DNA from: Candidatus Darwinibacter acetoxidans
GTDB taxonomy: Bacteria > Bacillota > Limnochordia > Darwinibacteriales > Darwinibacteriaceae
Assembly: GCA_041936745.1 (NCBI GenBank)
Contig: JBHGWS010000140.1
Span: 1-59,278, forward strand
Reading direction: 5' to 3'
Length of the DNA stretch: 59,278 bases
Of the stretch, positions 1-59,278 are shown in pieces (position 1 is the stretch's first letter; every line of letters begins with the position of its first letter). The translations under genes and the position numbers were made by a program. The notes beneath the pieces are model-generated. The model was not told the DNA's origin. It made no database searches and saw only the letters and a program-made list of their open reading frames with translations.

Positions 1-1
1 G

Positions 2-385
2 GGGGCTCTGACACCGGAACAAATCAATCTTGTCCTGACGCATCTGCCCATCGACATTACTTACGTGGATGAAAACGACGAGGTGCGTTACTTTTCCTTG
101 GGGCCTGAGCGGATCTTCGAACGGGCCCGGGCAGTGATCGGCCGCAAGGTGCAGTTCTGCCACCCGCCGAGCAGTATGGGCATTGTTGATCAAATCCTGG
201 ATGACTTCAAGAGCGGCCGGAAAGATTCCGCTGAGTTTTGGATCAATATGAAAGGACAGTTGATTTACATCCGTTATTTCGCAGTCCGCGATAAAGACGG
301 TACCTACCGGGGCACCTTGGAGGCATCGCAAAATATTACAGAGATTCAAAAACTAAAGGGCGAGAAGCGGATTTATGACTATTAA
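2..385 (+). CDS. C-terminal part of a DUF438/PAS (PAS_10)-domain protein, 5'-truncated by the window edge
   Basis: The frame is open from base 2 (GALTPEQINLVLTHLPIDITYVDENDEVRYFS...IGRKVQFCHPP...FWINMKG...YIRYFAVRD...G.Y.G.LE), typical of the PAS domain of DUF438 proteins. Confidence 0.8.
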   Translation, partial: GALTPEQINLVLTHLPIDITYVDENDEVRYFSLGPERIFERARAVIGRKVQFCHPPSSMGIVDQILDDFKSGRKDSAEFWINMKGQLIYIRYFAVRDKDGTYRGTLEASQNITEIQKLKGEKRIYDY

Positions 386-406
386 AGCATACCGCTGATT
401 TGAAAT

Positions 407-450
407 AATCCCTGCTTGTTTAGGTATCTAGACAAGAGGGATTTTTCTTT
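407..450 (+). terminator. Intrinsic terminator
   Basis: Hairpin AATCCCT-gCTTGTTTAG..CTAGACAAG-AGGGATT followed by a T tract, just after the ORF stop. Confidence 0.65.
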
Positions 451-489
451 TAAAAGAGAAAATAGGGAGTAGGGTTTACGTGGGAAGGA

Positions 490-1176
490 TTGGTAGCAAT
501 TCCGGAAAAATTAGTTTTCATGGACGTCGAAACAACCGGTTTGGATCCTAAGGACGATCGGATTATTGAGGTATATCTTTTGGCCTTGAGCCGTTCGGGC
601 GAAGTCAGCGAATATGAAACGCTGCTTAACCCCGGCCGCCCCATCCCCGAACGTATTACTGAGTTAACCGGCCTGACAGATGCCGCCGTGGCGGCAGCTC
701 CTCGCGAGGAGGAGGTGGCCCCGCGTATTAGGGATTTTATCGGCAACGGTACTCCCGTCGCCCATAATCTGCCTTTCGACCGCCGTTTTTTCAACGCCAT
801 GTTCCAAAGGAATAATTTAACCGAACTAAGTGCGGCCGGAATGGATACCTTAGTACTGAGCAGGGAGCTGTTTCCCCGCCTCTGTATTTTTCCCGAAGGG
901 GGCGGCAGCCACCGCCTGAGCAACTTAATGTACTTTTTTGGCTTGGAGGATTCGTATGCCAATGCCCACAGGGCCAAGGAAGATGTTCTGCTGCTCGTGG
1001 AAGTATTCCGCCGCCTCCAGGGTTATGCCTTGGGGAGGTTTGAGGGAAATTACCCTGCGGCCATGACCCACGGCTGCCCTACCTGCGGCTCGGCAATGTA
1101 TTTACAAGAGGAAGGCAGTGAGAGGATCTTAATCTGCAAAAAACAGCCTGCTTGTACTGTTCGCTTAGTTGTTTAA
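490..1176 (+). CDS. DEDDh 3'-5' exonuclease (DnaQ/PolC-exo-like) with a C-terminal Cys4 zinc ribbon
   Basis: Exo I DVETTG, Exo II AHNLPFD, Exo III HRAKED; the C-terminus has CPTCGS...ICKKQPAC. Confidence 0.85.
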   Translation: MVAIPEKLVFMDVETTGLDPKDDRIIEVYLLALSRSGEVSEYETLLNPGRPIPERITELTGLTDAAVAAAPREEEVAPRIRDFIGNGTPVAHNLPFDRRFFNAMFQRNNLTELSAAGMDTLVLSRELFPRLCIFPEGGGSHRLSNLMYFFGLEDSYANAHRAKEDVLLLVEVFRRLQGYALGRFEGNYPAAMTHGCPTCGSAMYLQEEGSERILICKKQPACTVRLVV

Positions 1177-1182
1177 AGGAGC

Positions 1183-1211
1183 TTGACATATACCCCGTGG
1201 GGGTATATAAT
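1183..1211 (+). promoter_or_regulatory. Consensus sigma-A promoter of trxA containing a CsoR/CstR-family operator
   Basis: TTGACA (1183-1188), 17 bp, TATAAT (1206-1211); perfect inverted repeat ATATACCCC-GTG-GGGGTATAT (1188-1208). Confidence 0.8.
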
Positions 1212-1246
1212 ATGAAAGGAATTTGAAATTAAAGGAGGATTATCCA

Positions 1247-1573
1247 ATGGCTAAGCCAATGTTAGTTGAAGATCAAAATTTTAAAAGTGAAATTCTGGAT
1301 TATGAAGGGGTTGCATTCGTAGATTGCTGGGCAGCCTGGTGTGCTCCTTGCCGTATTTTGGAACCTATTGTGGAGGAATTGGCAGAGGATTACAACGGGA
1401 GAGTTAAAATTGCAAAACTCAACGTGGATGAAAACCAGGTTTCCGCACAAAATTATGGAATTATGAGCATACCCACCATGCTTATTTTCAAAGACGGGCA
1501 AGAGGTAGATCGGCTCATCGGAGTAATGCCCAAAGAAGTGATTGCGGAACGCTTAGATAAGTGGATCCCTTGA
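1247..1573 (+). CDS. trxA: Thioredoxin
   Basis: WCAPC active site and SIPT cis-Pro loop; AGGAGG RBS before ATG 1247. Confidence 0.93.
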   Translation: MAKPMLVEDQNFKSEILDYEGVAFVDCWAAWCAPCRILEPIVEELAEDYNGRVKIAKLNVDENQVSAQNYGIMSIPTMLIFKDGQEVDRLIGVMPKEVIAERLDKWIP

Positions 1574-1598
1574 CAAAAAGGGCTGGGTGAGATAGAAT
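1570..1598 (+). promoter_or_regulatory. Sigma-A promoter of the tRNA gene
   Basis: TTGACA (1570-1575, overlapping the trxA stop), 17 bp, TAGAAT (1593-1598). Confidence 0.75.
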
Positions 1599-1609
1599 TT
1601 GACTAGTGG

Positions 1610-1686
<77 letters not shown>

Positions 1687-1700
1687 AAATTTCGACTGCG

Positions 1701-1726
1701 AGACCGGTTTTACACCGGTCTTTTTT
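1701..1726 (+). terminator. Intrinsic terminator after the tRNA
   Basis: AGACCGGT-TTTAC-ACCGGTCT followed by TTTTT. Confidence 0.8.
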
Positions 1727-1757
1727 AAGTAAAGCGGGAAGAATTGGAGGTAAAAAT

Positions 1758-2183
1758 ATGCCACTGCCTGTGATTGCTGCAATTATAGTGCAGGATGAGC
1801 GAGTTTTGCTCTGCCAACGAAAAGAAGGGGCTTTAGCGGGGAAGTGGGAGTTTCCCGGCGGTAAACTTGAAAAAGATGAAACCCCCGAAGAATGTTTGGT
1901 TAGGGAGATCAAAGAGGAATTGGATATTGAAATAAAGGTAAAAGAAATTTACAAAGCAGTTCACGCCCACTATGAACACGGTGACTTTCTCTTGGTCGGT
2001 TATTTGGCGGAACCCGTTTCCGGTAAAATCAGCCTCCAAGTCCACGCAGACTGTGCCTGGGTACACTACAGGAGGCTGACCGAATACGATTTGGCGGAGG
2101 CGAACATCCCAATTGCCAAAAGCCTAAAACAGGAGCCCGAGCCCGCCTGGGCCCGCATGGGTGCCGATAGTAGGCCCGATTAA
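1758..2183 (+). CDS. NUDIX hydrolase, MutT/NudG-like (d)NTP pyrophosphohydrolase
   Basis: Nudix box GGKLEKDETPEECLVREIKEELDI; GGAGG RBS before ATG 1758. Confidence 0.88.
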   Translation: MPLPVIAAIIVQDERVLLCQRKEGALAGKWEFPGGKLEKDETPEECLVREIKEELDIEIKVKEIYKAVHAHYEHGDFLLVGYLAEPVSGKISLQVHADCAWVHYRRLTEYDLAEANIPIAKSLKQEPEPAWARMGADSRPD

Positions 2184-2975
2184 GCCTTCTATTACCTCCA
2201 AGGGCTGCAGCCGTTCGATTACCATTTCTTTGAGCTCGGCGGCGGGGGCGGCACCATAAGTGTAAGCAACCGCTAATTTTTTTTGAGAAAAATCAATGCC
2301 TGTAGCTTGAGCCTTGTCAACAATGGTTTGCAGGGCTCTTTTTGTTGATCTTACCTTTTCGTCTATTTCGATAGTCCCCGCCTTGGTTATTTTCAAAACC
2401 GGTTTGATATTTAAGATTGTGCCGACCAAGCCCTGTGTACGCGTGAGGCGACCGCCTTTAACTAAATGGGTCAGGGAATCCAGGATAAAATAAGCTGCTG
2501 AATCACGCTGCTTTTGTTCCAATGCGGCTAGGATTTCCGGGACGCTTGCTTGGGCCGCGATCATTTCAGCCGCTTTAATAACGTACAAGGCTACTCCCAA
2601 AGAAGCGGATTTGGAATCAAAAATATGGATTTTGGCCGATTTTAAAAGTTCTTTGGCCAGTTGGGCACTCTGCAGGGTCCCGCTTAATTTGGAAGACAGG
2701 CCGATATATAAAATGGTGTCACCCTGCTTTAAGTAAGGTTCAAATACTTCGGCAAACTCATGGGGGTTAACTTGGTTGGTGGCAGGCAGCTCTTCCGCTT
2801 GCGCCAATTTTTCCCAAAATTCTTCTACCGATAAGTCTACCTGGTCTTTAAATTCTGCCCTACCGAATAACACGGTTAAAGGAACGACTTCAATGCCGTA
2901 TTTTTCTCGATAATACAGGGGCACATCTGCGCCGCTGTCCGTGATCAATCTAATCCTACCGGACATGTTCAGCAT
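2124..2975 (-). CDS. DegV/FakB family fatty-acid-binding protein
   Basis: ITDSGADVP, TNQVNP, LSSKLSGT, DSKSAS, LVKGGR and IGTHAGPG motifs; start codon uncertain (2966-3014). Confidence 0.92.
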   Translation of the reverse strand: MLNMSGRIRLITDSGADVPLYYREKYGIEVVPLTVLFGRAEFKDQVDLSVEEFWEKLAQAEELPATNQVNPHEFAEVFEPYLKQGDTILYIGLSSKLSGTLQSAQLAKELLKSAKIHIFDSKSASLGVALYVIKAAEMIAAQASVPEILAALEQKQRDSAAYFILDSLTHLVKGGRLTRTQGLVGTILNIKPVLKITKAGTIEIDEKVRSTKRALQTIVDKAQATGIDFSQKKLAVAYTYGAAPAAELKEMVIERLQPLEVIEGLIGPTIGTHAGPGGLGLLF

Positions 2976-3020
2976 CACACTCCTTGAAAAAATACTGTTT
3001 TGTATGTTCGGCAAAAAAAC

Positions 3021-4178
3021 TTATCTCCCTTCAGACCTGTTTTGCTTTAGGGTCCTAAGGGCGGGAAGCGCAGCAGTAATGGGGACTAGCAGCAGCATAA
3101 GAACTGCCAAAATAACGACACCGGCAATGAATGAATAGCTTTCCGCGATAATGCCGAGAAAGCTTGGGCCGACCAAAGCACCTAAAGAACCTGCTACAAC
3201 CAGGGAGCTGGTTGTCTGCGGCGTATGGTCGGGAAATAACTGAGAGCCGTAAAGAATAATGAGGGGAAAGATGGCGGAAAAGAAAAGGCCCGTGATAAAA
3301 AGGCCGGCAAACATTTGATAAACCGAGTCAGTAAGGTTTAAAGCCAGCATGCTCAGCCCCGTACCTGCTGTGAGCAGTAAGAGGAGGGGTTTCGGCCGCA
3401 AAAATGCCACAAGTTTGGTGCACAAAGCCCTGCCTAAAGTGACGCCCAGCCAGATTACGGAGACACCCAAAGCGGCGTTTTCCGAGCCGGCCCCCAATTG
3501 GATTAAAAAGGTCGGCGCCCAGCCCGCCAGGCTTACCTCGGCTGCCACATAGGTGAACATCAAAGCAATGAGGGCCCAAAGGCTGCGGTTTTTATAAATC
3601 CCGTTCAAAGCCTCTGCCGCCGGTTTTGGATTGGGCGCGATTTTGTTCATCGTTTTAAATCTATGCCAGATTACTAAAAAGATTAGGCTTAAAAAAGCGA
3701 TGCTCAAATGATAAACAAACCAAGAGCCGCTCAAATTGAAAAGGCGTGAAAGCAGCAGAGGGCCTAAAAGAGCACCTAAACCATAAGAAAAATGGAGCCA
3801 ATTCATAGCCACCTCGGAGCGCTTGGGCTCAAGCTGGGCGATTAAAGTATTAAAACCGACTTCTATTGTCCCCGAACCTAAATTGGCAACAAAACCGAGG
3901 AGTACAACCAAAAACCAGATGGGCTGCCAAGGCGTGAAGGCGAAACCTATTGCAATGACTACAAATGCTGCAGGGAGAAGCTGCCCCGCGGCAAAACGTT
4001 TTAAAAGGGCGGGATAATAAAAAGAAGCGGCCAGATAGCCCGCAGCCGCTGCAAACAGCAGTAAACCGGCGACAGAAAAGGGCAGCTGGAACTTTTCAAT
4101 AAAAAAAGGCATGGTGATACCCGGAATGGTACCAGCAACCCCGATAATGGCGAAAGCAAGATAAGCAAGTTTTTCCAA
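3021..4178 (-). CDS. MFS transporter (FucP/TsgA-like)
   Basis: About 12 hydrophobic segments; MNWLHFSYGLGALLGP and YVAAEVSLAGW motifs. Confidence 0.85.
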   Translation of the reverse strand: MEKLAYLAFAIIGVAGTIPGITMPFFIEKFQLPFSVAGLLLFAAAAGYLAASFYYPALLKRFAAGQLLPAAFVVIAIGFAFTPWQPIWFLVVLLGFVANLGSGTIEVGFNTLIAQLEPKRSEVAMNWLHFSYGLGALLGPLLLSRLFNLSGSWFVYHLSIAFLSLIFLVIWHRFKTMNKIAPNPKPAAEALNGIYKNRSLWALIALMFTYVAAEVSLAGWAPTFLIQLGAGSENAALGVSVIWLGVTLGRALCTKLVAFLRPKPLLLLLTAGTGLSMLALNLTDSVYQMFAGLFITGLFFSAIFPLIILYGSQLFPDHTPQTTSSLVVAGSLGALVGPSFLGIIAESYSFIAGVVILAVLMLLLVPITAALPALRTLKQNRSEGR

Positions 4179-4231
4179 ATCAGATCCTCTCCCGAACGGA
4201 CATTAGATTATTGGCCCTATCCCAAACTACT

Positions 4232-4256
4232 ATTCGCCTGCTGAGGACGTTATCCT
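4232..4256 (-). promoter_or_regulatory. Sigma-H-like promoter of the MFS-degV pair
   Basis: Minus strand reads AGGA-17 bp-GAAT (AAAGGATAACGTCCTCAGCAGGCGAAT). Confidence 0.55.
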
Positions 4257-4389
4257 TTAAGTGCACGATAAAACAATTTTAAGGGAAACAGTATAAAAAA
4301 AGGTATTTTGGTTTAAACCGCAAAATAATGTTTAAACAGGCAAAATCTTCTAGCCTGCCAACGCCGGTAATTTGGAAGGGAGCGGTTGC

Positions 4390-5895
4390 TTGACATTACT
4401 TTTAAAAAAGCTGAAAGAAATATCTTTCGCTGTCCTGCCCATCACCATTCTTGTCCTTATTTTGAATTTCACCATTGTGCCTATTGAGTTTGAGATGCTG
4501 GCGCGCTTTCTATTAGGGGCTTTGTTGGTTGTTTTAGGGTTGGGCATTTTTTTATTCGGTGCTCATATCGGTGTCAGCCCCCTGGGTACTTTAATCGGTG
4601 AATCGATTGCTAAGACGAACAAAATCTATGCGGTGGCCGCCCTCGGCTTTTTAATGGGCTTTTTGATCACCATCGCCGAGCCGGATCTGCAGATTTTGGC
4701 CGGCCAGGTAAACCAAGCTTCCGGTGGCATCGTTTCCGCCGGCCTCGTGCTGATAGTTGTATCAATTGGCGTTGGGATTATGGTTGCCATCGGCCTTTTA
4801 AGAATACTTTTTGGCACGCCCTTGAACCGGATTTTTACCATAACTTATCTTGTGATTTTCTTTCTTGGCTTAAAGGCGTCGGCGGAATTTTTGGCAATTT
4901 CAGTCGATGCTTCCGGCGCTACAACAGGTGCAATGACAACGCCGTTTATTTTAGCCTTAGGTTACGGCGTTTCGCGCTTGAAAGGCGGGGAAAAAACAGA
5001 AGAGGATAGTTTTGGTTTAGTGGGGCAGGCTTCCGCCGGCCCCATTTTTGCTATTATGCTGATGAGCATAGTTAAAAGGCTCAGCCATATTCAGGGCGAG
5101 GTGGAGCCGTTTTTAGGCCACAGCGGGATTTTAGCCCCTTATGCGGAAGTTTTCCCCGTTATTTTAAAAGAGTCGTTTTTGACTCTGTTTCCTCTGGTAA
5201 TTTTGTTTATCGTTTTTGATCTGACAAAGTTCAAGTTAAATAAAAAAAGCAGGAATTCCATTTTCAAAGGCCTTTTGTATACGTTTCTGGGATTGACACT
5301 ATTTTTAGTGGGGGTTAACGCAGGCTTTATGGAGGTGGGCAGAGTGATGGGGGAGGGTATCGCCCACTATCACGGCTGTCTTTTACCGGTATTGGGTTTT
5401 TTCCTGGGCATGGTGGTAGTACTTGCTGAGCCTGCAGTCTATGTTTTAACGGAACAGGTGGAAGAAGTTACGGCAGGCCATATTAAAAGGAAACTGATCC
5501 TTGTGGTTTTGTCATTGGGGATTGCGATTGCCGTTTCTCTTTCCATGCTCAGGATCCTGTTTTCCGCCGTTAAGCTTTGGCACTTTTTGCTGCCCGGTTT
5601 TGCGCTGGCGGCTTTTCTTTCTTACAGAGTACCGCCGATTTTTGTGGGCATTGCTTATGATTCCGGCGGCGTGGCCTCAGGGCCTATGACCGCAACCTTC
5701 GTTTTGGCTTTTGCCCAAGGGGCTGCAAACGCTGTTCCTTCCGCCAATGTTTTGGTCGATGGCTTTGGCGTAATTGCTATGGTGGCGATGACTCCCTTGG
5801 TGGCTGTTCAGATTTTGGGTATGGTGTTTAAAGCGAAGGAGAAAAAACAACGTTTGTTGGCCGAACGCGAGCTTTTACAAAGGAGAGACATCTAA
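4390..5895 (+). CDS. Tandem DUF1538 membrane protein (putative transporter)
   Basis: Two internal repeats (AEPDL...DASGATTGAMTTPF and AEPAV...DSGGVASGPMTATF...DGFG); highly hydrophobic; TTG start after GGGAG. Confidence 0.85.
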   Translation: MTLLLKKLKEISFAVLPITILVLILNFTIVPIEFEMLARFLLGALLVVLGLGIFLFGAHIGVSPLGTLIGESIAKTNKIYAVAALGFLMGFLITIAEPDLQILAGQVNQASGGIVSAGLVLIVVSIGVGIMVAIGLLRILFGTPLNRIFTITYLVIFFLGLKASAEFLAISVDASGATTGAMTTPFILALGYGVSRLKGGEKTEEDSFGLVGQASAGPIFAIMLMSIVKRLSHIQGEVEPFLGHSGILAPYAEVFPVILKESFLTLFPLVILFIVFDLTKFKLNKKSRNSIFKGLLYTFLGLTLFLVGVNAGFMEVGRVMGEGIAHYHGCLLPVLGFFLGMVVVLAEPAVYVLTEQVEEVTAGHIKRKLILVVLSLGIAIAVSLSMLRILFSAVKLWHFLLPGFALAAFLSYRVPPIFVGIAYDSGGVASGPMTATFVLAFAQGAANAVPSANVLVDGFGVIAMVAMTPLVAVQILGMVFKAKEKKQRLLAERELLQRRDI

Positions 5896-5897
5896 TC

Positions 5898-6557
5898 ATG
5901 GCCGATGATTTAATTTTGGTCTGCTGTATTTTGGACTACGGGCTCGGCAGCCAAGCCCTCTCGCTGGCGAAAGAGTGTGGCGCGGTGGGGGAGACCATTG
6001 TTTTAGGTAAAGGTACCGTGACAGAAAAATGGCTTAAAATCTTAGGGGCTTTGGAAATTCGCAAGGAAATTTTATTGGCTGTAATCGCAAAAAACGGAGA
6101 AGATGCCATTTATAAGGCGTTGGCGGAGCAGTTTAACCTGGAAAAACCGCAAAGGGGCATCGCTTTTTCCCTGCCTTTAGGCGGCTATTTTCCCTTCGGC
6201 CGTATGAAGAGTCAGGAAGCTTGGCGCAAAGAGAAAGGCGTGAAAAAGGTGGCTTACGAAGCGATTTTTATAGTGGTCAATAAGGGTTTATCTGCAGATG
6301 TCATTGATGCGGCGGAATCGGCCGGATCCACCGGGGGCACGTTAATCCACGGCAGGGGTTCGGGGACTAAAGAGAAGGCTAAGTTATTTAACATTGAAAT
6401 TGAACCGGAAAAGGACATCGTCCTTATTTTGGCCAAACGGGAGCGGACTGAGGCGATCGTCGGTGCCATAGAAGCCAAGTTGGGCATCAGTAAGCCGGGT
6501 GCGGGTATTGTGTTTGTCACTGCCGTTACCAAAACCTTAGGCTTATACGAGGGTTAA
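5898..6557 (+). CDS. PII-like regulator with two tandem PII domains
   Basis: Two repeats: GAVGETIVLGKGT...KEILL...GIAFSLP and GSTGGTLIHGRGSG...EKDIVL...GAGIVF. Confidence 0.8.
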   Translation: MADDLILVCCILDYGLGSQALSLAKECGAVGETIVLGKGTVTEKWLKILGALEIRKEILLAVIAKNGEDAIYKALAEQFNLEKPQRGIAFSLPLGGYFPFGRMKSQEAWRKEKGVKKVAYEAIFIVVNKGLSADVIDAAESAGSTGGTLIHGRGSGTKEKAKLFNIEIEPEKDIVLILAKRERTEAIVGAIEAKLGISKPGAGIVFVTAVTKTLGLYEG

Positions 6558-6574
6558 GCATGCCTTTCCTTCTC

Positions 6575-6602
6575 TTGACTTAGATTTCTACTTCGGTATA
6601 AT
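6575..6602 (+). promoter_or_regulatory. Sigma-A promoter of the trpS leader
   Basis: TTGACT, 16 bp, TATAAT. Confidence 0.6.
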
Positions 6603-6614
6603 ATAGGTAAACGT

Positions 6615-6838
6615 AGCGGCGTTGAAAAGGAGTAGTACCCCCGTTCGCCGGTCCAGAGAGTCGGCTGCCAGCTGTAATGCCGAACCGTTAAACGGGGGGA
6701 ATGGGCCTTGGAGCTGCAGAGTTGAATTAGAGTAGGCTCTGCCGGCGATCCCCCGTTAGCGGGATAGAGCGGATCTTTAAAAGATCAAAAAGGGTGGCAC
6801 CGCGGTTATAATCGTCCCTGGTTTGGGGCGTTTTTTTC
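6615..6838 (+). ncRNA. T-box riboswitch, Trp-specific
   Basis: AGTA, AGAGA and GCTG stem-I motifs; specifier GAA-TGG (TGG at 6702-6704); T-box AAGGGTGGCACCGCG (about 6790-6804); terminator CGTCCC..GGGGCG-T7. Confidence 0.92.
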
Positions 6839-6876
6839 TGCCCGTATTACTTAATCTTAGGAAAGAGGTTGTAGTG

Positions 6877-7869
6877 ATGAGCCAACGGATTTTTTCGGGA
6901 ATTCAGCCTACGGGTAACATTCATGTGGGGAATTATTTAGGGGCAATAAAAAATTGGGTTGAGCTGCAGAATCAGTACGAGTGCCTGTTTTGCATCGTCG
7001 ACTATCATTCTATTACTGTGAAATATGATCCGGACGATTTAGAGAACAGGGTTTTGGATGCAGCGGCGACTAACATGGCCGCAGGCTTGGATCCGGATAA
7101 ATCCATTCTATTTTTGCAGTCTTTAGTGCCTGAACACACGGAATTGACTTGGCTGTTAACCTGCCTTACCTCCATTGGGGCTTTGGAGCGGATGACCCAA
7201 TTTAAAGATAAAGCCGCGGGCCAACAGCAGGTTTTCGCCGGTTTAATGAACTATCCCGTGTTAATGGCAGCCGATATCCTTCTTTATAAGGCGGGGTTAG
7301 TGCCCGTGGGTGATGACCAACTGCAGCATCTGGAGTTTGCCAGGGAACTGGCTCGGCGGTTTAACAGTACTTTCCGGGAATATTTTCCTGAACCGAAGCC
7401 GCTTTTAACGTCCAGTGCCAGAGTTATGGGGCTTAATGATCCTACCGCTAAAATGTCTAAAAGCCTGGAGGGAAGTTATGTAGGCTTGGCGGAGGAAGAA
7501 GACGTTATCCGGCAAAAAATTAGGCGCGCTGTTACGGACCCCGGGCCGCAGGGCGGCGAGATGGGGCCGGGGGTGGCGAACCTGTTCACACTTTTAGAAG
7601 CTTTTGCTTCGCCTGAAATTGTCACGCAGTTTAAAGACGCTTATGCGGCGCAAAACCTGCGGTATATTGATTTGAAAGAAGAACTGGCAGAAGCAATGAT
7701 TGAAAAGCTAACGCCGATCAGAGAGAAGAGAAAAGAGTTATTAGCAAGTCCGGAAACGGTGAAAGAAATCTTATACGACGGTGCGGCACAAGCAGAGAAG
7801 ATCGCAAGGGAAACGATGAAAGAAGTACGGGACCTGATGGGTTTTCGCCTGCCTGTGCGGCCGATCTGA
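6877..7869 (+). CDS. trpS: Tryptophan--tRNA ligase
   Basis: SGIQPTG, HVGN (HIGH-like), YPVLMAADIL, VPVGDDQ and KMSKS motifs; preceded by a Trp T-box. Confidence 0.97.
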   Translation: MSQRIFSGIQPTGNIHVGNYLGAIKNWVELQNQYECLFCIVDYHSITVKYDPDDLENRVLDAAATNMAAGLDPDKSILFLQSLVPEHTELTWLLTCLTSIGALERMTQFKDKAAGQQQVFAGLMNYPVLMAADILLYKAGLVPVGDDQLQHLEFARELARRFNSTFREYFPEPKPLLTSSARVMGLNDPTAKMSKSLEGSYVGLAEEEDVIRQKIRRAVTDPGPQGGEMGPGVANLFTLLEAFASPEIVTQFKDAYAAQNLRYIDLKEELAEAMIEKLTPIREKRKELLASPETVKEILYDGAAQAEKIARETMKEVRDLMGFRLPVRPI

Positions 7870-7892
7870 TTAAACTTTTGTTATAATAAAGG

Positions 7893-9284
7893 ATGCGGTA
7901 TTATATGCTGCCAAGGCTTGGCATTAAAAACGCGATGGATTCTCTCTTTGGGCAAATACTCCTGTTTGCCCTGCCCATTATGGCTATGAACGTCCTGCAG
8001 CTGTTGTTTAACGCTGCTGACATGGTTGTGGTGGGCCGCTATTCGGGCAGCCAAGCTTTGGCTGCTGTGGGTGCTACCGGTTCTTTGATTAATCTCATCG
8101 TCAACTTGTTTATGGGCCTCTCAGTCGGGGCTGCGGTTGTCATGGCGCAGGATTATGGTGCGGCCGAGCCGGCTGAAATTCGGAAGTCAGTGCATACTTC
8201 CGTTTTGCTCAGCATAATTGGAGGCGTCGTTGTAATGATAGCGGGCCTATTTCTCTGCCGGCCGCTGCTCAAGATAATGGGCACCCCTAGTGACATCATT
8301 GAACTATCCACGCTGTATATGAAAATCTATTTTCTCGGCCTGCCCGCCAGCATGATTTATAACTTTGGGGCGGCCCTTTTAAGAGCGGTGGGGGACAGCA
8401 AGCGGCCCATGTATTTTTTGACCGTCTCCGGGATAGTTAACGTTCTCTTCAATCTGTTTTTTGTCATAGTTTTAGACATGAGCGTAGCGGGCGTGGCCTG
8501 GGCGACTGTCATTTCCCAGTATTTGGCCATGTTTTTAATGTTTTTGGCCTTAACGCGGACCCCCGGGGCAATGCGCCTTCGCCTGCGGCGGCTGCGGCTT
8601 GATCGGGATAAATTAAAGGCAATCGTCAAAATAGGCCTGCCGGCGGGGCTGCAGAGCCTGCTTTTTTCCATATCCAACGTCTTGATTCAATCAGCCGTTA
8701 ACTCCTTCGGTTCTGTCATGGTGGCTGCCAGTGCCGCTTCCAGCAATGTGGAGGGTTTTGTCAGTACAGCCATGAACGCTTACTACAATGCAGCAATAAC
8801 TTTTACCGGCCAAAGCATGGGGGCGAAGAAATACGGCCGTATTGATTCAATCGCTAAGGTACTGACCATTTTAATTTTCTCAACTTGGCTTGTTTTGGGA
8901 GGCCTGACAGTCCTTTTCGGCCGTACACTTCTTGGATTTTACACTACCAATCCCGCGGTCATCGAACTGGGAATGCTGCGCATGAAAGTGATGATGGCTG
9001 TTTACTTTACCTGCGGCACAATGTCAGTTTATCCCGGCCTAAGCAGGGCCATGGGTTTTTCCGTGCTGCCCATGCTGTCTACGTTAATTGGCGCCTGCCT
9101 AATGCGCATTGTCTGGCTGGCAACTGTCTTTAGGTGGAACCCAACCGTGATGACCCTTTTTGCCGCTTATCCTGTCAGCTGGGCTTTGGCGGGCATAGGC
9201 CAGGTCCTAACATTCTTTTACGCCCGCAGTCAAGTCAGAGAGCAGGCCATGCTGGCAGGCGACTCTTGGGAAATTGGCGCGTAA
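7893..9284 (+). CDS. MATE family efflux transporter
   Basis: LFNAADMVVVG...ALAAVG, RAVGDSKRP and GVAWATVISQ motifs. Confidence 0.92.
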   Translation: MRYYMLPRLGIKNAMDSLFGQILLFALPIMAMNVLQLLFNAADMVVVGRYSGSQALAAVGATGSLINLIVNLFMGLSVGAAVVMAQDYGAAEPAEIRKSVHTSVLLSIIGGVVVMIAGLFLCRPLLKIMGTPSDIIELSTLYMKIYFLGLPASMIYNFGAALLRAVGDSKRPMYFLTVSGIVNVLFNLFFVIVLDMSVAGVAWATVISQYLAMFLMFLALTRTPGAMRLRLRRLRLDRDKLKAIVKIGLPAGLQSLLFSISNVLIQSAVNSFGSVMVAASAASSNVEGFVSTAMNAYYNAAITFTGQSMGAKKYGRIDSIAKVLTILIFSTWLVLGGLTVLFGRTLLGFYTTNPAVIELGMLRMKVMMAVYFTCGTMSVYPGLSRAMGFSVLPMLSTLIGACLMRIVWLATVFRWNPTVMTLFAAYPVSWALAGIGQVLTFFYARSQVREQAMLAGDSWEIGA

Positions 9285-9297
9285 ATAAAAAGAGGGA

Positions 9298-9330
9298 AGA
9301 AAAGGTGGGATTTGACTACCTTTTCTTTTT
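9298..9330 (+). terminator. Terminator after the MATE gene
   Basis: GAAAAGGTGG-7 nt-CTACCTTTTC followed by a T tract. Confidence 0.7.
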
Positions 9331-9339
9331 CTGCCGAGT

Positions 9340-9367
9340 AGTTTACATAATATCTATTATGCGAAGT
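9340..9367. other. dif: dif site (XerC/XerD chromosome dimer resolution site)
   Basis: AGTTTACATAA-TATCTA-TTATGCGAAGT; the reverse complement ACTTCGCATAA-TAGATA-TTATGTAAACT has the 11-6-11 layout, with the XerD arm identical to B. subtilis dif; intergenic; gene orientation flips here. Confidence 0.9.
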
Positions 9368-9379
9368 AATAACCAAAAA

Positions 9380-9415
9380 GGAAAAGCACTCCGGAAGCCG
9401 AGTGCTTTGTTTTTC
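9380..9415. terminator. Bidirectional terminator downstream of the yneA-like gene
   Basis: AAAGCACTC-8 nt-GAGTGCTTT with flanking A and T runs. Confidence 0.7.
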
Positions 9416-9437
9416 TCCTGATTTTCTAACAATTAGG

Positions 9438-9761
9438 TCAAATGGCCTGTTCCGCCAGGCGGATCGCTTTGGGGATTTCAATCCGCAGAGTCTGTCCGGG
9501 AAATATCTCAGCCGAATTTAATTGATTAAGCACCCGAACCGCTGCAATTACATCCCGCGGATCCTTTTTCGGTACGTTAGCTTTGGCTATGGACCACAAA
9601 GTATCGCCCGGCTGTACGGTAATCTCTAAAATCTCACTTGGCACTACGGCGCCGCTGTCTGCCTTGAGCTCAGCAATAATTACCAAAGGTGCGACTGCCA
9701 ACAACACTAAAAGCCCCACTGCGGAAATTGAAGTCATAACACCGGATATTTTCCCTCGCAT
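9438..9761 (-). CDS. yneA: LysM membrane protein, YneA-like SOS cell-division inhibitor
   Basis: N-terminal TM helix, LysM VQPGDTLWSIA...N...IFPGQTL; divergent from lexA and sharing SOS boxes; ATG 9761 has an AGGGGG RBS. Confidence 0.8.
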   Translation of the reverse strand: MRGKISGVMTSISAVGLLVLLAVAPLVIIAELKADSGAVVPSEILEITVQPGDTLWSIAKANVPKKDPRDVIAAVRVLNQLNSAEIFPGQTLRIEIPKAIRLAEQAI

Positions 9762-9779
9762 AGAACCTGACCCCCTTGG

Positions 9780-9882
9780 GAACATTAGTTCCTGATCTGG
9801 TTTCAGTATAATAGAGAACAAACGTTTTGTCAAGAAAAAAGAGAACATTCGTTTGACTTTTTTTGCTCTACCGTGCTATAAT
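9780..9882. promoter_or_regulatory. Divergent lexA/yneA promoters with three LexA (Cheo) boxes
   Basis: GAAC-ATTA-GTTC (9780-9791), GAAC-AAAC-GTTT (9816-9827), GAAC-ATTC-GTTT (9843-9854); yneA promoter TTGACA-17-TATACT (minus, 9833-9805); lexA promoter TTGACT-18-TATAAT with extended -10 TG (9853-9882). Confidence 0.88.
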
Positions 9883-9924
9883 TGTAACAAGTGCGGAATT
9901 GCAGTTTAAACAGGAGGTCATGAC

Positions 9925-10533
9925 ATGCACAAGCTCTCTGAACGCCGGCGGCAGATTTTGAAATTTATTAAAAAAGAAGTGGCTACTAAGGGGTATCCCC
10001 CTTCAGTACGTGAGATTGGTGAAGCAGTTGGCCTGCAGTCGAGCTCTACGGTTCACGGCCATTTAATTAAATTGGAGGAATTAGGCTATATAAAGCGGGA
10101 TCCGGCCAAACCGCGTACGATCGGGCTTGTAGGTGATGAACCTGCTCCGCAAATCAGGGCGATTAACGTGCCCTTGGTCGGCCGGGTTACGGCGGGAGCA
10201 CCTATTTTGGCCGACGAAAACATTGAAGATTACTTCCCCGTCCCAAAAGACTTCGTGCCCCACGAAGATGTTTTTGTTTTGAAAATTAAAGGCAACAGCA
10301 TGATTGAAGCGGGTATTTTAGATGGCGACTACGTCCTAGTTGAAAAGCAGGAAGATGCCAGAAACGGCGATATAGTTGTGGCTCTGCTTAATGGCGAGGA
10401 AGCAACCGTTAAGAGGTTCTTCCATGAAGGCGACCATCTCAGGCTGCAGCCCGAAAATTCTGCAATGGAACCGCTTTTGGTGCGCGATGCTGCTATCTTA
10501 GGTAAAGTTGTTGGGCTGTTTAGGCGGATTTAA
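9925..10533 (+). CDS. lexA: SOS repressor LexA
   Basis: [10 protein letters not shown]...SSSTVH HTH; VTAG-AP cleavage site; GNSM (Ser) and TVKR (Lys) catalytic residues. Confidence 0.97.
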
Positions 10534-10539
10534 CTAAAT

Positions 10540-10579
10540 AAAAGACGTTAGCCGCCGTTGGGCGGGGAAACGTCTTTTT
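10540..10579. terminator. Bidirectional terminator
   Basis: AAAAGACGTT..CCGCC/GGCGG..AACGTCTTTT between convergent genes. Confidence 0.7.
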
Positions 10580-10601
10580 AAAAGCAGCGTGTGCAGCGCG
10601 G

Positions 10602-10769
10602 CTAGATACTTCCGCCGTCTTCTGCCGCATTATTTGTTGTGCTTTTGTTTACATAAACATAGCTGATTGTACCGTCAATCACTAACCGGTAATAATCCCT
10701 GCTCTGCCCTCCCTTTGAATAAGAGCCGATGTAGTGTGCTTCACCCGCAAACTGCAGCGGCTTTTTCAT
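10602..10769 (-). CDS. Small hypothetical protein (55 aa), possibly forespore-expressed
   Basis: Purine-rich RBS (GGGGAGAGGGG) before ATG 10769, its own sigma-F-like promoter, and a downstream terminator. Confidence 0.55.
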   Translation of the reverse strand: MKKPLQFAGEAHYIGSYSKGGQSRDYYRLVIDGTISYVYVNKSTTNNAAEDGGSI

Positions 10770-10804
10770 ATCGCAAACCCCTCTCCCCTTGGCCTTATTA
10801 ACTT

Positions 10805-10834
10805 TAGTATTACTCGGGGCACGGTTGCTTATAC
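10805..10834 (-). promoter_or_regulatory. Sigma-F/G-like promoter
   Basis: Minus strand GTATA-15 bp-AGTAATACTA versus sigma-F consensus GYATA-15-GGnnAnAHTR. Confidence 0.5.
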
Positions 10835-10851
10835 AAAAAGATGGCGGGTGT

Positions 10852-11628
10852 TTACTTTCCATCTTCCGTAGAATAATCCGTTTGTAGGGCTTTGGTTAAT
10901 TCAGGTATTTCTGCAAAGTAGGTTAAATCAAATTGGAGAGGTGTAATCGAGATATAGCCCTGGTCCACGGCAACTAAATCAATATCCGGTTCCTTCTTTG
11001 GGCTGGGCAGGGGCCTTCCCCCCATCCAATAATAGCTGCCTCCCCTGGGGTCCAAGCGTTTTTCCAAAACAGCCTCGTATCTGCTGACCCCTAATCTTGT
11101 AACGCGTATTCCCCGGATTTTTTCTTGCGGCAGTGCCGGGATATTGATGTTTAAAAGGCCGTCTTTGGGTATCAACCCTTTATTGCAAAGTATACCCGGC
11201 GATTCAAACAATAGCTTTTTGGCATAATATTCGGCGGTGGGCATAAACTCGCCGGAACCACAAAGTGAAAGGGCCACGGCGGGAACACCGAGCAGAACAG
11301 CTTCAATGGCAGCCGATACGGTGCCGGAATAAAGGACATCCGTCCCCAGGTTGGCCCCCCTGTTAATGCCGGCTAAAACAAAATCGGGCTCCATCTTTAA
11401 TCCCTGGATTCCCATTTTAACGCAGTCGGCCGGAGTGCCGTCGATGATCAAGCCCCACTCCGCCTCTGTAAGGCGGAGCGGCCGGTTAACCGTGATAGCA
11501 TGGCTCATGCCGCTTCTTTCCAAATGAGGTGCGATAACTTGGATCTGGCCGTAGCCTGTGACGCTTGCCTTTAATGCAGCTAAGCCCGGTGCGTAAATTC
11601 CGTCATCATTGACTAGTAATAACTTCAT
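10852..11628 (-). CDS. surE: 5'/3'-nucleotidase SurE
   Basis: NDDG, SG.SHAIT, GTPADCV and GINRGANLG..VLYSGTV motifs. Confidence 0.96.
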   Translation of the reverse strand: MKLLLVNDDGIYAPGLAALKASVTGYGQIQVIAPHLERSGMSHAITVNRPLRLTEAEWGLIIDGTPADCVKMGIQGLKMEPDFVLAGINRGANLGTDVLYSGTVSAAIEAVLLGVPAVALSLCGSGEFMPTAEYYAKKLLFESPGILCNKGLIPKDGLLNINIPALPQEKIRGIRVTRLGVSRYEAVLEKRLDPRGGSYYWMGGRPLPSPKKEPDIDLVAVDQGYISITPLQFDLTYFAEIPELTKALQTDYSTEDGK

Positions 11629-11661
11629 TGATTCACATCCTGTTTCCCGGCAGGCACTTTT

Positions 11662-11913
11662 TTATGCTTCATCGCCGCTTTTTTCCCTCGGTACGGCTGT
11701 GCCGTAACTTCCTTTAGCATGTATGCGCTTTCCCGCTATTTTCTCCAAAACGCTTTCTTTAATTTGTTTTTCGGCGTAAACGTGCAGCCTAAACTTCCCA
11801 CTCGCGGTGGGGAACATCTCCAGCTCACCGGTTACTCCGTGTTTTTCCCATAATTCCTCTGCAGTCTGCAGCATATCCTGTTCGTTTTCGAATTCAAAAG
11901 CAATGGAATGCAC
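11662..11913 (-). CDS. Hypothetical protein (83 aa)
   Basis: GGAGG RBS, GTG start overlapping the upstream stop, protein-like composition. Confidence 0.65.
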   Translation of the reverse strand: MHSIAFEFENEQDMLQTAEELWEKHGVTGELEMFPTASGKFRLHVYAEKQIKESVLEKIAGKRIHAKGSYGTAVPREKSGDEA

Positions 11914-12143
11914 TATAGTATTGCCTCCTGTTTTAAGATTTCATTACTCTTATCTTTCGTTACTTGTGCCGCCGGTTCCTGCTTAAGGCCCAGGCCGCAG
12001 ACGGGGCAGCTTTGTTTTTTTAACGCCTGCGACTTCAGCCGGAAAACGGCCAGCTGCAGGCCGAGTTTTTTACCCTCCGACTGCCCCACTCTCCTGCCCC
12101 ACCAAAAGCCCAAGGTGAGGGCAAATAAAGCTGTCAGGATCAT
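11913..12143 (-). CDS. Small membrane-anchored protein with a CPVC motif
   Basis: ATGA overlap with the upstream gene, GGAGG RBS, N-terminal TM followed by GRRVG..EG and SCPVCG. Confidence 0.65.
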   Translation of the reverse strand: MILTALFALTLGFWWGRRVGQSEGKKLGLQLAVFRLKSQALKKQSCPVCGLGLKQEPAAQVTKDKSNEILKQEAIL

Positions 12144-12709
12144 GGCCGGGCATCCTCCATCCGAAAAATTTTGGCGTTGCCGATTACTAAAGCCAAAACC
12201 CAAACTACGATTGAATCGAGGGCCGATAAGCTTACGGCACCGTAAAGAAGGATTAAGGTTAGCAGAAAACATTCCAAGCGCCCTATTTTTGTGGCTGTGT
12301 TGGCGGCCTTTACTTGCTTATCGCGCTTAAAATCCACTAAATCGTCGGCTAAATGCACTGCTCCGATGATCAAGAGAGACCAAATGCTTTGAAAAGCACC
12401 CAGGAAAATCAGCATTAAGATAACGCCTAAAATTATTTCCCCCCAGGCTTTCACTAAAGTGGGCAGCTTTTGCTTGGGGGCTTTCAGCATGCCCAGGGAA
12501 TAGCTTGCCCAGAACAAGCCGAAGGCTGATTGAAAGTCTAAAGCCAAAGCCAGGGAAAAAACCGCGGCGCTGTAGGCTATCACCCCGGGGCCTAAAACGC
12601 GCAGGTAAGGAAGGAGCCGCACATCCTTTTCGTCTAAGAGATCATCCATTGTTTTAATAACTAACCCCGTGCCCAATACTGCCAACAATTTAGAACAAAG
12701 AGCGCACAT
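12140..12709 (-). CDS. Hypothetical integral membrane protein with two DDxxD motifs
   Basis: Multiple TM segments; MDDLLD and ADDLVDFKRD motifs. Confidence 0.7.
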   Translation of the reverse strand: MCALCSKLLAVLGTGLVIKTMDDLLDEKDVRLLPYLRVLGPGVIAYSAAVFSLALALDFQSAFGLFWASYSLGMLKAPKQKLPTLVKAWGEIILGVILMLIFLGAFQSIWSLLIIGAVHLADDLVDFKRDKQVKAANTATKIGRLECFLLTLILLYGAVSLSALDSIVVWVLALVIGNAKIFRMEDARP

Positions 12710-13280
12710 AGGCTTGGACCTCCTTAAACCCTGTCAGGTGCAGAGAGGAGACTGTGAAAATGAGTTTGCCGGGAAAACAGCTGCGCAGATGCTCCAACCG
12801 ATTTGAAGCATCTATCAAATCGCATTTAGTGGCAATGATGGCATAAGAGTGAGCTAATTCGCCAAGTTTAGTTAAATGCTGCTCTAAGGGGCCGCAGCCC
12901 TCGAAAGAGGCCGCATCGATTAAATGGAGGAAGTGCGTTATCTTGGGAATGACGGCCAGTGTCTGCCCCATCGCCTGCCGCACGGCGGCTTGGGGGTGGA
13001 TGTGATCTACCAGGCCTACGGAGTCGATGAGCTCTACCTTGTGGGCGCCTTTGCCCTTAGATATGCTGACCGTAACCGCCTGCAGGCTTCTTGTTTGGTG
13101 TTCTGTGTTAGAGACAAACTGTGCCACCGCTTCTTTAACGAGGAAGTCTTTGGTGTAAGAACTGCGGGCATCGCGGAAAGATACTGTCACACTTTCAGAG
13201 CCCAGGTAAGCCGCAAACTGCAGGGTAAAAAGAGTTTTACCCACATTGGGCCGCCCCACGACTAAAATCTTTTTCACCAT
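12690..13280 (-). CDS. Small stand-alone P-loop GTPase (Era/MMR_HSR1-like)
   Basis: G1 GRPNVGKT, G2 QT, G3 DSVG, G4 TKCD, G5 VSS. Confidence 0.8.
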
Positions 13281-14209
13281 TGCGGGGCCCCCTGTAAATC
13301 GGAGCCTGTAATTAAGGTCAATTCTTCTTTTGTCAAACCGCGCTGATTGACCAATCGCACCGCCTGCCGCCTGAGCGTGTGTTCTACCAGGTTTCTGACT
13401 GCCCTGGCATTGCCGAAGTTTAACGGATCTTTTTGGCGCAAAATCCTAATCTGCCGTATAACATCTTTATCAGCACCCGGTGCCAGGCGGTACTGCCGCT
13501 CCCAAAACATGGCTTGGGCTATTTTAAAAAGCTCCAGATCCGAATAATCGGGGAAATTAATGCTGATCGGAAAACGAGAGCGCAGCCCCGGGTTAGCAGC
13601 CAAAAAAACCCGCATCGGGTCAGGGTAGCCGGCCAAAACCACAATTAGGCGGTCTCGTTTATCTTCCATTGCTTTTACCAGGGTATCAATAGTTTCTTTG
13701 CCAAAATCCCTCTCGCCGCCCCTGGCTAAAGAATATGCCTCGTCAATAAAAAGAAGGCCGCCTTCCGCCCTTTTAATCGCTTCGCGGGTTTTTTGCGCCG
13801 TTTGGCCGATATATTGGGCGACCAAATCGGCCCTTTCCACTTCCACAGTATGTCCTTTTTCTAAAATCCCTATTTCTTTCAGCATGCGGCTTAACAGACG
13901 GGCGACCGTTGTTTTGCCCGTACCCGGGTTGCCGACGAAGATGGTATGTAATACTATTGGCTGAGAAACAAGCTCAAGGGCACTGCGGTATTTTTGGATT
14001 AAGGCGAAGGCTTGGATTTCGCTGACGGTACGCTTGACACTGCGCAGGCCAATCAGCTTATCAAGCTGTTTTTGCAGGCTTTCCAAGCGGTGGTTCTGCT
14101 CCTTTTCCAACCCCTCCAAAAGAGGCAGTGCCTGCATATTTTCCAGTGCTTCCGATACGCCCATGCTGCCCCGCTCCACTAGGGAGACGAGCTCTTTTGT
14201 ACTGCGCAC
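13274..14209 (-). CDS. spoVK: AAA+ ATPase, SpoVK/CbbX family
   Basis: [43 protein letters not shown] and FGNARAVRN motifs. Confidence 0.88.
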
Positions 14210-14282
14210 GTGCTCACCCCCACTTCTCCCTACCTATTATTTATACGCAAGTGGGGTGTCAGAAGTGCAAAAAAAGCCGTTT

Positions 14283-15227
14283 TTAAATCGCGGCCTGCCA
14301 AAGGCGGCTGCTTTCAGCCAAGATTTCTTCCTCTGAAATCTTAGAAACATTAAACCAGTGGATTTTTTTGTTGCGGCGAAACCAAGATAATTGGCGTTTA
14401 GCGTAGCGGCGGGTATCGCGCTTTAGAAGCTCTATAGCTTCGGCCAGGCTCATTTTGCCCTGCAAATACCAGGCTATTTCCTTATAACCTAAGGCCTGTA
14501 GAGCCGTCGGCTGCTCAGGGTAGGCCTGCAGTAAGCCCTGCACTTCTTCAATTAAGCCCAAAGCGATCATTTCATCAACGCGTTTGTTTATGCGGGCATA
14601 AAGCTCAGGCCGCCTGCGGTTTAAACCGATGTAAAGAGGATTATACGGGCGTTCTTCTTGCGCTTTCTTTTCCTGCAGTACGCTGATGGGCTCCCCGGTC
14701 CTTAAATACACTTCCAAGGCCCTAACCAAGCGCCTGTGATCGTTGGGGTGAATGCGCCGAGCGCTTTTGGCGTCTACTTCTTTTAGCCGGTTATGCAGGC
14801 TTAAAGGATCTTTTTTTGCCTGCGCTGCCAACTCGGCCCGCAGTTTCGGATCCGCTTCGGAATCGGGGAATAAGAATCCATCGATTAAAGCATCGATATA
14901 AAGGCCGGTACCGCCCGTTAAAAGCGCCGTTTTATTCCTGGCTTTTAAATCGGCTAATACCTTTTCCGCCAAAGAAACGTAATTTGCCACATTAAAGCTT
15001 TGATCGGGATCCACAACATCGATGAGGTGATGTTTAACCCTTTTTTGTTCTTCGCGGCCTGCTTTTGCCGTACCGATATCCATTCCCTTGTAAACCTGCA
15101 TGGAATCGGCTGAAATTATTTCCGCCTGCAGTTTTTCCGCCAGCCGCAGGCTGAATTCAGTTTTGCCCACAGCGGTGGGTCCTACTACTATCAAAACCGG
15201 TTGTTTTTGCAATGTATTCATCCTCAT
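14283..15227 (-). CDS. miaA: tRNA dimethylallyltransferase
   Basis: GPTAVGKT, SADSMQVY, GGTGLY and TRRYAKRQ motifs. Confidence 0.97.
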   Translation of the reverse strand: MRMNTLQKQPVLIVVGPTAVGKTEFSLRLAEKLQAEIISADSMQVYKGMDIGTAKAGREEQKRVKHHLIDVVDPDQSFNVANYVSLAEKVLADLKARNKTALLTGGTGLYIDALIDGFLFPDSEADPKLRAELAAQAKKDPLSLHNRLKEVDAKSARRIHPNDHRRLVRALEVYLRTGEPISVLQEKKAQEERPYNPLYIGLNRRRPELYARINKRVDEMIALGLIEEVQGLLQAYPEQPTALQALGYKEIAWYLQGKMSLAEAIELLKRDTRRYAKRQLSWFRRNKKIHWFNVSKISEEEILAESSRLWQAAI

Positions 15228-17011
15228 GATCTGCCAAAGCGGCGCCTTAGTTCCTTATCCTCTAATTTAACGATAATTGGCCTGCCGTGTGGGCAGGTAA
15301 ATGGGTTTTCTGTTGCGGCCAAATCTTCAAGAAGAGTTTTAATAACGGCTTTGTCTAAATATTCCCCTGCTTTGATCGCGCCTATACAGGCCAGGCTGAT
15401 TACAGCTTCTTCCTGCCAGGCGGGTGTTTGACGGCCCGGCCGCTCAGCTATTTCCAATATTTCCGCCTGCCATTTAGCGCTCGTTTCCGCCAATATACTG
15501 GGGACGCTGCGCAAGAGGAATGAGTTCTGGCCGAAAATTTCTAACTCCAAACCGAGCCCGGCCAGTTCAGCCAAAGAATCTTCAATAAGGCTCGCTTCCG
15601 CCGGCGTAAATTCTAAAACCTGCGGCAGGATGCTCTGCACATGTATTTTTGCATCTTTGTAATCTTTTTTCAGCTTTTCATATAAGATCCGCTCGTGCAC
15701 TATGTGTTGATCTAAGATCCAAAGGCCTGTGGCCACTTCCAAAAGCAAATAAGTTTGGTGCAGCTGGCCGATTAGGCGGGCAGAAAGAAGCTGCCGCCTG
15801 ATTTCGGCTAACCCTTCCGGCGGTTGGGGCATCTCTTTTTCACTTACTTTCGCCGGCTCAGGCTGCGGCTTAAGGTAAGTTGGCATCGGTTTAGGCCGCG
15901 GTTTATACTGCCGCAAAAGGGAATCCATATGCTGCCAACTTGCCGGTTCCCATTCCAGCTGTGCCTGGAGTGCAGGTTTAGGCCGCGGGGTTTTCTTTGG
16001 TGCGGGCTTTTCTAAACTGGGGGCCAAATCTTTCTCACTTAAGCCCGACCGAATCGCCGAAAAGACATCGCCAAAAAGCTCTTGTTCGTTGGCGAAGCGC
16101 ACTTCGACTTTCGCCGGGTGGACATTGCAGTCCACAAGTTTTGGGTCCACAGCCATAACCACAACGGCCCAGGGGAATAAGCGGCCCTGCAAAAGGCCGC
16201 GATAAGCTTTTTCCAAAGCAGATTGCAGAGTTGTGCTTTGAATCACGCGGCCGTTCATGATGAAAGTTTGGCCGCTGCGGTTGCCCTTCGCCAGCCGCGG
16301 CGAGCCCAGGTAGCCCAGTACACTTCCCCAGGCGAATTTGGCAGAGAACTTAATGACATCCCTGCTGATATTACTGCCTTGGATAACTAAGATGGTATCT
16401 AAAAGGCGCCCGTTACCGGGAGTGGAAAGGACACTTTTTCCATCCGCCACGAGCCGGAAAGCAATGTGGGGGTGAGCTAAAGCCAGGTTAGTAGCCATCT
16501 CCACAACTCGTCGATTTTCCGCGGCAGGTGTTTTCAAGAATTTAAAACGGGCCGGTACGTTGTAAAACAGGTTGCGGACCTCGACAACGGTTCCTTCCGG
16601 CGAGCCGATCGGCTCGACTAAAAAGCCCTCGCCCTCTTTTTGGGAAATCTTAAAACCGTGTTCCTGTTTAGTGGGCCTTGAGGTCAGTGTTACTTGGGCA
16701 ATGCTGGCAATACTGGGCAGGGCTTCCCCCCGAAAGCCCAAACTCCTTAAAGAAAAGAGATCCTCCGCCACCTCTATTTTACTGGTGGCGTGCGGTTGGA
16801 AAGCAAGTTCTAATTCGTCGGCCGGGATACCGATTCCGTTATCCTGCACTCTTATAAATTCGATGCCCCCTTTGCGGACCTCGATCACAATTTGGCTGGC
16901 GTAAGCATCGATGGAGTTTTCCACAAGTTCCTTAACTACCGAAGCGGGCCGTTCGATAACTTCTCCAGCGGCAATTTTATGTGCAACTCCCGCCGGCAAA
17001 ATTTTAATCAT
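15224..17011 (-). CDS. mutL: DNA mismatch repair endonuclease MutL
   Basis: IAAGEVIERPASVVKELVENSIDA, GFRGEAL, DQH..HER and CPHGRP motifs. Confidence 0.97.
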   Translation of the reverse strand: MIKILPAGVAHKIAAGEVIERPASVVKELVENSIDAYASQIVIEVRKGGIEFIRVQDNGIGIPADELELAFQPHATSKIEVAEDLFSLRSLGFRGEALPSIASIAQVTLTSRPTKQEHGFKISQKEGEGFLVEPIGSPEGTVVEVRNLFYNVPARFKFLKTPAAENRRVVEMATNLALAHPHIAFRLVADGKSVLSTPGNGRLLDTILVIQGSNISRDVIKFSAKFAWGSVLGYLGSPRLAKGNRSGQTFIMNGRVIQSTTLQSALEKAYRGLLQGRLFPWAVVVMAVDPKLVDCNVHPAKVEVRFANEQELFGDVFSAIRSGLSEKDLAPSLEKPAPKKTPRPKPALQAQLEWEPASWQHMDSLLRQYKPRPKPMPTYLKPQPEPAKVSEKEMPQPPEGLAEIRRQLLSARLIGQLHQTYLLLEVATGLWILDQHIVHERILYEKLKKDYKDAKIHVQSILPQVLEFTPAEASLIEDSLAELAGLGLELEIFGQNSFLLRSVPSILAETSAKWQAEILEIAERPGRQTPAWQEEAVISLACIGAIKAGEYLDKAVIKTLLEDLAATENPFTCPHGRPIIVKLEDKELRRRFGRS

Positions 17012-19602
17012 TTACCTCCACCATCCTTATCCCTCGCTTTTGCCTGCAGTAAAGCGAGAGCCTGCAGGGCTTCCAGGGGGGTTAGATTGTTCAAATCCAA
17101 GCTCAAAAGCTCCTCAATTATCTCTTCCCCGTATAAAGCGGGCTCTTCAGTCGCGGCCAGGGCAGCGTAATCGGCTGTTTGAAAAAGGCTTAATTGGGTC
17201 GGCCCCTTCCCCATTGCTTCCAGTTCTAACAGAAGTTCCAAAGATCTTTTAAGCACCGGTTGGGGGATGCCGGCCATCCTGGCAACATTAATGCCGTAGC
17301 TGCGGTCAGTCGTGCCCGGGGAAACTTGGTGGAGAAAATAAATGGTGCCTTGTTTTTCCTCAACCTCCACCCGATAGCTTCTAAGGCGGGCAAGCTGCTG
17401 TTCCAGCTTAGTTAATTCATGAAAATGTGTGGAAAAAAGCGTCCTGGCCCCCACCTTCTCATGGATAAATTCGATAACCGCCTGGGCGATCGCCATGCCA
17501 TCGAAGGTGCTGGTACCCCGGCCTAATTCGTCTAACACGATTAAAGACTTGTTTGTGGCATTGAGTAAAAGCTGAGCAGTTTCGGTGCATTCTACCATAA
17601 ACGTGCTTTGGCCCGTGCTCAAATCATCGCTGGCGCCGATGCGGGTAAAAATCCGGTCAACGAGCCCTATCCTGCCAAAATCAGCCGGGATGAAACTGCC
17701 TATTTGAGCCATGATAACGATTAAGGCAACTTGGCGCAGGTATGTACTTTTCCCCGCCATGTTAGGCCCCGTAAGCAGTATGATCCGCTGCTTGGCATCA
17801 AAGTAAGCATCGTTAGGTACAAAGGTACCTTCCAAGGCTTCAATCACCGCATGGCGGCCCCCTTTGATGTCAAGCACCGGCTCCTCTGTTATTTCCGGCC
17901 GCTTGTAGTTGTTTTTTACCGCGGCGGTGGCCAGGCTTTGGAGAAAGTCGAGATATGCCAAAGCATGGGCACTGGCTTGGATGGGCTTAATGTAATCTTG
18001 GATCTTTTCCCTAAGATCTAAGAATAACTGGTATTCCAGTTCGTTAATCCTCTCTTCCGCGCCCAAAACTAATGCTTCCTGCTCTTTTAATTCCGGCGTT
18101 ATGTAACGCTCTGCGTTGGTCAGCGTTTGTTTCCTTTCATAATGCTCGGGCACTAAGTGAACGTTGGGGTGGGTAACCTCTAAGTAATAACCGAAGACGC
18201 GGTTAAAGCCGACTTTGAGGGATTTAATCCCCGTTTTCTCCCTTTCGCCCGCTTCTAAATTTTTGATCCACTCTTTGCCGCCCCTGCTTGCCTGGCGCAG
18301 CTTATCCAGCTCTGCGTTATAGCCGTCTTGGATTAAATTACCGTCGCGGATGGTGATTGCGGGATCCGCCAAAATTGCCTTTCGAATCAGCGTTGTAAGA
18401 GGGGCCAGCGGATCCAAATTTTCCTCCAATTCACTTAAAAGTGCACTGTCATTTTCTAAAAGGAGGTTTTTTATGGGCGAAATTTTTTCTAAAGAAGCCG
18501 CTAAAGCGTTGAGATCGCGGGCATTGCCGCTGCCTGCCACTAAGCGGCCTAAAAGCCTTTCCAAGTCATAGATTTCGCTTAAGTGTTCTTTTAACTCCAG
18601 TCGGAGAGCTGTGTTTTCCACAAGCGAACTTACAGCATCCAACCGCTTAGTAATCGCACCTTTTTGCACCAGGGGCTTTTCAATGTTGGCCTTTAAAAGC
18701 CTGCCGCCCATACCGGTTTCAGTATAATCCAAAATGCCTAAAAGAGAACCGGCTTTGCGGGCTCCCCGGATCGTTTGAGTCAGTTCCAAATTTTGCCTGC
18801 TGTGGCTGTCCATATGCAGATAATCCTCTAAATTATAAGCAGTGACCTTTCTGATATGGGGCAGGATGCTTTTTTGCGAATCTTTCACGTAATGTAAAGC
18901 TAAGCCTGCGGCAATAATAGTTTCCGCACTGTCCAGGCCAAAAGGTGTTAAGGTGCTTGTCCCAAAATGCTCTAATAAATCGTGGCTGGCACCTGCCACA
19001 CTCGGCTGGCTGCCGGCTAATTCCGTCACCAAGGCCCCCAGCTTCTGAGCTGTGGTTTTAAGTGCAGCCATCTGGGCAAATCCCTTCGTTAAAACTATTT
19101 CCGCCGGCCGCAGCCTGGTCAGTTCATCGTCCACCTCCTGCCAGCGGGCCGATTTAGTTACCATAAACCCCCCCGTGGATAGATCCAAAAAGGCCAAGCC
19201 CCAATTGTTGTGCCAGGCCAAAGCAGCCAAGTATTGGTTTTCTTTTTCTTTCAGGCTGCCTTCGATAAAAGTGCCCGGAGTGATGACGCGGACCACATCG
19301 CGCTTGACTACGCCCTTTGCGCTTTTCGGATCTTCCAGCTGTTCGCACAGAGCTACCCTGTAGCCGCTTTTAACAAGCTTGTCCAAGTAGCCCGCCGCGG
19401 CGTGGTGCGGCACGCCGCACATGGGTATGCGTCCCTGTGGGCCTGCTTCTCTGGAGGTAAGGGCTATTTCTAAAACCTTGGCGGCGATTTTAGCATCTTC
19501 ACCAAACATCTCGTAAAAGTCGCCCAGGCGAAAAAACAAAATGGCATCGGGGTATTGCTCTTTGAGATCGTAATACTGCTGCATCATCGGAGTAAGTTTC
19601 AA
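17008..19602 (-). CDS. mutS: DNA mismatch repair protein MutS
   Basis: TPMMQQY, GDFYEMF, GPNMAGKST, DELGRGTST; C-terminal QLSLF clamp motif. Confidence 0.98.
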   Translation of the reverse strand: MKLTPMMQQYYDLKEQYPDAILFFRLGDFYEMFGEDAKIAAKVLEIALTSREAGPQGRIPMCGVPHHAAAGYLDKLVKSGYRVALCEQLEDPKSAKGVVKRDVVRVITPGTFIEGSLKEKENQYLAALAWHNNWGLAFLDLSTGGFMVTKSARWQEVDDELTRLRPAEIVLTKGFAQMAALKTTAQKLGALVTELAGSQPSVAGASHDLLEHFGTSTLTPFGLDSAETIIAAGLALHYVKDSQKSILPHIRKVTAYNLEDYLHMDSHSRQNLELTQTIRGARKAGSLLGILDYTETGMGGRLLKANIEKPLVQKGAITKRLDAVSSLVENTALRLELKEHLSEIYDLERLLGRLVAGSGNARDLNALAASLEKISPIKNLLLENDSALLSELEENLDPLAPLTTLIRKAILADPAITIRDGNLIQDGYNAELDKLRQASRGGKEWIKNLEAGEREKTGIKSLKVGFNRVFGYYLEVTHPNVHLVPEHYERKQTLTNAERYITPELKEQEALVLGAEERINELEYQLFLDLREKIQDYIKPIQASAHALAYLDFLQSLATAAVKNNYKRPEITEEPVLDIKGGRHAVIEALEGTFVPNDAYFDAKQRIILLTGPNMAGKSTYLRQVALIVIMAQIGSFIPADFGRIGLVDRIFTRIGASDDLSTGQSTFMVECTETAQLLLNATNKSLIVLDELGRGTSTFDGMAIAQAVIEFIHEKVGARTLFSTHFHELTKLEQQLARLRSYRVEVEEKQGTIYFLHQVSPGTTDRSYGINVARMAGIPQPVLKRSLELLLELEAMGKGPTQLSLFQTADYAALAATEEPALYGEEIIEELLSLDLNNLTPLEALQALALLQAKARDKDGGGK

Positions 19603-19619
19603 ATCCTAGCCCCCTTTGG

Positions 19620-19973
19620 TTAATGCTTGTTTTTTTCCTGCGCCCAATAAGGTTTCTGCCCCAGCGTTCGGTAAATTTCCAACTCCAGCCGGGAAGAAAT
19701 ATCTGTGCTGTAGGGCGGCAGTTTTTCTAAAAAATCAGACCGGATTGTACAGCGCACGGCCCTGCCGATTGTTTGAATGCATTCGCAGGGCACTAAATAC
19801 TGGCAGGATCTTTTTTTTGAAAACACAACCAAATAGCGCACGAGGCACTGCCCGGGCTCGACGACTTGGCAGACGACATTGCCGCAGTAAAGCCCGTCTC
19901 GGCTGAACAGCGGCAGCTGCCAGATATCCCGGTTATTATCCGCCCACAAAGTCTTCGCTTCATTGACCCACAA
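19620..19973 (-). CDS. PRC-barrel-like hypothetical protein
   Basis: LFSRDG..CG.V...RYLVV...YLVP...I...; the C-terminal LEKLPPY...E.EIY...G.KPYW is typical of PRC-barrel proteins. Confidence 0.6.
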   Translation of the reverse strand: MWVNEAKTLWADNNRDIWQLPLFSRDGLYCGNVVCQVVEPGQCLVRYLVVFSKKRSCQYLVPCECIQTIGRAVRCTIRSDFLEKLPPYSTDISSRLELEIYRTLGQKPYWAQEKNKH

Positions 19974-19985
19974 AGGATTTCCCCC

Positions 19986-21305
19986 TTATAAGACGCTGCC
20001 TTTCAGACTCCAAGTACTGGCTTCTGTGATTTTTACTGTCAGAAGCTCTCCTACCAGATCGTCACTGCCTGCTAAATGGACCAGGCGGTTGGCTCGTGTC
20101 CGGCCTGTCAACCCTTCGCGGGATTTACCTTCAACTAAGATTTCTTGTTTTGTACCCAAGAGTTTTTGCATCTTGGAGCCGCTGATGGTATTTTGTATCT
20201 CAATCAACTCGTAGATCCGCTCTTTTTTGACCTCTTCCGGCAGGTGATCGGGCAGCCGCATGGCCGGCGTCCCTTCCCTGGGCGAGTAGATAAAGGTGAA
20301 GGCGGAGTCAAACTCAACTTCCCTGACCAATGCCAGGGTTTGTTGAAAGTCTTCTTCAGTCTCGCCGGGAAAACCTACAATTAAATCTGTCGTTAAGCTG
20401 ATTTCAGGCACCGCTTTTCTGATCTTTTCCACCAGTTTCAAATAGTCTTCCCTGGTGTAACCCCTATTCATGCGGCGCAAAATTCTGTTACTGCCGGCCT
20501 GCACAGGCAGGTGGAGGTGTTCGCAAACTGTATCTAAAGAGCGCAGAGCCTCTATTAGGTCATCACCCATATCTTTGGGGTGGCTGGTCATAAACCGAAG
20601 CCTTTCTAAGCCGGCGATGCTGTCCAGCTGTTTTAAAAGCCCGCTGAAAGACGCACCGTTTGATAAATCTTTGCCGTAGGAGTTCACGTTTTGGCCGAGC
20701 AGGGTGATTTCTTTGTAACCGCTTCGGACCAGGTTTTCTACGTCTTCCCTAATCTTTTCCGGCAGGCGGCTGTGTTCTCTGCCCCGCACATACGGCACAA
20801 TACAGTAAGTGCAGAAGTTCGTGCAGCCGTAAATTACGTTGACAAAGGCTTTGTGGCCGTGGCTGCGCTTAATGGGCAGGCCGTCGCGAAAGTCCTGTCC
20901 TTCTTTGTAATCGGCTTCGTCCCAAATTTCCACAACTCGCTCACCGTTTTCAGCCCTGGCCAATAATTCCGGCAGGCGGTGGATGTTATGGGTGCCGAAG
21001 ATTAAATCGACGTGAGGCAGTTTCCTGAGAATTTTCTGCAGTTCCTCTTTTTGTTGCGTCATGCAGCCGCAGAGACCGATAATTAAACCGGGGTTCTTTT
21101 CTTTTAAAGCCTGATAAGACAGCATATGGCCGTAGACCCGGCGTTCGGGGTTAGCCCGCACACAACAGGTGTTATAAAGTATGAGGTCTGCCTGTTCCGC
21201 TTCATCGGTTGCTTGGTAGCCTAAAGAAAGTAAAAGGCCTGTAATTACCTCCGAGTCGTGATCGTTCATCTGGCAGCCCATTGTTTTTAAATAAAATCGT
21301 TTCAT
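19986..21305 (-). CDS. miaB: tRNA methylthiotransferase MiaB
   Basis: GCQMN..DSE, NTCCVR, radical-SAM CTNFCTYC, TSHP, C-terminal TRAM domain. Confidence 0.97.
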   Translation of the reverse strand: MKRFYLKTMGCQMNDHDSEVITGLLLSLGYQATDEAEQADLILYNTCCVRANPERRVYGHMLSYQALKEKNPGLIIGLCGCMTQQKEELQKILRKLPHVDLIFGTHNIHRLPELLARAENGERVVEIWDEADYKEGQDFRDGLPIKRSHGHKAFVNVIYGCTNFCTYCIVPYVRGREHSRLPEKIREDVENLVRSGYKEITLLGQNVNSYGKDLSNGASFSGLLKQLDSIAGLERLRFMTSHPKDMGDDLIEALRSLDTVCEHLHLPVQAGSNRILRRMNRGYTREDYLKLVEKIRKAVPEISLTTDLIVGFPGETEEDFQQTLALVREVEFDSAFTFIYSPREGTPAMRLPDHLPEEVKKERIYELIEIQNTISGSKMQKLLGTKQEILVEGKSREGLTGRTRANRLVHLAGSDDLVGELLTVKITEASTWSLKGSVL

Positions 21306-21436
21306 ACCGGCTTCCTTCCTAGTTAATATTAGATAAGCACTACCCTATTATACTACCACATCTTAAATGGGCGCAAGTTTGTTCCCCGGGTATCAAAAGA
21401 GCGGCTTTGGAAATAATCCAAATAGGGGGTTAAACT

Positions 21437-22138
21437 ATGCTGATTACGCTGGCAAGGACCTTTTTTCTTTATATCCTGGTAGTGGCCGCGATGAGGCTTA
21501 TGGGTAAACGCCAGATTGCCCAGCTGGAACCGTTTGAATTAGTGATTACAATTATGATGGCGGAACTGGCTGCCATCCCCATGCAGGATCGCCACATTCC
21601 TTTAATCAATGGCGTTATTTCTATTTTAACACTGCTCTTTATTCAAGTCACCTTCAGCATCCTGAGCCTAAAATCTTTGGGCTTTCGGGCCGTTTTAGAC
21701 GGCCGTTACAGCGTAATTATAGCTAACGGCACGATTTTGGAAAAAGAAATGAAGAAAGCCCGCTATAACCTGCATCAGCTGTTGGAGCAGCTGCGCATTA
21801 AAAACGTTTTCAATATTGCCGATGTGGAATTCGCCATTTTAGAGACAAGTGGTGATTTAAGCGTTATTCTAAAATCGCAAAAAAGGCCTGTCACTCCAAA
21901 AGACCTCCAACTGGATACGGAATACGAAGGCCTGCCTGCGGTACTGATCCTGGACGGGCGGGTTATGCAGCGGGAATTGAAAAACGTCAACTTAACAGAG
22001 GCTTGGCTGCGCACCGAATTGGAGAAGTTCAACATCAAATCGCCGGCAGATGTTTTAATTGCTGCAATCAATACTAAAGGCGAACTGTTCTTGCAGGAAA
22101 AAGCCCGGGCGGCTCAAGCGAAAGGAGTGGGCGGATGA
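21437..22138 (+). CDS. DUF421 (YetF-like) membrane protein
   Basis: RLMGKRQIAQL and L...LR...F.I.DVEFAILETSG.LSV motifs. Confidence 0.9.
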   Translation: MLITLARTFFLYILVVAAMRLMGKRQIAQLEPFELVITIMMAELAAIPMQDRHIPLINGVISILTLLFIQVTFSILSLKSLGFRAVLDGRYSVIIANGTILEKEMKKARYNLHQLLEQLRIKNVFNIADVEFAILETSGDLSVILKSQKRPVTPKDLQLDTEYEGLPAVLILDGRVMQRELKNVNLTEAWLRTELEKFNIKSPADVLIAAINTKGELFLQEKARAAQAKGVGG

Positions 22139-22515
22139 AACTTTGGATTGTAATGTTTGTGGTTATGGCCGCCATTGTTATTGGTGGTTTTTATCTGGAA
22201 AAGCAGGTTTTAAAAACCACCGACAGCCTTTCGCATGATTTGGATCAGGTCCAAAGACATGTAAAAGCAGGCCGATGGCAGGAAGCGGTTACTCTGTGCC
22301 GCAGCGTGGGTAAAAAGTGGGCTGCCCAAATGGATGCCTGGAGCCCTTTTATTCACAATCACGAATTAGACCTAATAGCAATTGCCCTGGCTAGGGCAGT
22401 CAGCCTTTTAGAAAGCCGTGATGAAAGTGCCGCGCTGGCGGAAATTACAGCAATTAAAATGCAGTTGGTCCAGATGCACCACCAGGAGATCTTGACTCTG
22501 CAGAATGTTTTCTAA
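22135..22515 (+). CDS. DUF4363 family protein
   Basis: N-terminal TM, W...W...I...ELD.I, C-terminal E..TL.NVF; ATGA-coupled to DUF421, its usual partner. Confidence 0.8.
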   Translation: MKLWIVMFVVMAAIVIGGFYLEKQVLKTTDSLSHDLDQVQRHVKAGRWQEAVTLCRSVGKKWAAQMDAWSPFIHNHELDLIAIALARAVSLLESRDESAALAEITAIKMQLVQMHHQEILTLQNVF

Positions 22516-23054
22516 AAGCCGGCTGCAGAATAGTGTTTGTTGATCTGGGCTGTAACAAGGCCGACAAAGGCCCCGGTTGGCAGGGCGAAAAACAGCATGT
22601 AGGGCAGGTAGCCGAAAATACCGGCGCTTTCTATGACAACAGCAGCTATGGAAAGCTGTGTTAAGTTATGAATGACTGCACCGATCAGGCTAATGCCCAA
22701 AAGGCTGAAAAAGCGGCCTAAATACCGCTGGGCTAACCCCATGACTAATGTACTGACTATACCGCCGAAAAAACTAAAGAAAAAAGTAATGCTCAAAAAC
22801 GTGCCCCCGGCCAATGAAGCCAAAACGGTCCGCAAAATTGTGATGGTAACAGCATCTTTAATAGTAAAATTGAGGATTACGTATAAACTGACAATGTTGG
22901 CCAGCCCCAGTTTAAACCCTGGCACAGTTATATTCGTCGGCAAAGGCAGCATATTTTCCAATAAATGCAGGCCCAAAGCTAACCCGGTCAAAAGGCCGAG
23001 ATAAACAATGCGGCGCGTGTTTGACTGCTCCAAAGATAGTACTCCTTCATTCAT
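22512..23054 (-). CDS. Gx transporter family (heptaprenyl diphosphate synthase component I-like)
   Basis: PGFKLGLANI, R..L and S..GA..HN..QL motifs. Confidence 0.88.
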   Translation of the reverse strand: MNEGVLSLEQSNTRRIVYLGLLTGLALGLHLLENMLPLPTNITVPGFKLGLANIVSLYVILNFTIKDAVTITILRTVLASLAGGTFLSITFFFSFFGGIVSTLVMGLAQRYLGRFFSLLGISLIGAVIHNLTQLSIAAVVIESAGIFGYLPYMLFFALPTGAFVGLVTAQINKHYSAAGF

Positions 23055-24999
23055 TAATTTTAAGCGAACCGGAAAAAACGCTCAGATTGCCTTCCTGGAT
23101 AAAGGCCTTCACCTGTGAGCCTTCTTCCCCAAACCTGAAATGCTGATTGCCAATGGAAATCCTGACATTTGGGTAAACGCGGTTGGCAGTAATCTTCCCT
23201 TCTTTAACGATGTGGGCCTCAGTGGCTACTCCTGTGGGGCCGCCGAATTCTTTAGCTTTGATATCGCCTTGGTTTACGGTGATCTCACCGCCCCTAAAAA
23301 CACCGTTGGGCATTTGGAAGCCCCGCCCCGCCACTATTTTCGAATAATAGCAGCCGGTGCCCGTAATTTCCACTACACCTGATGCTTCAATACTGCTGTT
23401 TTGCAGATAGCCAACAGTCGCGTTGGAATCCGTATCCGTTTCTTTTTCCAGGATCACTTCCTGTGATCTCAAAAGGGAATGCAGCTCCCGTAAGCTGCTG
23501 ATATCCTTGACTTCTAACGGGCCCGTACCCAACAGGCTGTTTGTCAATTTTTCTGCCAGCAGCGCTAATTCAAGTGACGAACTTGCTTCTACTTCTTTGA
23601 AATAGTCCGCAAAGGCCTTGATATCCTTAGGCAGATCAAAGAATTTCAGCTCTAAGAGGTGTTTTATTAAGTTCTCAAAGGGAATGTTCTCAGCCTGTTT
23701 GACAATGGCGTCGTGAGCTTTTAAAAGCTGTTCCAGTTGATTGCCGATGTTATGCAGCATGGCAACCTGCCTGATTTTGATGACGGTCTGGCCTCCGGCG
23801 TAAAGTTGAGAGCGAAGGACATTCCTGACAACGTTAATGGAGCCTGCCGTACGTAAAATTGCACCGCTGACTAAGCCGTTAACTATGATGTTTCCTTTTT
23901 TCGATTCTACTTTAACGCTTTCTAAGACATTCCCTCTTATTATTATAGCACCATCCATGGTGATATTGCCTGTGGAAACATCTGCATCCCCCGCAAGTTC
24001 GAAAGCGTCGAGCACTTTTACAACACCGCCCTGCAGCATGGGCAGCCCGTCTCTTTCCGCTACTGCCCGCAGCCCATCTTGAGTAAGGTATGCCCCCTCC
24101 CCAACTTGCAGGGGAGGATCAATCATGGGCTCAATGGATATTTCTTTGCCGAAAACATCAATTCCCGGGGTTCCCGGAACCCCGGGTGTCTTAACTGCTA
24201 AAACCGTTCCTGGTTTAACACTTCGAATACCGTGGACCTCGTAGTGATCGATGCGGAGTGCATCGAAATCTACATCCGGTACTGTATCTTCTTGAAACCT
24301 ATAGGTAATAACCGGCTGCTTATGAGGCGTTGGTGCAATGCCTTCGGCTATGGTGATCAAACCACTCGGTTGGCGGAGCTGTTTAGGCGTGATCTTACTT
24401 AAATCGATGCCGTACGCAAGCCCCTCAACGGCAACTATTTCCCGCACCTCTTCTTTTGTTAGGGCGGGAGGTTCCACAAATTCTTTTTCCAGCGTCAAAC
24501 TCAACTGGTTAGCCGGGCTTTTTTCCGCCAATTTATATTTAACCCCCGGTGTCCGCTTCCAAAACAGCTCCGCTTTGAGATTATTTTTAGAAATTTTGAT
24601 TTCATACTCTAATTTAGGTGCAGAATTTTCCGGCAGTTCAATCTCTAAAGTGGCCAACCCCGCGGTAAGGATGAGGCGGTGGTTTATCTCTTTGCCTTGA
24701 TAGCGCACTTTGAAATCACGGCTGAAAAGCAGGCTGGGCTGTGGCCCTTCACCCTGTGGCGCGGTGTACTGCAGCTTGCCGTCAATTACGCTGATTGTGC
24801 CGGGAATATCCCTTGATTCAACCGGTTTTTTCAGCCTTACCCGCACAACTGCCGGCCTGCCCAGCAGGCCGAGGACCCCGCGGGAGGGCTCTTGCACCAC
24901 TTCTACCTCAACTTCTTTTCTTGTTGCGTTGAGTTTTTTTAGGGCATTTTCAATGGCTGTTTCGATCGTTTTGGCTTCCTCCAAGTGTTCACGCACCAT
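23047..24999 (-). CDS. FapA/DUF342 protein with an N-terminal Jag_N-like domain
   Basis: N-terminal KTIETAIENAL..L...EVEVEVVQEPSRGVLG..GRPA.VRV (Jag_N); DUF342 motifs V.PG..LA.K.PG..G.DVFG and DVSTGNI..DG.I.I.GNV. Confidence 0.82.
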   Translation of the reverse strand: MVREHLEEAKTIETAIENALKKLNATRKEVEVEVVQEPSRGVLGLLGRPAVVRVRLKKPVESRDIPGTISVIDGKLQYTAPQGEGPQPSLLFSRDFKVRYQGKEINHRLILTAGLATLEIELPENSAPKLEYEIKISKNNLKAELFWKRTPGVKYKLAEKSPANQLSLTLEKEFVEPPALTKEEVREIVAVEGLAYGIDLSKITPKQLRQPSGLITIAEGIAPTPHKQPVITYRFQEDTVPDVDFDALRIDHYEVHGIRSVKPGTVLAVKTPGVPGTPGIDVFGKEISIEPMIDPPLQVGEGAYLTQDGLRAVAERDGLPMLQGGVVKVLDAFELAGDADVSTGNITMDGAIIIRGNVLESVKVESKKGNIIVNGLVSGAILRTAGSINVVRNVLRSQLYAGGQTVIKIRQVAMLHNIGNQLEQLLKAHDAIVKQAENIPFENLIKHLLELKFFDLPKDIKAFADYFKEVEASSSLELALLAEKLTNSLLGTGPLEVKDISSLRELHSLLRSQEVILEKETDTDSNATVGYLQNSSIEASGVVEITGTGCYYSKIVAGRGFQMPNGVFRGGEITVNQGDIKAKEFGGPTGVATEAHIVKEGKITANRVYPNVRISIGNQHFRFGEEGSQVKAFIQEGNLSVFSGSLKINE

Positions 25000-25003
25000 T
25001 AGA

Positions 25004-25786
25004 TTACCCCCTGGCTGTGGTTTTCCGGTAAATGCAGTAATTTACCCTGTCCAGTCCATAAGAAGCAGGATCCATGATCTGTTCGGCGGATCCTACGATG
25101 AAATAACCGCCTGATGTTAGAGACTTAACAAACTTTTTAATCAGCCGGGCCTGCGTCTCGCTGGTAAAATAGATGAAAACATTGCGGCAGAGGATTAGAT
25201 CAAAGTTGTTTTGATATGGGTCTTTCAAAAGATCGTGCTGTTTGAAGATTACCATTTCTTTGATGCTGTCATTAATTGCTACATCGCCGTTTTCCAAAAC
25301 AGAAAAATATTTCTGTTTAAGGCTTTCCCTGACATCTTTAACTTGGTTTGGCAAAAACAGACCCTCTTTAGCCTTGTTCAAGACAAACAGGTCTAAATCC
25401 GTTGCCAAAAGTAAACTTGGTTGGATGCGCAGTTCCTGCAGTAAAATAGCGATGGAATAAACTTCCGCCCCAATTGAAGCTCCGGCACTCCAGATGCGGG
25501 GCCTGTTATTTGTGCCTATTGCAGGCAAGATTTTATTTTCTATTACAGAAAAAACGCTTTCATCGCGAAAAAAGTGCGATGTGTTAATCGTCAAGTATTT
25601 CAAAAATTTGCTGCGGTGGTTTTGGTCCGCATCTATTTTAGCCAAAAGCGCCTCGTAAGATGGCAAATCATGCCTGTTTAACCACTGATTAATGCGCCGG
25701 CGCATCTGCTGTTCTTTATAAGCGTGCAGATCAATTCCTAATTTAGCGTTAATCCCGTCTTTTAATCTTTCGTATTCCAATGCCAT
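25004..25786 (-). CDS. cheR: Chemotaxis methyltransferase CheR
   Basis: LTINTSHFFRD, RIWSAGAS.G.E.YS and DLILCRNVFIYF motifs. Confidence 0.95.
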   Translation of the reverse strand: MALEYERLKDGINAKLGIDLHAYKEQQMRRRINQWLNRHDLPSYEALLAKIDADQNHRSKFLKYLTINTSHFFRDESVFSVIENKILPAIGTNNRPRIWSAGASIGAEVYSIAILLQELRIQPSLLLATDLDLFVLNKAKEGLFLPNQVKDVRESLKQKYFSVLENGDVAINDSIKEMVIFKQHDLLKDPYQNNFDLILCRNVFIYFTSETQARLIKKFVKSLTSGGYFIVGSAEQIMDPASYGLDRVNYCIYRKTTARG

Positions 25787-25799
25787 AAAATCTTTCTCC

Positions 25800-26855
25800 T
25801 TACATGATCGGCACAATTTTCGAGATCGCCTCACCGATCCGGTTTAAAGGCAGGATGTAATCAGCATTTCCTTCTTCCGCGGCGGCCCGGGGCATGCTGT
25901 AAATTGTTGAAGAATTCTGATCCTGGGCGATGGTAATTCCCCCCGCGGCTTTGATTTTGGCCATGCCCTGCGCGCCATCTCTGCCCATGCCCGTGAGGAT
26001 AACGCCCAAAATCTTACTGCCGTAAACGGAAATCAGGCTTGCCATCGTTACATCAATTGCGGGCCTTAAAAACATTACCTTGTCGCTTTGATTCAGGTGT
26101 ACTCGGCGATCTTGGCCCACCAGCAGGTGAAAATCGCCCGGTGCGATGAGAACCTTGCTGTTTTCGATAAGATCACCGTCTGCCGCTTCTTTGACCGGAA
26201 AGGAAAATAGTGCATCCAACCTCTCGGCAAAACTGCGCGTGAAGTGGGCAGGCATGTGCTGTACGACCAAGATGCCCGCCGGCAAGTTGCGCGGGAGCTG
26301 CCCAAACACTTCTTCAACTGCCCTGGGCCCGCCCGTGGAAGAACCGATGATAACAAGTTTTTCTGCCGCTCCCGCAGCAGCCGGCGGAAAAACTTTGGGC
26401 CGCACAGCCCTGGGCAGCGGTGATGTTTTTTTTATTTCACGCACTTGAGCTTTTGCTGCCAGCCGCACTTTTTCAACAATCAGTGCGGCAATATCTTTCA
26501 AATCCAGGGAAATAGAGCCCGATGGTTTCGGAATAAAATCAACCGCACCCAAAGCTAAAGCCTGCATGGTAGTATCTGAGCCCTTTTTGGTCATGCTGCT
26601 TAACATGACAACGGGCAGCGGTTTAGTACTCATAATATGCCGTAAGGCTTCTAAGCCGTCCATTACGGGCATTTCCACATCGAGAGTTACAACATCTATG
26701 TCAAGCCTTGCTAATTTATTTAAGGCATCCTGCCCATTTCGCGCCGTAGCAACGGCTTCCAGGTCAGCTTCAGCATTAATTATTTCTGAAATAAGTTTAC
26801 GCATAAATGCACTGTCATCGACGACTAGGACTTTTATGGGCATTTGTGCTACCAC
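25800..26855 (-). CDS. cheB: Chemotaxis response regulator/methylesterase CheB
   Basis: Receiver domain (VDDS, LDVEMP) plus GSSTGGP, VQHMP and LTGMGRDG motifs. Confidence 0.96.
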   Translation of the reverse strand: MVAQMPIKVLVVDDSAFMRKLISEIINAEADLEAVATARNGQDALNKLARLDIDVVTLDVEMPVMDGLEALRHIMSTKPLPVVMLSSMTKKGSDTTMQALALGAVDFIPKPSGSISLDLKDIAALIVEKVRLAAKAQVREIKKTSPLPRAVRPKVFPPAAAGAAEKLVIIGSSTGGPRAVEEVFGQLPRNLPAGILVVQHMPAHFTRSFAERLDALFSFPVKEAADGDLIENSKVLIAPGDFHLLVGQDRRVHLNQSDKVMFLRPAIDVTMASLISVYGSKILGVILTGMGRDGAQGMAKIKAAGGITIAQDQNSSTIYSMPRAAAEEGNADYILPLNRIGEAISKIVPIM

Positions 26856-26856
26856 C

Positions 26857-27330
26857 TCAAATCTCCTTGGGCGTTTTACCGATAGCCGTGACCATAACGA
26901 TACCGTTTTTGATGAAAAATCTCATTTTGCGGCCGTGATTGCCTAAGACATCCTGGCCAACGATTGGTATATTGTACTTTTTTAAGTTTTCGAAAACTGC
27001 CATAGTATTTTGTTCGCCGATGCTGACCGTGTTTAGATTTAAGTTGGGAAAAAGGTTTGCGCCGCCCGCTACTTTGGCCTGCAAGCGGCTTTTCTGGGCA
27101 CCAAGCTTGCGTGCTTCTTCGATCATGGCCGGAATGCCCGTATCCGCGTATTTCCCCGGTGGTGCGTTATCTTCCCTGCTTTTCGGCAGGAAAATATGGC
27201 CCATCACCCCCACTTTGGCCGTCTTGTCATATAAAGTAACGCCTACGCAAGAACCCAGGCCAACCGTAGTTAAGATGCCATCTGTTTTTAATGAGTTAAT
27301 TTGGCCCATATTTACGAACAATTCAGCCAT
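26857..27330 (-). CDS. cheD: Chemoreceptor glutamine deamidase CheD
   Basis: GLGSCVGV, H..LP, KYAD and AKVAGGA motifs. Confidence 0.95.
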   Translation of the reverse strand: MAELFVNMGQINSLKTDGILTTVGLGSCVGVTLYDKTAKVGVMGHIFLPKSREDNAPPGKYADTGIPAMIEEARKLGAQKSRLQAKVAGGANLFPNLNLNTVSIGEQNTMAVFENLKKYNIPIVGQDVLGNHGRKMRFFIKNGIVMVTAIGKTPKEI

Positions 27331-27929
27331 TATATTTCCTCCAGGCCTAAAATATGGGCTACCTTTTTGAAATCATCCTCATTGGGCAGAAATATGATAT
27401 TACCTTTAATGGCTTCGCCCTCAGCAAAAAAATCTGTGCTGATTACTGTCACTTCGTTGACAATTTGGGCACCGGCCAGGATACTCTGCCATACCGCGCC
27501 GGCCATGTCCACTGCGATCGCCGGCACGCTGGGGGCTAATATTAGATTTGTCATTTTAGCCAGGGCATTTAGATAAGAAGTAATCATAATATTGCCTAAT
27601 TCTTCTAAAGCGGAAAGGGACATCTCATTAAGTTCGCCGCTTTCATCACCTGTCAAGTGCCGGGCCAAAATTAAAGCACTGTCCACAGGCAGTATAAAAG
27701 CCATGTAACCGCTTACGTCACCTGATATTATTATAAAAATTCCGACTACGGTTTGTTCCAAGCCACCTATAAATTCAGCTGCCTCAGCAAAGGGCAGCAT
27801 GCGGGCATCCGGTACAACTAATTGGAAACGTTTTCCCCTTAACATCTGCGATAAGGCCGTGGTGGCGTGCCCGGCGCCGATATTGCCTAATTCTTTCAAA
27901 AAATCCAATCTGGCCGCGTACACAGGCAC
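27330..27929 (-). CDS. cheC: CheY-P phosphatase CheC
   Basis: D.LKELGNIGAGHATTALS and SALEELGNI motifs. Confidence 0.93.
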   Translation of the reverse strand: MPVYAARLDFLKELGNIGAGHATTALSQMLRGKRFQLVVPDARMLPFAEAAEFIGGLEQTVVGIFIIISGDVSGYMAFILPVDSALILARHLTGDESGELNEMSLSALEELGNIMITSYLNALAKMTNLILAPSVPAIAVDMAGAVWQSILAGAQIVNEVTVISTDFFAEGEAIKGNIIFLPNEDDFKKVAHILGLEEI

Positions 27930-27935
27930 ACCCCC

Positions 27936-28298
27936 CTAGGCGCTGATTTTGCGCAACGATTCAACAACTCTTTCCGCATCGAAGGGCTTGACCAAAAAGT
28001 CCTTGGCCCCCGCGCTTAATGCTTCAATAACCATGGGCTTTTGCCCCATGGCACTGCAGACGATTATTTTAGCGTCCGGATCTATTTTCATAATTTCTTT
28101 AATGGCGGTGATGCCGTCCATTTTAGGCATAGTGATATCCATCGTTACCATGTCCGGCTGCAGTTCCTTGTAAAGGGCGATGGCCTCTTCGCCGTCCCCC
28201 GCTTCTCCTACAACCTCATAACCGTTTTTTTCAATAACATTGCGTAAAGTCATGCGCATAAACGCAGTGTCGTCTGTAATCAAAACTGTTTTCGCCAT
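27936..28298 (-). CDS. cheY: Chemotaxis response regulator CheY
   Basis: Single receiver domain: DDTAFMR, MDITMP, SAMGQ, KPF. Confidence 0.95.
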   Translation of the reverse strand: MAKTVLITDDTAFMRMTLRNVIEKNGYEVVGEAGDGEEAIALYKELQPDMVTMDITMPKMDGITAIKEIMKIDPDAKIIVCSAMGQKPMVIEALSAGAKDFLVKPFDAERVVESLRKISA

Positions 28299-28310
28299 AC
28301 TTTCATCTCC

Positions 28311-30272
28311 CTATCGAATTAGAGTACTGGTGTCAAGGATTAACGCAACGTTGCCGTTACCCAAAACTGTTGCCCCGGCAATCCCCTGGATATCGCCGAG
28401 AATGCCCTGCAAAGACTTAATCACAATTTCCTGCTGGCCGATTAAATCCTCCACTATGAAGGCGGCCTTACCGCCGCGGGTTTCAACTACGATTACGGCT
28501 AAAGGCCCCGGGGATTCCAAACTATTAAAGCCGAGGGATGCGGCAAGATCATAGAGGGGAAGTACTTCATCGCGCAGTACGATTACATTTTGCTGCTGCA
28601 CGGTTTTGATTTGACTTCGTTCGATCTGGAGATTTTCTCGGACTGTTTGAATGGGGATAGCCATGGTTTCGCCATCACAGAGCACTAACAGCGCCTTGAT
28701 AATTGCCAAAGTCAAAGGCAGTTTAATAATCGTGCGCAGCGACTGGCCCTGCACGGATTCCATCTCAATGGTTCCACTCAGTGATTCCACAGTCGTTTTA
28801 ACAGCATCCAAGCCCACTCCCCGGCCCGAGAGGCCTGTTACTTCCTTGGCTGTGCTGAAACCGGGGTTAAAAAGCAGTTCGATTCCTTCTTCGCTGGAGA
28901 TTTTTGGAGCAGTGGGCTTTAAAAGCCCTCGTTCAACCGCTTTTTTCTGAATGCTTGCTAAGTCAAGCCCCCTGCCGTCGTCACTTATTTCGATTAAGAT
29001 GTGGCTGCCTTCATGCCTTGCCTGCAGGCGGATAGTGCCTGTTTCCGGTTTGCCTAAAGCCAAGCGTTCCGCGGGCAGTTCCAAGCCGTGATCGATGGAA
29101 TTCCGCAGAAGGTGCACCAGTGGGTCACCGATTTGATTAACAATAGAGCGGTCTAGTTCAGTTTCTTCACCGGAGATTTCCAAATTGATCTGCTTGTTTG
29201 ATGCCTGAGCCAGATCCCGCACCATGCGGGGAAAGCGGTCAAACACTTGTTTAATGGGGACCATCCTCAGGCTCATCGCGGCATACTGCAGTTCCGTTGT
29301 CACTCGGTCTAACTGTGCCAAGGCATTTTTTTGCTCAGACTCATTTTTTTCATTCAAGCTCATTTCCATAACTTGCGTCCGGCTGATCACCAATTCCCCA
29401 ACCAAGTTGATGAGCTTGTCCAAACGCTCGGTTTCAACGCGCACCAATGTTTCTTGCCGCTGCAGCCTTGGCAGTGGCGCCGCCATGGCTGCGGCTGCAG
29501 TCTGCGTGGGTGGGGCAGCGGCTTTCTCTTGGGGCTTTTCTTCGCTTACAGGCGAAACTTCCACATTTTCAATCTCGGAAATCCCCTCGACGATGCCCTG
29601 GACGCCTGCGGCGGTTTCATGCGTAAGAATTATGAGACCAAATTGAACATCAAACAGCTCGTCTTCCAAATCCTGTACAGAAGGCTTGCTTTGGATAATA
29701 GTTCCGATTTCTTCCAAGGCTTGAAAAACGGTGTAAACCCGCACTGATTTTAAAATTGTATTTTCCCGTAAAGTGACGATAACGCTGAAGGCGTTGTAGC
29801 CTTGTTCCAGGCCTTGTTTAATCGTTTCCCGATTAAATTCATCCAGTTCCATGGTAAGGCTGTCCGCGGCCATTTCTTCTTGAACTGTGATACCTTCTTC
29901 ACCTGTCAAGCCTTTTAAGGCCGCAGTAACTTCTTCAAAGCCGCTGATCGGCTCTTCGCTGATGGTCTGCTCCAAAAGAATTTCTAAGGTATCTACGGAG
30001 CGGAATAACACGTCAATAACTTCTTGGTTGGCGGTCAATTCCCCCCCGCGCAGCTTTTCTAAAACGCTTTCCATCTCGTGAGTAAACTGTGTCAGCTCTT
30101 TAAAACCCATGGTGCCGGACATGCCTTTTAAACTGTGGGCTGCCCGAAACAGCTCGTCGAGGATGTTCCAATCCGCAGGATTGCGTTCGAAAACTAAAAG
30201 ATTATCATTTAATGACTGCAGGTAATCTTGGGCTTCTGCCGCAAATACTTCTTTGAAGGCACTGGTATCCAA
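28311..30272 (-). CDS. cheA: Chemotaxis histidine kinase CheA
   Basis: Hpt FRAAHSLKG, P2, HLLRNSIDHG, SGRGVGLD, C-terminal CheW-like domain. Confidence 0.97.
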   Translation of the reverse strand: MDTSAFKEVFAAEAQDYLQSLNDNLLVFERNPADWNILDELFRAAHSLKGMSGTMGFKELTQFTHEMESVLEKLRGGELTANQEVIDVLFRSVDTLEILLEQTISEEPISGFEEVTAALKGLTGEEGITVQEEMAADSLTMELDEFNRETIKQGLEQGYNAFSVIVTLRENTILKSVRVYTVFQALEEIGTIIQSKPSVQDLEDELFDVQFGLIILTHETAAGVQGIVEGISEIENVEVSPVSEEKPQEKAAAPPTQTAAAAMAAPLPRLQRQETLVRVETERLDKLINLVGELVISRTQVMEMSLNEKNESEQKNALAQLDRVTTELQYAAMSLRMVPIKQVFDRFPRMVRDLAQASNKQINLEISGEETELDRSIVNQIGDPLVHLLRNSIDHGLELPAERLALGKPETGTIRLQARHEGSHILIEISDDGRGLDLASIQKKAVERGLLKPTAPKISSEEGIELLFNPGFSTAKEVTGLSGRGVGLDAVKTTVESLSGTIEMESVQGQSLRTIIKLPLTLAIIKALLVLCDGETMAIPIQTVRENLQIERSQIKTVQQQNVIVLRDEVLPLYDLAASLGFNSLESPGPLAVIVVETRGGKAAFIVEDLIGQQEIVIKSLQGILGDIQGIAGATVLGNGNVALILDTSTLIR

Positions 30273-30290
30273 TTGCTTCCCCCTTTCAGC

Positions 30291-31388
30291 CTAACTGACA
30301 CTGACTATGCGATCTTTTTGCGTCGCTATTTCCGTGATGCGGACCCCAAATTGTTCGCCCACTACGACAACTTCCCCTCGGGCAATCAGGGTATCGTTGG
30401 CAAACACCTCAATCGGCTCGCCGTGGAAGGATTCTAATTCCATGATGTGGCCGGGCCCCAAACGAAGGATGTTGTCGATAGACATCTTGGTCCTGCCCAA
30501 AACCGCCCGCACTTGGACGGGGATGCCCTTGATTAAATCTATATTTATATTGCCTAAATCCACGGCGGTTTGATCTTCTTTTTGCACCGGCCGGGGCGGT
30601 GGCGGCATTTTAGCCGGTTCTTCTTTTAAATCCGCCCAAGCGATGGCCGCTGCTTCTTCTTCAATGGCTGCGGGCTTTGGAACCTCTTCCTGCGCCGGCA
30701 GCAGCATTTCAACCATTTCTTTAGCAAAATCGGTTTCAATGATCTGGAGCATTGTGCTGTCTACCAAACCGTCGATTTCAATGCGGAAGGCAATGGTTAC
30801 GACGGGGTTTTCCTGGGGGATTTCCTCCGTCACCAAATCCTGTGCCAGATCCCGCCGTTCCGTCGTGGGCGGTGAAATTTCGATTAAAGTCCCGAATAAG
30901 TCGGACATGGCTGTCGCCGCCGACCCCATCATCATATTCATCGCTTCGGTTAAAGCGCTGAGGTAAATATCATCTATTTCAGGCGGTAAGCTTGTCCCAT
31001 CTTCGCCCATCATTAAGCTGCCTATCACTAAAGCATCCTTTTCCCTGATGACTAAAATGTTTTCACCCAAAAGCCCCTGCAGGTACTCTACATTGACAAT
31101 TATACAGGGTACGGGATATGAATCGGTGACAACTTTCGGCGTACTCATATACACTTCCGGTACCGTGATGCTCACCTTTTTGTTCACCAAAGTACTTAAA
31201 GCGGTAGCTGCGGAACCCATGGAAATATTGCCGATTTCCGCTAAAGTGTCCTGCTCTTCAGTAGTAAGAAAGTCATTCACGTCCAGATCGGGGAATTCCG
31301 TCTTTTCTTCTTTGGCCTTTTCCCCTCCGTTGTCTAATTCGGCTAAAAGGGCATCAAGTTCGTCTTGGCTCATCAGTTCGTCACTCAC
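30291..31388 (-). CDS. fliY: Flagellar motor switch phosphatase FliY (CheC-like + FliN)
   Basis: MSQDELDALL, EIGNISMGSAATALS and E..N.MMG motifs; C-terminal SpoA domain GEVVVVGEQFGVRIT. Confidence 0.92.
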   Translation of the reverse strand: MSDELMSQDELDALLAELDNGGEKAKEEKTEFPDLDVNDFLTTEEQDTLAEIGNISMGSAATALSTLVNKKVSITVPEVYMSTPKVVTDSYPVPCIIVNVEYLQGLLGENILVIREKDALVIGSLMMGEDGTSLPPEIDDIYLSALTEAMNMMMGSAATAMSDLFGTLIEISPPTTERRDLAQDLVTEEIPQENPVVTIAFRIEIDGLVDSTMLQIIETDFAKEMVEMLLPAQEEVPKPAAIEEEAAAIAWADLKEEPAKMPPPPRPVQKEDQTAVDLGNINIDLIKGIPVQVRAVLGRTKMSIDNILRLGPGHIMELESFHGEPIEVFANDTLIARGEVVVVGEQFGVRITEIATQKDRIVSVS

Positions 31389-32379
31389 TGCGGGTGCCCC
31401 CTTCCGTTTCGCATACATTTGTAATCACAACACCGAGCCTTGCGCCCAAGCGGCCCGGCGTGCCTTTAAATTTAGTCAGCGGCCCTATCTTTATATCAAG
31501 GGTTTCGTTTTTTTTGCGATCCAGTGGGATCACATCGCCCGCGGCCAAATTAAGCAGATCCTGCACTGAGACGGAAGTTTGGCCCAGCTCAACTTCAATT
31601 GGGATGACAGCTGAGCGGATCTTTTGTTTCAATACTTCGATCCGCGCCGGATCAGGTTGTTTTAAGGACTCAAACATACGGATCTGTGTCAGGTTTTTCA
31701 TAATGGGTTCCAAAGTACGGTGCGGTAAGCAGATACTGACCATATCCGCCTGCTCGTTTAATTCCAACCTCATGGTGACCAGGGCGATGACTTCTCTTTC
31801 AGGAATCAGTTGGAGAAATTGAGGATTGCTTTCCATGTAATCTAACTCAAATTCCAAGGCGCTGACATCCCGCCACGCTTCTGACAAAAGGGCTGAGAAA
31901 ACACTGATTACCTGTTTTCGTAAAACAGCCGTTTCTATATCGGTGAGGCCCCTGCTGCGCCCCAAAGGCCTGCCGTCGCCGCCGCAGAGGCGGTCGTGTA
32001 AGAGAAATGCGATATCCGGCGTCAGCTGCATGATTGCATACCCTTCCAAGGGGTGGACCTTAAAAACGCTGAGTACGGACGGATTGGGGAGTGAGCTGAC
32101 AAAGTCGCCAAAGGTGAGCTGTTCAACGGTGTGCACCCTCAGGTCTACTTGGTGCCTGAGTTTGGCCGTCATTAAAACCCCGTAGCTTCTGGTAAATTGT
32201 TCGTGAATGCGCTCTAGGGCCCTCAGATGCTCTTTTGAGAACTTATTTGGCCTAGTGAAATCATACAGCGGATCTTCATCGCCGGCGGCTTCAATTTCTT
32301 CCTCACCGTCCGGTTCGGAAGCGGCCTTAATCAACATGTCAATTTCTTCCTGTGATAAAATGTCATGCACAAAACTCAC
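31381..32379 (-). CDS. fliM: Flagellar motor switch protein FliM
   Basis: LSQEEID, YDF.RPNKFSKE and ESNPQF motifs; C-terminal SpoA domain. Confidence 0.95.
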   Translation of the reverse strand: MSFVHDILSQEEIDMLIKAASEPDGEEEIEAAGDEDPLYDFTRPNKFSKEHLRALERIHEQFTRSYGVLMTAKLRHQVDLRVHTVEQLTFGDFVSSLPNPSVLSVFKVHPLEGYAIMQLTPDIAFLLHDRLCGGDGRPLGRSRGLTDIETAVLRKQVISVFSALLSEAWRDVSALEFELDYMESNPQFLQLIPEREVIALVTMRLELNEQADMVSICLPHRTLEPIMKNLTQIRMFESLKQPDPARIEVLKQKIRSAVIPIEVELGQTSVSVQDLLNLAAGDVIPLDRKKNETLDIKIGPLTKFKGTPGRLGARLGVVITNVCETEGGTRSE

Positions 32380-32438
32380 CTCCCGGGTTCATTTAAATAA
32401 GAGGGTATCCCTCCCTTGAGGGAATCCCCTCTCTAACA

Positions 32439-32466
32439 ATATCGGCAGGTATTAGCCATTTCTTGA
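32439..32466 (-). promoter_or_regulatory. Sigma-D (sigma-28)-like promoter upstream of fliM
   Basis: Minus strand TCAAG-15 bp-GCCGATAT (perfect -10 element). Confidence 0.65.
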
Positions 32467-32469
32467 GGT

Positions 32470-32946
32470 TTATTCTGCTGCGGAAACTTTTTCAGTGGGC
32501 AGGGATTCCAGTTGGATCTGTTCACTGCTGGTGAGGATTTTACCAACTTCCAATAGGATCAGTAAGCGATCGTTTAATTTTCCCACGCCTGCTAGGTAAT
32601 CGGCGCGCAAACCGGCAATACTCGTTGGCGGTGGTTCTATGGCATCTTCCGCCAGCCGCAAAGTCTCGGTCACAGCATCGACAATAAAGCCTACTAATTT
32701 ATCGTTAACCTCCAGAATGATGATCCTCGTCTCCTGCGTGTTTTCCTGCGCTTCAAGCCCAAAGCGCTTACGCAGGCAGATGACCGGTATGACCTCTCCC
32801 CTTAAGTTTGTGACCCCTTCGATAAAATCATCTACGTGGGGCAGGCGGGTAATGTGGCGGGGTTTAACGATTTCTCGCACATCCGTGATTTCAACGCCGA
32901 ATTCCTCATTATGCAAGCGGAAAACGACTAATTGCCTTTCTTCCAT
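32470..32946 (-). CDS. cheW: Chemotaxis coupling protein CheW
   Basis: QLVVF.L..EEFG and GVTNLRGEVIPV motifs; AAAGGGG RBS. Confidence 0.95.
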   Translation of the reverse strand: MEERQLVVFRLHNEEFGVEITDVREIVKPRHITRLPHVDDFIEGVTNLRGEVIPVICLRKRFGLEAQENTQETRIIILEVNDKLVGFIVDAVTETLRLAEDAIEPPPTSIAGLRADYLAGVGKLNDRLLILLEVGKILTSSEQIQLESLPTEKVSAAE

Positions 32947-32993
32947 GAAAATCCCCTTTCTCCAGGACAATCTGCACTAATACTTATAGCTTA

Positions 32994-33018
32994 TTTCTAC
33001 TTGTGCCAATGTTTTCCT
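32994..33018 (-). promoter_or_regulatory. Sigma-H-like promoter upstream of cheW
   Basis: Minus strand AGGA-17 bp-GAAA(T). Confidence 0.45.
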
Positions 33019-33037
33019 CCCTAATTTATTATATAAC

Positions 33038-33068
33038 AAAGCGGGGATAAAACAAAATTCCCCGCTTT
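33038..33068 (-). terminator. Terminator of the spoVA operon
   Basis: AAAGCGGGGA...TCCCCGCTTT inverted repeat. Confidence 0.7.
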
Positions 33069-33072
33069 TCCT

Positions 33073-33423
33073 TCATTTCTTTGGTTTACTGACTAAAGCT
33101 ATAATACTGCTGAAAATAATGGCTGCGGCAAGCCCCAAACCGGTAATTTCAAAAGCCCCCGTAAACAACCCTTCCCAGCCCAGCCGCTTTACCTCCGAGA
33201 CCATCCCTTTTGTGATCGAACTGCCAAAACCGAGCACGGGTACTAAAGCGCCGGCGCCGGCAAATTCCTGAAACGGCTCATAGAAGCCCAGGCCGTTTAA
33301 GACGGCGCCTAAAACTACTAAACCGACTAAGACGTGTGCCGGCGTCAGTTTAGTGGTATCCAACACCAGCTGGGCAAGAGCACAAATTGCCCCGCCCACT
33401 AAGAATGCGATGATAAACTCCAA
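33073..33423 (-). CDS. spoVAE: Stage V sporulation protein AE(b)
   Basis: AFLVGGAIC..AQ, LTPAH and FAGAGA.VP..GFG motifs. Confidence 0.93.
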   Translation of the reverse strand: MEFIIAFLVGGAICALAQLVLDTTKLTPAHVLVGLVVLGAVLNGLGFYEPFQEFAGAGALVPVLGFGSSITKGMVSEVKRLGWEGLFTGAFEITGLGLAAAIIFSSIIALVSKPKK

Positions 33424-33437
33424 GGCATCTCCTCCAA

Positions 33438-34442
33438 TTATGCTTCCAGGGCGATCGCATGCGCTATTGTGGGGATTGTCTCTCCCTGCAGGGCCGTAAT
33501 GGGGCTGAATAAAGCACCTGTGGCGATGACTAACGCCCGCTTGGCCCTGCCGGCCGCCAGCTGATTTAAAAGGTAGCCCAGTGTCGTTACGGCAACGCAG
33601 GCGGCACCGCTTCCCCCTGTGCCGGCGTTTTGCTTGCTATCGTAAATCATTGCCCCTCCATCCTGGAGGCGCTCCAAGCCGCTCATATTCTGTTTTTCGG
33701 CCAAAAGCTTCAGCATTTTACTTCCCTGCCTGCCTAAATCGCCGGTTAAGACAATATCGTAGTCCTCCATTCCGCGCCCCGTATCCGCCAGATGCTGTTT
33801 AAGGGTGGCAAAGGCGGCCGGGGCCATGGCGCTGCCCATATCATTGACATCTTTTAAGCCTTTATCCACAACGATGCCAAATGTTGCATCTGTCAGCCGG
33901 GGGCCTGCGCCGGCAAGGCCCAAGGCGGCCGCGGCCGCGCCGGTGACCGTATGGTGGTTTGTCGCTCTATGTTGGATGTTTAGCTCAATGGGGTAGCGAA
34001 ACTGCCGTTCCGCAGTTTGGTAATGGCTGGCCGTACCGATTAAAACCTTTTGGGCAAAATCCCCTTGAATAAGCAGGGCGCCTAAACCCAAGGCCGCGCC
34101 GAAAGTTGCACAGGCGGCATAGATGCCGAGAAAGGGAAGCGCGAGTGTTGCGGCATTAAAGGAGGATGTGACGATTTGGTTTAAAAGATCCCCGGCGATG
34201 AAAAACTGAAAATCTTGCGGCTTTAAATTTGCCTCTTCCATAAGCTTAAGAATCGCCTTCTCCAGCATCAGCCTTTCGGTCTTTTCCGGTGTCTTCTGCC
34301 CTAAATTATCATCCGGCAAAATCTCGTTAAAATCGCTGCCCAAAGGCCCCCTGCCTTCCATAGGCCCTACTAGGCTGTAGCTTCCTTCAAACCTGGGCTG
34401 TTTGCTGAAAGTTAGGGTTTGTAAGCCAAGGTGGTTTTGCAC
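33438..34442 (-). CDS. spoVAD: Stage V sporulation protein AD
   Basis: EG.GPL, AGDLLNQ, AERQFRYP, MG.AMAPAA, TGDLG and GGSG motifs. Confidence 0.95.
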   Translation of the reverse strand: MQNHLGLQTLTFSKQPRFEGSYSLVGPMEGRGPLGSDFNEILPDDNLGQKTPEKTERLMLEKAILKLMEEANLKPQDFQFFIAGDLLNQIVTSSFNAATLALPFLGIYAACATFGAALGLGALLIQGDFAQKVLIGTASHYQTAERQFRYPIELNIQHRATNHHTVTGAAAAALGLAGAGPRLTDATFGIVVDKGLKDVNDMGSAMAPAAFATLKQHLADTGRGMEDYDIVLTGDLGRQGSKMLKLLAEKQNMSGLERLQDGGAMIYDSKQNAGTGGSGAACVAVTTLGYLLNQLAAGRAKRALVIATGALFSPITALQGETIPTIAHAIALEA

Positions 34443-34452
34443 ACACTACCTC

Positions 34453-34893
34453 CTAAAATAAACCGAGAATCAGTGCCTTTAAAACGGTCACAAAAAAGCC
34501 GGCCAAGACTCCGTAAACTATCACCGGGCCCGCGATTGTAAACATCCTGGCGCCCATGCCCAGAAGCAGCCCTTCCCGGCGAAATTCCATTGCCGCGGAT
34601 GCAATCGTGTTGGCAAAACCGGTGATGGGCACTGCGGCTCCCGCCCCGGCTTTTTCTGCAATTTCATCGTAGATGCCGAAACCTGTCAAAACAGTCCCCA
34701 CAAAGATCATTGCCGCCAAGGTGACGGCTGCCGCTTCGTTTTTTGTTGTTTCCAAGATTTCCGCTCCGTTTAAAACAAGTTGGCCGAAGGCGCAGAATAA
34801 GCCGCCGACTAAAAAAGCCCACGCCATATTACTGACTAAGGGCACTTTCGGAGTATTTTGATTTACCAATTTCTGATAGTCTTTTGGTTTCAT
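34453..34893 (-). CDS. spoVAC: Stage V sporulation protein AC
   Basis: AFLVGG, AGAGAAVPITGFAN and MFTIAGPVIVYG motifs. Confidence 0.95.
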   Translation of the reverse strand: MKPKDYQKLVNQNTPKVPLVSNMAWAFLVGGLFCAFGQLVLNGAEILETTKNEAAAVTLAAMIFVGTVLTGFGIYDEIAEKAGAGAAVPITGFANTIASAAMEFRREGLLLGMGARMFTIAGPVIVYGVLAGFFVTVLKALILGLF

Positions 34894-34917
34894 ACTGTTC
34901 ATCCCCTTCACCTTTCT

Positions 34918-34946
34918 TATTATGTTAAAAGGGATGAAAAATATGC
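34918..34946 (-). promoter_or_regulatory. Sigma-G promoter of spoVAC-D-E
   Basis: Minus strand GCATA-17 bp-CATAATA; spoVA is a known sigma-G operon. Confidence 0.75.
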
Positions 34947-34952
34947 TTAAAC

Positions 34953-34984
34953 AAAAAGCGGTTTCCGCACTGAGCGAAAACCGC
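34953..34984 (-). terminator. Terminator of the exbB-SLH operon
   Basis: GCGGTTT..AAACCGC hairpin followed by a T run on the minus strand. Confidence 0.7.
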
Positions 34985-35001
34985 CTGCCATATTTTAGAA
35001 T

Positions 35002-36084
35002 CTAATTGCCCAGGCCCCCCATTACAGCAATCACTACCCCGACCGCGGCAACTGCCAAAGCAACTGTAGTCATAGTTTTGGATGATTTTAATTCTTTTTC
35101 GGCCGTTTCCCGGTAAGATTCGAACTCTTCTTCCAGCTCGCTAATCTGCCGTTCCAAGCGCTTTTCCCTGATCAAGGCCGCGTTAACCTGCACATTAAGA
35201 TCGGAGATCAGCTGATCGCGCAGCTCCTCCAAGAGCTCATCGGTGCCGTGCAGGGTTAAAAAGTCTTTTTCCAGGCTTGCCAGATCTTGGCCCGCCTGCT
35301 CTAACCGGCCCGTAACCTCGCTCACTTTTTGTGCCTCCCGCTGCAGGCGGATGGCTAAGGTCTGCAGATCTTTTTCCAATTCCAAATTACGCTGCCCCAG
35401 CGTTTGGATGCTTTTTTCAATGTCATCTTCCATTTTCAGCTGAAGGGCCGCAATGACGATTTCCTTTTCTTCTTTCCAATTATTTAAGTACTGGAGATCC
35501 TGTTCCTGCTCACGCAGTTCTTTTTCTAATTCGATGACGGCTTGGGTGATTGCCTCTATTTCTACTTTGTAATCTACCAGATCTTCTTTTTGGACGCCAA
35601 CATGGGATTCAAGTTGGCTGATTGCTTCTAAAGCCTCTTCCATCCTGGCACCCAATTCTATCTGGCTTGCCCCTACCAGGCGGACACGCTCTTCCACTGC
35701 AGCCATGCTTTGGCGGACGAAGGCCACATCCTCATCCAAGGACTCCCGGGCTTGATACCAGAGTGCTAATTCCGCCTCGAATTCATGGTAAAGCTGTTTG
35801 ATTAAATCTAAATCTTCCGTGGTTCCTTTGACTTTGCCCGCTTCGATCTCTTCTAAGATTTGGGCTAAGGCAACTGCCAAAGTAAAGCGGTTAACCGCCC
35901 GGTCCCCTTGAAAGGTCCCATCTTCGTAAACCTGCAGGTAGCCTCTGTTGACTAAGGTGACAACGGCCCGGTACGCCCAGTGATCCGGAGTAATATCCGT
36001 CACTTTGGCCAATACGGCCGATGTGCCCACTAAGTTGAAAAGCAAAACCATAATCAGTCCGAAAACCAGCCATCTTTTTTCCAT
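35002..36084 (-). CDS. Secreted SLH-domain protein with a long coiled coil and C-terminal hydrophobic anchor (Omp-alpha-like)
   Basis: Signal peptide ending AVLA; single SLH (DITPDHWAYRAV..L..RG....EDGTF.G...VNR); about 250 aa Glu/Leu heptad-rich region; tail TMTTVALAVAAVGVVIAVMGG. Confidence 0.85.
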   Translation of the reverse strand: MEKRWLVFGLIMVLLFNLVGTSAVLAKVTDITPDHWAYRAVVTLVNRGYLQVYEDGTFQGDRAVNRFTLAVALAQILEEIEAGKVKGTTEDLDLIKQLYHEFEAELALWYQARESLDEDVAFVRQSMAAVEERVRLVGASQIELGARMEEALEAISQLESHVGVQKEDLVDYKVEIEAITQAVIELEKELREQEQDLQYLNNWKEEKEIVIAALQLKMEDDIEKSIQTLGQRNLELEKDLQTLAIRLQREAQKVSEVTGRLEQAGQDLASLEKDFLTLHGTDELLEELRDQLISDLNVQVNAALIREKRLERQISELEEEFESYRETAEKELKSSKTMTTVALAVAAVGVVIAVMGGLGN

Positions 36085-36102
36085 AAATAAGCCTCCTCAC
36101 CG

Positions 36103-38160
36103 TTAAGGTAGAATAGTAATTTCTTTTTCGACAACAGAAAAGCTGACGGCCTGCCCATCTTTATCCCAAACTTGCGCCCGTTCGCCGGCAATCCGAGCGG
36201 TACCGGGGCTTTTGGCCCGGAAATCGATTTTCATAAGTGTGCCGTAAGAAAGGCCCAAGTAGTTTTCAAACCCCCGATCCCCCCGGGCGGCCGTAATTTT
36301 ACCGGAGGCATTATCAATTTTCGGCATCTGCCACGGAAAAAGCTGAGGAGGGCGCACACTATCGTCAACAAAGAGTGTGCCTATGCTGATATCCAAAATA
36401 TCCAGTTCGATTTCCAAAAGATCCGGATCAAAGGTCAAATCCAACTCCGCTGCCACAAATTCTTTGATATTGGTTGCCCAAACTTCCACGGAAAAAATGT
36501 CGCCAACCTTAACCGGTTCTTTCTCGGGCCCTTTCAGCCAGATCTTGGGCTTTAACTCCGGCAGGTAAATTGAGTTGGCGCGGGCCGCACTGTCTGACTG
36601 AAACTTCACCTCTAAAGAGTAGTAAAGTTGGAGCATTTCAGCAATTTCGCTTTCCAAAATCTCCCCGGTGGGCACAAGAAGCCAGGTAAATTCCGCTTCC
36701 TCGCCCGGTTCGATGGGCCAGAGGAATTTCCTGGCTCTTTGGCCCGGACCCAAGCGTAAGCCAATGGGGTGTGTCAGCTCCGTGACAACTCCGTAAGCTG
36801 TCGCCCCTCCCTCATTTTTTATGGTCCCTTTTACCTCGAAAAAGGGTGGATGATACTTTTCGTCTTTGATGCCCAAAGCAACAGGGCCCTCTAACCCGGG
36901 CGGGCTCAACTTTGCCGGGCTGACGATTGATACATCGCGCGTTACCTTCGAAGGCTCGCTGTTTGTTGCGGAAACAATAACTTCGTAAGTTAGGCTGCCG
37001 GCAATCCTGCTGTCCGCTAAAAGCTGCCAGCCGGTTTGAATCGTCTCGCCTACTTCTAAATTGCCTAAAGCTTTGATGGCATCTTCGGCGCTGCCTACGA
37101 GTTTTAAGCCGGGCGGCAGTTTAATCTCGGCCTGCACATCCATGGCTTTACCCGACCCATCATTTTCAATATAAGCGATGACGGGGAAAGTCTGGAAACC
37201 TTCTGCATCGGCCGTGATTTGGTATTGTGCCGTTACGCCCAAAATCAAATCACCCGAAGTGATCGTCACCCCGCCTAAGCCGTAGTAAGAGACATAACTG
37301 CGGGACTCGCCGGGCGCTAAGGCTTTTTGATTCCAAAAAAGAGCAATGGCGCTGTCCAGTTCAAACTCGCCTTTGCGCTTGAAATCGCGGTAAGGCTCAA
37401 AATCGAATTCCCACAGATCATCAGCCAAGCTGCCCCAGTTCGTAAAATAAACTCTGTCGGGGACAGTTATATCCGGGCCTTTTAAGGTCCCCTGCGAAAT
37501 TACTTGGGGATTACTGATAGAATCGAAGGCCTGCCAAAATTCGGGCATTTCATAGGAATAAAAAACAGTGTCGGTAAAAATCTCCCGCTCCATGGCCCGA
37601 AAGGGTGCACCGTCATTAGAACCGAGCATGGTATCGAGCATCAGCCTTAGGCCCACCATGTGGGAGACTTCGTCCGTATTTTTCACCTGGTATTCAATGC
37701 GGGCCGTATCCATCAGGCCCGTTGTTGAGCTGCGGGCAAAATGTAAAATCTGCCAAACTTCCACAGGTCCCAGCTGCCAGGCACTTTGAATGGTGTTATC
37801 TACAACTGTGGGCTCTTGGATAACCCGGCCGTACTCGCCTGCCCTGCCTGCCCTGCGGTCCGTTTCACCGCCAAAAACCCAGTTTTTATTACCGATCCTA
37901 ACCGTCGTGTAGGATGTCCAAGGGTTGTCGCCCCCGTAGATTAAATGCTTGTTGTGGTCTGTGTCCCTCTGGGGATCGCCGCCTGTTGTCCGCACGGAAA
38001 AACGGCCCGCATTCGGCCCGGAATCGTTAACCACAATGCGGATGTACTCGTTTTCCAAGGAAACCGGCGGGCCTATTTCGGCAGAAGATGCCGCGCCGGC
38101 TAAAAGCGTAACTAACAGGCTTAAGAGGGCCGTACAGGCCAAAAGTCTTTTCTTAGGCAT
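36103..38160 (-). CDS. Secreted multi-domain beta protein with Ig-like repeats and a C-terminal cohesin-like domain
   Basis: Signal peptide; two Ig/CARDB-like repeats (I.N.G...A..V...I.LP.GL, G.L..GE....W.L); C-terminal VKVGD.F.V.V.......A....L.FDP..L...G.L..I.F.AK.PG cohesin signature. Confidence 0.72.
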   Translation of the reverse strand: MPKKRLLACTALLSLLVTLLAGAASSAEIGPPVSLENEYIRIVVNDSGPNAGRFSVRTTGGDPQRDTDHNKHLIYGGDNPWTSYTTVRIGNKNWVFGGETDRRAGRAGEYGRVIQEPTVVDNTIQSAWQLGPVEVWQILHFARSSTTGLMDTARIEYQVKNTDEVSHMVGLRLMLDTMLGSNDGAPFRAMEREIFTDTVFYSYEMPEFWQAFDSISNPQVISQGTLKGPDITVPDRVYFTNWGSLADDLWEFDFEPYRDFKRKGEFELDSAIALFWNQKALAPGESRSYVSYYGLGGVTITSGDLILGVTAQYQITADAEGFQTFPVIAYIENDGSGKAMDVQAEIKLPPGLKLVGSAEDAIKALGNLEVGETIQTGWQLLADSRIAGSLTYEVIVSATNSEPSKVTRDVSIVSPAKLSPPGLEGPVALGIKDEKYHPPFFEVKGTIKNEGGATAYGVVTELTHPIGLRLGPGQRARKFLWPIEPGEEAEFTWLLVPTGEILESEIAEMLQLYYSLEVKFQSDSAARANSIYLPELKPKIWLKGPEKEPVKVGDIFSVEVWATNIKEFVAAELDLTFDPDLLEIELDILDISIGTLFVDDSVRPPQLFPWQMPKIDNASGKITAARGDRGFENYLGLSYGTLMKIDFRAKSPGTARIAGERAQVWDKDGQAVSFSVVEKEITILP

Positions 38161-38176
38161 AAATTCGCCAACCTCC

Positions 38177-39112
38177 TTAGGGTGCATCCTGCGGTTTCAT
38201 CAGGCCGTAGCTCACCGAGGGGACAAATTCTTCCCTGGTATACGTATGTTTAACCTCAACCTCATAATCAAAATCGTGTTCCGGCCAGGGCGCCATCTCC
38301 GCTTCGTATTTCGCCTGGGCGTCCAAATCCTCATGGCCGGAAGATTGAGTCGTTATGACCTCCTGCAGCTGTCCTGAGGCGGTAACACGGACTGTAGTGA
38401 TAACCGTCCCTTCTTTTCCTTCGTGTGCTGCATCTTTCGGATATATCGGATTACCGCCACCGGGATATAAGCTGAAGCCGCCGGGTAAAGGTGCCGGTGC
38501 CGGCGGTGCGCTTTCAGCTTCCCCTTCGCCCGACTGAGCCAGGCCGGGAGCATCGGCTTCTCCTTGAGTCCCTTCTCCCGAACCGGTTGTGTCGGCTTGG
38601 CTTGCCGGAGTGCCCGAATCCTCAGCCGCTTCAATCTCTTTATCCTCTTCATCTATTGCCAATTCCGGCCCTGTTTCACTCGTCATCAGTTCCCCTTCCC
38701 CGAAAAGAGGAGGTTGTTCTTCCACCGGCGATTCCTGCACTTCGGGCGGATCCGGCTGTGTCGGTGTTAAAGGCCTGCTCCGCTCCACCTGAGGTTCTTC
38801 AACCGCGGGGATTTCCGCGGGGACGGGCGCTGTGGCCTCTGCCTGTGGTGTTTCCTCTTCAACGGGGCGCGGTTCGGTAACCCGAGGTGCCGCCGTTTGG
38901 GAAAGGCGGTCCGTGATAGGCGAATAACGCTGGCTGACGGACGTTTCCACATGCATTACTTGGATAACACCGCCGCCGGTCATACCCGGGACATCTGAGG
39001 GTGTTAGGAGAGAATGAAAATCCGGGAATGTTAAAAATAAGATGGCATGAAGAACCACAGAGATTAAAATAAATTTATTTAACCTCGGTTCATCACCGTA
39101 AGGGTTGTACAC
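38177..39112 (-). CDS. tonB: TonB/TolA-like energy transducer
   Basis: N-terminal TM with S-x3-H (ISVVLH), long acidic Pro/Glu linker, TonB_C (P.YP..A...G.EGTV...V.V...G.....SSG...LD). Confidence 0.85.
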   Translation of the reverse strand: MYNPYGDEPRLNKFILISVVLHAILFLTFPDFHSLLTPSDVPGMTGGGVIQVMHVETSVSQRYSPITDRLSQTAAPRVTEPRPVEEETPQAEATAPVPAEIPAVEEPQVERSRPLTPTQPDPPEVQESPVEEQPPLFGEGELMTSETGPELAIDEEDKEIEAAEDSGTPASQADTTGSGEGTQGEADAPGLAQSGEGEAESAPPAPAPLPGGFSLYPGGGNPIYPKDAAHEGKEGTVITTVRVTASGQLQEVITTQSSGHEDLDAQAKYEAEMAPWPEHDFDYEVEVKHTYTREEFVPSVSYGLMKPQDAP

Positions 39113-39130
39113 ATAATTCTCTCCTTTCTT

Positions 39131-39535
39131 TTAGGATTCGTGTTCCACAGCTAAACCCAATTTATAGCCGCCGACGCTGCGTACGTGATCAAGCGCCGCA
39201 ATGACGTATTCGTAGCGGACCTCTTTATCTGCTTTAACGATCACAAAAATCTCCGGGTTGACCTCGAGGCGTTCCGCCAGCCGGCTGCGCAGTTCAGCTC
39301 CGGTCATCCTTCTGCCGCCGACGTAGAAGGCACCGGATTTGTCCACGGAAATCTCGAAACTGGTGCTCTGCTGGGGGCTGCCGCTTACCGCTTTCGGCAG
39401 TTCTATGTCCATACCCAGCGGTGTTGTCTTAATTGTTGTGAAGATCATAAAAAATACCAGTAAGAAAAAGACAATGTCGATCATAGGCAGAATATTCGGG
39501 CCGCGGCTTTTTTTGCTTACCCGCTTTAAATTCAT
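39131..39535 (-). CDS. exbD: ExbD/TolR family protein
   Basis: NILPMIDIVFFLLVFFMI (conserved Asp), LPKA and ADKEVRY motifs. Confidence 0.92.
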   Translation of the reverse strand: MNLKRVSKKSRGPNILPMIDIVFFLLVFFMIFTTIKTTPLGMDIELPKAVSGSPQQSTSFEISVDKSGAFYVGGRRMTGAELRSRLAERLEVNPEIFVIVKADKEVRYEYVIAALDHVRSVGGYKLGLAVEHES

Positions 39536-40149
39536 TAGAATTCACCTCTGGAATCAAGGACGTTCAAAAGCTCCGTGCCCTGTTTGTTCATGTCGGCTAT
39601 TTGGCGGTCGATGATGCCGCTTAAATAGGCGTGAAGCGCCATGGTGGGAATGGCGATAATCAGCCCGGCAGCGGTGGTTATCAAAGCCTCCGCAATACCG
39701 GCACTGAGGGCCGATGCCTGTGCCACGCCTTCCAAGGCGGCCATGATGTTAAAACTTTTAATAATGCCTGTTACTGTGCCTAAAATTCCCAACAAAGGAG
39801 AAATCATGGCTACGGTGTCCAAGACATTCATCCTTCGTTCCATTTTGTAAATTTCTGCTTGGCCGACAGTATTCATGTGTTCTTTAATTTCTTCCCTATC
39901 TCTGTCATAATAGGCGATGCCTGCAGCCAAAGTTGCAGCCAGCGGGCCCCTTGCCTTTTTGGCAATCTGCATGGCTTCAAGCACTTTGCCCTGGCCTAAA
40001 GAAAGTTTGATGTCTTCTACCAGATCCTCTGCGTCAGCTCTGGAACGCAGCAGGTACCAGAGCCTTTCTACACCGACCGCAACGGCAAAGATAGAACAAA
40101 GAAGTAAAGGAATCATTACTGGACCACCAAGTACGAAAACTTCGAGCAT
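39535..40149 (-). CDS. exbB: ExbB/TolQ/MotA proton channel protein
   Basis: GGPVM.PL...ER, PLLGILGTV.GII and GIAEALITTAAGL..AIP motifs; GGAGGGG RBS before ATG 40149. Confidence 0.93.
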   Translation of the reverse strand: MLEVFVLGGPVMIPLLLCSIFAVAVGVERLWYLLRSRADAEDLVEDIKLSLGQGKVLEAMQIAKKARGPLAATLAAGIAYYDRDREEIKEHMNTVGQAEIYKMERRMNVLDTVAMISPLLGILGTVTGIIKSFNIMAALEGVAQASALSAGIAEALITTAAGLIIAIPTMALHAYLSGIIDRQIADMNKQGTELLNVLDSRGEF

Positions 40150-40196
40150 CGATACCCCTCCAATTAGCTTAGCTGATAGAAATATGCCTTGTACAG

Positions 40197-40221
40197 ATTC
40201 GACATAGTACCCCGGAATCCT
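40197..40221 (-). promoter_or_regulatory. Sigma-H-like promoter with an overlapping Spo0A box
   Basis: Minus strand AAGGATTCCGGGGTACTATGTCGAAT = AGGA-17-GAAT; TGTCGAA (40204-40198) is a perfect 0A box. Confidence 0.6.
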
Positions 40222-40280
40222 TGCTCCCAGATATACTTTACATTGATATGGTTCGTGAGAAAAAGGGGCTTTTTGGGGAG

Positions 40281-40312
40281 AAAGAAAAAAGAACCGCAGA
40301 ATCTGCGGTTCT
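40281..40312 (-). terminator. Terminator after the GNAT gene
   Basis: AGAACCGCAG..CTGCGGTTCT hairpin plus a T tract on the minus strand. Confidence 0.75.
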
Positions 40313-40757
40313 AGACTACTTTTTTGTTTTCCCCCGGCCTGGTCAAGAATTCTTCTTTCGTGATCCCCATTAAATAAATAACCTTTTCTCCGCCGCCTGC
40401 CACTTTTCGCTGCAGGCGCCACTCCTTTTTAAAGCCTGCTTTTTTGTAACAGCGCAGGGCGGGGAAGTTAGTGGCGTAAACCCTCAGATAGACGCGGTTG
40501 AGGTTCATTTTTGTGAAGGCATGCTCTAAAAGTGTAAGCACGGCATCGGTCCCATAACCTTTGTTTTGCAGCCCGGCTTTAGGAATTTCAATCTTTAATT
40601 CGGCCTCGCCGCTCCGCCAAGCGATATGGTCTAATTCTATTTCCCCGATCGGTTTGTCCTCCAAAAGAACATCGTAGTGGACCCGGTAGCGGTGTGGCTT
40701 TGTGGCTTTTAACGCAATTTTCGCTCCCCTGATTAAAGACATTTCTCCAACTCCCAT
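40311..40757 (-). CDS. GNAT (RimJ/RimL-like) N-acetyltransferase
   Basis: QNKGYGTDA, F..MNLNRV.L.V...N..A.RCY.K.GF..E motifs. Confidence 0.85.
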   Translation of the reverse strand: MGVGEMSLIRGAKIALKATKPHRYRVHYDVLLEDKPIGEIELDHIAWRSGEAELKIEIPKAGLQNKGYGTDAVLTLLEHAFTKMNLNRVYLRVYATNFPALRCYKKAGFKKEWRLQRKVAGGGEKVIYLMGITKEEFLTRPGENKKVV

Positions 40758-40845
40758 AAAATTGAAATTAGCGACTTCAAGGCGTTTGAGAGATTCGTTA
40801 AATATGTTCTGGGGATAAGGGCCTAAGCCTGCAGGGAAATAAATC

Positions 40846-41658
40846 CTATCGCCGCCGGGCTAACCGATCGACCCAGCTTTGGGGGATTGTAAATTTACCC
40901 AAGAAGACCTCATCTTTGCCGCCCGGCCCGTGGCAGTCGGAACCGCCTGTCGGCGTCAGCTGCCATTGAGCCGCCAACTGCAGGAAAAAGTCCACCTGTT
41001 TTTGATCGTGGCTGGAGTGGACTACCTCCAGGCCGGCCAGGCCGGCATCAACTAAGGCGGGTAAAACCGCCAGGTCTTTGATTAAGCCCGGATGGGCTAA
41101 CACGGGTACGCCGTTTGCCTTTAAAATGCTTTTTACTGCCTGCGCGGGGTTTAGCTTATGCCTGGCTACATAAGCGGGGGCCTGCGGCGCTAGGTACTTT
41201 TCAAATGCCTCCTTCTTAGTCTGCACATATCCTCTGCTTTCTAGAGCAGAAGCGATATGGCTGCGGCTGACCACTCTTCCGTGGCCGAACTGCTCTACAT
41301 CGCCGTAAGAAATCCAAAGGCCCAGGTTATTCAATTTTTCCACGATTGACTCCGCCCGGGTAATCCGGTCACGGCGGGATTTTTCCAAAAGTTCTTGTAA
41401 GCCGGCATTGTTTTCATCGATCCAATAACCGAGAATGTGGATCTCTTCTCCTTGGGCGGAAAGGGTACTCAGCTCAATCCCGCTGATTACTTCCAACCCG
41501 GCAGGGGCATGTTTTTTGGCCTCGGCGATGCCTTGGGTAGTGTCGTGGTCCGTGATGGCAATTATCCTCAAAGAGTGTTCAAAAGCTTTTTGGACAACTT
41601 CTTTAGGTGTCCAAGTACCATCTGATTCTGTAGTGTGCAGATGTAGATCGGCTGCCAA
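40846..41658 (-). CDS. PHP-domain metal-dependent phosphoesterase (TrpH/YciV-like)
   Basis: DLHLHT..SDG, AITDHD, GIELS, HILGY, LAHP and GGSDCHG motifs. Confidence 0.92.
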   Translation of the reverse strand: MAADLHLHTTESDGTWTPKEVVQKAFEHSLRIIAITDHDTTQGIAEAKKHAPAGLEVISGIELSTLSAQGEEIHILGYWIDENNAGLQELLEKSRRDRITRAESIVEKLNNLGLWISYGDVEQFGHGRVVSRSHIASALESRGYVQTKKEAFEKYLAPQAPAYVARHKLNPAQAVKSILKANGVPVLAHPGLIKDLAVLPALVDAGLAGLEVVHSSHDQKQVDFFLQLAAQWQLTPTGGSDCHGPGGKDEVFLGKFTIPQSWVDRLARRR

Positions 41659-41671
41659 AATACCACCTTCT

Positions 41672-42367
41672 TTAAAGTTCAAAGCGCAGTTGGCGGACAA
41701 TACGGGCTTCGATGCGGGAAACCTGCGCTTGGGAAATACCCAGCGTTTTGGCCACTTCCACTTGGCTTTTCTCCGCAAAGTACCTGAGTAAAATCAGCCG
41801 CCTGTCTTCCGCCGCCAGTTTTTGCAGGGCCTGTTTTAATAAAAAGCGCTCTTGATCGGGATTGACTGCCAAGAGTTCTTGGAATTCCGGACGTTCTTCT
41901 TCGCCGGCAACCTTTTCCTGCAGATAAAATACGGGAGCGACTGCCTCCAGGGCCGTCACCACCTCTTCTGCGGCGATCTGCAAATGTTCCGCCAGCTCCG
42001 AAATAGTGGGGGCCCTGCCCCACTTTTGCGTCAGCTGATCTTTGGCGCTGATTATTTCAGAAGCCAGCCTCCGCAAAGACCGGGCCACTTTGACGGGGGA
42101 AGTTTTGCGCAGCTGCTGTTTGATTTCCCCCATAATTTTAGGCACGGCGTAAGTTGAAAAACGGACATCGTAGCTTAAATCAAAATCCTTAATTGCCTTA
42201 ACCAGCCCTAAGCTGCCTATTTGAACTAAATCCTCGTATTCTATGCCTCTGTTTAAAAACCGCCTGACGATACTGAAAACCAAGGGGAGGTTTTCTTCTA
42301 CAAGGCGGTTTAAAGCTTTCCCATCACCTGCTTGCGAGCGGGCAATCAGCTTTCTGGTTTTATCCAT
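41672..42367 (-). CDS. sigF: Sporulation sigma factor F
   Basis: EDL.QIG.LGL.KAI..FD..Y.VRFSTYAVP.I.GEI and SQ.QVSR motifs; follows spoIIAA-AB. Confidence 0.93.
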   Translation of the reverse strand: MDKTRKLIARSQAGDGKALNRLVEENLPLVFSIVRRFLNRGIEYEDLVQIGSLGLVKAIKDFDLSYDVRFSTYAVPKIMGEIKQQLRKTSPVKVARSLRRLASEIISAKDQLTQKWGRAPTISELAEHLQIAAEEVVTALEAVAPVFYLQEKVAGEEERPEFQELLAVNPDQERFLLKQALQKLAAEDRRLILLRYFAEKSQVEVAKTLGISQAQVSRIEARIVRQLRFEL

Positions 42368-42375
42368 GGCTGCAC

Positions 42376-42807
42376 CTAACTTTCCCGCCGCTTGACCTTT
42401 TTTATCATTTTCACTTTTGTACCTTCATTTGGTGTGGATGAGACCAAGACTTTATCCATGTATTCGAACATAAAGGTGAAACCTAACCCCATCCGCTCTT
42501 CGGGTAGGCTGCTGTAACCCGTTTCCTGCGCCTTTTCAATATCTTTAATGCCCCGGCCGAAGTCTTCCACAATTATTTCCAAAACTTCGCCGGCAGAAGA
42601 TGCGGAAACTTGAATAGTGCCTTCTTTTAAACTGTAACCATGAATGACCGAATTAGAAACAGCCTCGGAGACGGCCACTTTAATATCTTCCAGTTCATCC
42701 AGCGTCCAATCGAGCTGTGCAGCAAAAACCGCAACAGATGTCCGGGCGAAAGCCACGTTGCGCGTATCAGCGGGAAACTCCAGTTTGATCCAATTTGTCC
42801 CTGCCAT
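42376..42807 (-). CDS. spoIIAB: Anti-sigma-F factor SpoIIAB
   Basis: N..FAR, D.K.AVSEAV.N..IHGY and ER.G.GF..M motifs. Confidence 0.94.
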   Translation of the reverse strand: MAGTNWIKLEFPADTRNVAFARTSVAVFAAQLDWTLDELEDIKVAVSEAVSNSVIHGYSLKEGTIQVSASSAGEVLEIIVEDFGRGIKDIEKAQETGYSSLPEERMGLGFTFMFEYMDKVLVSSTPNEGTKVKMIKKVKRRES

Positions 42808-42820
42808 TAAAGTCGCCTCC

Positions 42821-43159
42821 TTAGACCCTTTTAAGAATTTCTTGCGTAGAACTGCCAAATTCCGCTATTTTCTCCATACCGGAAAGTTTGAGTATGCGCT
42901 TGATTCGGGGGTTAGCCTGCACAAAGTAAAGGCGGCCGCCCCTGGCTTCCAGTTCCCGGTAGCGCCCCAATATTACTCCCAAACCGGAGCTGTCGATGAA
43001 AGACATTTCTTTGGCGTTAATAATTAAATGTTTCAGCTGGGGCCGGGCAGCGAAAGATCTGGCAACATCCTTTTTGAAAGCAGGCGAAGTATGCAGATCC
43101 AATTCTCCGCTCAGCGTGGCTATGAGTGCTTGTCCCGCTATTTCCAGGCTGTAGTGCAC
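42821..43159 (-). CDS. spoIIAA: Anti-anti-sigma-F factor SpoIIAA
   Basis: STAS domain GELD.H...F.DSSGLGVILGRY. Confidence 0.94.
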   Translation of the reverse strand: MHYSLEIAGQALIATLSGELDLHTSPAFKKDVARSFAARPQLKHLIINAKEMSFIDSSGLGVILGRYRELEARGGRLYFVQANPRIKRILKLSGMEKIAEFGSSTQEILKRV

Positions 43160-43191
43160 GGTTTTCCCTCCCGTTTTGATTTAGGGACACT

Positions 43192-43224
43192 GTTCTAGGC
43201 AGGGCGGCCGTTTACCTGTCGACA
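43192..43224 (-). promoter_or_regulatory. Sigma-H-like spoIIA promoter with a near-0A box
   Basis: Minus strand AGGT-18-GAAC; palindrome TGTCGACA (one mismatch to TGNCGAA) next to the -35; spoIIA is known to be sigma-H/Spo0A dependent. Confidence 0.5.
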
Positions 43225-43241
43225 AAAGGGCCCGAAACTTA

Positions 43242-44387
43242 TCAAAATACTGCTTGGGCCAGTAGGCGCCCCAAGCGGAAGATTAAGACGCTTAACTTGG
43301 CCTTTTTGACAGCCGTCCCGGTTACAATGGCCCCGGCCCCGATTTGTTCGTCGCCGTAAAAGGCCGTAATGGTGCCTACAACCGTGCCTTGACTCAGGGG
43401 TGGGCGTAAGCCGGGCTCGATCTCAACCACCGTTTTCAGATCTACTTCTTTTCCCCGCTCCACTGTTACGTAAAAGTCGTCTTTCAGCACCACATCTCCT
43501 CTCATCGGTTCGCCTGCCGCGCAGTGGAGTGCACCCACAACTGCATCTTTGCCATAAAGCTCTACGCTTTGGTATTTCCGAAAACCGTAATCCAAAAGCG
43601 CCCTTGCATCCGTTTCACGGTCGGCTTCATCTTTATTGCCTAAGGTAACGGCCAACAAACGCAGTTGATCCCTTTTGGCCGTTGCCGCAAGGCAGTAGCC
43701 CGCCTTTGTTGTAAAGCCGGTTTTCAAGCCGTCTACGCCATAGTAGCGGCGTAAAAGGCGGTTGGCATTCCAAAGCACGGGGATCCCGGTGGTTTCCGGC
43801 CGCATGGTGTATTCGTAGGTGGAGACAAACTCCATCAGTTTGGGCACCGTTAAAGCATGCCTGGCTAAAACACCCACATCTTGGGCACTCATTAGATTTT
43901 CTTCCCCGTTTTCCTCCGGCAGGCCGGAAGAATTGTAATACTTGGTTGCGCTTAAACCGAGCTCTTGGGCCCGCTGATTCATTACTGCGACGAACTTTTC
44001 TTCACTGCCCGCTAAAAACTCCGCAACCGCAACGCAGGCATCGTTGGCAGACCCGACTGCAATAGCGAAAAGCATTGTTTCTAAATCAAACTCTTCGCCC
44101 GCTTCCAGCCAAATCCGGGTACCCCGCTTGGAAGCGGCGTAGGGGCTGGCGGTGATGATATCGCTTAAGGCGACTTCCTCCCGCGCTAGAGCCTCCAGGG
44201 CTAAAACTAACGTCATCAGCTTGGAGATGCTGGCAACCGGCAGTTGTTCAGTGCTGTTTTCTGCAAAAAAAATGCGGCCGCTGTAAGGATCCATTAAAAG
44301 AGCGGCTTTTCCCTTCAGCTCCAAGGCAGCCGCCGGGCCTGCCAAAGCAAAAATTACCAAGACAGTAAGCCAAAACCTCACTCGCAC
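43242..44387 (-). CDS. dacF: D-alanyl-D-alanine carboxypeptidase DacF
   Basis: SxxK (ASISK), SAN and KTG motifs; located upstream of spoIIA. Confidence 0.88.
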   Translation of the reverse strand: MRVRFWLTVLVIFALAGPAAALELKGKAALLMDPYSGRIFFAENSTEQLPVASISKLMTLVLALEALAREEVALSDIITASPYAASKRGTRIWLEAGEEFDLETMLFAIAVGSANDACVAVAEFLAGSEEKFVAVMNQRAQELGLSATKYYNSSGLPEENGEENLMSAQDVGVLARHALTVPKLMEFVSTYEYTMRPETTGIPVLWNANRLLRRYYGVDGLKTGFTTKAGYCLAATAKRDQLRLLAVTLGNKDEADRETDARALLDYGFRKYQSVELYGKDAVVGALHCAAGEPMRGDVVLKDDFYVTVERGKEVDLKTVVEIEPGLRPPLSQGTVVGTITAFYGDEQIGAGAIVTGTAVKKAKLSVLIFRLGRLLAQAVF

Positions 44388-44435
44388 TTGAAAATCCCCC
44401 TTCCCTATTAAATAAATATGGGGGACATTTCGCTA

Positions 44436-45761
44436 TTATACGTCTTTGGCGGTGATTCTTGCCTTGATTAAAGGGGCTTTTTCGGGCTGATCCGTGCCGA
44501 TTGTAAAGGCCGAAGCGGCCAGCGGCATGGTTTTTTCTAAAAGTTTTTCTCTGTTGGCGTATAAAACCGCCAGCGTTTCTCCTTTTTGAACCTGCTGGCC
44601 CACCTCTTTTTTCAGCACGATACCCACGGCTGAATCAACTTTTTCATCTTTGGTTTTCCTGCCGGCGCCCAGTTGTCTTGCGGCAATACCCAGGCTCACA
44701 GGATCTATGCTTTTTAGATAACCGGCAGCTTCCGCTTTAACCGCCATCTCAAACTCCGCTTGGGGAAGCAGCGTTAGATCTTCAATGACGCGGGGATTGC
44801 CCCCCTGCGCCTCGATGAGTTCCCCAAACTTTTCCAGTGCCGCTCCGTTCTCCAATTTTTCTCTCAAAAGGCTGCGGGCCTCTTCCCTGTCTGCCGCTGC
44901 CCGCGCCATAAGCACCATTTCCGCCGCCAGCATTAGGGAAAGCTCCGTTAAATTAACCGGGCCTGCCCCGCCTAAAGTTAAAATGGCTTCTTTTACTTCT
45001 AAAGCATTGCCGATAGCCCTGCCTAACGGCTGGTTCATGTCCGTAACTAAGGCTGTGGTTTCTTTTTGGGCCAAGGTGCCGATTTTAACCATCGTCTCCG
45101 CCAGCTCTTTTGCTTCCGGCAGAGTTTTCATAAAAGCGCCCGTCCCCGTTTTTACATCCAAAACAAACCCGTCGGCACCGGCAGCAATTTTTTTACTCAT
45201 AATGGAAGAGGCAATCATGGGGATCGATTCTACTGTGGCGGTCACGTCGCGCAGCGCATACAAAAGTTTATCCGCCGGAGCCAACTGCCCCGTCTGCGCC
45301 ACAATGCTTACGCCGATTGTGTTAACCTGGTTGATGAATTCCTTGGGCGTAAGTTCTACTCGATACCCCGGAATACTTTCCAGCTTATCCACTGTCCCGC
45401 CCGTATGGCCCAAGCTGCGGCCCGACATTTTCGCCACGGGCACGCCTAAGCTGGCGACAAGGGGGGCAGTAATTAAAGTTGTCGTATCCCCTACCCCGCC
45501 GGTGGAATGCTTATCTACTTTGATCCCCCTAATTTCGGCAAGATCCAAAGTCTCGCCGGAATGAGCCATCAGTAAAGTGAGATCGGTGATTTCTGCCGGT
45601 TCCATGCCCACAAAGTAGACGGCCATGGCAAAGGCCGCCATTTGATAATCGGGGATGGAGCCGGCAAGATAACCTTCGATCAGGTAGGCCAGCTCTTTTT
45701 GGCTTAAACGCCCACCGTTTCTTTTTTTGCGGATTAAATCAACTGCCTCCATCAAACTCAC
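44436..45761 (-). CDS. pdp: Pyrimidine-nucleoside phosphorylase
   Basis: [33 protein letters not shown] and SIMSKK motifs. Confidence 0.96.
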
Positions 45762-46936
45762 CTCTCGCTTGGCATAATTTCTTTCAAGAAGCTCTCTCCC
45801 GCGGTTTCAAATTCCACATCAAAAAACTCAGCTACACTTTTGGCAACATCTGCGAAAGTTTTCCTCACCCCTAAAGGCCCGGGCTTTATTTTTTCCCCGA
45901 CTACTAAAAGGGGGACGTATTCCCGGGAATGATCGGTACCCGGGGTCGTCGGATCACAGCCGTGATCCGCAGTAATAATCAGCAGATCCTCCTCTTGGAG
46001 CGCCCCTAAAATTTCGGGCAGGCGCCGATCGAATTCCTCCAGGCCCCCTGCATAACCCAACGGATCATTGCGGTGGCCCCACAGCATATCAAAATCAACG
46101 AGGTTGGCAAAAATTAAGCATTCTTCCTCTTTTTGTGCCAAAAGTTTTAAAACCCCGTCCACAATTTCCCCGTTGTTTTTCCCCGCCACATTTTCACTAA
46201 TGCCCCGGCCCGCAAAAATATCGGCAATTTTCCCAACACCGTAAACAGGAATTTGAGCTGTGGTTAAGGCATCTAACACGGTAGGCCCGATCGGTGCCAG
46301 GCTGAAGTCTCGGCGGTTAGCCGTGCGCTTGAAGCTGCCCGGTTCGCCCAAAAAAGGCCTGGCGATCACGCGGCCCACGGCATGATCCCCCTGCAGGATG
46401 TCCCTGGCTGCGCAAGACCACTTATACAGGGTTGCCGGCGGCACTATTTTTTCATGGGCGGCGATTTGAAATACACTGTCCGCCGAAGTGTAGACAATGG
46501 GATAACCCGTTGCCAGATGCTCTTTGCCCAACTCTTCGATAATTACGGTACCGGAAGCGGGGTAATTGGCCAGTGTCCGCCTGCCGATTTTCTTTTCAAA
46601 TTCCAAAATGATTTCTTTGGGAAACCCCTGGGGGTAAGTGGGGAAAGGCCTGTCTAAAATTAAACCGGCCAGCTCCCAATGCCCCGTTGTCGTATCTTTG
46701 CCGGCAGATAGTTCAGCCATTTTTCCCCAGGCGGCTTTAGGATTTTCCGCCGGCGGTACTCCTTCGACCGGAATAATATTGCCTAATCCTAATTTTTGTG
46801 AATTAGGCATCCTAAGGCCGGCAACGGCTGCAGCTACATTGCCTAAAGTATTGCTCCCCTCATCGCCGTAAAGGTGGGCGTCAGGCAGTTCGCCAACCCC
46901 CACGCTGTCTAGGACTAATATAATTGTTCGTTTCAT
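45758..46936 (-). CDS. deoB: Phosphopentomutase
   Basis: [28 protein letters not shown] and TADHGCDP motifs. Confidence 0.97.
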
Positions 46937-47844
46937 TCCTCTTCCTCCTTTAGGCGGCCTCTGGGGTGGGCAGCGAGAAAAACTGAACGCAGCCGGCCCT
47001 TATCCAAGTGCGTGTAAATTTGGGTCGTTGAAATGTCCACATGGCCCAGCATTTCCTGAACTGCCCGCAGATCTGCTCCCCCCCGCAGTAGATGTGTGGC
47101 AAAGGAGTGCCTGAGCATGTGGGGGGAAATATTTTTTTCAATCCCCGCTTGGACAGCCCACTTTTTGCTGATCTTCCAAAATCCCTGCCTGGTGAGGCGG
47201 TTACCCCTGGTGTTTAAAAACAAAGCCGGTTCTTTGGGGTTTTTCAAAAGCTTCGGCCGGGCGTACTCTGTATATTTTTCCACCGCTTTTAGAGCATGGC
47301 TGCCTAAGGGTACAATGCGTTCTTTGCTGCCCTTGCCCCAACAGCGTACAAAGCCCAACTCGTCCACATCACCAACATCCAATCCCACCAACTCCGAGAC
47401 GCGCAGCCCAGAGCCGTATAAAACTTCCAGCATGGCCCGATCCCTATAGCCAGTGGGCTTGTCCAAGGCCGGCGCTTCTAAAAGTGCCGCGGTTTCTTCT
47501 TTTGTTAAAATTTTAGGCAGTTGCAAACCCCGCCGGGGCGCCGTTAGATAGTCGCAAGGGTTTTCATCAGCTTTCCCTTCATCGATTAGATAAGCAAAAA
47601 AGCCCCGGATGGAAGCAACTTTGCGCGACCTGGTACTGGGGGCTAAAGCTTGGCCGCCCAAGCTTTCTAAAAACCCCGTAACATCCTCTTCCGTAGCCTC
47701 CCGCCAGTAAGAGCGGATTTTGGCCAGGTAGGCCCTGAATTGGTGCAGATCTGTACTGTAGGCCTGGACGCTGTTAGCGGCCAGCCCTTTTTCAATGCGC
47801 AGAAAGGCCAGGTATTCCTCTATCGATCGAGAAGAAACAGCCAA
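46933..47844 (-). CDS. xerD: Site-specific tyrosine recombinase XerD (RipX)
   Basis: [35 protein letters not shown] and TQIYTH motifs; conserved spoIIM-xerD-deoB context. Confidence 0.95.
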
Positions 47845-47855
47845 AGTAAACCCTC

Positions 47856-48500
47856 CTAGATCAGATAACCGCTTGTTAGGTGGATAAAGATGGGCGTTAA
47901 ATAGATTTCAATTAAAGCGGCCAAAACCAGCATGATACTGCTGCAGAGAGACAAAAACGTTGTACTGGCGAATTGGCCGTAAATGCTTTCCTTAGAGAGG
48001 CCCAGGAGTTTGCGAAAGGCAGTTGAAGCAAATGAAAGAGAGCCCGCGGCGCTGACCAATAAAGCCGGTACGATCAATAAATTGTGGGGCAGGATGGAAG
48101 TGGTGGAGATAATTAAACCGTTAATTACGGCATCCTGCACCAAAAAACCTATGGTAAAGCCCAGGACGAAACCTCTTAAAAAAACTACGCCCAGAATTAA
48201 AGGGGAGCCGATAACTGAGAGGCCTAGGACAAACAAAAGCCCGCTTGTTTTTAAGATGTTGTCTAAAATTCCCCGATAAACAATTTCGCCCCGGGGTGAA
48301 TCCGCGGCGTTGCCTTTATGCAACGCCGTATACACACTGCCCAAGTAATTCGTCAGATCAGCCTTCTGCTCCCCGGAAAGCTTTTGGGTAGCTACTGCCC
48401 CGCCTGCCAAACCGGCAGTAAACAGAATAATTAAAGCCAGATAAAGGGACAAGTGGCGGTTGAAGTATTTTACGATCAGCTCGCCTAAAGCACCGGCCAT
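47856..48500 (-). CDS. spoIIM: Stage II sporulation protein M
   Basis: LGLSVIG.P....F.RGF.LGFT.GF and LPHN motifs; C-terminal E.Y..P. Confidence 0.9.
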   Translation of the reverse strand: MAGALGELIVKYFNRHLSLYLALIILFTAGLAGGAVATQKLSGEQKADLTNYLGSVYTALHKGNAADSPRGEIVYRGILDNILKTSGLLFVLGLSVIGSPLILGVVFLRGFVLGFTIGFLVQDAVINGLIISTTSILPHNLLIVPALLVSAAGSLSFASTAFRKLLGLSKESIYGQFASTTFLSLCSSIMLVLAALIEIYLTPIFIHLTSGYLI

Positions 48501-48534
48501 AAACAAAGCACTCACCTCTTATTAGCATTACCCA

Positions 48535-48563
48535 ATTTTATGCTTATTTCGGCCTGTTTATGT
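48535..48563 (-). promoter_or_regulatory. Sigma-E promoter of spoIIM
   Basis: Minus strand ACATAAA-14 bp-CATAAAAT; spoIIM is a known sigma-E gene. Confidence 0.7.
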
Positions 48564-49180
48564 TAAGCGAGATGTGCTGTGGAGTTTAAGGTAATTACCT
48601 GCCAAGGGCACTCTTCGTTCTCCCCGCGGTAGAAAAATTCGGAAATCCCCGTATTAAAAAGCCTGATGCAGTGGGATTTTTCCAAAGGAATATGTAAAAG
48701 CGAGGCGATGTTCCAGCGGAAGCAGCCGCCGTGGCCGACCACAAGCACTGTTTGGCCTTGATGTCTGCTGACAAAATCTCTGAGTGCCGCCTGGAAACGC
48801 ACAACCACTTCCCCGGGCAGTTCTGCCCCCGGTATTCTGGTATGCAGGCTGTCTTTTTGGCGCGCCCGGTAAAGTTCGCCGTAGTTTTCCTGAACTTCGG
48901 TTCGGGTTAAGCCCTCCCAAAGGCCAAAAGCTATTTCCCTCAGCCTGGGATCAGTCTTTGGTTTCAGGTTGTGGTGGCGGGAAATTTCCTTGGCCGTCAG
49001 CAGTGCCCTTTTTAAATCGCTGCTGTAGGCGGCATCAATTTTTCTGCCTGCCAAAAACTCTCCCGTCCTTTTTGCCTGTTCAAGGCCTAATTCGGAAAGA
49101 GGGCTGTCTTCCTGGCCTTGGTAACGCATCTCTTGGTTCCAAATTGTTTCTCCGTGCCTTACAAAGATTAGTCTAGTCAT
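48563..49180 (-). CDS. Histidine phosphatase (PGM/CobC/PhoE family)
   Basis: RHGET.WN, SSDL.RA, L.E..FG.WEG and VGHGG motifs. Confidence 0.9.
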   Translation of the reverse strand: MTRLIFVRHGETIWNQEMRYQGQEDSPLSELGLEQAKRTGEFLAGRKIDAAYSSDLKRALLTAKEISRHHNLKPKTDPRLREIAFGLWEGLTRTEVQENYGELYRARQKDSLHTRIPGAELPGEVVVRFQAALRDFVSRHQGQTVLVVGHGGCFRWNIASLLHIPLEKSHCIRLFNTGISEFFYRGENEECPWQVITLNSTAHLA

Positions 49181-49184
49181 TTTG

Positions 49185-50351
49185 TCACCTCTCCAAAACT
49201 TTCGCTACCCTGCCGTATTTTCCTCCCCCACCGGGCAGAAATGACAGACGGCCCTGCCGCATGGCTGCAATGAAAGCCTTAATTTCGCTGCCGGCCAAGG
49301 CAGCAATTTCGGCCAGCGGTACTTCGTACAAAATCTTAATTTCCGGGCCCAGGTGAGTGATCATTTTTCGGTAAGTTTTTTGGCCCACGCCGGGCAGCAT
49401 CAAAAGAGGTACGTGGGTGATATAAGGGGGGCGGCCTGTAAGCGGGCCTTCGTAGTCGCTGATCTTTTTGAGGCGGTCCCACACGCCAAATATTACAGCG
49501 CCGTCGCAGTGAGGGCAGGTAAAATAGGGGGTTTTCTCCTGCGGCGTCCACTGGCAGCGGGGGCAGAAACTGCGGAAGTATTTGCCCAAAGCAGGCTCTA
49601 AACCGTGGACCCTGGCTATGGCGCCTTTTTTGCCCGCCAAAGCCTGCCGCCAGCTTTCAAAATTAAGGCCGGGCAGGTCGTAAACCGTAAATTCCCTGCC
49701 TATGGCCGCCAAGGAATGGGCGTCAGAATTGCTGATATAAGGATATTGATGAGTATCACTGACCTCGGCGGCCATTTTAGTTGTACCGCTTAAACCAAGT
49801 TCCAAGCCTGCCAGATCCGCCGGCCGGGCAAACATCTCGCCTAAGCGGGAAACGCAGCTGCCGTAGACTCCTTTGTGGGGCGTAAAGGCATGGGCCGCCA
49901 AAGCGACGCCCCGGTTTTTTTTCACAATTTCAAGCCAGTGATCGGCGGAGGTTTTTAACCTCTGAGTGGAAAGGGAAGGGTTGGTCAGATAAGGTTTTAA
50001 GGCCCGGGCATAACTGCGCACTTTTTCCAACGTAGGGAAAAAAGCCAGAAAATGGGCTGCTCTTGGCCCGTGAGCTAGTTCAACTTCGCTGCCCAAAAAC
50101 AAAGTGGTTTTGCCCAGCCGCAGGCCCCCATTTTCCAGTGTTTTAAGCTTTCCCTGCTCAATTAAGGCGGTCAAATCAGACATAACACCGCTGCAGGCCG
50201 CATCGACAATGCCTATTAAATCTAAGCCTTTTTCAAATTCCGCCGCCCGGAAGATGTTTTCTATCGTTAAATGTTTAGAACCGGTGATCTTCACCGGTTC
50301 CCCCCGCGACGTCCTGCCGATATGGATGTGTAAATCTCCGTAAAATTGCAT
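49185..50351 (-). CDS. Endonuclease Q family protein (YqxK/TIGR00375, PHP fold plus Zn ribbon)
   Basis: DLHIHIG, AHAFTP, ELGLS, NSDAHS, GKY...C..C...C..C and PGGGG.YG motifs. Confidence 0.88.
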   Translation of the reverse strand: MQFYGDLHIHIGRTSRGEPVKITGSKHLTIENIFRAAEFEKGLDLIGIVDAACSGVMSDLTALIEQGKLKTLENGGLRLGKTTLFLGSEVELAHGPRAAHFLAFFPTLEKVRSYARALKPYLTNPSLSTQRLKTSADHWLEIVKKNRGVALAAHAFTPHKGVYGSCVSRLGEMFARPADLAGLELGLSGTTKMAAEVSDTHQYPYISNSDAHSLAAIGREFTVYDLPGLNFESWRQALAGKKGAIARVHGLEPALGKYFRSFCPRCQWTPQEKTPYFTCPHCDGAVIFGVWDRLKKISDYEGPLTGRPPYITHVPLLMLPGVGQKTYRKMITHLGPEIKILYEVPLAEIAALAGSEIKAFIAAMRQGRLSFLPGGGGKYGRVAKVLER

Positions 50352-50369
50352 AAACTTACCTACTTTCGC

Positions 50370-51425
50370 TCAGGAAATCAATTCACCAAATCTTAAGGCG
50401 GCAGCCAGCACGCCGTGGAAAAAAAGCGGATCCTCGCCGGGCCCTCTGCCCATTGTTTTTAGGGGGATGATCTTGGGATCCAGGCGTTCAAAGGCAGGTT
50501 GGCTGTCCTGCCAGCTGATTTTGTGCTGCAGCCGGGCAGCCTGTTTTAAGGCTTCCGGCAGCTTTTGCAGGCAGTTGGGCAGGCCCAAATGGACGGGGCC
50601 CAGGACCACATCTTCAAGCACTGTCAGGGTATGGTGGCTGAAGCCTTGGTGCCTTTTTCTTTGATCGGCCAAGCTCAAGCGGGGTATGGCAAGCGCAGTC
50701 CCTTTCAGCTGCAGCACAGCATTCAAAAAGATCCCCTGCTCTATAGCTGTAGTGCCCCACTTAGTTCCGGTGCCTGCAATTCCCGGCCCCATTAAAATAA
50801 CGGCCCCATCCGCCCGGGCAACGTGCTTGGCAGCTAAAAGGGCGCTGTAGACGTTAACGGCCTCTAAATCGCCCCCAAAGGCGCTGCCAAAGGTAATTGT
50901 CTTTTGGATAAAGCCCAATTCTTTCAAAGCGGCAGCGGTGCGGCTGAAAGCTATGGGCAAAGCCGCGCCGTCCGACATGAGATAAACTAGGCGGCAGCCC
51001 GGCTTAATGCTCTGCAGCGTGTAAGCAAAAGGAGCCAGCATGCTGTGGAGGCTGCCCACAGCAACTGCCAACCCCTCTAAGCTTTCTGCCTGCGCCATGA
51101 TCTCGTGATAAGGGCTTTCTTCTGCTTCAACGCAAAGTACGCGGCCCTGCAGCGGCGTATAGCGCAGTTTCATAATGTGCCCGCGGCCCATTAGACTGCG
51201 TTCCTGCCCGAAAACGGCAAGAACGTAGTGCCAACCCCCCGAGCCTAGGTTGAGCTCTTCGGCAGTGGTGTTTAAAACCAGCCTGTCACCGGGCCGGCAG
51301 GGCCCGACTAAGCCCGGGTAGCTTAGGGCGCGAGCTTCATTTTCACCGATTTGTACAGTGAGTTCTTGGCTTTCCCCTTGAGTTTGAACGCTTGTTACGA
51401 TCCCGGTTTTAAGCGAGCATTCCAA
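50370..51425 (-). CDS. DUF3866 family protein
   Basis: LNTTA..L.LGSGG, GHIMKLRYTPLQ, LHSML, DG.ALP, FGGDLEAVN and GPG..GTGT..G motifs. Confidence 0.85.
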   Translation of the reverse strand: MECSLKTGIVTSVQTQGESQELTVQIGENEARALSYPGLVGPCRPGDRLVLNTTAEELNLGSGGWHYVLAVFGQERSLMGRGHIMKLRYTPLQGRVLCVEAEESPYHEIMAQAESLEGLAVAVGSLHSMLAPFAYTLQSIKPGCRLVYLMSDGAALPIAFSRTAAALKELGFIQKTITFGSAFGGDLEAVNVYSALLAAKHVARADGAVILMGPGIAGTGTKWGTTAIEQGIFLNAVLQLKGTALAIPRLSLADQRKRHQGFSHHTLTVLEDVVLGPVHLGLPNCLQKLPEALKQAARLQHKISWQDSQPAFERLDPKIIPLKTMGRGPGEDPLFFHGVLAAALRFGELIS

Positions 51426-51450
51426 ATAAGTCGGCCTCCTTGAGGTTCTC

Positions 51451-51990
51451 TTATTGGTATGCCCGACCTCTTTCTAAAGCTTGCATATTTAAAGGAATTA
51501 GGTGATGATGCCTTTCGCTTAAGACTTTTTCCAAAGATGTCTCCACAGTCTCAATTTTTACTAAGTTGGTTGCTTCGATGAAAGAGCCTAAAAGCACCAT
51601 GTTAGCCACCCGCGGGTTGCCCAGTTCATCGGCGATTTCATTGGCGGGGACGGCTATAACACGGATGTCTTGCCGGGTCGGTTTTTGTTCGATTAAAGTT
51701 GAATTGTAAAGTAAGATCCCATCTTCGACCACAGCCGGTTCAAAGCGGTTCAATGAGGGCAGATTCATCACGATGGCGGTGGTAGGCCGGCTGACGACGG
51801 GAGAACCGACTTCTGTTTCGCTCACTACGACAGAGCAGTTGGCGGTCCCGCCCCTTTGTTCAGGCCCGTAGGATGGAAACCAAGAGACAGCCTTGTCTTC
51901 CAGCATCCCCGCATAGGCAATCAACTGCCCTAAAACGAGAACTCCCTGGCCGCCAAAGCCGGAGATAATTATTTCAGCCATATTAATCAC
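51451..51990 (-). CDS. 2-oxoacid:ferredoxin oxidoreductase gamma subunit
   Basis: GFGGQG, PSYGPE.RGGTANC and NMVLLG motifs. Confidence 0.93.
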
Positions 51991-52741
51991 CCTCCTTTGC
52001 TGTAATATCTTTATAAACTCCTAAGGGGTAATAAGGAATCATGTTTTCTGCCAGCCACTTCATGGAATCAATGGGTGTCATACCCCAGTTTACGGAACAA
52101 GTTGAAAGTACTTCCACCATGGCAAATCCTTTACCCTTAAGCTGCATTTCAAAAGCCTTTTTGATAGCTCTTTTAGCCTGCAGGATATGGCGGGTGTCGT
52201 GCGAAGAGACGCGGGCTAAATAAGAAGGCCCTTCCAAAGTTGCTAAAAGCTCGCACATTTTAATGGGGTACCCTGTCTCTGCCACCGAGCGCCCTCTGGG
52301 GCTTGTAGTAGTCTTTTGGCCGATTAGGGTCGTTGGGGCCATCTGGCCGCTTGTCATGCCGTAAATTGCATTATTGACAAAAACAACTGTGATGTTTTCC
52401 CCTCTGGCCGCAGCATGCACAATTTCCGCCATGCCGATGGAGGCCAAATCGCCATCTCCTTGGTAGGTAAAGACCATTCTGTCAGGTAAAACCCTTTTAA
52501 TGCCGGTAGCAACCGCGGGTGCCCGGCCGTGAGCCGCCTGCTGCATATCGCAGTTAAAGTAGTCGTAAGCAAAGACGGAACAGCCGACACTGGCTACGCC
52601 AATGGTGTTTTCCCGAATGCCCAAATCGTCAATGGCTTCGCCCACCAAGCGGTGGATTATGCCGTGTGTGCAGCCGGGGCAGTAATGCATTACCGCATCG
52701 GTCATTGACTCCGGTTTTTCAAAGACTACTCTCATTTGCAA
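51983..52741 (-). CDS. 2-oxoacid:ferredoxin oxidoreductase beta (TPP-binding) subunit
   Basis: YCPGC.HG, HGRA, YQGDGD and NN..YGMT.GQ motifs. Confidence 0.93.
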
Positions 52742-53796
52742 GCCCCCCCTTCCATTACTTCAGTGATCTTCTCTAAAACATCTTGTGGAGTTGGTACCAT
52801 ACCGCCCATACGGTTTGTAAAATGCACTTTGCCCTGACCGGCCACTGCCAAGCGGACATCTTCGATCATTTGGCCCGCACTCATTTCTACGACTAAAAAT
52901 TGTCTTTTTCCGTCTGCCAAAGCGCCGATCTGCTCTTCGGGAAATGGGAAAAGGGAAATGGGCCGAAAGAGGCCGACTTTGTGCCCCAACTCTCTGGCTA
53001 AATCCATAGCCGAGCGGGCTACCCGGGCTGAAGTACCGTAGGCTACCAAGACTAAATCAGCATCGTCTGCCTGCACTTTTTCAAAACGCACTTCTTCTTT
53101 TTTAATGCGCTCATACTTGGCCTGCAGCGCAAAGTTCTTTTTCTCGAATGATTCCGGTACTATGTCCAAAGTATTAATCACGTTGGGTTGGCGACCGGCG
53201 GCGCCTGTTGTGGCCCAATCTTTCTTGACCTCTTTGGACTCTTGTGCCTGGGAAAACTCAACGGGTTCCATCATCTGCCCTAAAATTCCGTCACTTAAAA
53301 TCATGACCGGGTTGCGCCATTTGTCCGCCAGATCAAAAGCCAATGTGGTTAAATCGGCCATTTCCTGGACGGAACCGGGTGCCAGGACAATCAAGCGGTA
53401 ATCGCCGTGCCCGCCGCCCTTAACTGCTTGGAAATAGTCGCCCTGCGCCGGATGGATTCCTCCTAAACCGGGGCCGCAGCGGACCACGTTGACAATAACA
53501 CAGGGTAATTCGCCCGCGGCAATATAAGAGATGCCTTCCTGCTTGAGGCTGATTCCCGGGCTCGAAGATGATGTCATAACGCGGGTGCCGGTGCCCGCGG
53601 CACCATAGACCATGTTAATGGCGGATACTTCGCTTTCCGCCTGTAAATACACACCGCCTTTTAAAGGCAGGTGATATGCCATATAATCGGGGATTTCATT
53701 TTGAGGTGTAATGGGATAGCCAAAAAAGGCTTTGCAGCCTGCTCTTATTGCCGCTTCCGCTAATGCCTCGTTTCCCCTAATTAAAATTTTGCTCAC
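52732..53796 (-). CDS. vorB: 3-methyl-2-oxobutanoate (2-ketoisovalerate):ferredoxin oxidoreductase alpha subunit
   Basis: [38 protein letters not shown] and GGGHGDY motifs. Confidence 0.88.
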
Positions 53797-53800
53797 AATA

Positions 53801-54028
53801 TCACTTCCTTTCCGGAACCAATCTTTTAATAGTTAACACTAGATCAGGACAAATTACAGCACAAAGCGTACAGCCTGTGCAGTTTTCCGGTTTAACGACT
53901 TCCACGGGGTGGTAGCCTCTGGAATTAATACTTTTAGAAATTTGTAATACATCGTGTGGGCAGGCGGTGATGCATAAACTGCACTCTTTGCATCGTTCTC
54001 TGTCAACAATCACTGCTCCTTTCGGCAT
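53801..54028 (-). CDS. 2[4Fe-4S] ferredoxin (oxidoreductase delta subunit)
   Basis: CKECSLCITACP and CTGCTLCAVICP; GGAGGTGAG RBS. Confidence 0.93.
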   Translation of the reverse strand: MPKGAVIVDRERCKECSLCITACPHDVLQISKSINSRGYHPVEVVKPENCTGCTLCAVICPDLVLTIKRLVPERK

Positions 54029-55134
54029 TAACTCACCTCCTCTCCCAGATAATGCCTTGCCGGCTCTTCTTTCCTCAAAACCCGTAAAGCGCCCCAAGCT
54101 AAAGCTTCTAATTCGTTTTCGCCCGGCAGTATAGTAAGGGGGGCGATGAATTCAACGTACTGCTTGATTTCTTCGACAAAGCCGGGATTAAAGGCTAAGC
54201 CGCCGGTTAAGACGATTTGATCAACTTTCCCTAAGACAACTGTGCTTAAGCGGCCGATCTCCTTTGCAATCTGATAGGCCATTGCTTGGCAGTAAAACAA
54301 AGCTTTGGCATCACCTGCTTCAATTCTTTTTGTTATGTCCCGCAGGTCATTTGTCCCCAGGTAAGCCGTTGTGCCTGATTGGCCGCAAAAGAGCCGAATT
54401 AAATCTTCTTTGCTCTTTCTCTTGGCGAAAAAATAATCGATCAAAGCTGTGGTGGGCAGGCCGCCGCTCCTTTCCGGCGAGAAAGGGCCTTCGCCCGAGA
54501 GGGCATTATTAACATCGATGACCTGGCCCCGCCGGTGCACGCCGATGGAGATGCCGCCGCCGAGATGGGCCACAATTAAATTCAATTCGCCTACAGGCCG
54601 GCCCAACAGTTCGGCTGCCTTCTTAGCACTGGCCTTTTGGTTTAGAGCATGAAAAATACTCAAGCGTTCAATCCCCGGCGAGCCGCTGATTTTGGCCACT
54701 GGTTCCATTTCATCAACTACAACAGGATCGACGATATATGCGGGGATTGCAAGCCTTTGGCCTAAATCGAAAGCGATCAAAGCCGCCAGGTTGGAGGCGT
54801 GTTTGCCGTAAATTCCCTCTTCCAGCTGGCGGACCATAAGATTATTGATTAAATAAGTGCCGCCTTTCATTGGAGCCAAAAGCCCGCCGCGGGCCACGAT
54901 CGCCGTTAAGGCATTTAATTCAATGCCTAAAGAGTCCAACCAATCAATAATCACCCGCTCCCGAAAACTGCGCTGTTCCACTATTTCTTGGAACTGCGCT
55001 AACTCTTCTGTGGAATGATGCAGACTTACAGAGTGTAATTCTTCGCTGTCTCGGTAGACTGCCAGCTTGGTACTTGTTGAACCGGGGTTAATAACTAAGA
55101 TCAGCTGCCTTAACAAGTCACTCCCACCTTTCAC
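54028..55134 (-). CDS. buk: Butyrate (branched-chain fatty acid) kinase
   Basis: INPGSTSTK, RGG, HASNL, DPVVVDE, FHALNQKA, HLGGGIS, GPFSPERSG and GENE motifs. Confidence 0.95.
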   Translation of the reverse strand: MKGGSDLLRQLILVINPGSTSTKLAVYRDSEELHSVSLHHSTEELAQFQEIVEQRSFRERVIIDWLDSLGIELNALTAIVARGGLLAPMKGGTYLINNLMVRQLEEGIYGKHASNLAALIAFDLGQRLAIPAYIVDPVVVDEMEPVAKISGSPGIERLSIFHALNQKASAKKAAELLGRPVGELNLIVAHLGGGISIGVHRRGQVIDVNNALSGEGPFSPERSGGLPTTALIDYFFAKRKSKEDLIRLFCGQSGTTAYLGTNDLRDITKRIEAGDAKALFYCQAMAYQIAKEIGRLSTVVLGKVDQIVLTGGLAFNPGFVEEIKQYVEFIAPLTILPGENELEALAWGALRVLRKEEPARHYLGEEVS

Positions 55135-56027
55135 ACCAGCGCTTGGCAGGCTGTGGCGATGGCATTCAATTTGTTTTCGGGGCTGTCGGCCCGGGATGTT
55201 AAGACAATTGGGCAGGCCGCACCGTAAATGATGCCTGCGGTTTTCAAACCGCCTACGTAAGTAAAAGCTTTATACAAAATATTGCCGGAGGTAATTTCCG
55301 GCACCAGTAAAATATCAGCTTGGCCCGCGACCGCGCTTTGCAGGCCTTTTTGTTTGGCGGCCTGCAGGGAAAAAGCGTTATCAAAGGCAAGCGGGCCGTC
55401 TATCAGGGCCGGTTTTGTAAACTGCCCCCGCTTACCCATGACCGCAAGCGCCGCGGCATCTACCGTATCAGGCATTTGGGGGTTAACCGTTTCAATCGAA
55501 GCCAACAATGCGGCTTTGGGGTGAGCAAGGCCGAGTGACCAGGCAAAGTTAATGGCATTATCTAAGATTTGAAACTTTTGGCCTAAATCCGGTTTAATGT
55601 TCATTGCCGGATCACTTAAAAGGCAGAGCCTGCGGTCCTCCAATTCTATAACAGCAATATGGCTGAGCAGCGATTGAGTGCGAATACCTTCTTCTTTGTT
55701 GAGCACCGCACGTAAAAGAATGCTCGTATTTAAATGCCCTTTCATTAAAAGGGAGCTGCGCCCTTCTTTGACCAAACGCACAGCTGCCGCGGCCCCCGCT
55801 AGTGGCGTGGCGGCCTCGACAATTTCAAATGGGCTTAAATCTATTTCCCCTGCCAGAGCCGTTTTTTTAATTTCTTCGGCTGGGCCTGTGAGAATAACCT
55901 CATTTAAAAACCCAAGATCCAGCGCCTGCCGGCAGGCGGTTAACACTCCCGGATCTACTGCCCAGGCCACCGCTAAACTCTGGCTCGGCTTATTTTTTAA
56001 GTTCCTTTTTAAAGTTTTAAATCCCAT
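55131..56027 (-). CDS. ptb: Phosphate butyryltransferase
   Basis: LMKG, LLSH, D.AMNI.P, DGPLAFDNA, GN.LYK and LTSRADS motifs. Confidence 0.92.
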   Translation of the reverse strand: MGFKTLKRNLKNKPSQSLAVAWAVDPGVLTACRQALDLGFLNEVILTGPAEEIKKTALAGEIDLSPFEIVEAATPLAGAAAAVRLVKEGRSSLLMKGHLNTSILLRAVLNKEEGIRTQSLLSHIAVIELEDRRLCLLSDPAMNIKPDLGQKFQILDNAINFAWSLGLAHPKAALLASIETVNPQMPDTVDAAALAVMGKRGQFTKPALIDGPLAFDNAFSLQAAKQKGLQSAVAGQADILLVPEITSGNILYKAFTYVGGLKTAGIIYGAACPIVLTSRADSPENKLNAIATACQALV

Positions 56028-56042
56028 TGCAGCTTCTCCTCC

Positions 56043-57011
56043 CTAGCTTAACAAGGTTTCGTTTTGCAAAGCCCGCCGGCCGGCTGCCAACAAAGCCTTG
56101 AGGCTTTGGGCACCGGGGTAAAAAACTACATCGCCCAAAAATTCAACCCGCTCTTTGATGGCTGCAGCCAAAGTTTTCTCCTGCAGCAGTTCACCTCCTA
56201 AAATGATGGCATCCAGCTGACCCTTAAGCACGCCTGCATAGGCGCCAATTTCCTTGGCGATTTGATAAACTAAAGCTTCTTTGATGGGCGCTGCTTGGGG
56301 GGCAGCAAGTTGGGCAAGATCTTCTGTGCCTAAATAGCCGAAAAGCCCGCTTTCTTCGTTGACCCGCCGCAGTGCTTCTTCTTTATCGGCCGCGGCGGAA
56401 CACAGATCGAGAAGTGCATCGTAGGGCAGAGTGCCCGATTGGCGCAAAGAAAAAGGGCCTTCCTCGCTGCTGTGGGCCGCATCCACGGCTGCGCCTTTTT
56501 TGAAGGCACCGATGAGAAATTCACTATCGAGGTTGGCAATGACAAAACGGGCAGTCTGAAAAGGAATACCCCTTTTTTCTGCTTCCAGGCGGGCTAAGTA
56601 TGTAAAGATAAAACTGCCGCCGCCCTGCGGCCGGGAAATCTCCGGCGTGCCGCTGACAAAAGCTTTTCTGTCGAAATGACCTTCACTGACGGGATCGAAT
56701 AGATAGGCGGGGGCATTGAATTTAACGCCTAAGCGGTGGGCAAGTTGCAGCCCGGCCCCTGCTGCTTCGGTTTTTCGAAGGAGCCCCTCAGTGACCGGTT
56801 TGAATTCTTGTAAGTCGGTTGGGGCGGGTGGCCTGGTTGTGACAATCACCTGCAGGGAGTCTGTGGAGTCTTTCAGCCAGCGGGCGATTTCTCTCTCAAC
56901 TGCCCCAGACAGGGGCCCTGCAAGCGATATTTCTTTAAAAACCCGGCGGCCGGCGGCCTCTAAGGCCAGTTGAAGGTGTGAAGTTTGGGGGTAGATTGCA
57001 AGGATTCCCAT
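56043..57011 (-). CDS. Degenerate butyrate-kinase-like protein
   Basis: Retains EGPFS..QSG.LP, G..GYLGT.D and YQIAKEIG....VL.G..DAIIL.G, but lacks the N-terminal and catalytic motifs. Confidence 0.72.
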   Translation of the reverse strand: MGILAIYPQTSHLQLALEAAGRRVFKEISLAGPLSGAVEREIARWLKDSTDSLQVIVTTRPPAPTDLQEFKPVTEGLLRKTEAAGAGLQLAHRLGVKFNAPAYLFDPVSEGHFDRKAFVSGTPEISRPQGGGSFIFTYLARLEAEKRGIPFQTARFVIANLDSEFLIGAFKKGAAVDAAHSSEEGPFSLRQSGTLPYDALLDLCSAAADKEEALRRVNEESGLFGYLGTEDLAQLAAPQAAPIKEALVYQIAKEIGAYAGVLKGQLDAIILGGELLQEKTLAAAIKERVEFLGDVVFYPGAQSLKALLAAGRRALQNETLLS

Positions 57012-57047
57012 AAGCGGTACTCCTTCCTGGCTTGTTTTCAAAACGAA

Positions 57048-57078
57048 AAAGCAGGTAGTTTTTAAATATACCTGCTTT
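57048..57078 (-). terminator. Terminator after pnp
   Basis: AAAGCAGGTA-11 nt-TACCTGCTTT followed by T residues on the minus strand. Confidence 0.65.
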
Positions 57079-57106
57079 ATTACCGTTCTATAAAGTTATT
57101 TCGATA

Positions 57107-59218
57107 TTATTCGCCGGATTCCTTCTCCGGTGGTAAAGCTTCTTTGCGGGACAGATTGATCCGGCCCTGCCGATCAATCTCTATAACCTTGACGGGGACG
57201 TCATCTCCCACTTTTACCACGTCTTCTACTTTATTGACTCTTTTTCTGTCCAATTGTGAAATATGCACCAAACCTTCCTTACCGGGTAGGATTTCGACGA
57301 ATGCTCCAAAGTTCATAATCCGCTTAACTTTACCCATGTAAGTTGTGCCCACTTCCACATCTTTGACGTAGCGCTCTACCATTTCTAAAGCCTTTTTACC
57401 GCCTTCTCCATCCGTGGAGGCGATGTACACGCGGCCGTCGTCTTCGATATCGATCGCAACACCCGTTTCATCAATAATCTTACGGATGGTCTTGCCGCCG
57501 GGGCCGATGACATCCCGAATTTTATCAACCGGGATTTCTAACGTGATAATGCGCGGTGCATAAGTGGACAGCTCTTTACGGGGTTCTCTGATGACGCCCT
57601 GCATTTTGCTGAGGATGGAAAGGCGGCCTTCTTTAGCCTGCCGCAGCGCTTCGGCCATGATCTCTTCTGTGACCCCGCTGATTTTAATGTCCATCTGCAG
57701 GGCAGTAATCCCTTCGGAAGTGCCGGCCACTTTAAAGTCCATATCGCCTAAGGCATCTTCTAAGCCTTGAATATCGGTGAGGATTGTAAAATCTTCGTCC
57801 ATCATCATTAACCCCATGGCAATGCCGGCTACAGGCCGTTTGATGGGGACTCCCGCATCCATCAAGGCAAGAGCACTGCCGCAGACACTGGCCATCGAGG
57901 AGGATCCGTTTGACTCCAATACTTCCGAAACAAGCCTGAGAGTGTAAGGAAAATCATTCTCATCGGGAATTACGGGTAGGAGCGCTCTTTCCGCCAGGGC
58001 ACCATGGCCGATATCCCGCCTGCCCGGCCCTCGCATGGGCCTGACTTCACCAACGCTGTACGAGGGGAAATTATAGTGGTGGATATAACGCTTGCTTTCT
58101 TCGTCCGTCAGATTGTCCAGCCGCTGTTCATCGGATTTTAACCCCAAGGTTAGAGCGGTTAAAACTTGCGTCTGCCCCCGGGTGAAAATGCCGGAGCCGT
58201 GCGCTCTGGGTAAAACGCCAACTTCGCTGAAAACCGGGCGGATTTCGTCCGGCCGGCGCCCGTCAGGCCGCAGCTTGTCTTTCGTGATAGAGCGGCGGAT
58301 TTCTTCTTTAACTATATTATCGAAAACTTTGCTCACATCTGCTTTGTTCTTCTCGTGTTCCTCTTCGCCGAATTGTTCCAAATAGGCAGCCTGCGTTTTC
58401 TTAAGCACATCGTCAATAAGGCTTTCTCTTGCCAGCTTTTCCGCAGTATGCATAACCGCCAAAATCTTTTCAGTAGCGAACTCCCTAACCCACTCATCAA
58501 TTTTCGGTTCAGGTTGGGCAACTGCGACCTCAATTTTTTCTTTGCCGATTTTTTCCCTAATTTCCGCCTGCAGGGCGCAGAGTTCCTGAATTGCCCCGTG
58601 GGCATAATTGATAGCCTTCAGGACCGTCTCTTCCGAAACTTCGTTTGCCGCAGCTTCAACCATTGTAACCGCATTGGCCGTGCCTGCTACAGTTAAATCC
58701 AAATCCGATTTGGCGGCTTCCTCCAGGGACGGATTAATGATAAACTCGCCGTCAACTAAGCCGACTTCCACTGCCGCGACAGGCCCGGCAAAGGGTATGT
58801 CGGAAATATGTAACGCAGCACTTGCGCCGATTAAGGCCGCTATTCTCGGCGAATTGTTTTTGTCTACCGATAAAACCGTGGCCACAACCTGGACATCATT
58901 GCGGAACCCATCGGGGAATAAAGGCCGCAGCGGCCTGTCGATCATCCGGGCAGAAAGCGTAGCTTCTTCACTGGGCCTGCCTTCCCGCCTGCCCCAGCCG
59001 CCGGGAATTTTACCGACGGAAAACATGCGTTCTTCGTAATCGATTAATAATGGGAAAAAGTCAATGCCCTCTCTGGGCTCTTTACTCATGGTGGCCGTTA
59101 CTAAGACAACGGTATCACCATATCTCATCAAGACGGAACCATTAGCCTGTTGGGCTAATTTTCCGAATTCCATTACCAGGGGGCGCCCCCCCAGCGTGAA
59201 ACGAAACTGGGTTAACAT
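57107..59218 (-). CDS. pnp: Polyribonucleotide nucleotidyltransferase (PNPase)
   Basis: [24 protein letters not shown] and [10 protein letters not shown] motifs; KH (IGPGG) and S1 domains. Confidence 0.98.
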
Positions 59219-59278
59219 CTTTTAACCTCCGTTTTTATTTTGTAGGCTTTTTTAGTATTATAGCCTCTTTTATCATTT

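What the first reader, a model, noticed from the sequence alone, without database searches (positions are those of the whole stretch)
35002..40221. Receptor-less ExbB-ExbD-TonB motor in an operon with a cohesin protein and an Omp-alpha-like tether: candidate new cell-envelope machine in a sporulating Firmicute
Seen: five co-directional genes with gaps of 18 bp or less, bounded by terminators on both sides (exbB, exbD, tonB, a ~685-aa secreted Ig/cohesin protein, an SLH/coiled-coil protein). The motor residues are intact (ExbD Asp in PMID, ExbB GTV.G and TTAAGL, TonB S-x3-H). No beta-barrel TonB-dependent receptor, TolB or Pal is encoded here or elsewhere in the window. Known: Exb/Ton/Tol motors transmit proton-motive force across a periplasm, and diderm Firmicutes tether their outer membrane with SLH proteins (OmpM) rather than Pal/Lpp. 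Inference: this could be a Tol-Pal analogue. The motor would pull on or redistribute an SLH tether through the cohesin protein, for envelope invagination or remodelling in division or sporulation, rather than importing nutrients.
Basis: partly seen in the sequence, partly recalled or inferred. Interest (0 to 1): 0.85.

Follow-up and report, generated by a model that had tools for sequence, protein, structure and literature searches.

The report
Tol-like envelope motor of Terrabacteria diderms
A five-gene operon in a two-membraned, spore-forming Firmicute couples a proton-driven ExbB/ExbD motor and its own TonB-like arm to a secreted sandwich-fold protein and a wall-binding coiled-coil anchor, and may do the job that Tol-Pal does in classical Gram-negative bacteria.

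Summary
Five tightly packed minus-strand genes lie between two terminators. They encode ExbB, ExbD, a TonB-like protein, a 685-aa secreted protein, and a signal-peptide/SLH/coiled-coil protein with a C-terminal membrane helix. The genome is a Limnochordia MAG with BamA and no TonB-dependent receptor found.

The module is not a local oddity:
- The fourth protein occurs in 92 of 95 Limnochordia genomes, and gene order was kept in all 36 loci fetched.
- The same order recurs in Margulisbacteria, Armatimonadota and other MAGs (54 of 61 loci with enough upstream DNA).
- In a 401-genome phylum sample, all 85 genomes with the orthologue have BamA. None of the 301 BamA-less genomes has it.
- Genomes that do carry receptors encode a second TonB, usually with its own ExbB-ExbD beside the receptor. 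The module's TonB is therefore a dedicated paralogue.
- A controlled complex prediction puts the TonB C-domain on loops found only in module-type copies of the fourth protein (0.74, best control 0.00).

Best reading: a Tol-like, receptor-independent envelope machine of OmpM-type diderms. It is not sporulation-specific and not a cellulosome part. Its physiological role is inferred, not shown. No description was found in the searched literature.

The parts
40290..40312 (-). Terminator-like hairpin (10 pairs) plus T-run directly after the upstream GNAT gene. It marks the upstream edge of the operon.
39535..40149 (-). exbB/tolQ-like stator subunit, 204 aa. ATG at 40149 follows a GGAGGGG Shine-Dalgarno.
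   Evidence: Pfam PF01618 3e-30. NCBIfam TolQ 96 bits and ExbB 57 bits, both below cut-off. PDB TolQ and ExbB chains about 1e-9 to 5e-10. Start codon.
39131..39535 (-). exbD/tolR-like stator subunit, 134 aa, with the membrane Asp (PMIDIV). Its start overlaps the exbB stop.
   Evidence: Pfam PF02472 5e-30. PDB ExbD 5.7e-14, TolR 5e-7. Translation.
38177..39112 (-). Dedicated TonB/TolA-like transducer, 311 aa. It has an N-terminal helix with SVVLH, a Pro/Glu-rich linker, and a TonB_C domain whose last third is divergent.
   Evidence: TonB_C 8.8e-11, profile positions 2-59 of 79. Only TonB_C in the genome. PDB TonB only 0.014.
36103..38160 (-). Secreted 685-aa protein: signal peptide, galactose-mutarotase-like beta-supersandwich (about residues 33-295), two Ig-like domains, C-terminal cohesin-like domain. 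It is the predicted partner of the TonB C-domain.
   Evidence: AF2 pLDDT 88.2 for the full protein. N-domain pLDDT 88.6, pTM 0.90. VIA Z 16.8 / rmsd 2.8 / 218 aligned to 8rf9_A. Foldseek. Complex prediction. Start codon.
35002..36084 (-). 360-aa protein: signal peptide, single SLH domain, about 250-aa coiled coil, C-terminal hydrophobic helix. It resembles Omp-alpha, or an OmpM stalk with a helix in place of the barrel.
   Evidence: SLH 3.6e-6. por_somb N-terminal match, residues 26-124. The C-terminal helix is conserved in 36 of 36 Limnochordia homologues.
34956..34986 (-). Terminator-like hairpin (13 pairs) plus T-run after the SLH gene. It marks the downstream edge of the operon.

Best explanation
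The five genes encode one receptor-independent, proton-driven envelope machine of OmpM-type (Terrabacteria) diderms. It works like Tol-Pal without being a member of it.

Proposed parts and steps:
- ExbB/ExbD form the inner-membrane stator. This follows from family membership.
- A dedicated TonB/TolA-like paralogue reaches across the periplasm. Its paralogy is shown by comparative genomics.
- Its C-domain docks on two loops of the N-terminal supersandwich domain of the secreted fourth protein. This is predicted, with controls.
- The fifth protein is probably a trimeric coiled coil with a membrane helix at one end and, in Bacillota and Margulisbacteria, a peptidoglycan/polymer-binding SLH tip at the other. 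It supplies the wall or membrane anchor. This is inferred from its architecture.
- Force from the motor is proposed to move or release the fourth protein relative to that anchor or to other SLH tethers. This would keep outer membrane, wall and inner membrane coupled during growth and division. This step is inferred and untested.

In Limnochordia the operon merely sits between the spoIIA and spoVA regions.
For: 1. Operon anatomy and domains.

2. Near-universal and single-copy. The fourth protein occurs in 92 of 95 Limnochordia genomes, 69 of 70 high-quality ones.

3. Order ExbB-ExbD-TonB-X-SLH. It is seen in 33 of 36 fetched Limnochordia loci from 16 families. The other 3 are cut by contig ends but keep X-SLH.

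4. Other phyla. 398 species genomes encode a relative. Of the 79 best loci, 61 have at least 2.6 kb upstream. Of those, 54 have ExbB and ExbD upstream, 3 have one of them, and 4 have neither. A TonB_C gene lies directly upstream, and a signal-peptide/(SLH)/coiled-coil/C-terminal-helix gene directly downstream.

5. Tied to the diderm state. In a 401-genome phylum sample the orthologue is in 85 genomes, all 85 with Omp85/BamA. 15 BamA-positive genomes lack it. 0 of 301 BamA-negative genomes have it. Related genomes are not independent.

6. Independent of receptors.
- The receptor barrel is over cut-off in 11 of 95 Limnochordia and in 0 of 27 genomes of the own family.
- 5 of 5 receptor-less genomes checked (3 of them closed) have exactly one TonB_C, the module's.
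- In 4 of 5 receptor-bearing Limnochordia, and in 4 of 5 receptor-bearing genomes of other phyla, a second TonB_C gene lies within a few kb of a receptor gene.
- 8 of those 10 genomes have a second ExbD. It is adjacent to that TonB in 7. Each of the 8 fetched second loci also holds an ExbB.

7. Complex prediction, TonB C-domain with the fourth protein.
- Score 0.74 (runs 0.75, 0.74, 0.74); best of 3 controls 0.00.
- The tool's mark was reached by 58 of 80 solved complexes and 2 of 110 mismatched pairs. These counts hold only roughly, because my own alignments were used.
- Runs share at least 87% of contacts. Partner pLDDT is at least 79.

8. The contact segments 101-103 and 262-267 are deleted in 3 of 3 differently built paralogues (P0252, P0262, P0264). 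Those paralogues keep the other invariant residues.

9. No dockerin was found in 0 of 26 genomes, so the protein is not a cellulosome scaffold.
Against: - No experiment exists. The physiological role is inferred from analogy and distribution.
- The motor does not meet TolQ/TolR or ExbB/ExbD equivalog cut-offs.
- In an ExbB+ExbD tree the module motors are not one clade (3 changes). They do not group with E. coli TolQR.
- The fourth protein is not a beta-propeller, and no Pal-like lipoprotein is present.
- The link between the fourth and fifth proteins was not tested.
- Which membrane holds the fifth protein's C-terminal helix is unknown.
- Its length varies from 136 to 1447 aa. That fits poorly with a fixed periplasm-spanning strut.
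- 15 of 100 BamA-positive genomes in the sample lack the orthologue, so it is not universal among diderms of that phylum.
- Margulisbacteria and Armatimonadota genomes do have receptors. G050 and G485 have only one ExbD. Sharing of the stator with import cannot be excluded there.
- The complex score is a model's confidence, not a measurement.
Confidence: 0.55

Rival explanations
1. An ordinary Ton import system. Its outer-membrane partner would be unrecognised: a divergent receptor or an OmpM-type porin. The fourth protein would be a periplasmic or surface glycan-binding accessory that hands substrate to it.
For: - TonB_C, ExbB and ExbD family matches.
- The N-domain has the carbohydrate-enzyme-associated galactose-mutarotase-like fold.
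- Its family-wide invariant residues, outside the predicted TonB contact, could form a ligand site.
- G050 and G485 have receptors but only one ExbD.
Against: - No receptor barrel or plug in this genome, and none over cut-off in 84 of 95 Limnochordia.
- Receptors, where present, mostly come with their own adjacent TonB and ExbB-ExbD.
- No barrel gene lies in the operon in any locus looked at.
- The predicted TonB contact is the fourth protein itself.
Confidence: 0.2
2. A sporulation-specific device of diderm Firmicutes. It would remodel the envelope during engulfment or convert the outer spore membrane, and be expressed with the flanking spoIIA/spoVA genes.
For: In Limnochordia the operon sits downstream of dacF-spoIIAA-spoIIAB-sigF. 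sigF lies upstream in 32 of the 33 loci that reach that far.
Against: - The module occurs with the same order in Margulisbacteria, Armatimonadota and Hebobacteria loci that show no spoIIA or spoVA neighbours.
- Those phyla are not known to sporulate (my own knowledge).
- spoVA is missing beside the module in 4 of the first 18 loci and in all 18 loci of the more distant families.
- Terminators separate the operon from both neighbours.
Confidence: 0.07
3. A cohesin-based surface scaffold, as in the database name 'cellulosome anchor protein', or an S-layer/adhesin anchor that happens to lie beside a Ton system.
For: - Cohesin Pfam match 28.7 bits against a cut-off of 24.1.
- Several database homologues are named 'cellulosome anchor protein'.
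- An SLH protein lies next door.
Against: - Dockerin_1 was found in 0 of 26 genomes, own plus 25 relatives.
- The cohesin part is the least conserved. Pfam did not detect it in the Margulis-type orthologues.
- Strict linkage to ExbB-ExbD-TonB across phyla.
- Predicted TonB contact.
Confidence: 0.05
4. A PMF-driven machine with a different output. Candidates: transport of lipid, glycan or protein to the outer membrane; or a stator in which the fifth protein only anchors the motor to the wall, as MotB/TolR do through their own domains.
For: - The same comparative evidence as for the best explanation. It shows a dedicated machine but not its output.
- Tol-Pal itself is now linked to outer-membrane lipid homeostasis (PMC11889096, search listing only).
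Against: No lipid-, LPS- or protein-transport family lies in the operon. Nothing else bears on it.
Confidence: 0.13

Closest known systems
Tol-Pal system (E. coli ybgC-tolQ-tolR-tolA-tolB-pal-cpoB)
   Same: - Same logic and gene order: two stator genes, a dedicated TonB/TolA-family transducer, an all-beta periplasmic partner, a wall-binding envelope protein (beside).
- Independent of TonB-dependent receptors.
- Coexists with separate Ton sets in receptor-bearing genomes.
- The stator scores somewhat higher against the TolQ/TolR models than against ExbB/ExbD in NCBIfam.
   Different: - All Tol equivalog scores are below cut-off.
- The partner is a mutarotase-like supersandwich plus Ig domains, not a TolB beta-propeller.
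- The anchor is an SLH/coiled-coil protein with a helical membrane segment, not an OmpA-like lipoprotein.
- The predicted contact is domain-to-loop, not shown to be an N-terminal peptide.
- The tree gives no TolQR affinity.
- Published surveys place Tol-Pal in Gracilicutes only (PMC12204202, passages).
Ton system (ExbB-ExbD-TonB with TonB-dependent transporters)
   Same: Family-level membership of the three inner-membrane proteins. Conserved ExbD Asp and TonB SxxxH.
   Different: - No receptor in this genome or in most of the class.
- The module's TonB is a separate paralogue from the receptor-linked one.
- In Limnochordia its C-domain matches only the first 59 of 79 profile positions.
Omp-alpha of Thermotoga, and the periplasmic stalk of OmpM/SlpA
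   Same: - The fifth protein has the Omp-alpha layout: N-terminal SLH, long coiled coil, C-terminal hydrophobic helix. The Omp-alpha layout is recalled, not tested here.
- Its first about 100 residues match the SLH-plus-stalk part of the SomB/OmpM-type porin model.
   Different: - No beta-barrel.
- Length ranges from 136 to 1447 aa.
- The SLH domain is absent by Pfam in the Armatimonadota copies.
- It is always encoded behind a motor.
- Homology to Omp-alpha itself was not tested.
Other non-import uses of TonB-like proteins: SjdR of Anabaena; GltG/GltJ of the Myxococcus gliding machine
   Same: These are precedents that TonB-like domains in diderms can serve envelope or septum architecture or motility rather than receptor gating. 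SjdR: PMC8262864, listing and passages. Glt: recalled only.
   Different: sjdR is reported as transcribed alone and has no such neighbours. The Glt partners are unrelated proteins.

Membership tests
Ton system | ExbB (MotA/TolQ/ExbB family) and ExbD proteins with the membrane Asp | tested here: met
   PF01618 3e-30 and PF02472 5e-30. The Asp in PMIDIV is visible. The ExbB/ExbD equivalog models are below cut-off.
Ton system | TonB with N-terminal anchor (SxxxH), Pro-rich linker and TonB_C domain | tested here: met
   TonB_C 42.5 bits against a cut-off of 24.6. SVVLH and the Pro/Glu-rich linker are visible. Only profile positions 2-59 of 79 are matched.
Ton system | TonB-dependent outer-membrane transporter (plug plus 22-strand barrel) as the energised partner | tested here: not met
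   0 matches to PF00593 and PF07715 in the genome, which is 92.76% complete. 11 of 95 in the class are over cut-off. Receptor-bearing genomes have a separate TonB beside the receptor.
Tol-Pal system | TolQ, TolR and TolA equivalogs | tested here: not met
   TolQ 96.2 bits against a cut-off of 221. TolR 69.9 against 127.3. tolA_full 26.4 against 59.45. No grouping with E. coli TolQR in the tree, which is itself inconclusive.
Tol-Pal system | TolB: periplasmic beta-propeller partner of TolA encoded after tolA | tested here: not met
   The gene after the TonB-like gene folds as supersandwich plus 2 Ig plus cohesin-like domains. TolB families were not searched genome-wide.
Tol-Pal system | Pal: OmpA-like peptidoglycan-binding outer-membrane lipoprotein | tested here: not met
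   The only OmpA-family match in the genome lies beside the second MotA_ExbB hit on C15, so it is MotB-like. The fifth gene is SLH/coiled coil.
Cellulosome scaffoldin / cohesin-dockerin system | Cohesin domain | tested here: met
   PF00963 28.7 bits against a cut-off of 24.1, residues 559-691.
Cellulosome scaffoldin / cohesin-dockerin system | Dockerin-bearing partner proteins in the genome | tested here: not met
   PF00404 found in 0 of 26 genomes, own plus 25 relatives.
OmpM-type tether | SLH domain plus coiled-coil stalk plus C-terminal beta-barrel porin | tested here: not met
   SLH and stalk match. The rest is coiled coil ending in one hydrophobic helix. No barrel was sought by a dedicated predictor.
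Omp-alpha-like proteins | N-terminal SLH, long coiled coil, C-terminal hydrophobic anchor | tested here: met
   The architecture is seen in the window protein and in 36 of 36 Limnochordia homologues. Sequence homology to Thermotoga Omp-alpha was not tested.

The most novel reading that the evidence does not exclude
This module is the Terrabacterial counterpart of Tol-Pal. It would be an ancient machine, inherited by OmpM-type diderms (Limnochordia and other diderm Bacillota, Margulisbacteria, Armatimonadota). Its dedicated TonB/TolA-like arm would pull on a supersandwich adaptor to reposition SLH-based tethers at division sites, and in Limnochordia perhaps at engulfing membranes. Its loss would go with loss of the outer membrane in monoderm Firmicutes.
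Probability: 0.35. Interest if true: 0.9.

Novelty: new variant of a known kind. Interest (0 to 1): 0.8.

Why it matters
Tol-Pal and Pal are reported only in Gracilicutes. OmpM is described as the tether of diderm Terrabacteria (passages of PMC12204202, and of 10.1101/2021.05.31.446380).

What energises and coordinates outer-membrane attachment and constriction in OmpM-type diderms is, as far as my searches show, undescribed. One survey states that among Firmicutes Ton systems were detected only in Negativicutes.

A conserved, receptor-independent ExbB-ExbD-TonB module that tracks BamA perfectly in a 401-genome sample would give that question a concrete, testable candidate. It would also give a new marker for diderm envelopes in uncultured lineages and a new class of TonB partner.

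Tried and rejected
- **Foldseek on the full 685-aa model.** It gave only generic multi-Ig matches (integrin legs, TM up to 0.26) and was uninformative.
- **ESM Atlas on the N-domain.** The nearest clusters are unnamed, so no lead.
- **ExbB+ExbD tree** (32 rows, 340 columns).
  - Deep branches are poorly resolved and the module motors are not one clade.
  - E. coli TolQR and ExbBD join each other by long branches.
  - One Armatimonadota row joins them.
  - It gives no evidence for or against an ancient split.
- **RNA**.
  - Four metatranscriptome runs (one study, at most 3 samples, kept as contigs) hold identical contigs over parts of all five genes.
  - Only the exbB/exbD junction is bridged (records 22 and 29).
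  - Several stretches of the operon and most of spoVA have no cover.
  - Contigs cannot show strand, ends or a single transcript, and DNA carry-over is possible. Co-transcription is therefore neither shown nor refuted.
- **Sporulation-type promoter.** A look by eye upstream of exbB, against consensus recalled from memory, gave no convincing match and was dropped.
- **The sigma-70 scan** found no more sites than shuffles did.
- **Earlier notes of this scan:** none near the locus.
- **LpxC** was not found in this genome. This was not pursued.
- **Negativicutes, Halanaerobiales, Thermotogota, Cyanobacteria, Deinococcota.** I could not target them. Only 80 of the 398 genome hits were shown and unnamed handles give no taxonomy.
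- **Literature.** Searches of the held library found no paper describing this module. They used combinations of the terms Limnochordia, TonB, outer membrane, diderm Firmicutes, ExbB, ExbD, OmpM, Terrabacteria, Tol-Pal, Tol, diderm, sporulation, cell division, outer membrane constriction, SLH, cohesin and Margulisbacteria. Subscription journals and supplements were not searchable.

Full report
**1. What is in the window**

Between a terminator-like hairpin after a GNAT gene (40312-40290) and another after the last gene (34986-34956) lie five minus-strand genes.
- exbB-like, 39535-40149. The ATG at 40149 follows GGAGGGG.
- exbD-like, 39131-39535. Its start overlaps the exbB stop.
- tonB-like, 38177-39112, 18 nt further on.
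- A secreted protein, 36103-38160. Its ATG follows AAGGAGGT, which overlaps the tonB stop. This gives 685 aa, as in the database gene call P0001.
- An SLH protein, 35002-36084, 18 nt further on.

Pfam gives MotA_ExbB 3e-30, ExbD 5e-30, TonB_C 8.8e-11, Cohesin 1.7e-6 and SLH 3.6e-6.

NCBIfam scores the stator higher against TolQ (96 bits) and TolR (70) than against ExbB (57) and ExbD (52). Every equivalog cut-off is missed. PDB sequence searches find TolQ and ExbB chains about equally for ExbB, ExbD ahead of TolR for ExbD, and TonB only at 0.014.

**2. The organism and its envelope genes**

Homologues of the fourth protein carry names such as Limnochordia bacterium, Limnochordales bacterium and Candidatus Darwinibacter.

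The window's genome is 92.76% complete in 145 contigs. It has:
- one Omp85/BamA;
- no TonB-dependent receptor barrel and no plug domain;
- one TonB_C, the one in the window;
- two MotA_ExbB genes, the second beside the only OmpA-family match, so MotA/MotB-like;
- three SLH genes;
- no LpxC match.

**3. Conservation within Limnochordia**

The fourth protein is found in 39 of 41 near relatives. It is in 92 of 95 genomes of the class, and in 69 of 70 high-quality ones. The misses are G028, G037 and G076. It is nearly always single-copy, at 40-63% identity.

I fetched 36 loci from 16 coded families.
- All 36 show the fourth gene followed by an SLH gene.
- 33 show ExbB and ExbD upstream, with a TonB-sized gene between them and the fourth gene.
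- The other three (L047, L051, L071) end at a contig edge.
- sigF with spoIIAA/AB lies upstream in 32 of those 33. L053 is the exception.
- spoVAC-D-E follows the operon in only 11 of the first 18 loci and in none of the 18 from more distant families.
- All 36 SLH proteins end in a hydrophobic helix. Their lengths run from 344 to 1447 aa.

**4. The fourth protein**

The AlphaFold model is confident (pLDDT 88.2). It shows a signal peptide, an N-terminal beta-sandwich domain, two Ig-like domains and a cohesin-like domain.

The N-domain is the best conserved part, at 53-77% identity across the class. Folded alone it gives pLDDT 88.6 and pTM 0.90.

It matches the galactose-mutarotase-like supersandwich:
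- VIA-align Z 16.8, rmsd 2.8, 218 aligned, to the corresponding domain of cyclic glucan synthase 8rf9_A.
- Z 16.7 to cellobiose phosphorylase 2cqs_A.
- Z about 15-16 to aldose-1-epimerase-like proteins.
- Foldseek agrees and also lists the YidC periplasmic domain.

No Pfam or NCBIfam model covers this domain. A profile of it finds 3330 cluster representatives at E <= 0.001 and 916 at E <= 1e-30. These include proteins of other builds: RHS repeats in P0252, PKD/Big_5 in P0264.

**5. The module outside Limnochordia**

One group of 620-650-aa proteins shares the same motifs and layout. One of them is named Candidatus Marinamargulisbacteria.

With that group as query, 398 species genomes encode a relative. 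The 79 best loci are titled Margulisbacteria, Armatimonadota, Candidatus Hebobacteria, UBP8, UBP13, Bacillota and 'bacterium'. A few carry other names that I did not verify.

- Of the 61 loci with at least 2.6 kb upstream, 54 have both ExbB and ExbD hits upstream, 3 have one, and 4 have neither: L095, L099, L101, L109.
- An ORF ending in a TonB-type C-domain lies directly upstream in nearly all. TonB_C is confirmed by Pfam for L079 (3.6e-14) and L118 (1.7e-24).
- The gene directly downstream encodes a small protein with a signal peptide, a coiled coil and a C-terminal helix.
  - It carries an SLH domain in a Margulisbacteria locus (L079, 8.2e-7) and in a UBP13 locus (L150, 4.6e-5). L089 has no Pfam match.
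  - It has no SLH match in the three Armatimonadota-type copies scanned.
- In the phylum of the Margulisbacteria genome G482, 44 of 121 sampled genomes have the orthologue.

So the five-gene layout is older than Limnochordia. It is not tied to sporulation genes.

**6. Link to the diderm state**

In a sample of 401 genomes of the window's phylum:
- The N-domain profile finds 98 genomes.
- 85 of them have strong hits (E <= 3e-101) in frames of about 640-850 aa. G337 and G180 have shorter frames.
- The other 13 have weaker hits, mostly in very long proteins.
- Omp85 is found in 100 genomes.
- All 85 orthologue carriers are Omp85-positive.
- 15 Omp85-positive genomes lack the orthologue; 8 of these belong to one coded family.
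- None of the 301 Omp85-negative genomes has it.

Relatives are not independent, so this is a pattern, not a statistic.

**7. Is the TonB meant for receptors?**

Receptor barrels over cut-off occur in 11 of 95 Limnochordia, and in none of the 27 genomes of the own family.

- Five receptor-less genomes, three of them closed, each have exactly one TonB_C gene, the module's.
- Five receptor-bearing Limnochordia were checked. Four have the module's TonB plus a second, better-scoring TonB_C within a few kb of the receptor gene. G065 shows one hit, not at the module.
- Five genomes of other phyla (G482-G486) have 1-3 receptors and exactly two TonB_C genes each. One is in the module. The other is beside a receptor in four of the five.
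- Eight of these ten genomes have a second ExbD. In seven it lies next to that second TonB.
- Each of the eight fetched second loci also holds an ExbB.

The carriers therefore keep two systems, as Proteobacteria keep Ton and Tol.

**8. Predicted contact**

I sent the TonB C-terminal 110 residues and residues 25-685 of the fourth protein. Each went as an alignment of 100 rows in the same locus order.

Results:
- Score 0.74 (runs 0.75, 0.74, 0.74). The best of 3 controls was 0.00.
- The tool's mark was reached by 58 of 80 solved complexes and 2 of 110 mismatched pairs. These counts hold only roughly, because my own alignments were used.
- The runs share at least 87% of contacts. The partner's pLDDT is at least 79.

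The contact residues are:
- On the fourth protein: 75-76, 79, 81-82, 101-103, 242, 262, 264-267, 269. These are invariant or nearly invariant positions.
- On the TonB domain: its YPK motif (22-25), and 28-29, 64-65, 68, 94-95.

In three paralogues of other build (P0252, P0262, P0264) the segments 101-103 and 262-267 are deleted. The other invariant residues of the domain are kept. The context of those paralogues is unknown.

This supports binding but does not show it. I know of no solved complex of a TonB domain with such a fold (recalled, not searched).

**9. Other tests**

- Dockerin is found in 0 of 26 genomes. The database name 'cellulosome anchor protein' is therefore not supported.
- An ExbB+ExbD tree is unresolved at depth and gives no TolQR affinity.
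- Metatranscriptome contigs from one study hold parts of all five genes. They bridge only the exbB/exbD junction and cannot prove transcription.

**10. Literature**

- PMC12204202, passages. Tol-Pal is confined to Gracilicutes. Ton systems are widespread. [quoted passage not shown]' Its supplements could not be read.
- 10.1101/2021.05.31.446380, passages. OmpM and Pal are markers of diderm Terrabacteria and Gracilicutes respectively.
- PMC10628300, passages. It mentions Limnochordia only for OmpM SLH residues.
- PMC5007114 has no occurrence of TonB, ExbB, ExbD, TolQ or Tol-Pal.
- PMC13018214, passages. It lists TonB-dependent receptors of Acetonema but not this module.
- PMC8262864, listing and passages. 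It describes SjdR, a TonB-like protein of Anabaena with a septal role. sjdR is reported as transcribed alone.
- Searches found no description of this module.

**11. Reading**

Shown:
- A dedicated, widely conserved five-gene module.
- Its restriction to BamA-bearing genomes in the sample.
- Its independence from receptors.

Predicted, with controls: the TonB C-domain contacts the fourth protein.

Inferred: a Tol-like role in coupling the envelope layers, and any action on the SLH protein.

I put 0.55 on the Tol-like, receptor-independent machine, 0.20 on import through an unrecognised partner, 0.13 on another output, 0.07 on a sporulation-specific role and 0.05 on a scaffold or adhesin reading.

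It is a new variant of the Ton/Tol kind. It is not a member of Tol-Pal.

Noticed in passing
window 31381-44387; loci L038-L055, L060-L077: Long conserved synteny across Limnochordia: dacF-spoIIAA-spoIIAB-sigF-(PHP)-GNAT-module. The PHP and GNAT genes stay between sigF and the module in most families.
   Followed up: partly
G000 whole genome: No LpxC match was found in this 92.76%-complete genome although BamA is present. Published passages describe Limnochordia as having LPS outer membranes. This lineage may differ, or the gene may be unassembled.
   Followed up: no
window 37261-38079 (N-domain of the fourth protein): The galactose-mutarotase-like N-domain has no Pfam or NCBIfam model, yet its profile finds 3330 cluster representatives. 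These include RHS-repeat, PKD/Big_5 and 'choice-of-anchor D' giant proteins. It is an unnamed, widespread extracytoplasmic domain family with about 16 invariant polar residues outside the predicted TonB contact.
   Followed up: partly
G040:C71, G070:C118, G071:C294 and several others: The match to the fourth protein contains one in-frame stop (TAG in three genomes of one genus, TGA or TAA in others). The match may run past the true start, or there may be a real interruption.
   Followed up: no
G016:C18:11627-13734; G031, G010: In a few genomes the fourth gene appears in two pieces on one contig or on two contigs. This could be a frameshift or an assembly break.
   Followed up: no
G000:C72 (L005 1417-3120) and G000:C89 (L007 1417-2568): There are two further SLH proteins in the genome. 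The C72 one (open frame 735 aa) matches the SLH-plus-stalk start of the SomB/OmpM-type porin model (41 bits, below cut-off) and may be the OmpM of this organism. The C89 one has no NCBIfam match.
   Followed up: partly
L095, L099, L101: In three related 'bacterium' loci the fourth-protein homologue, still followed by an SLH-like hit in two, is preceded by an unrelated NAD(P)-binding-like gene instead of ExbB-ExbD-TonB. The module may be split or rearranged in that lineage.
   Followed up: no
coded family f45 and others: Fifteen BamA-positive genomes of the phylum sample lack the orthologue. Eight of them belong to one coded family, which includes closed genomes. This is a diderm lineage that either lost the module or uses something else.
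   Followed up: no
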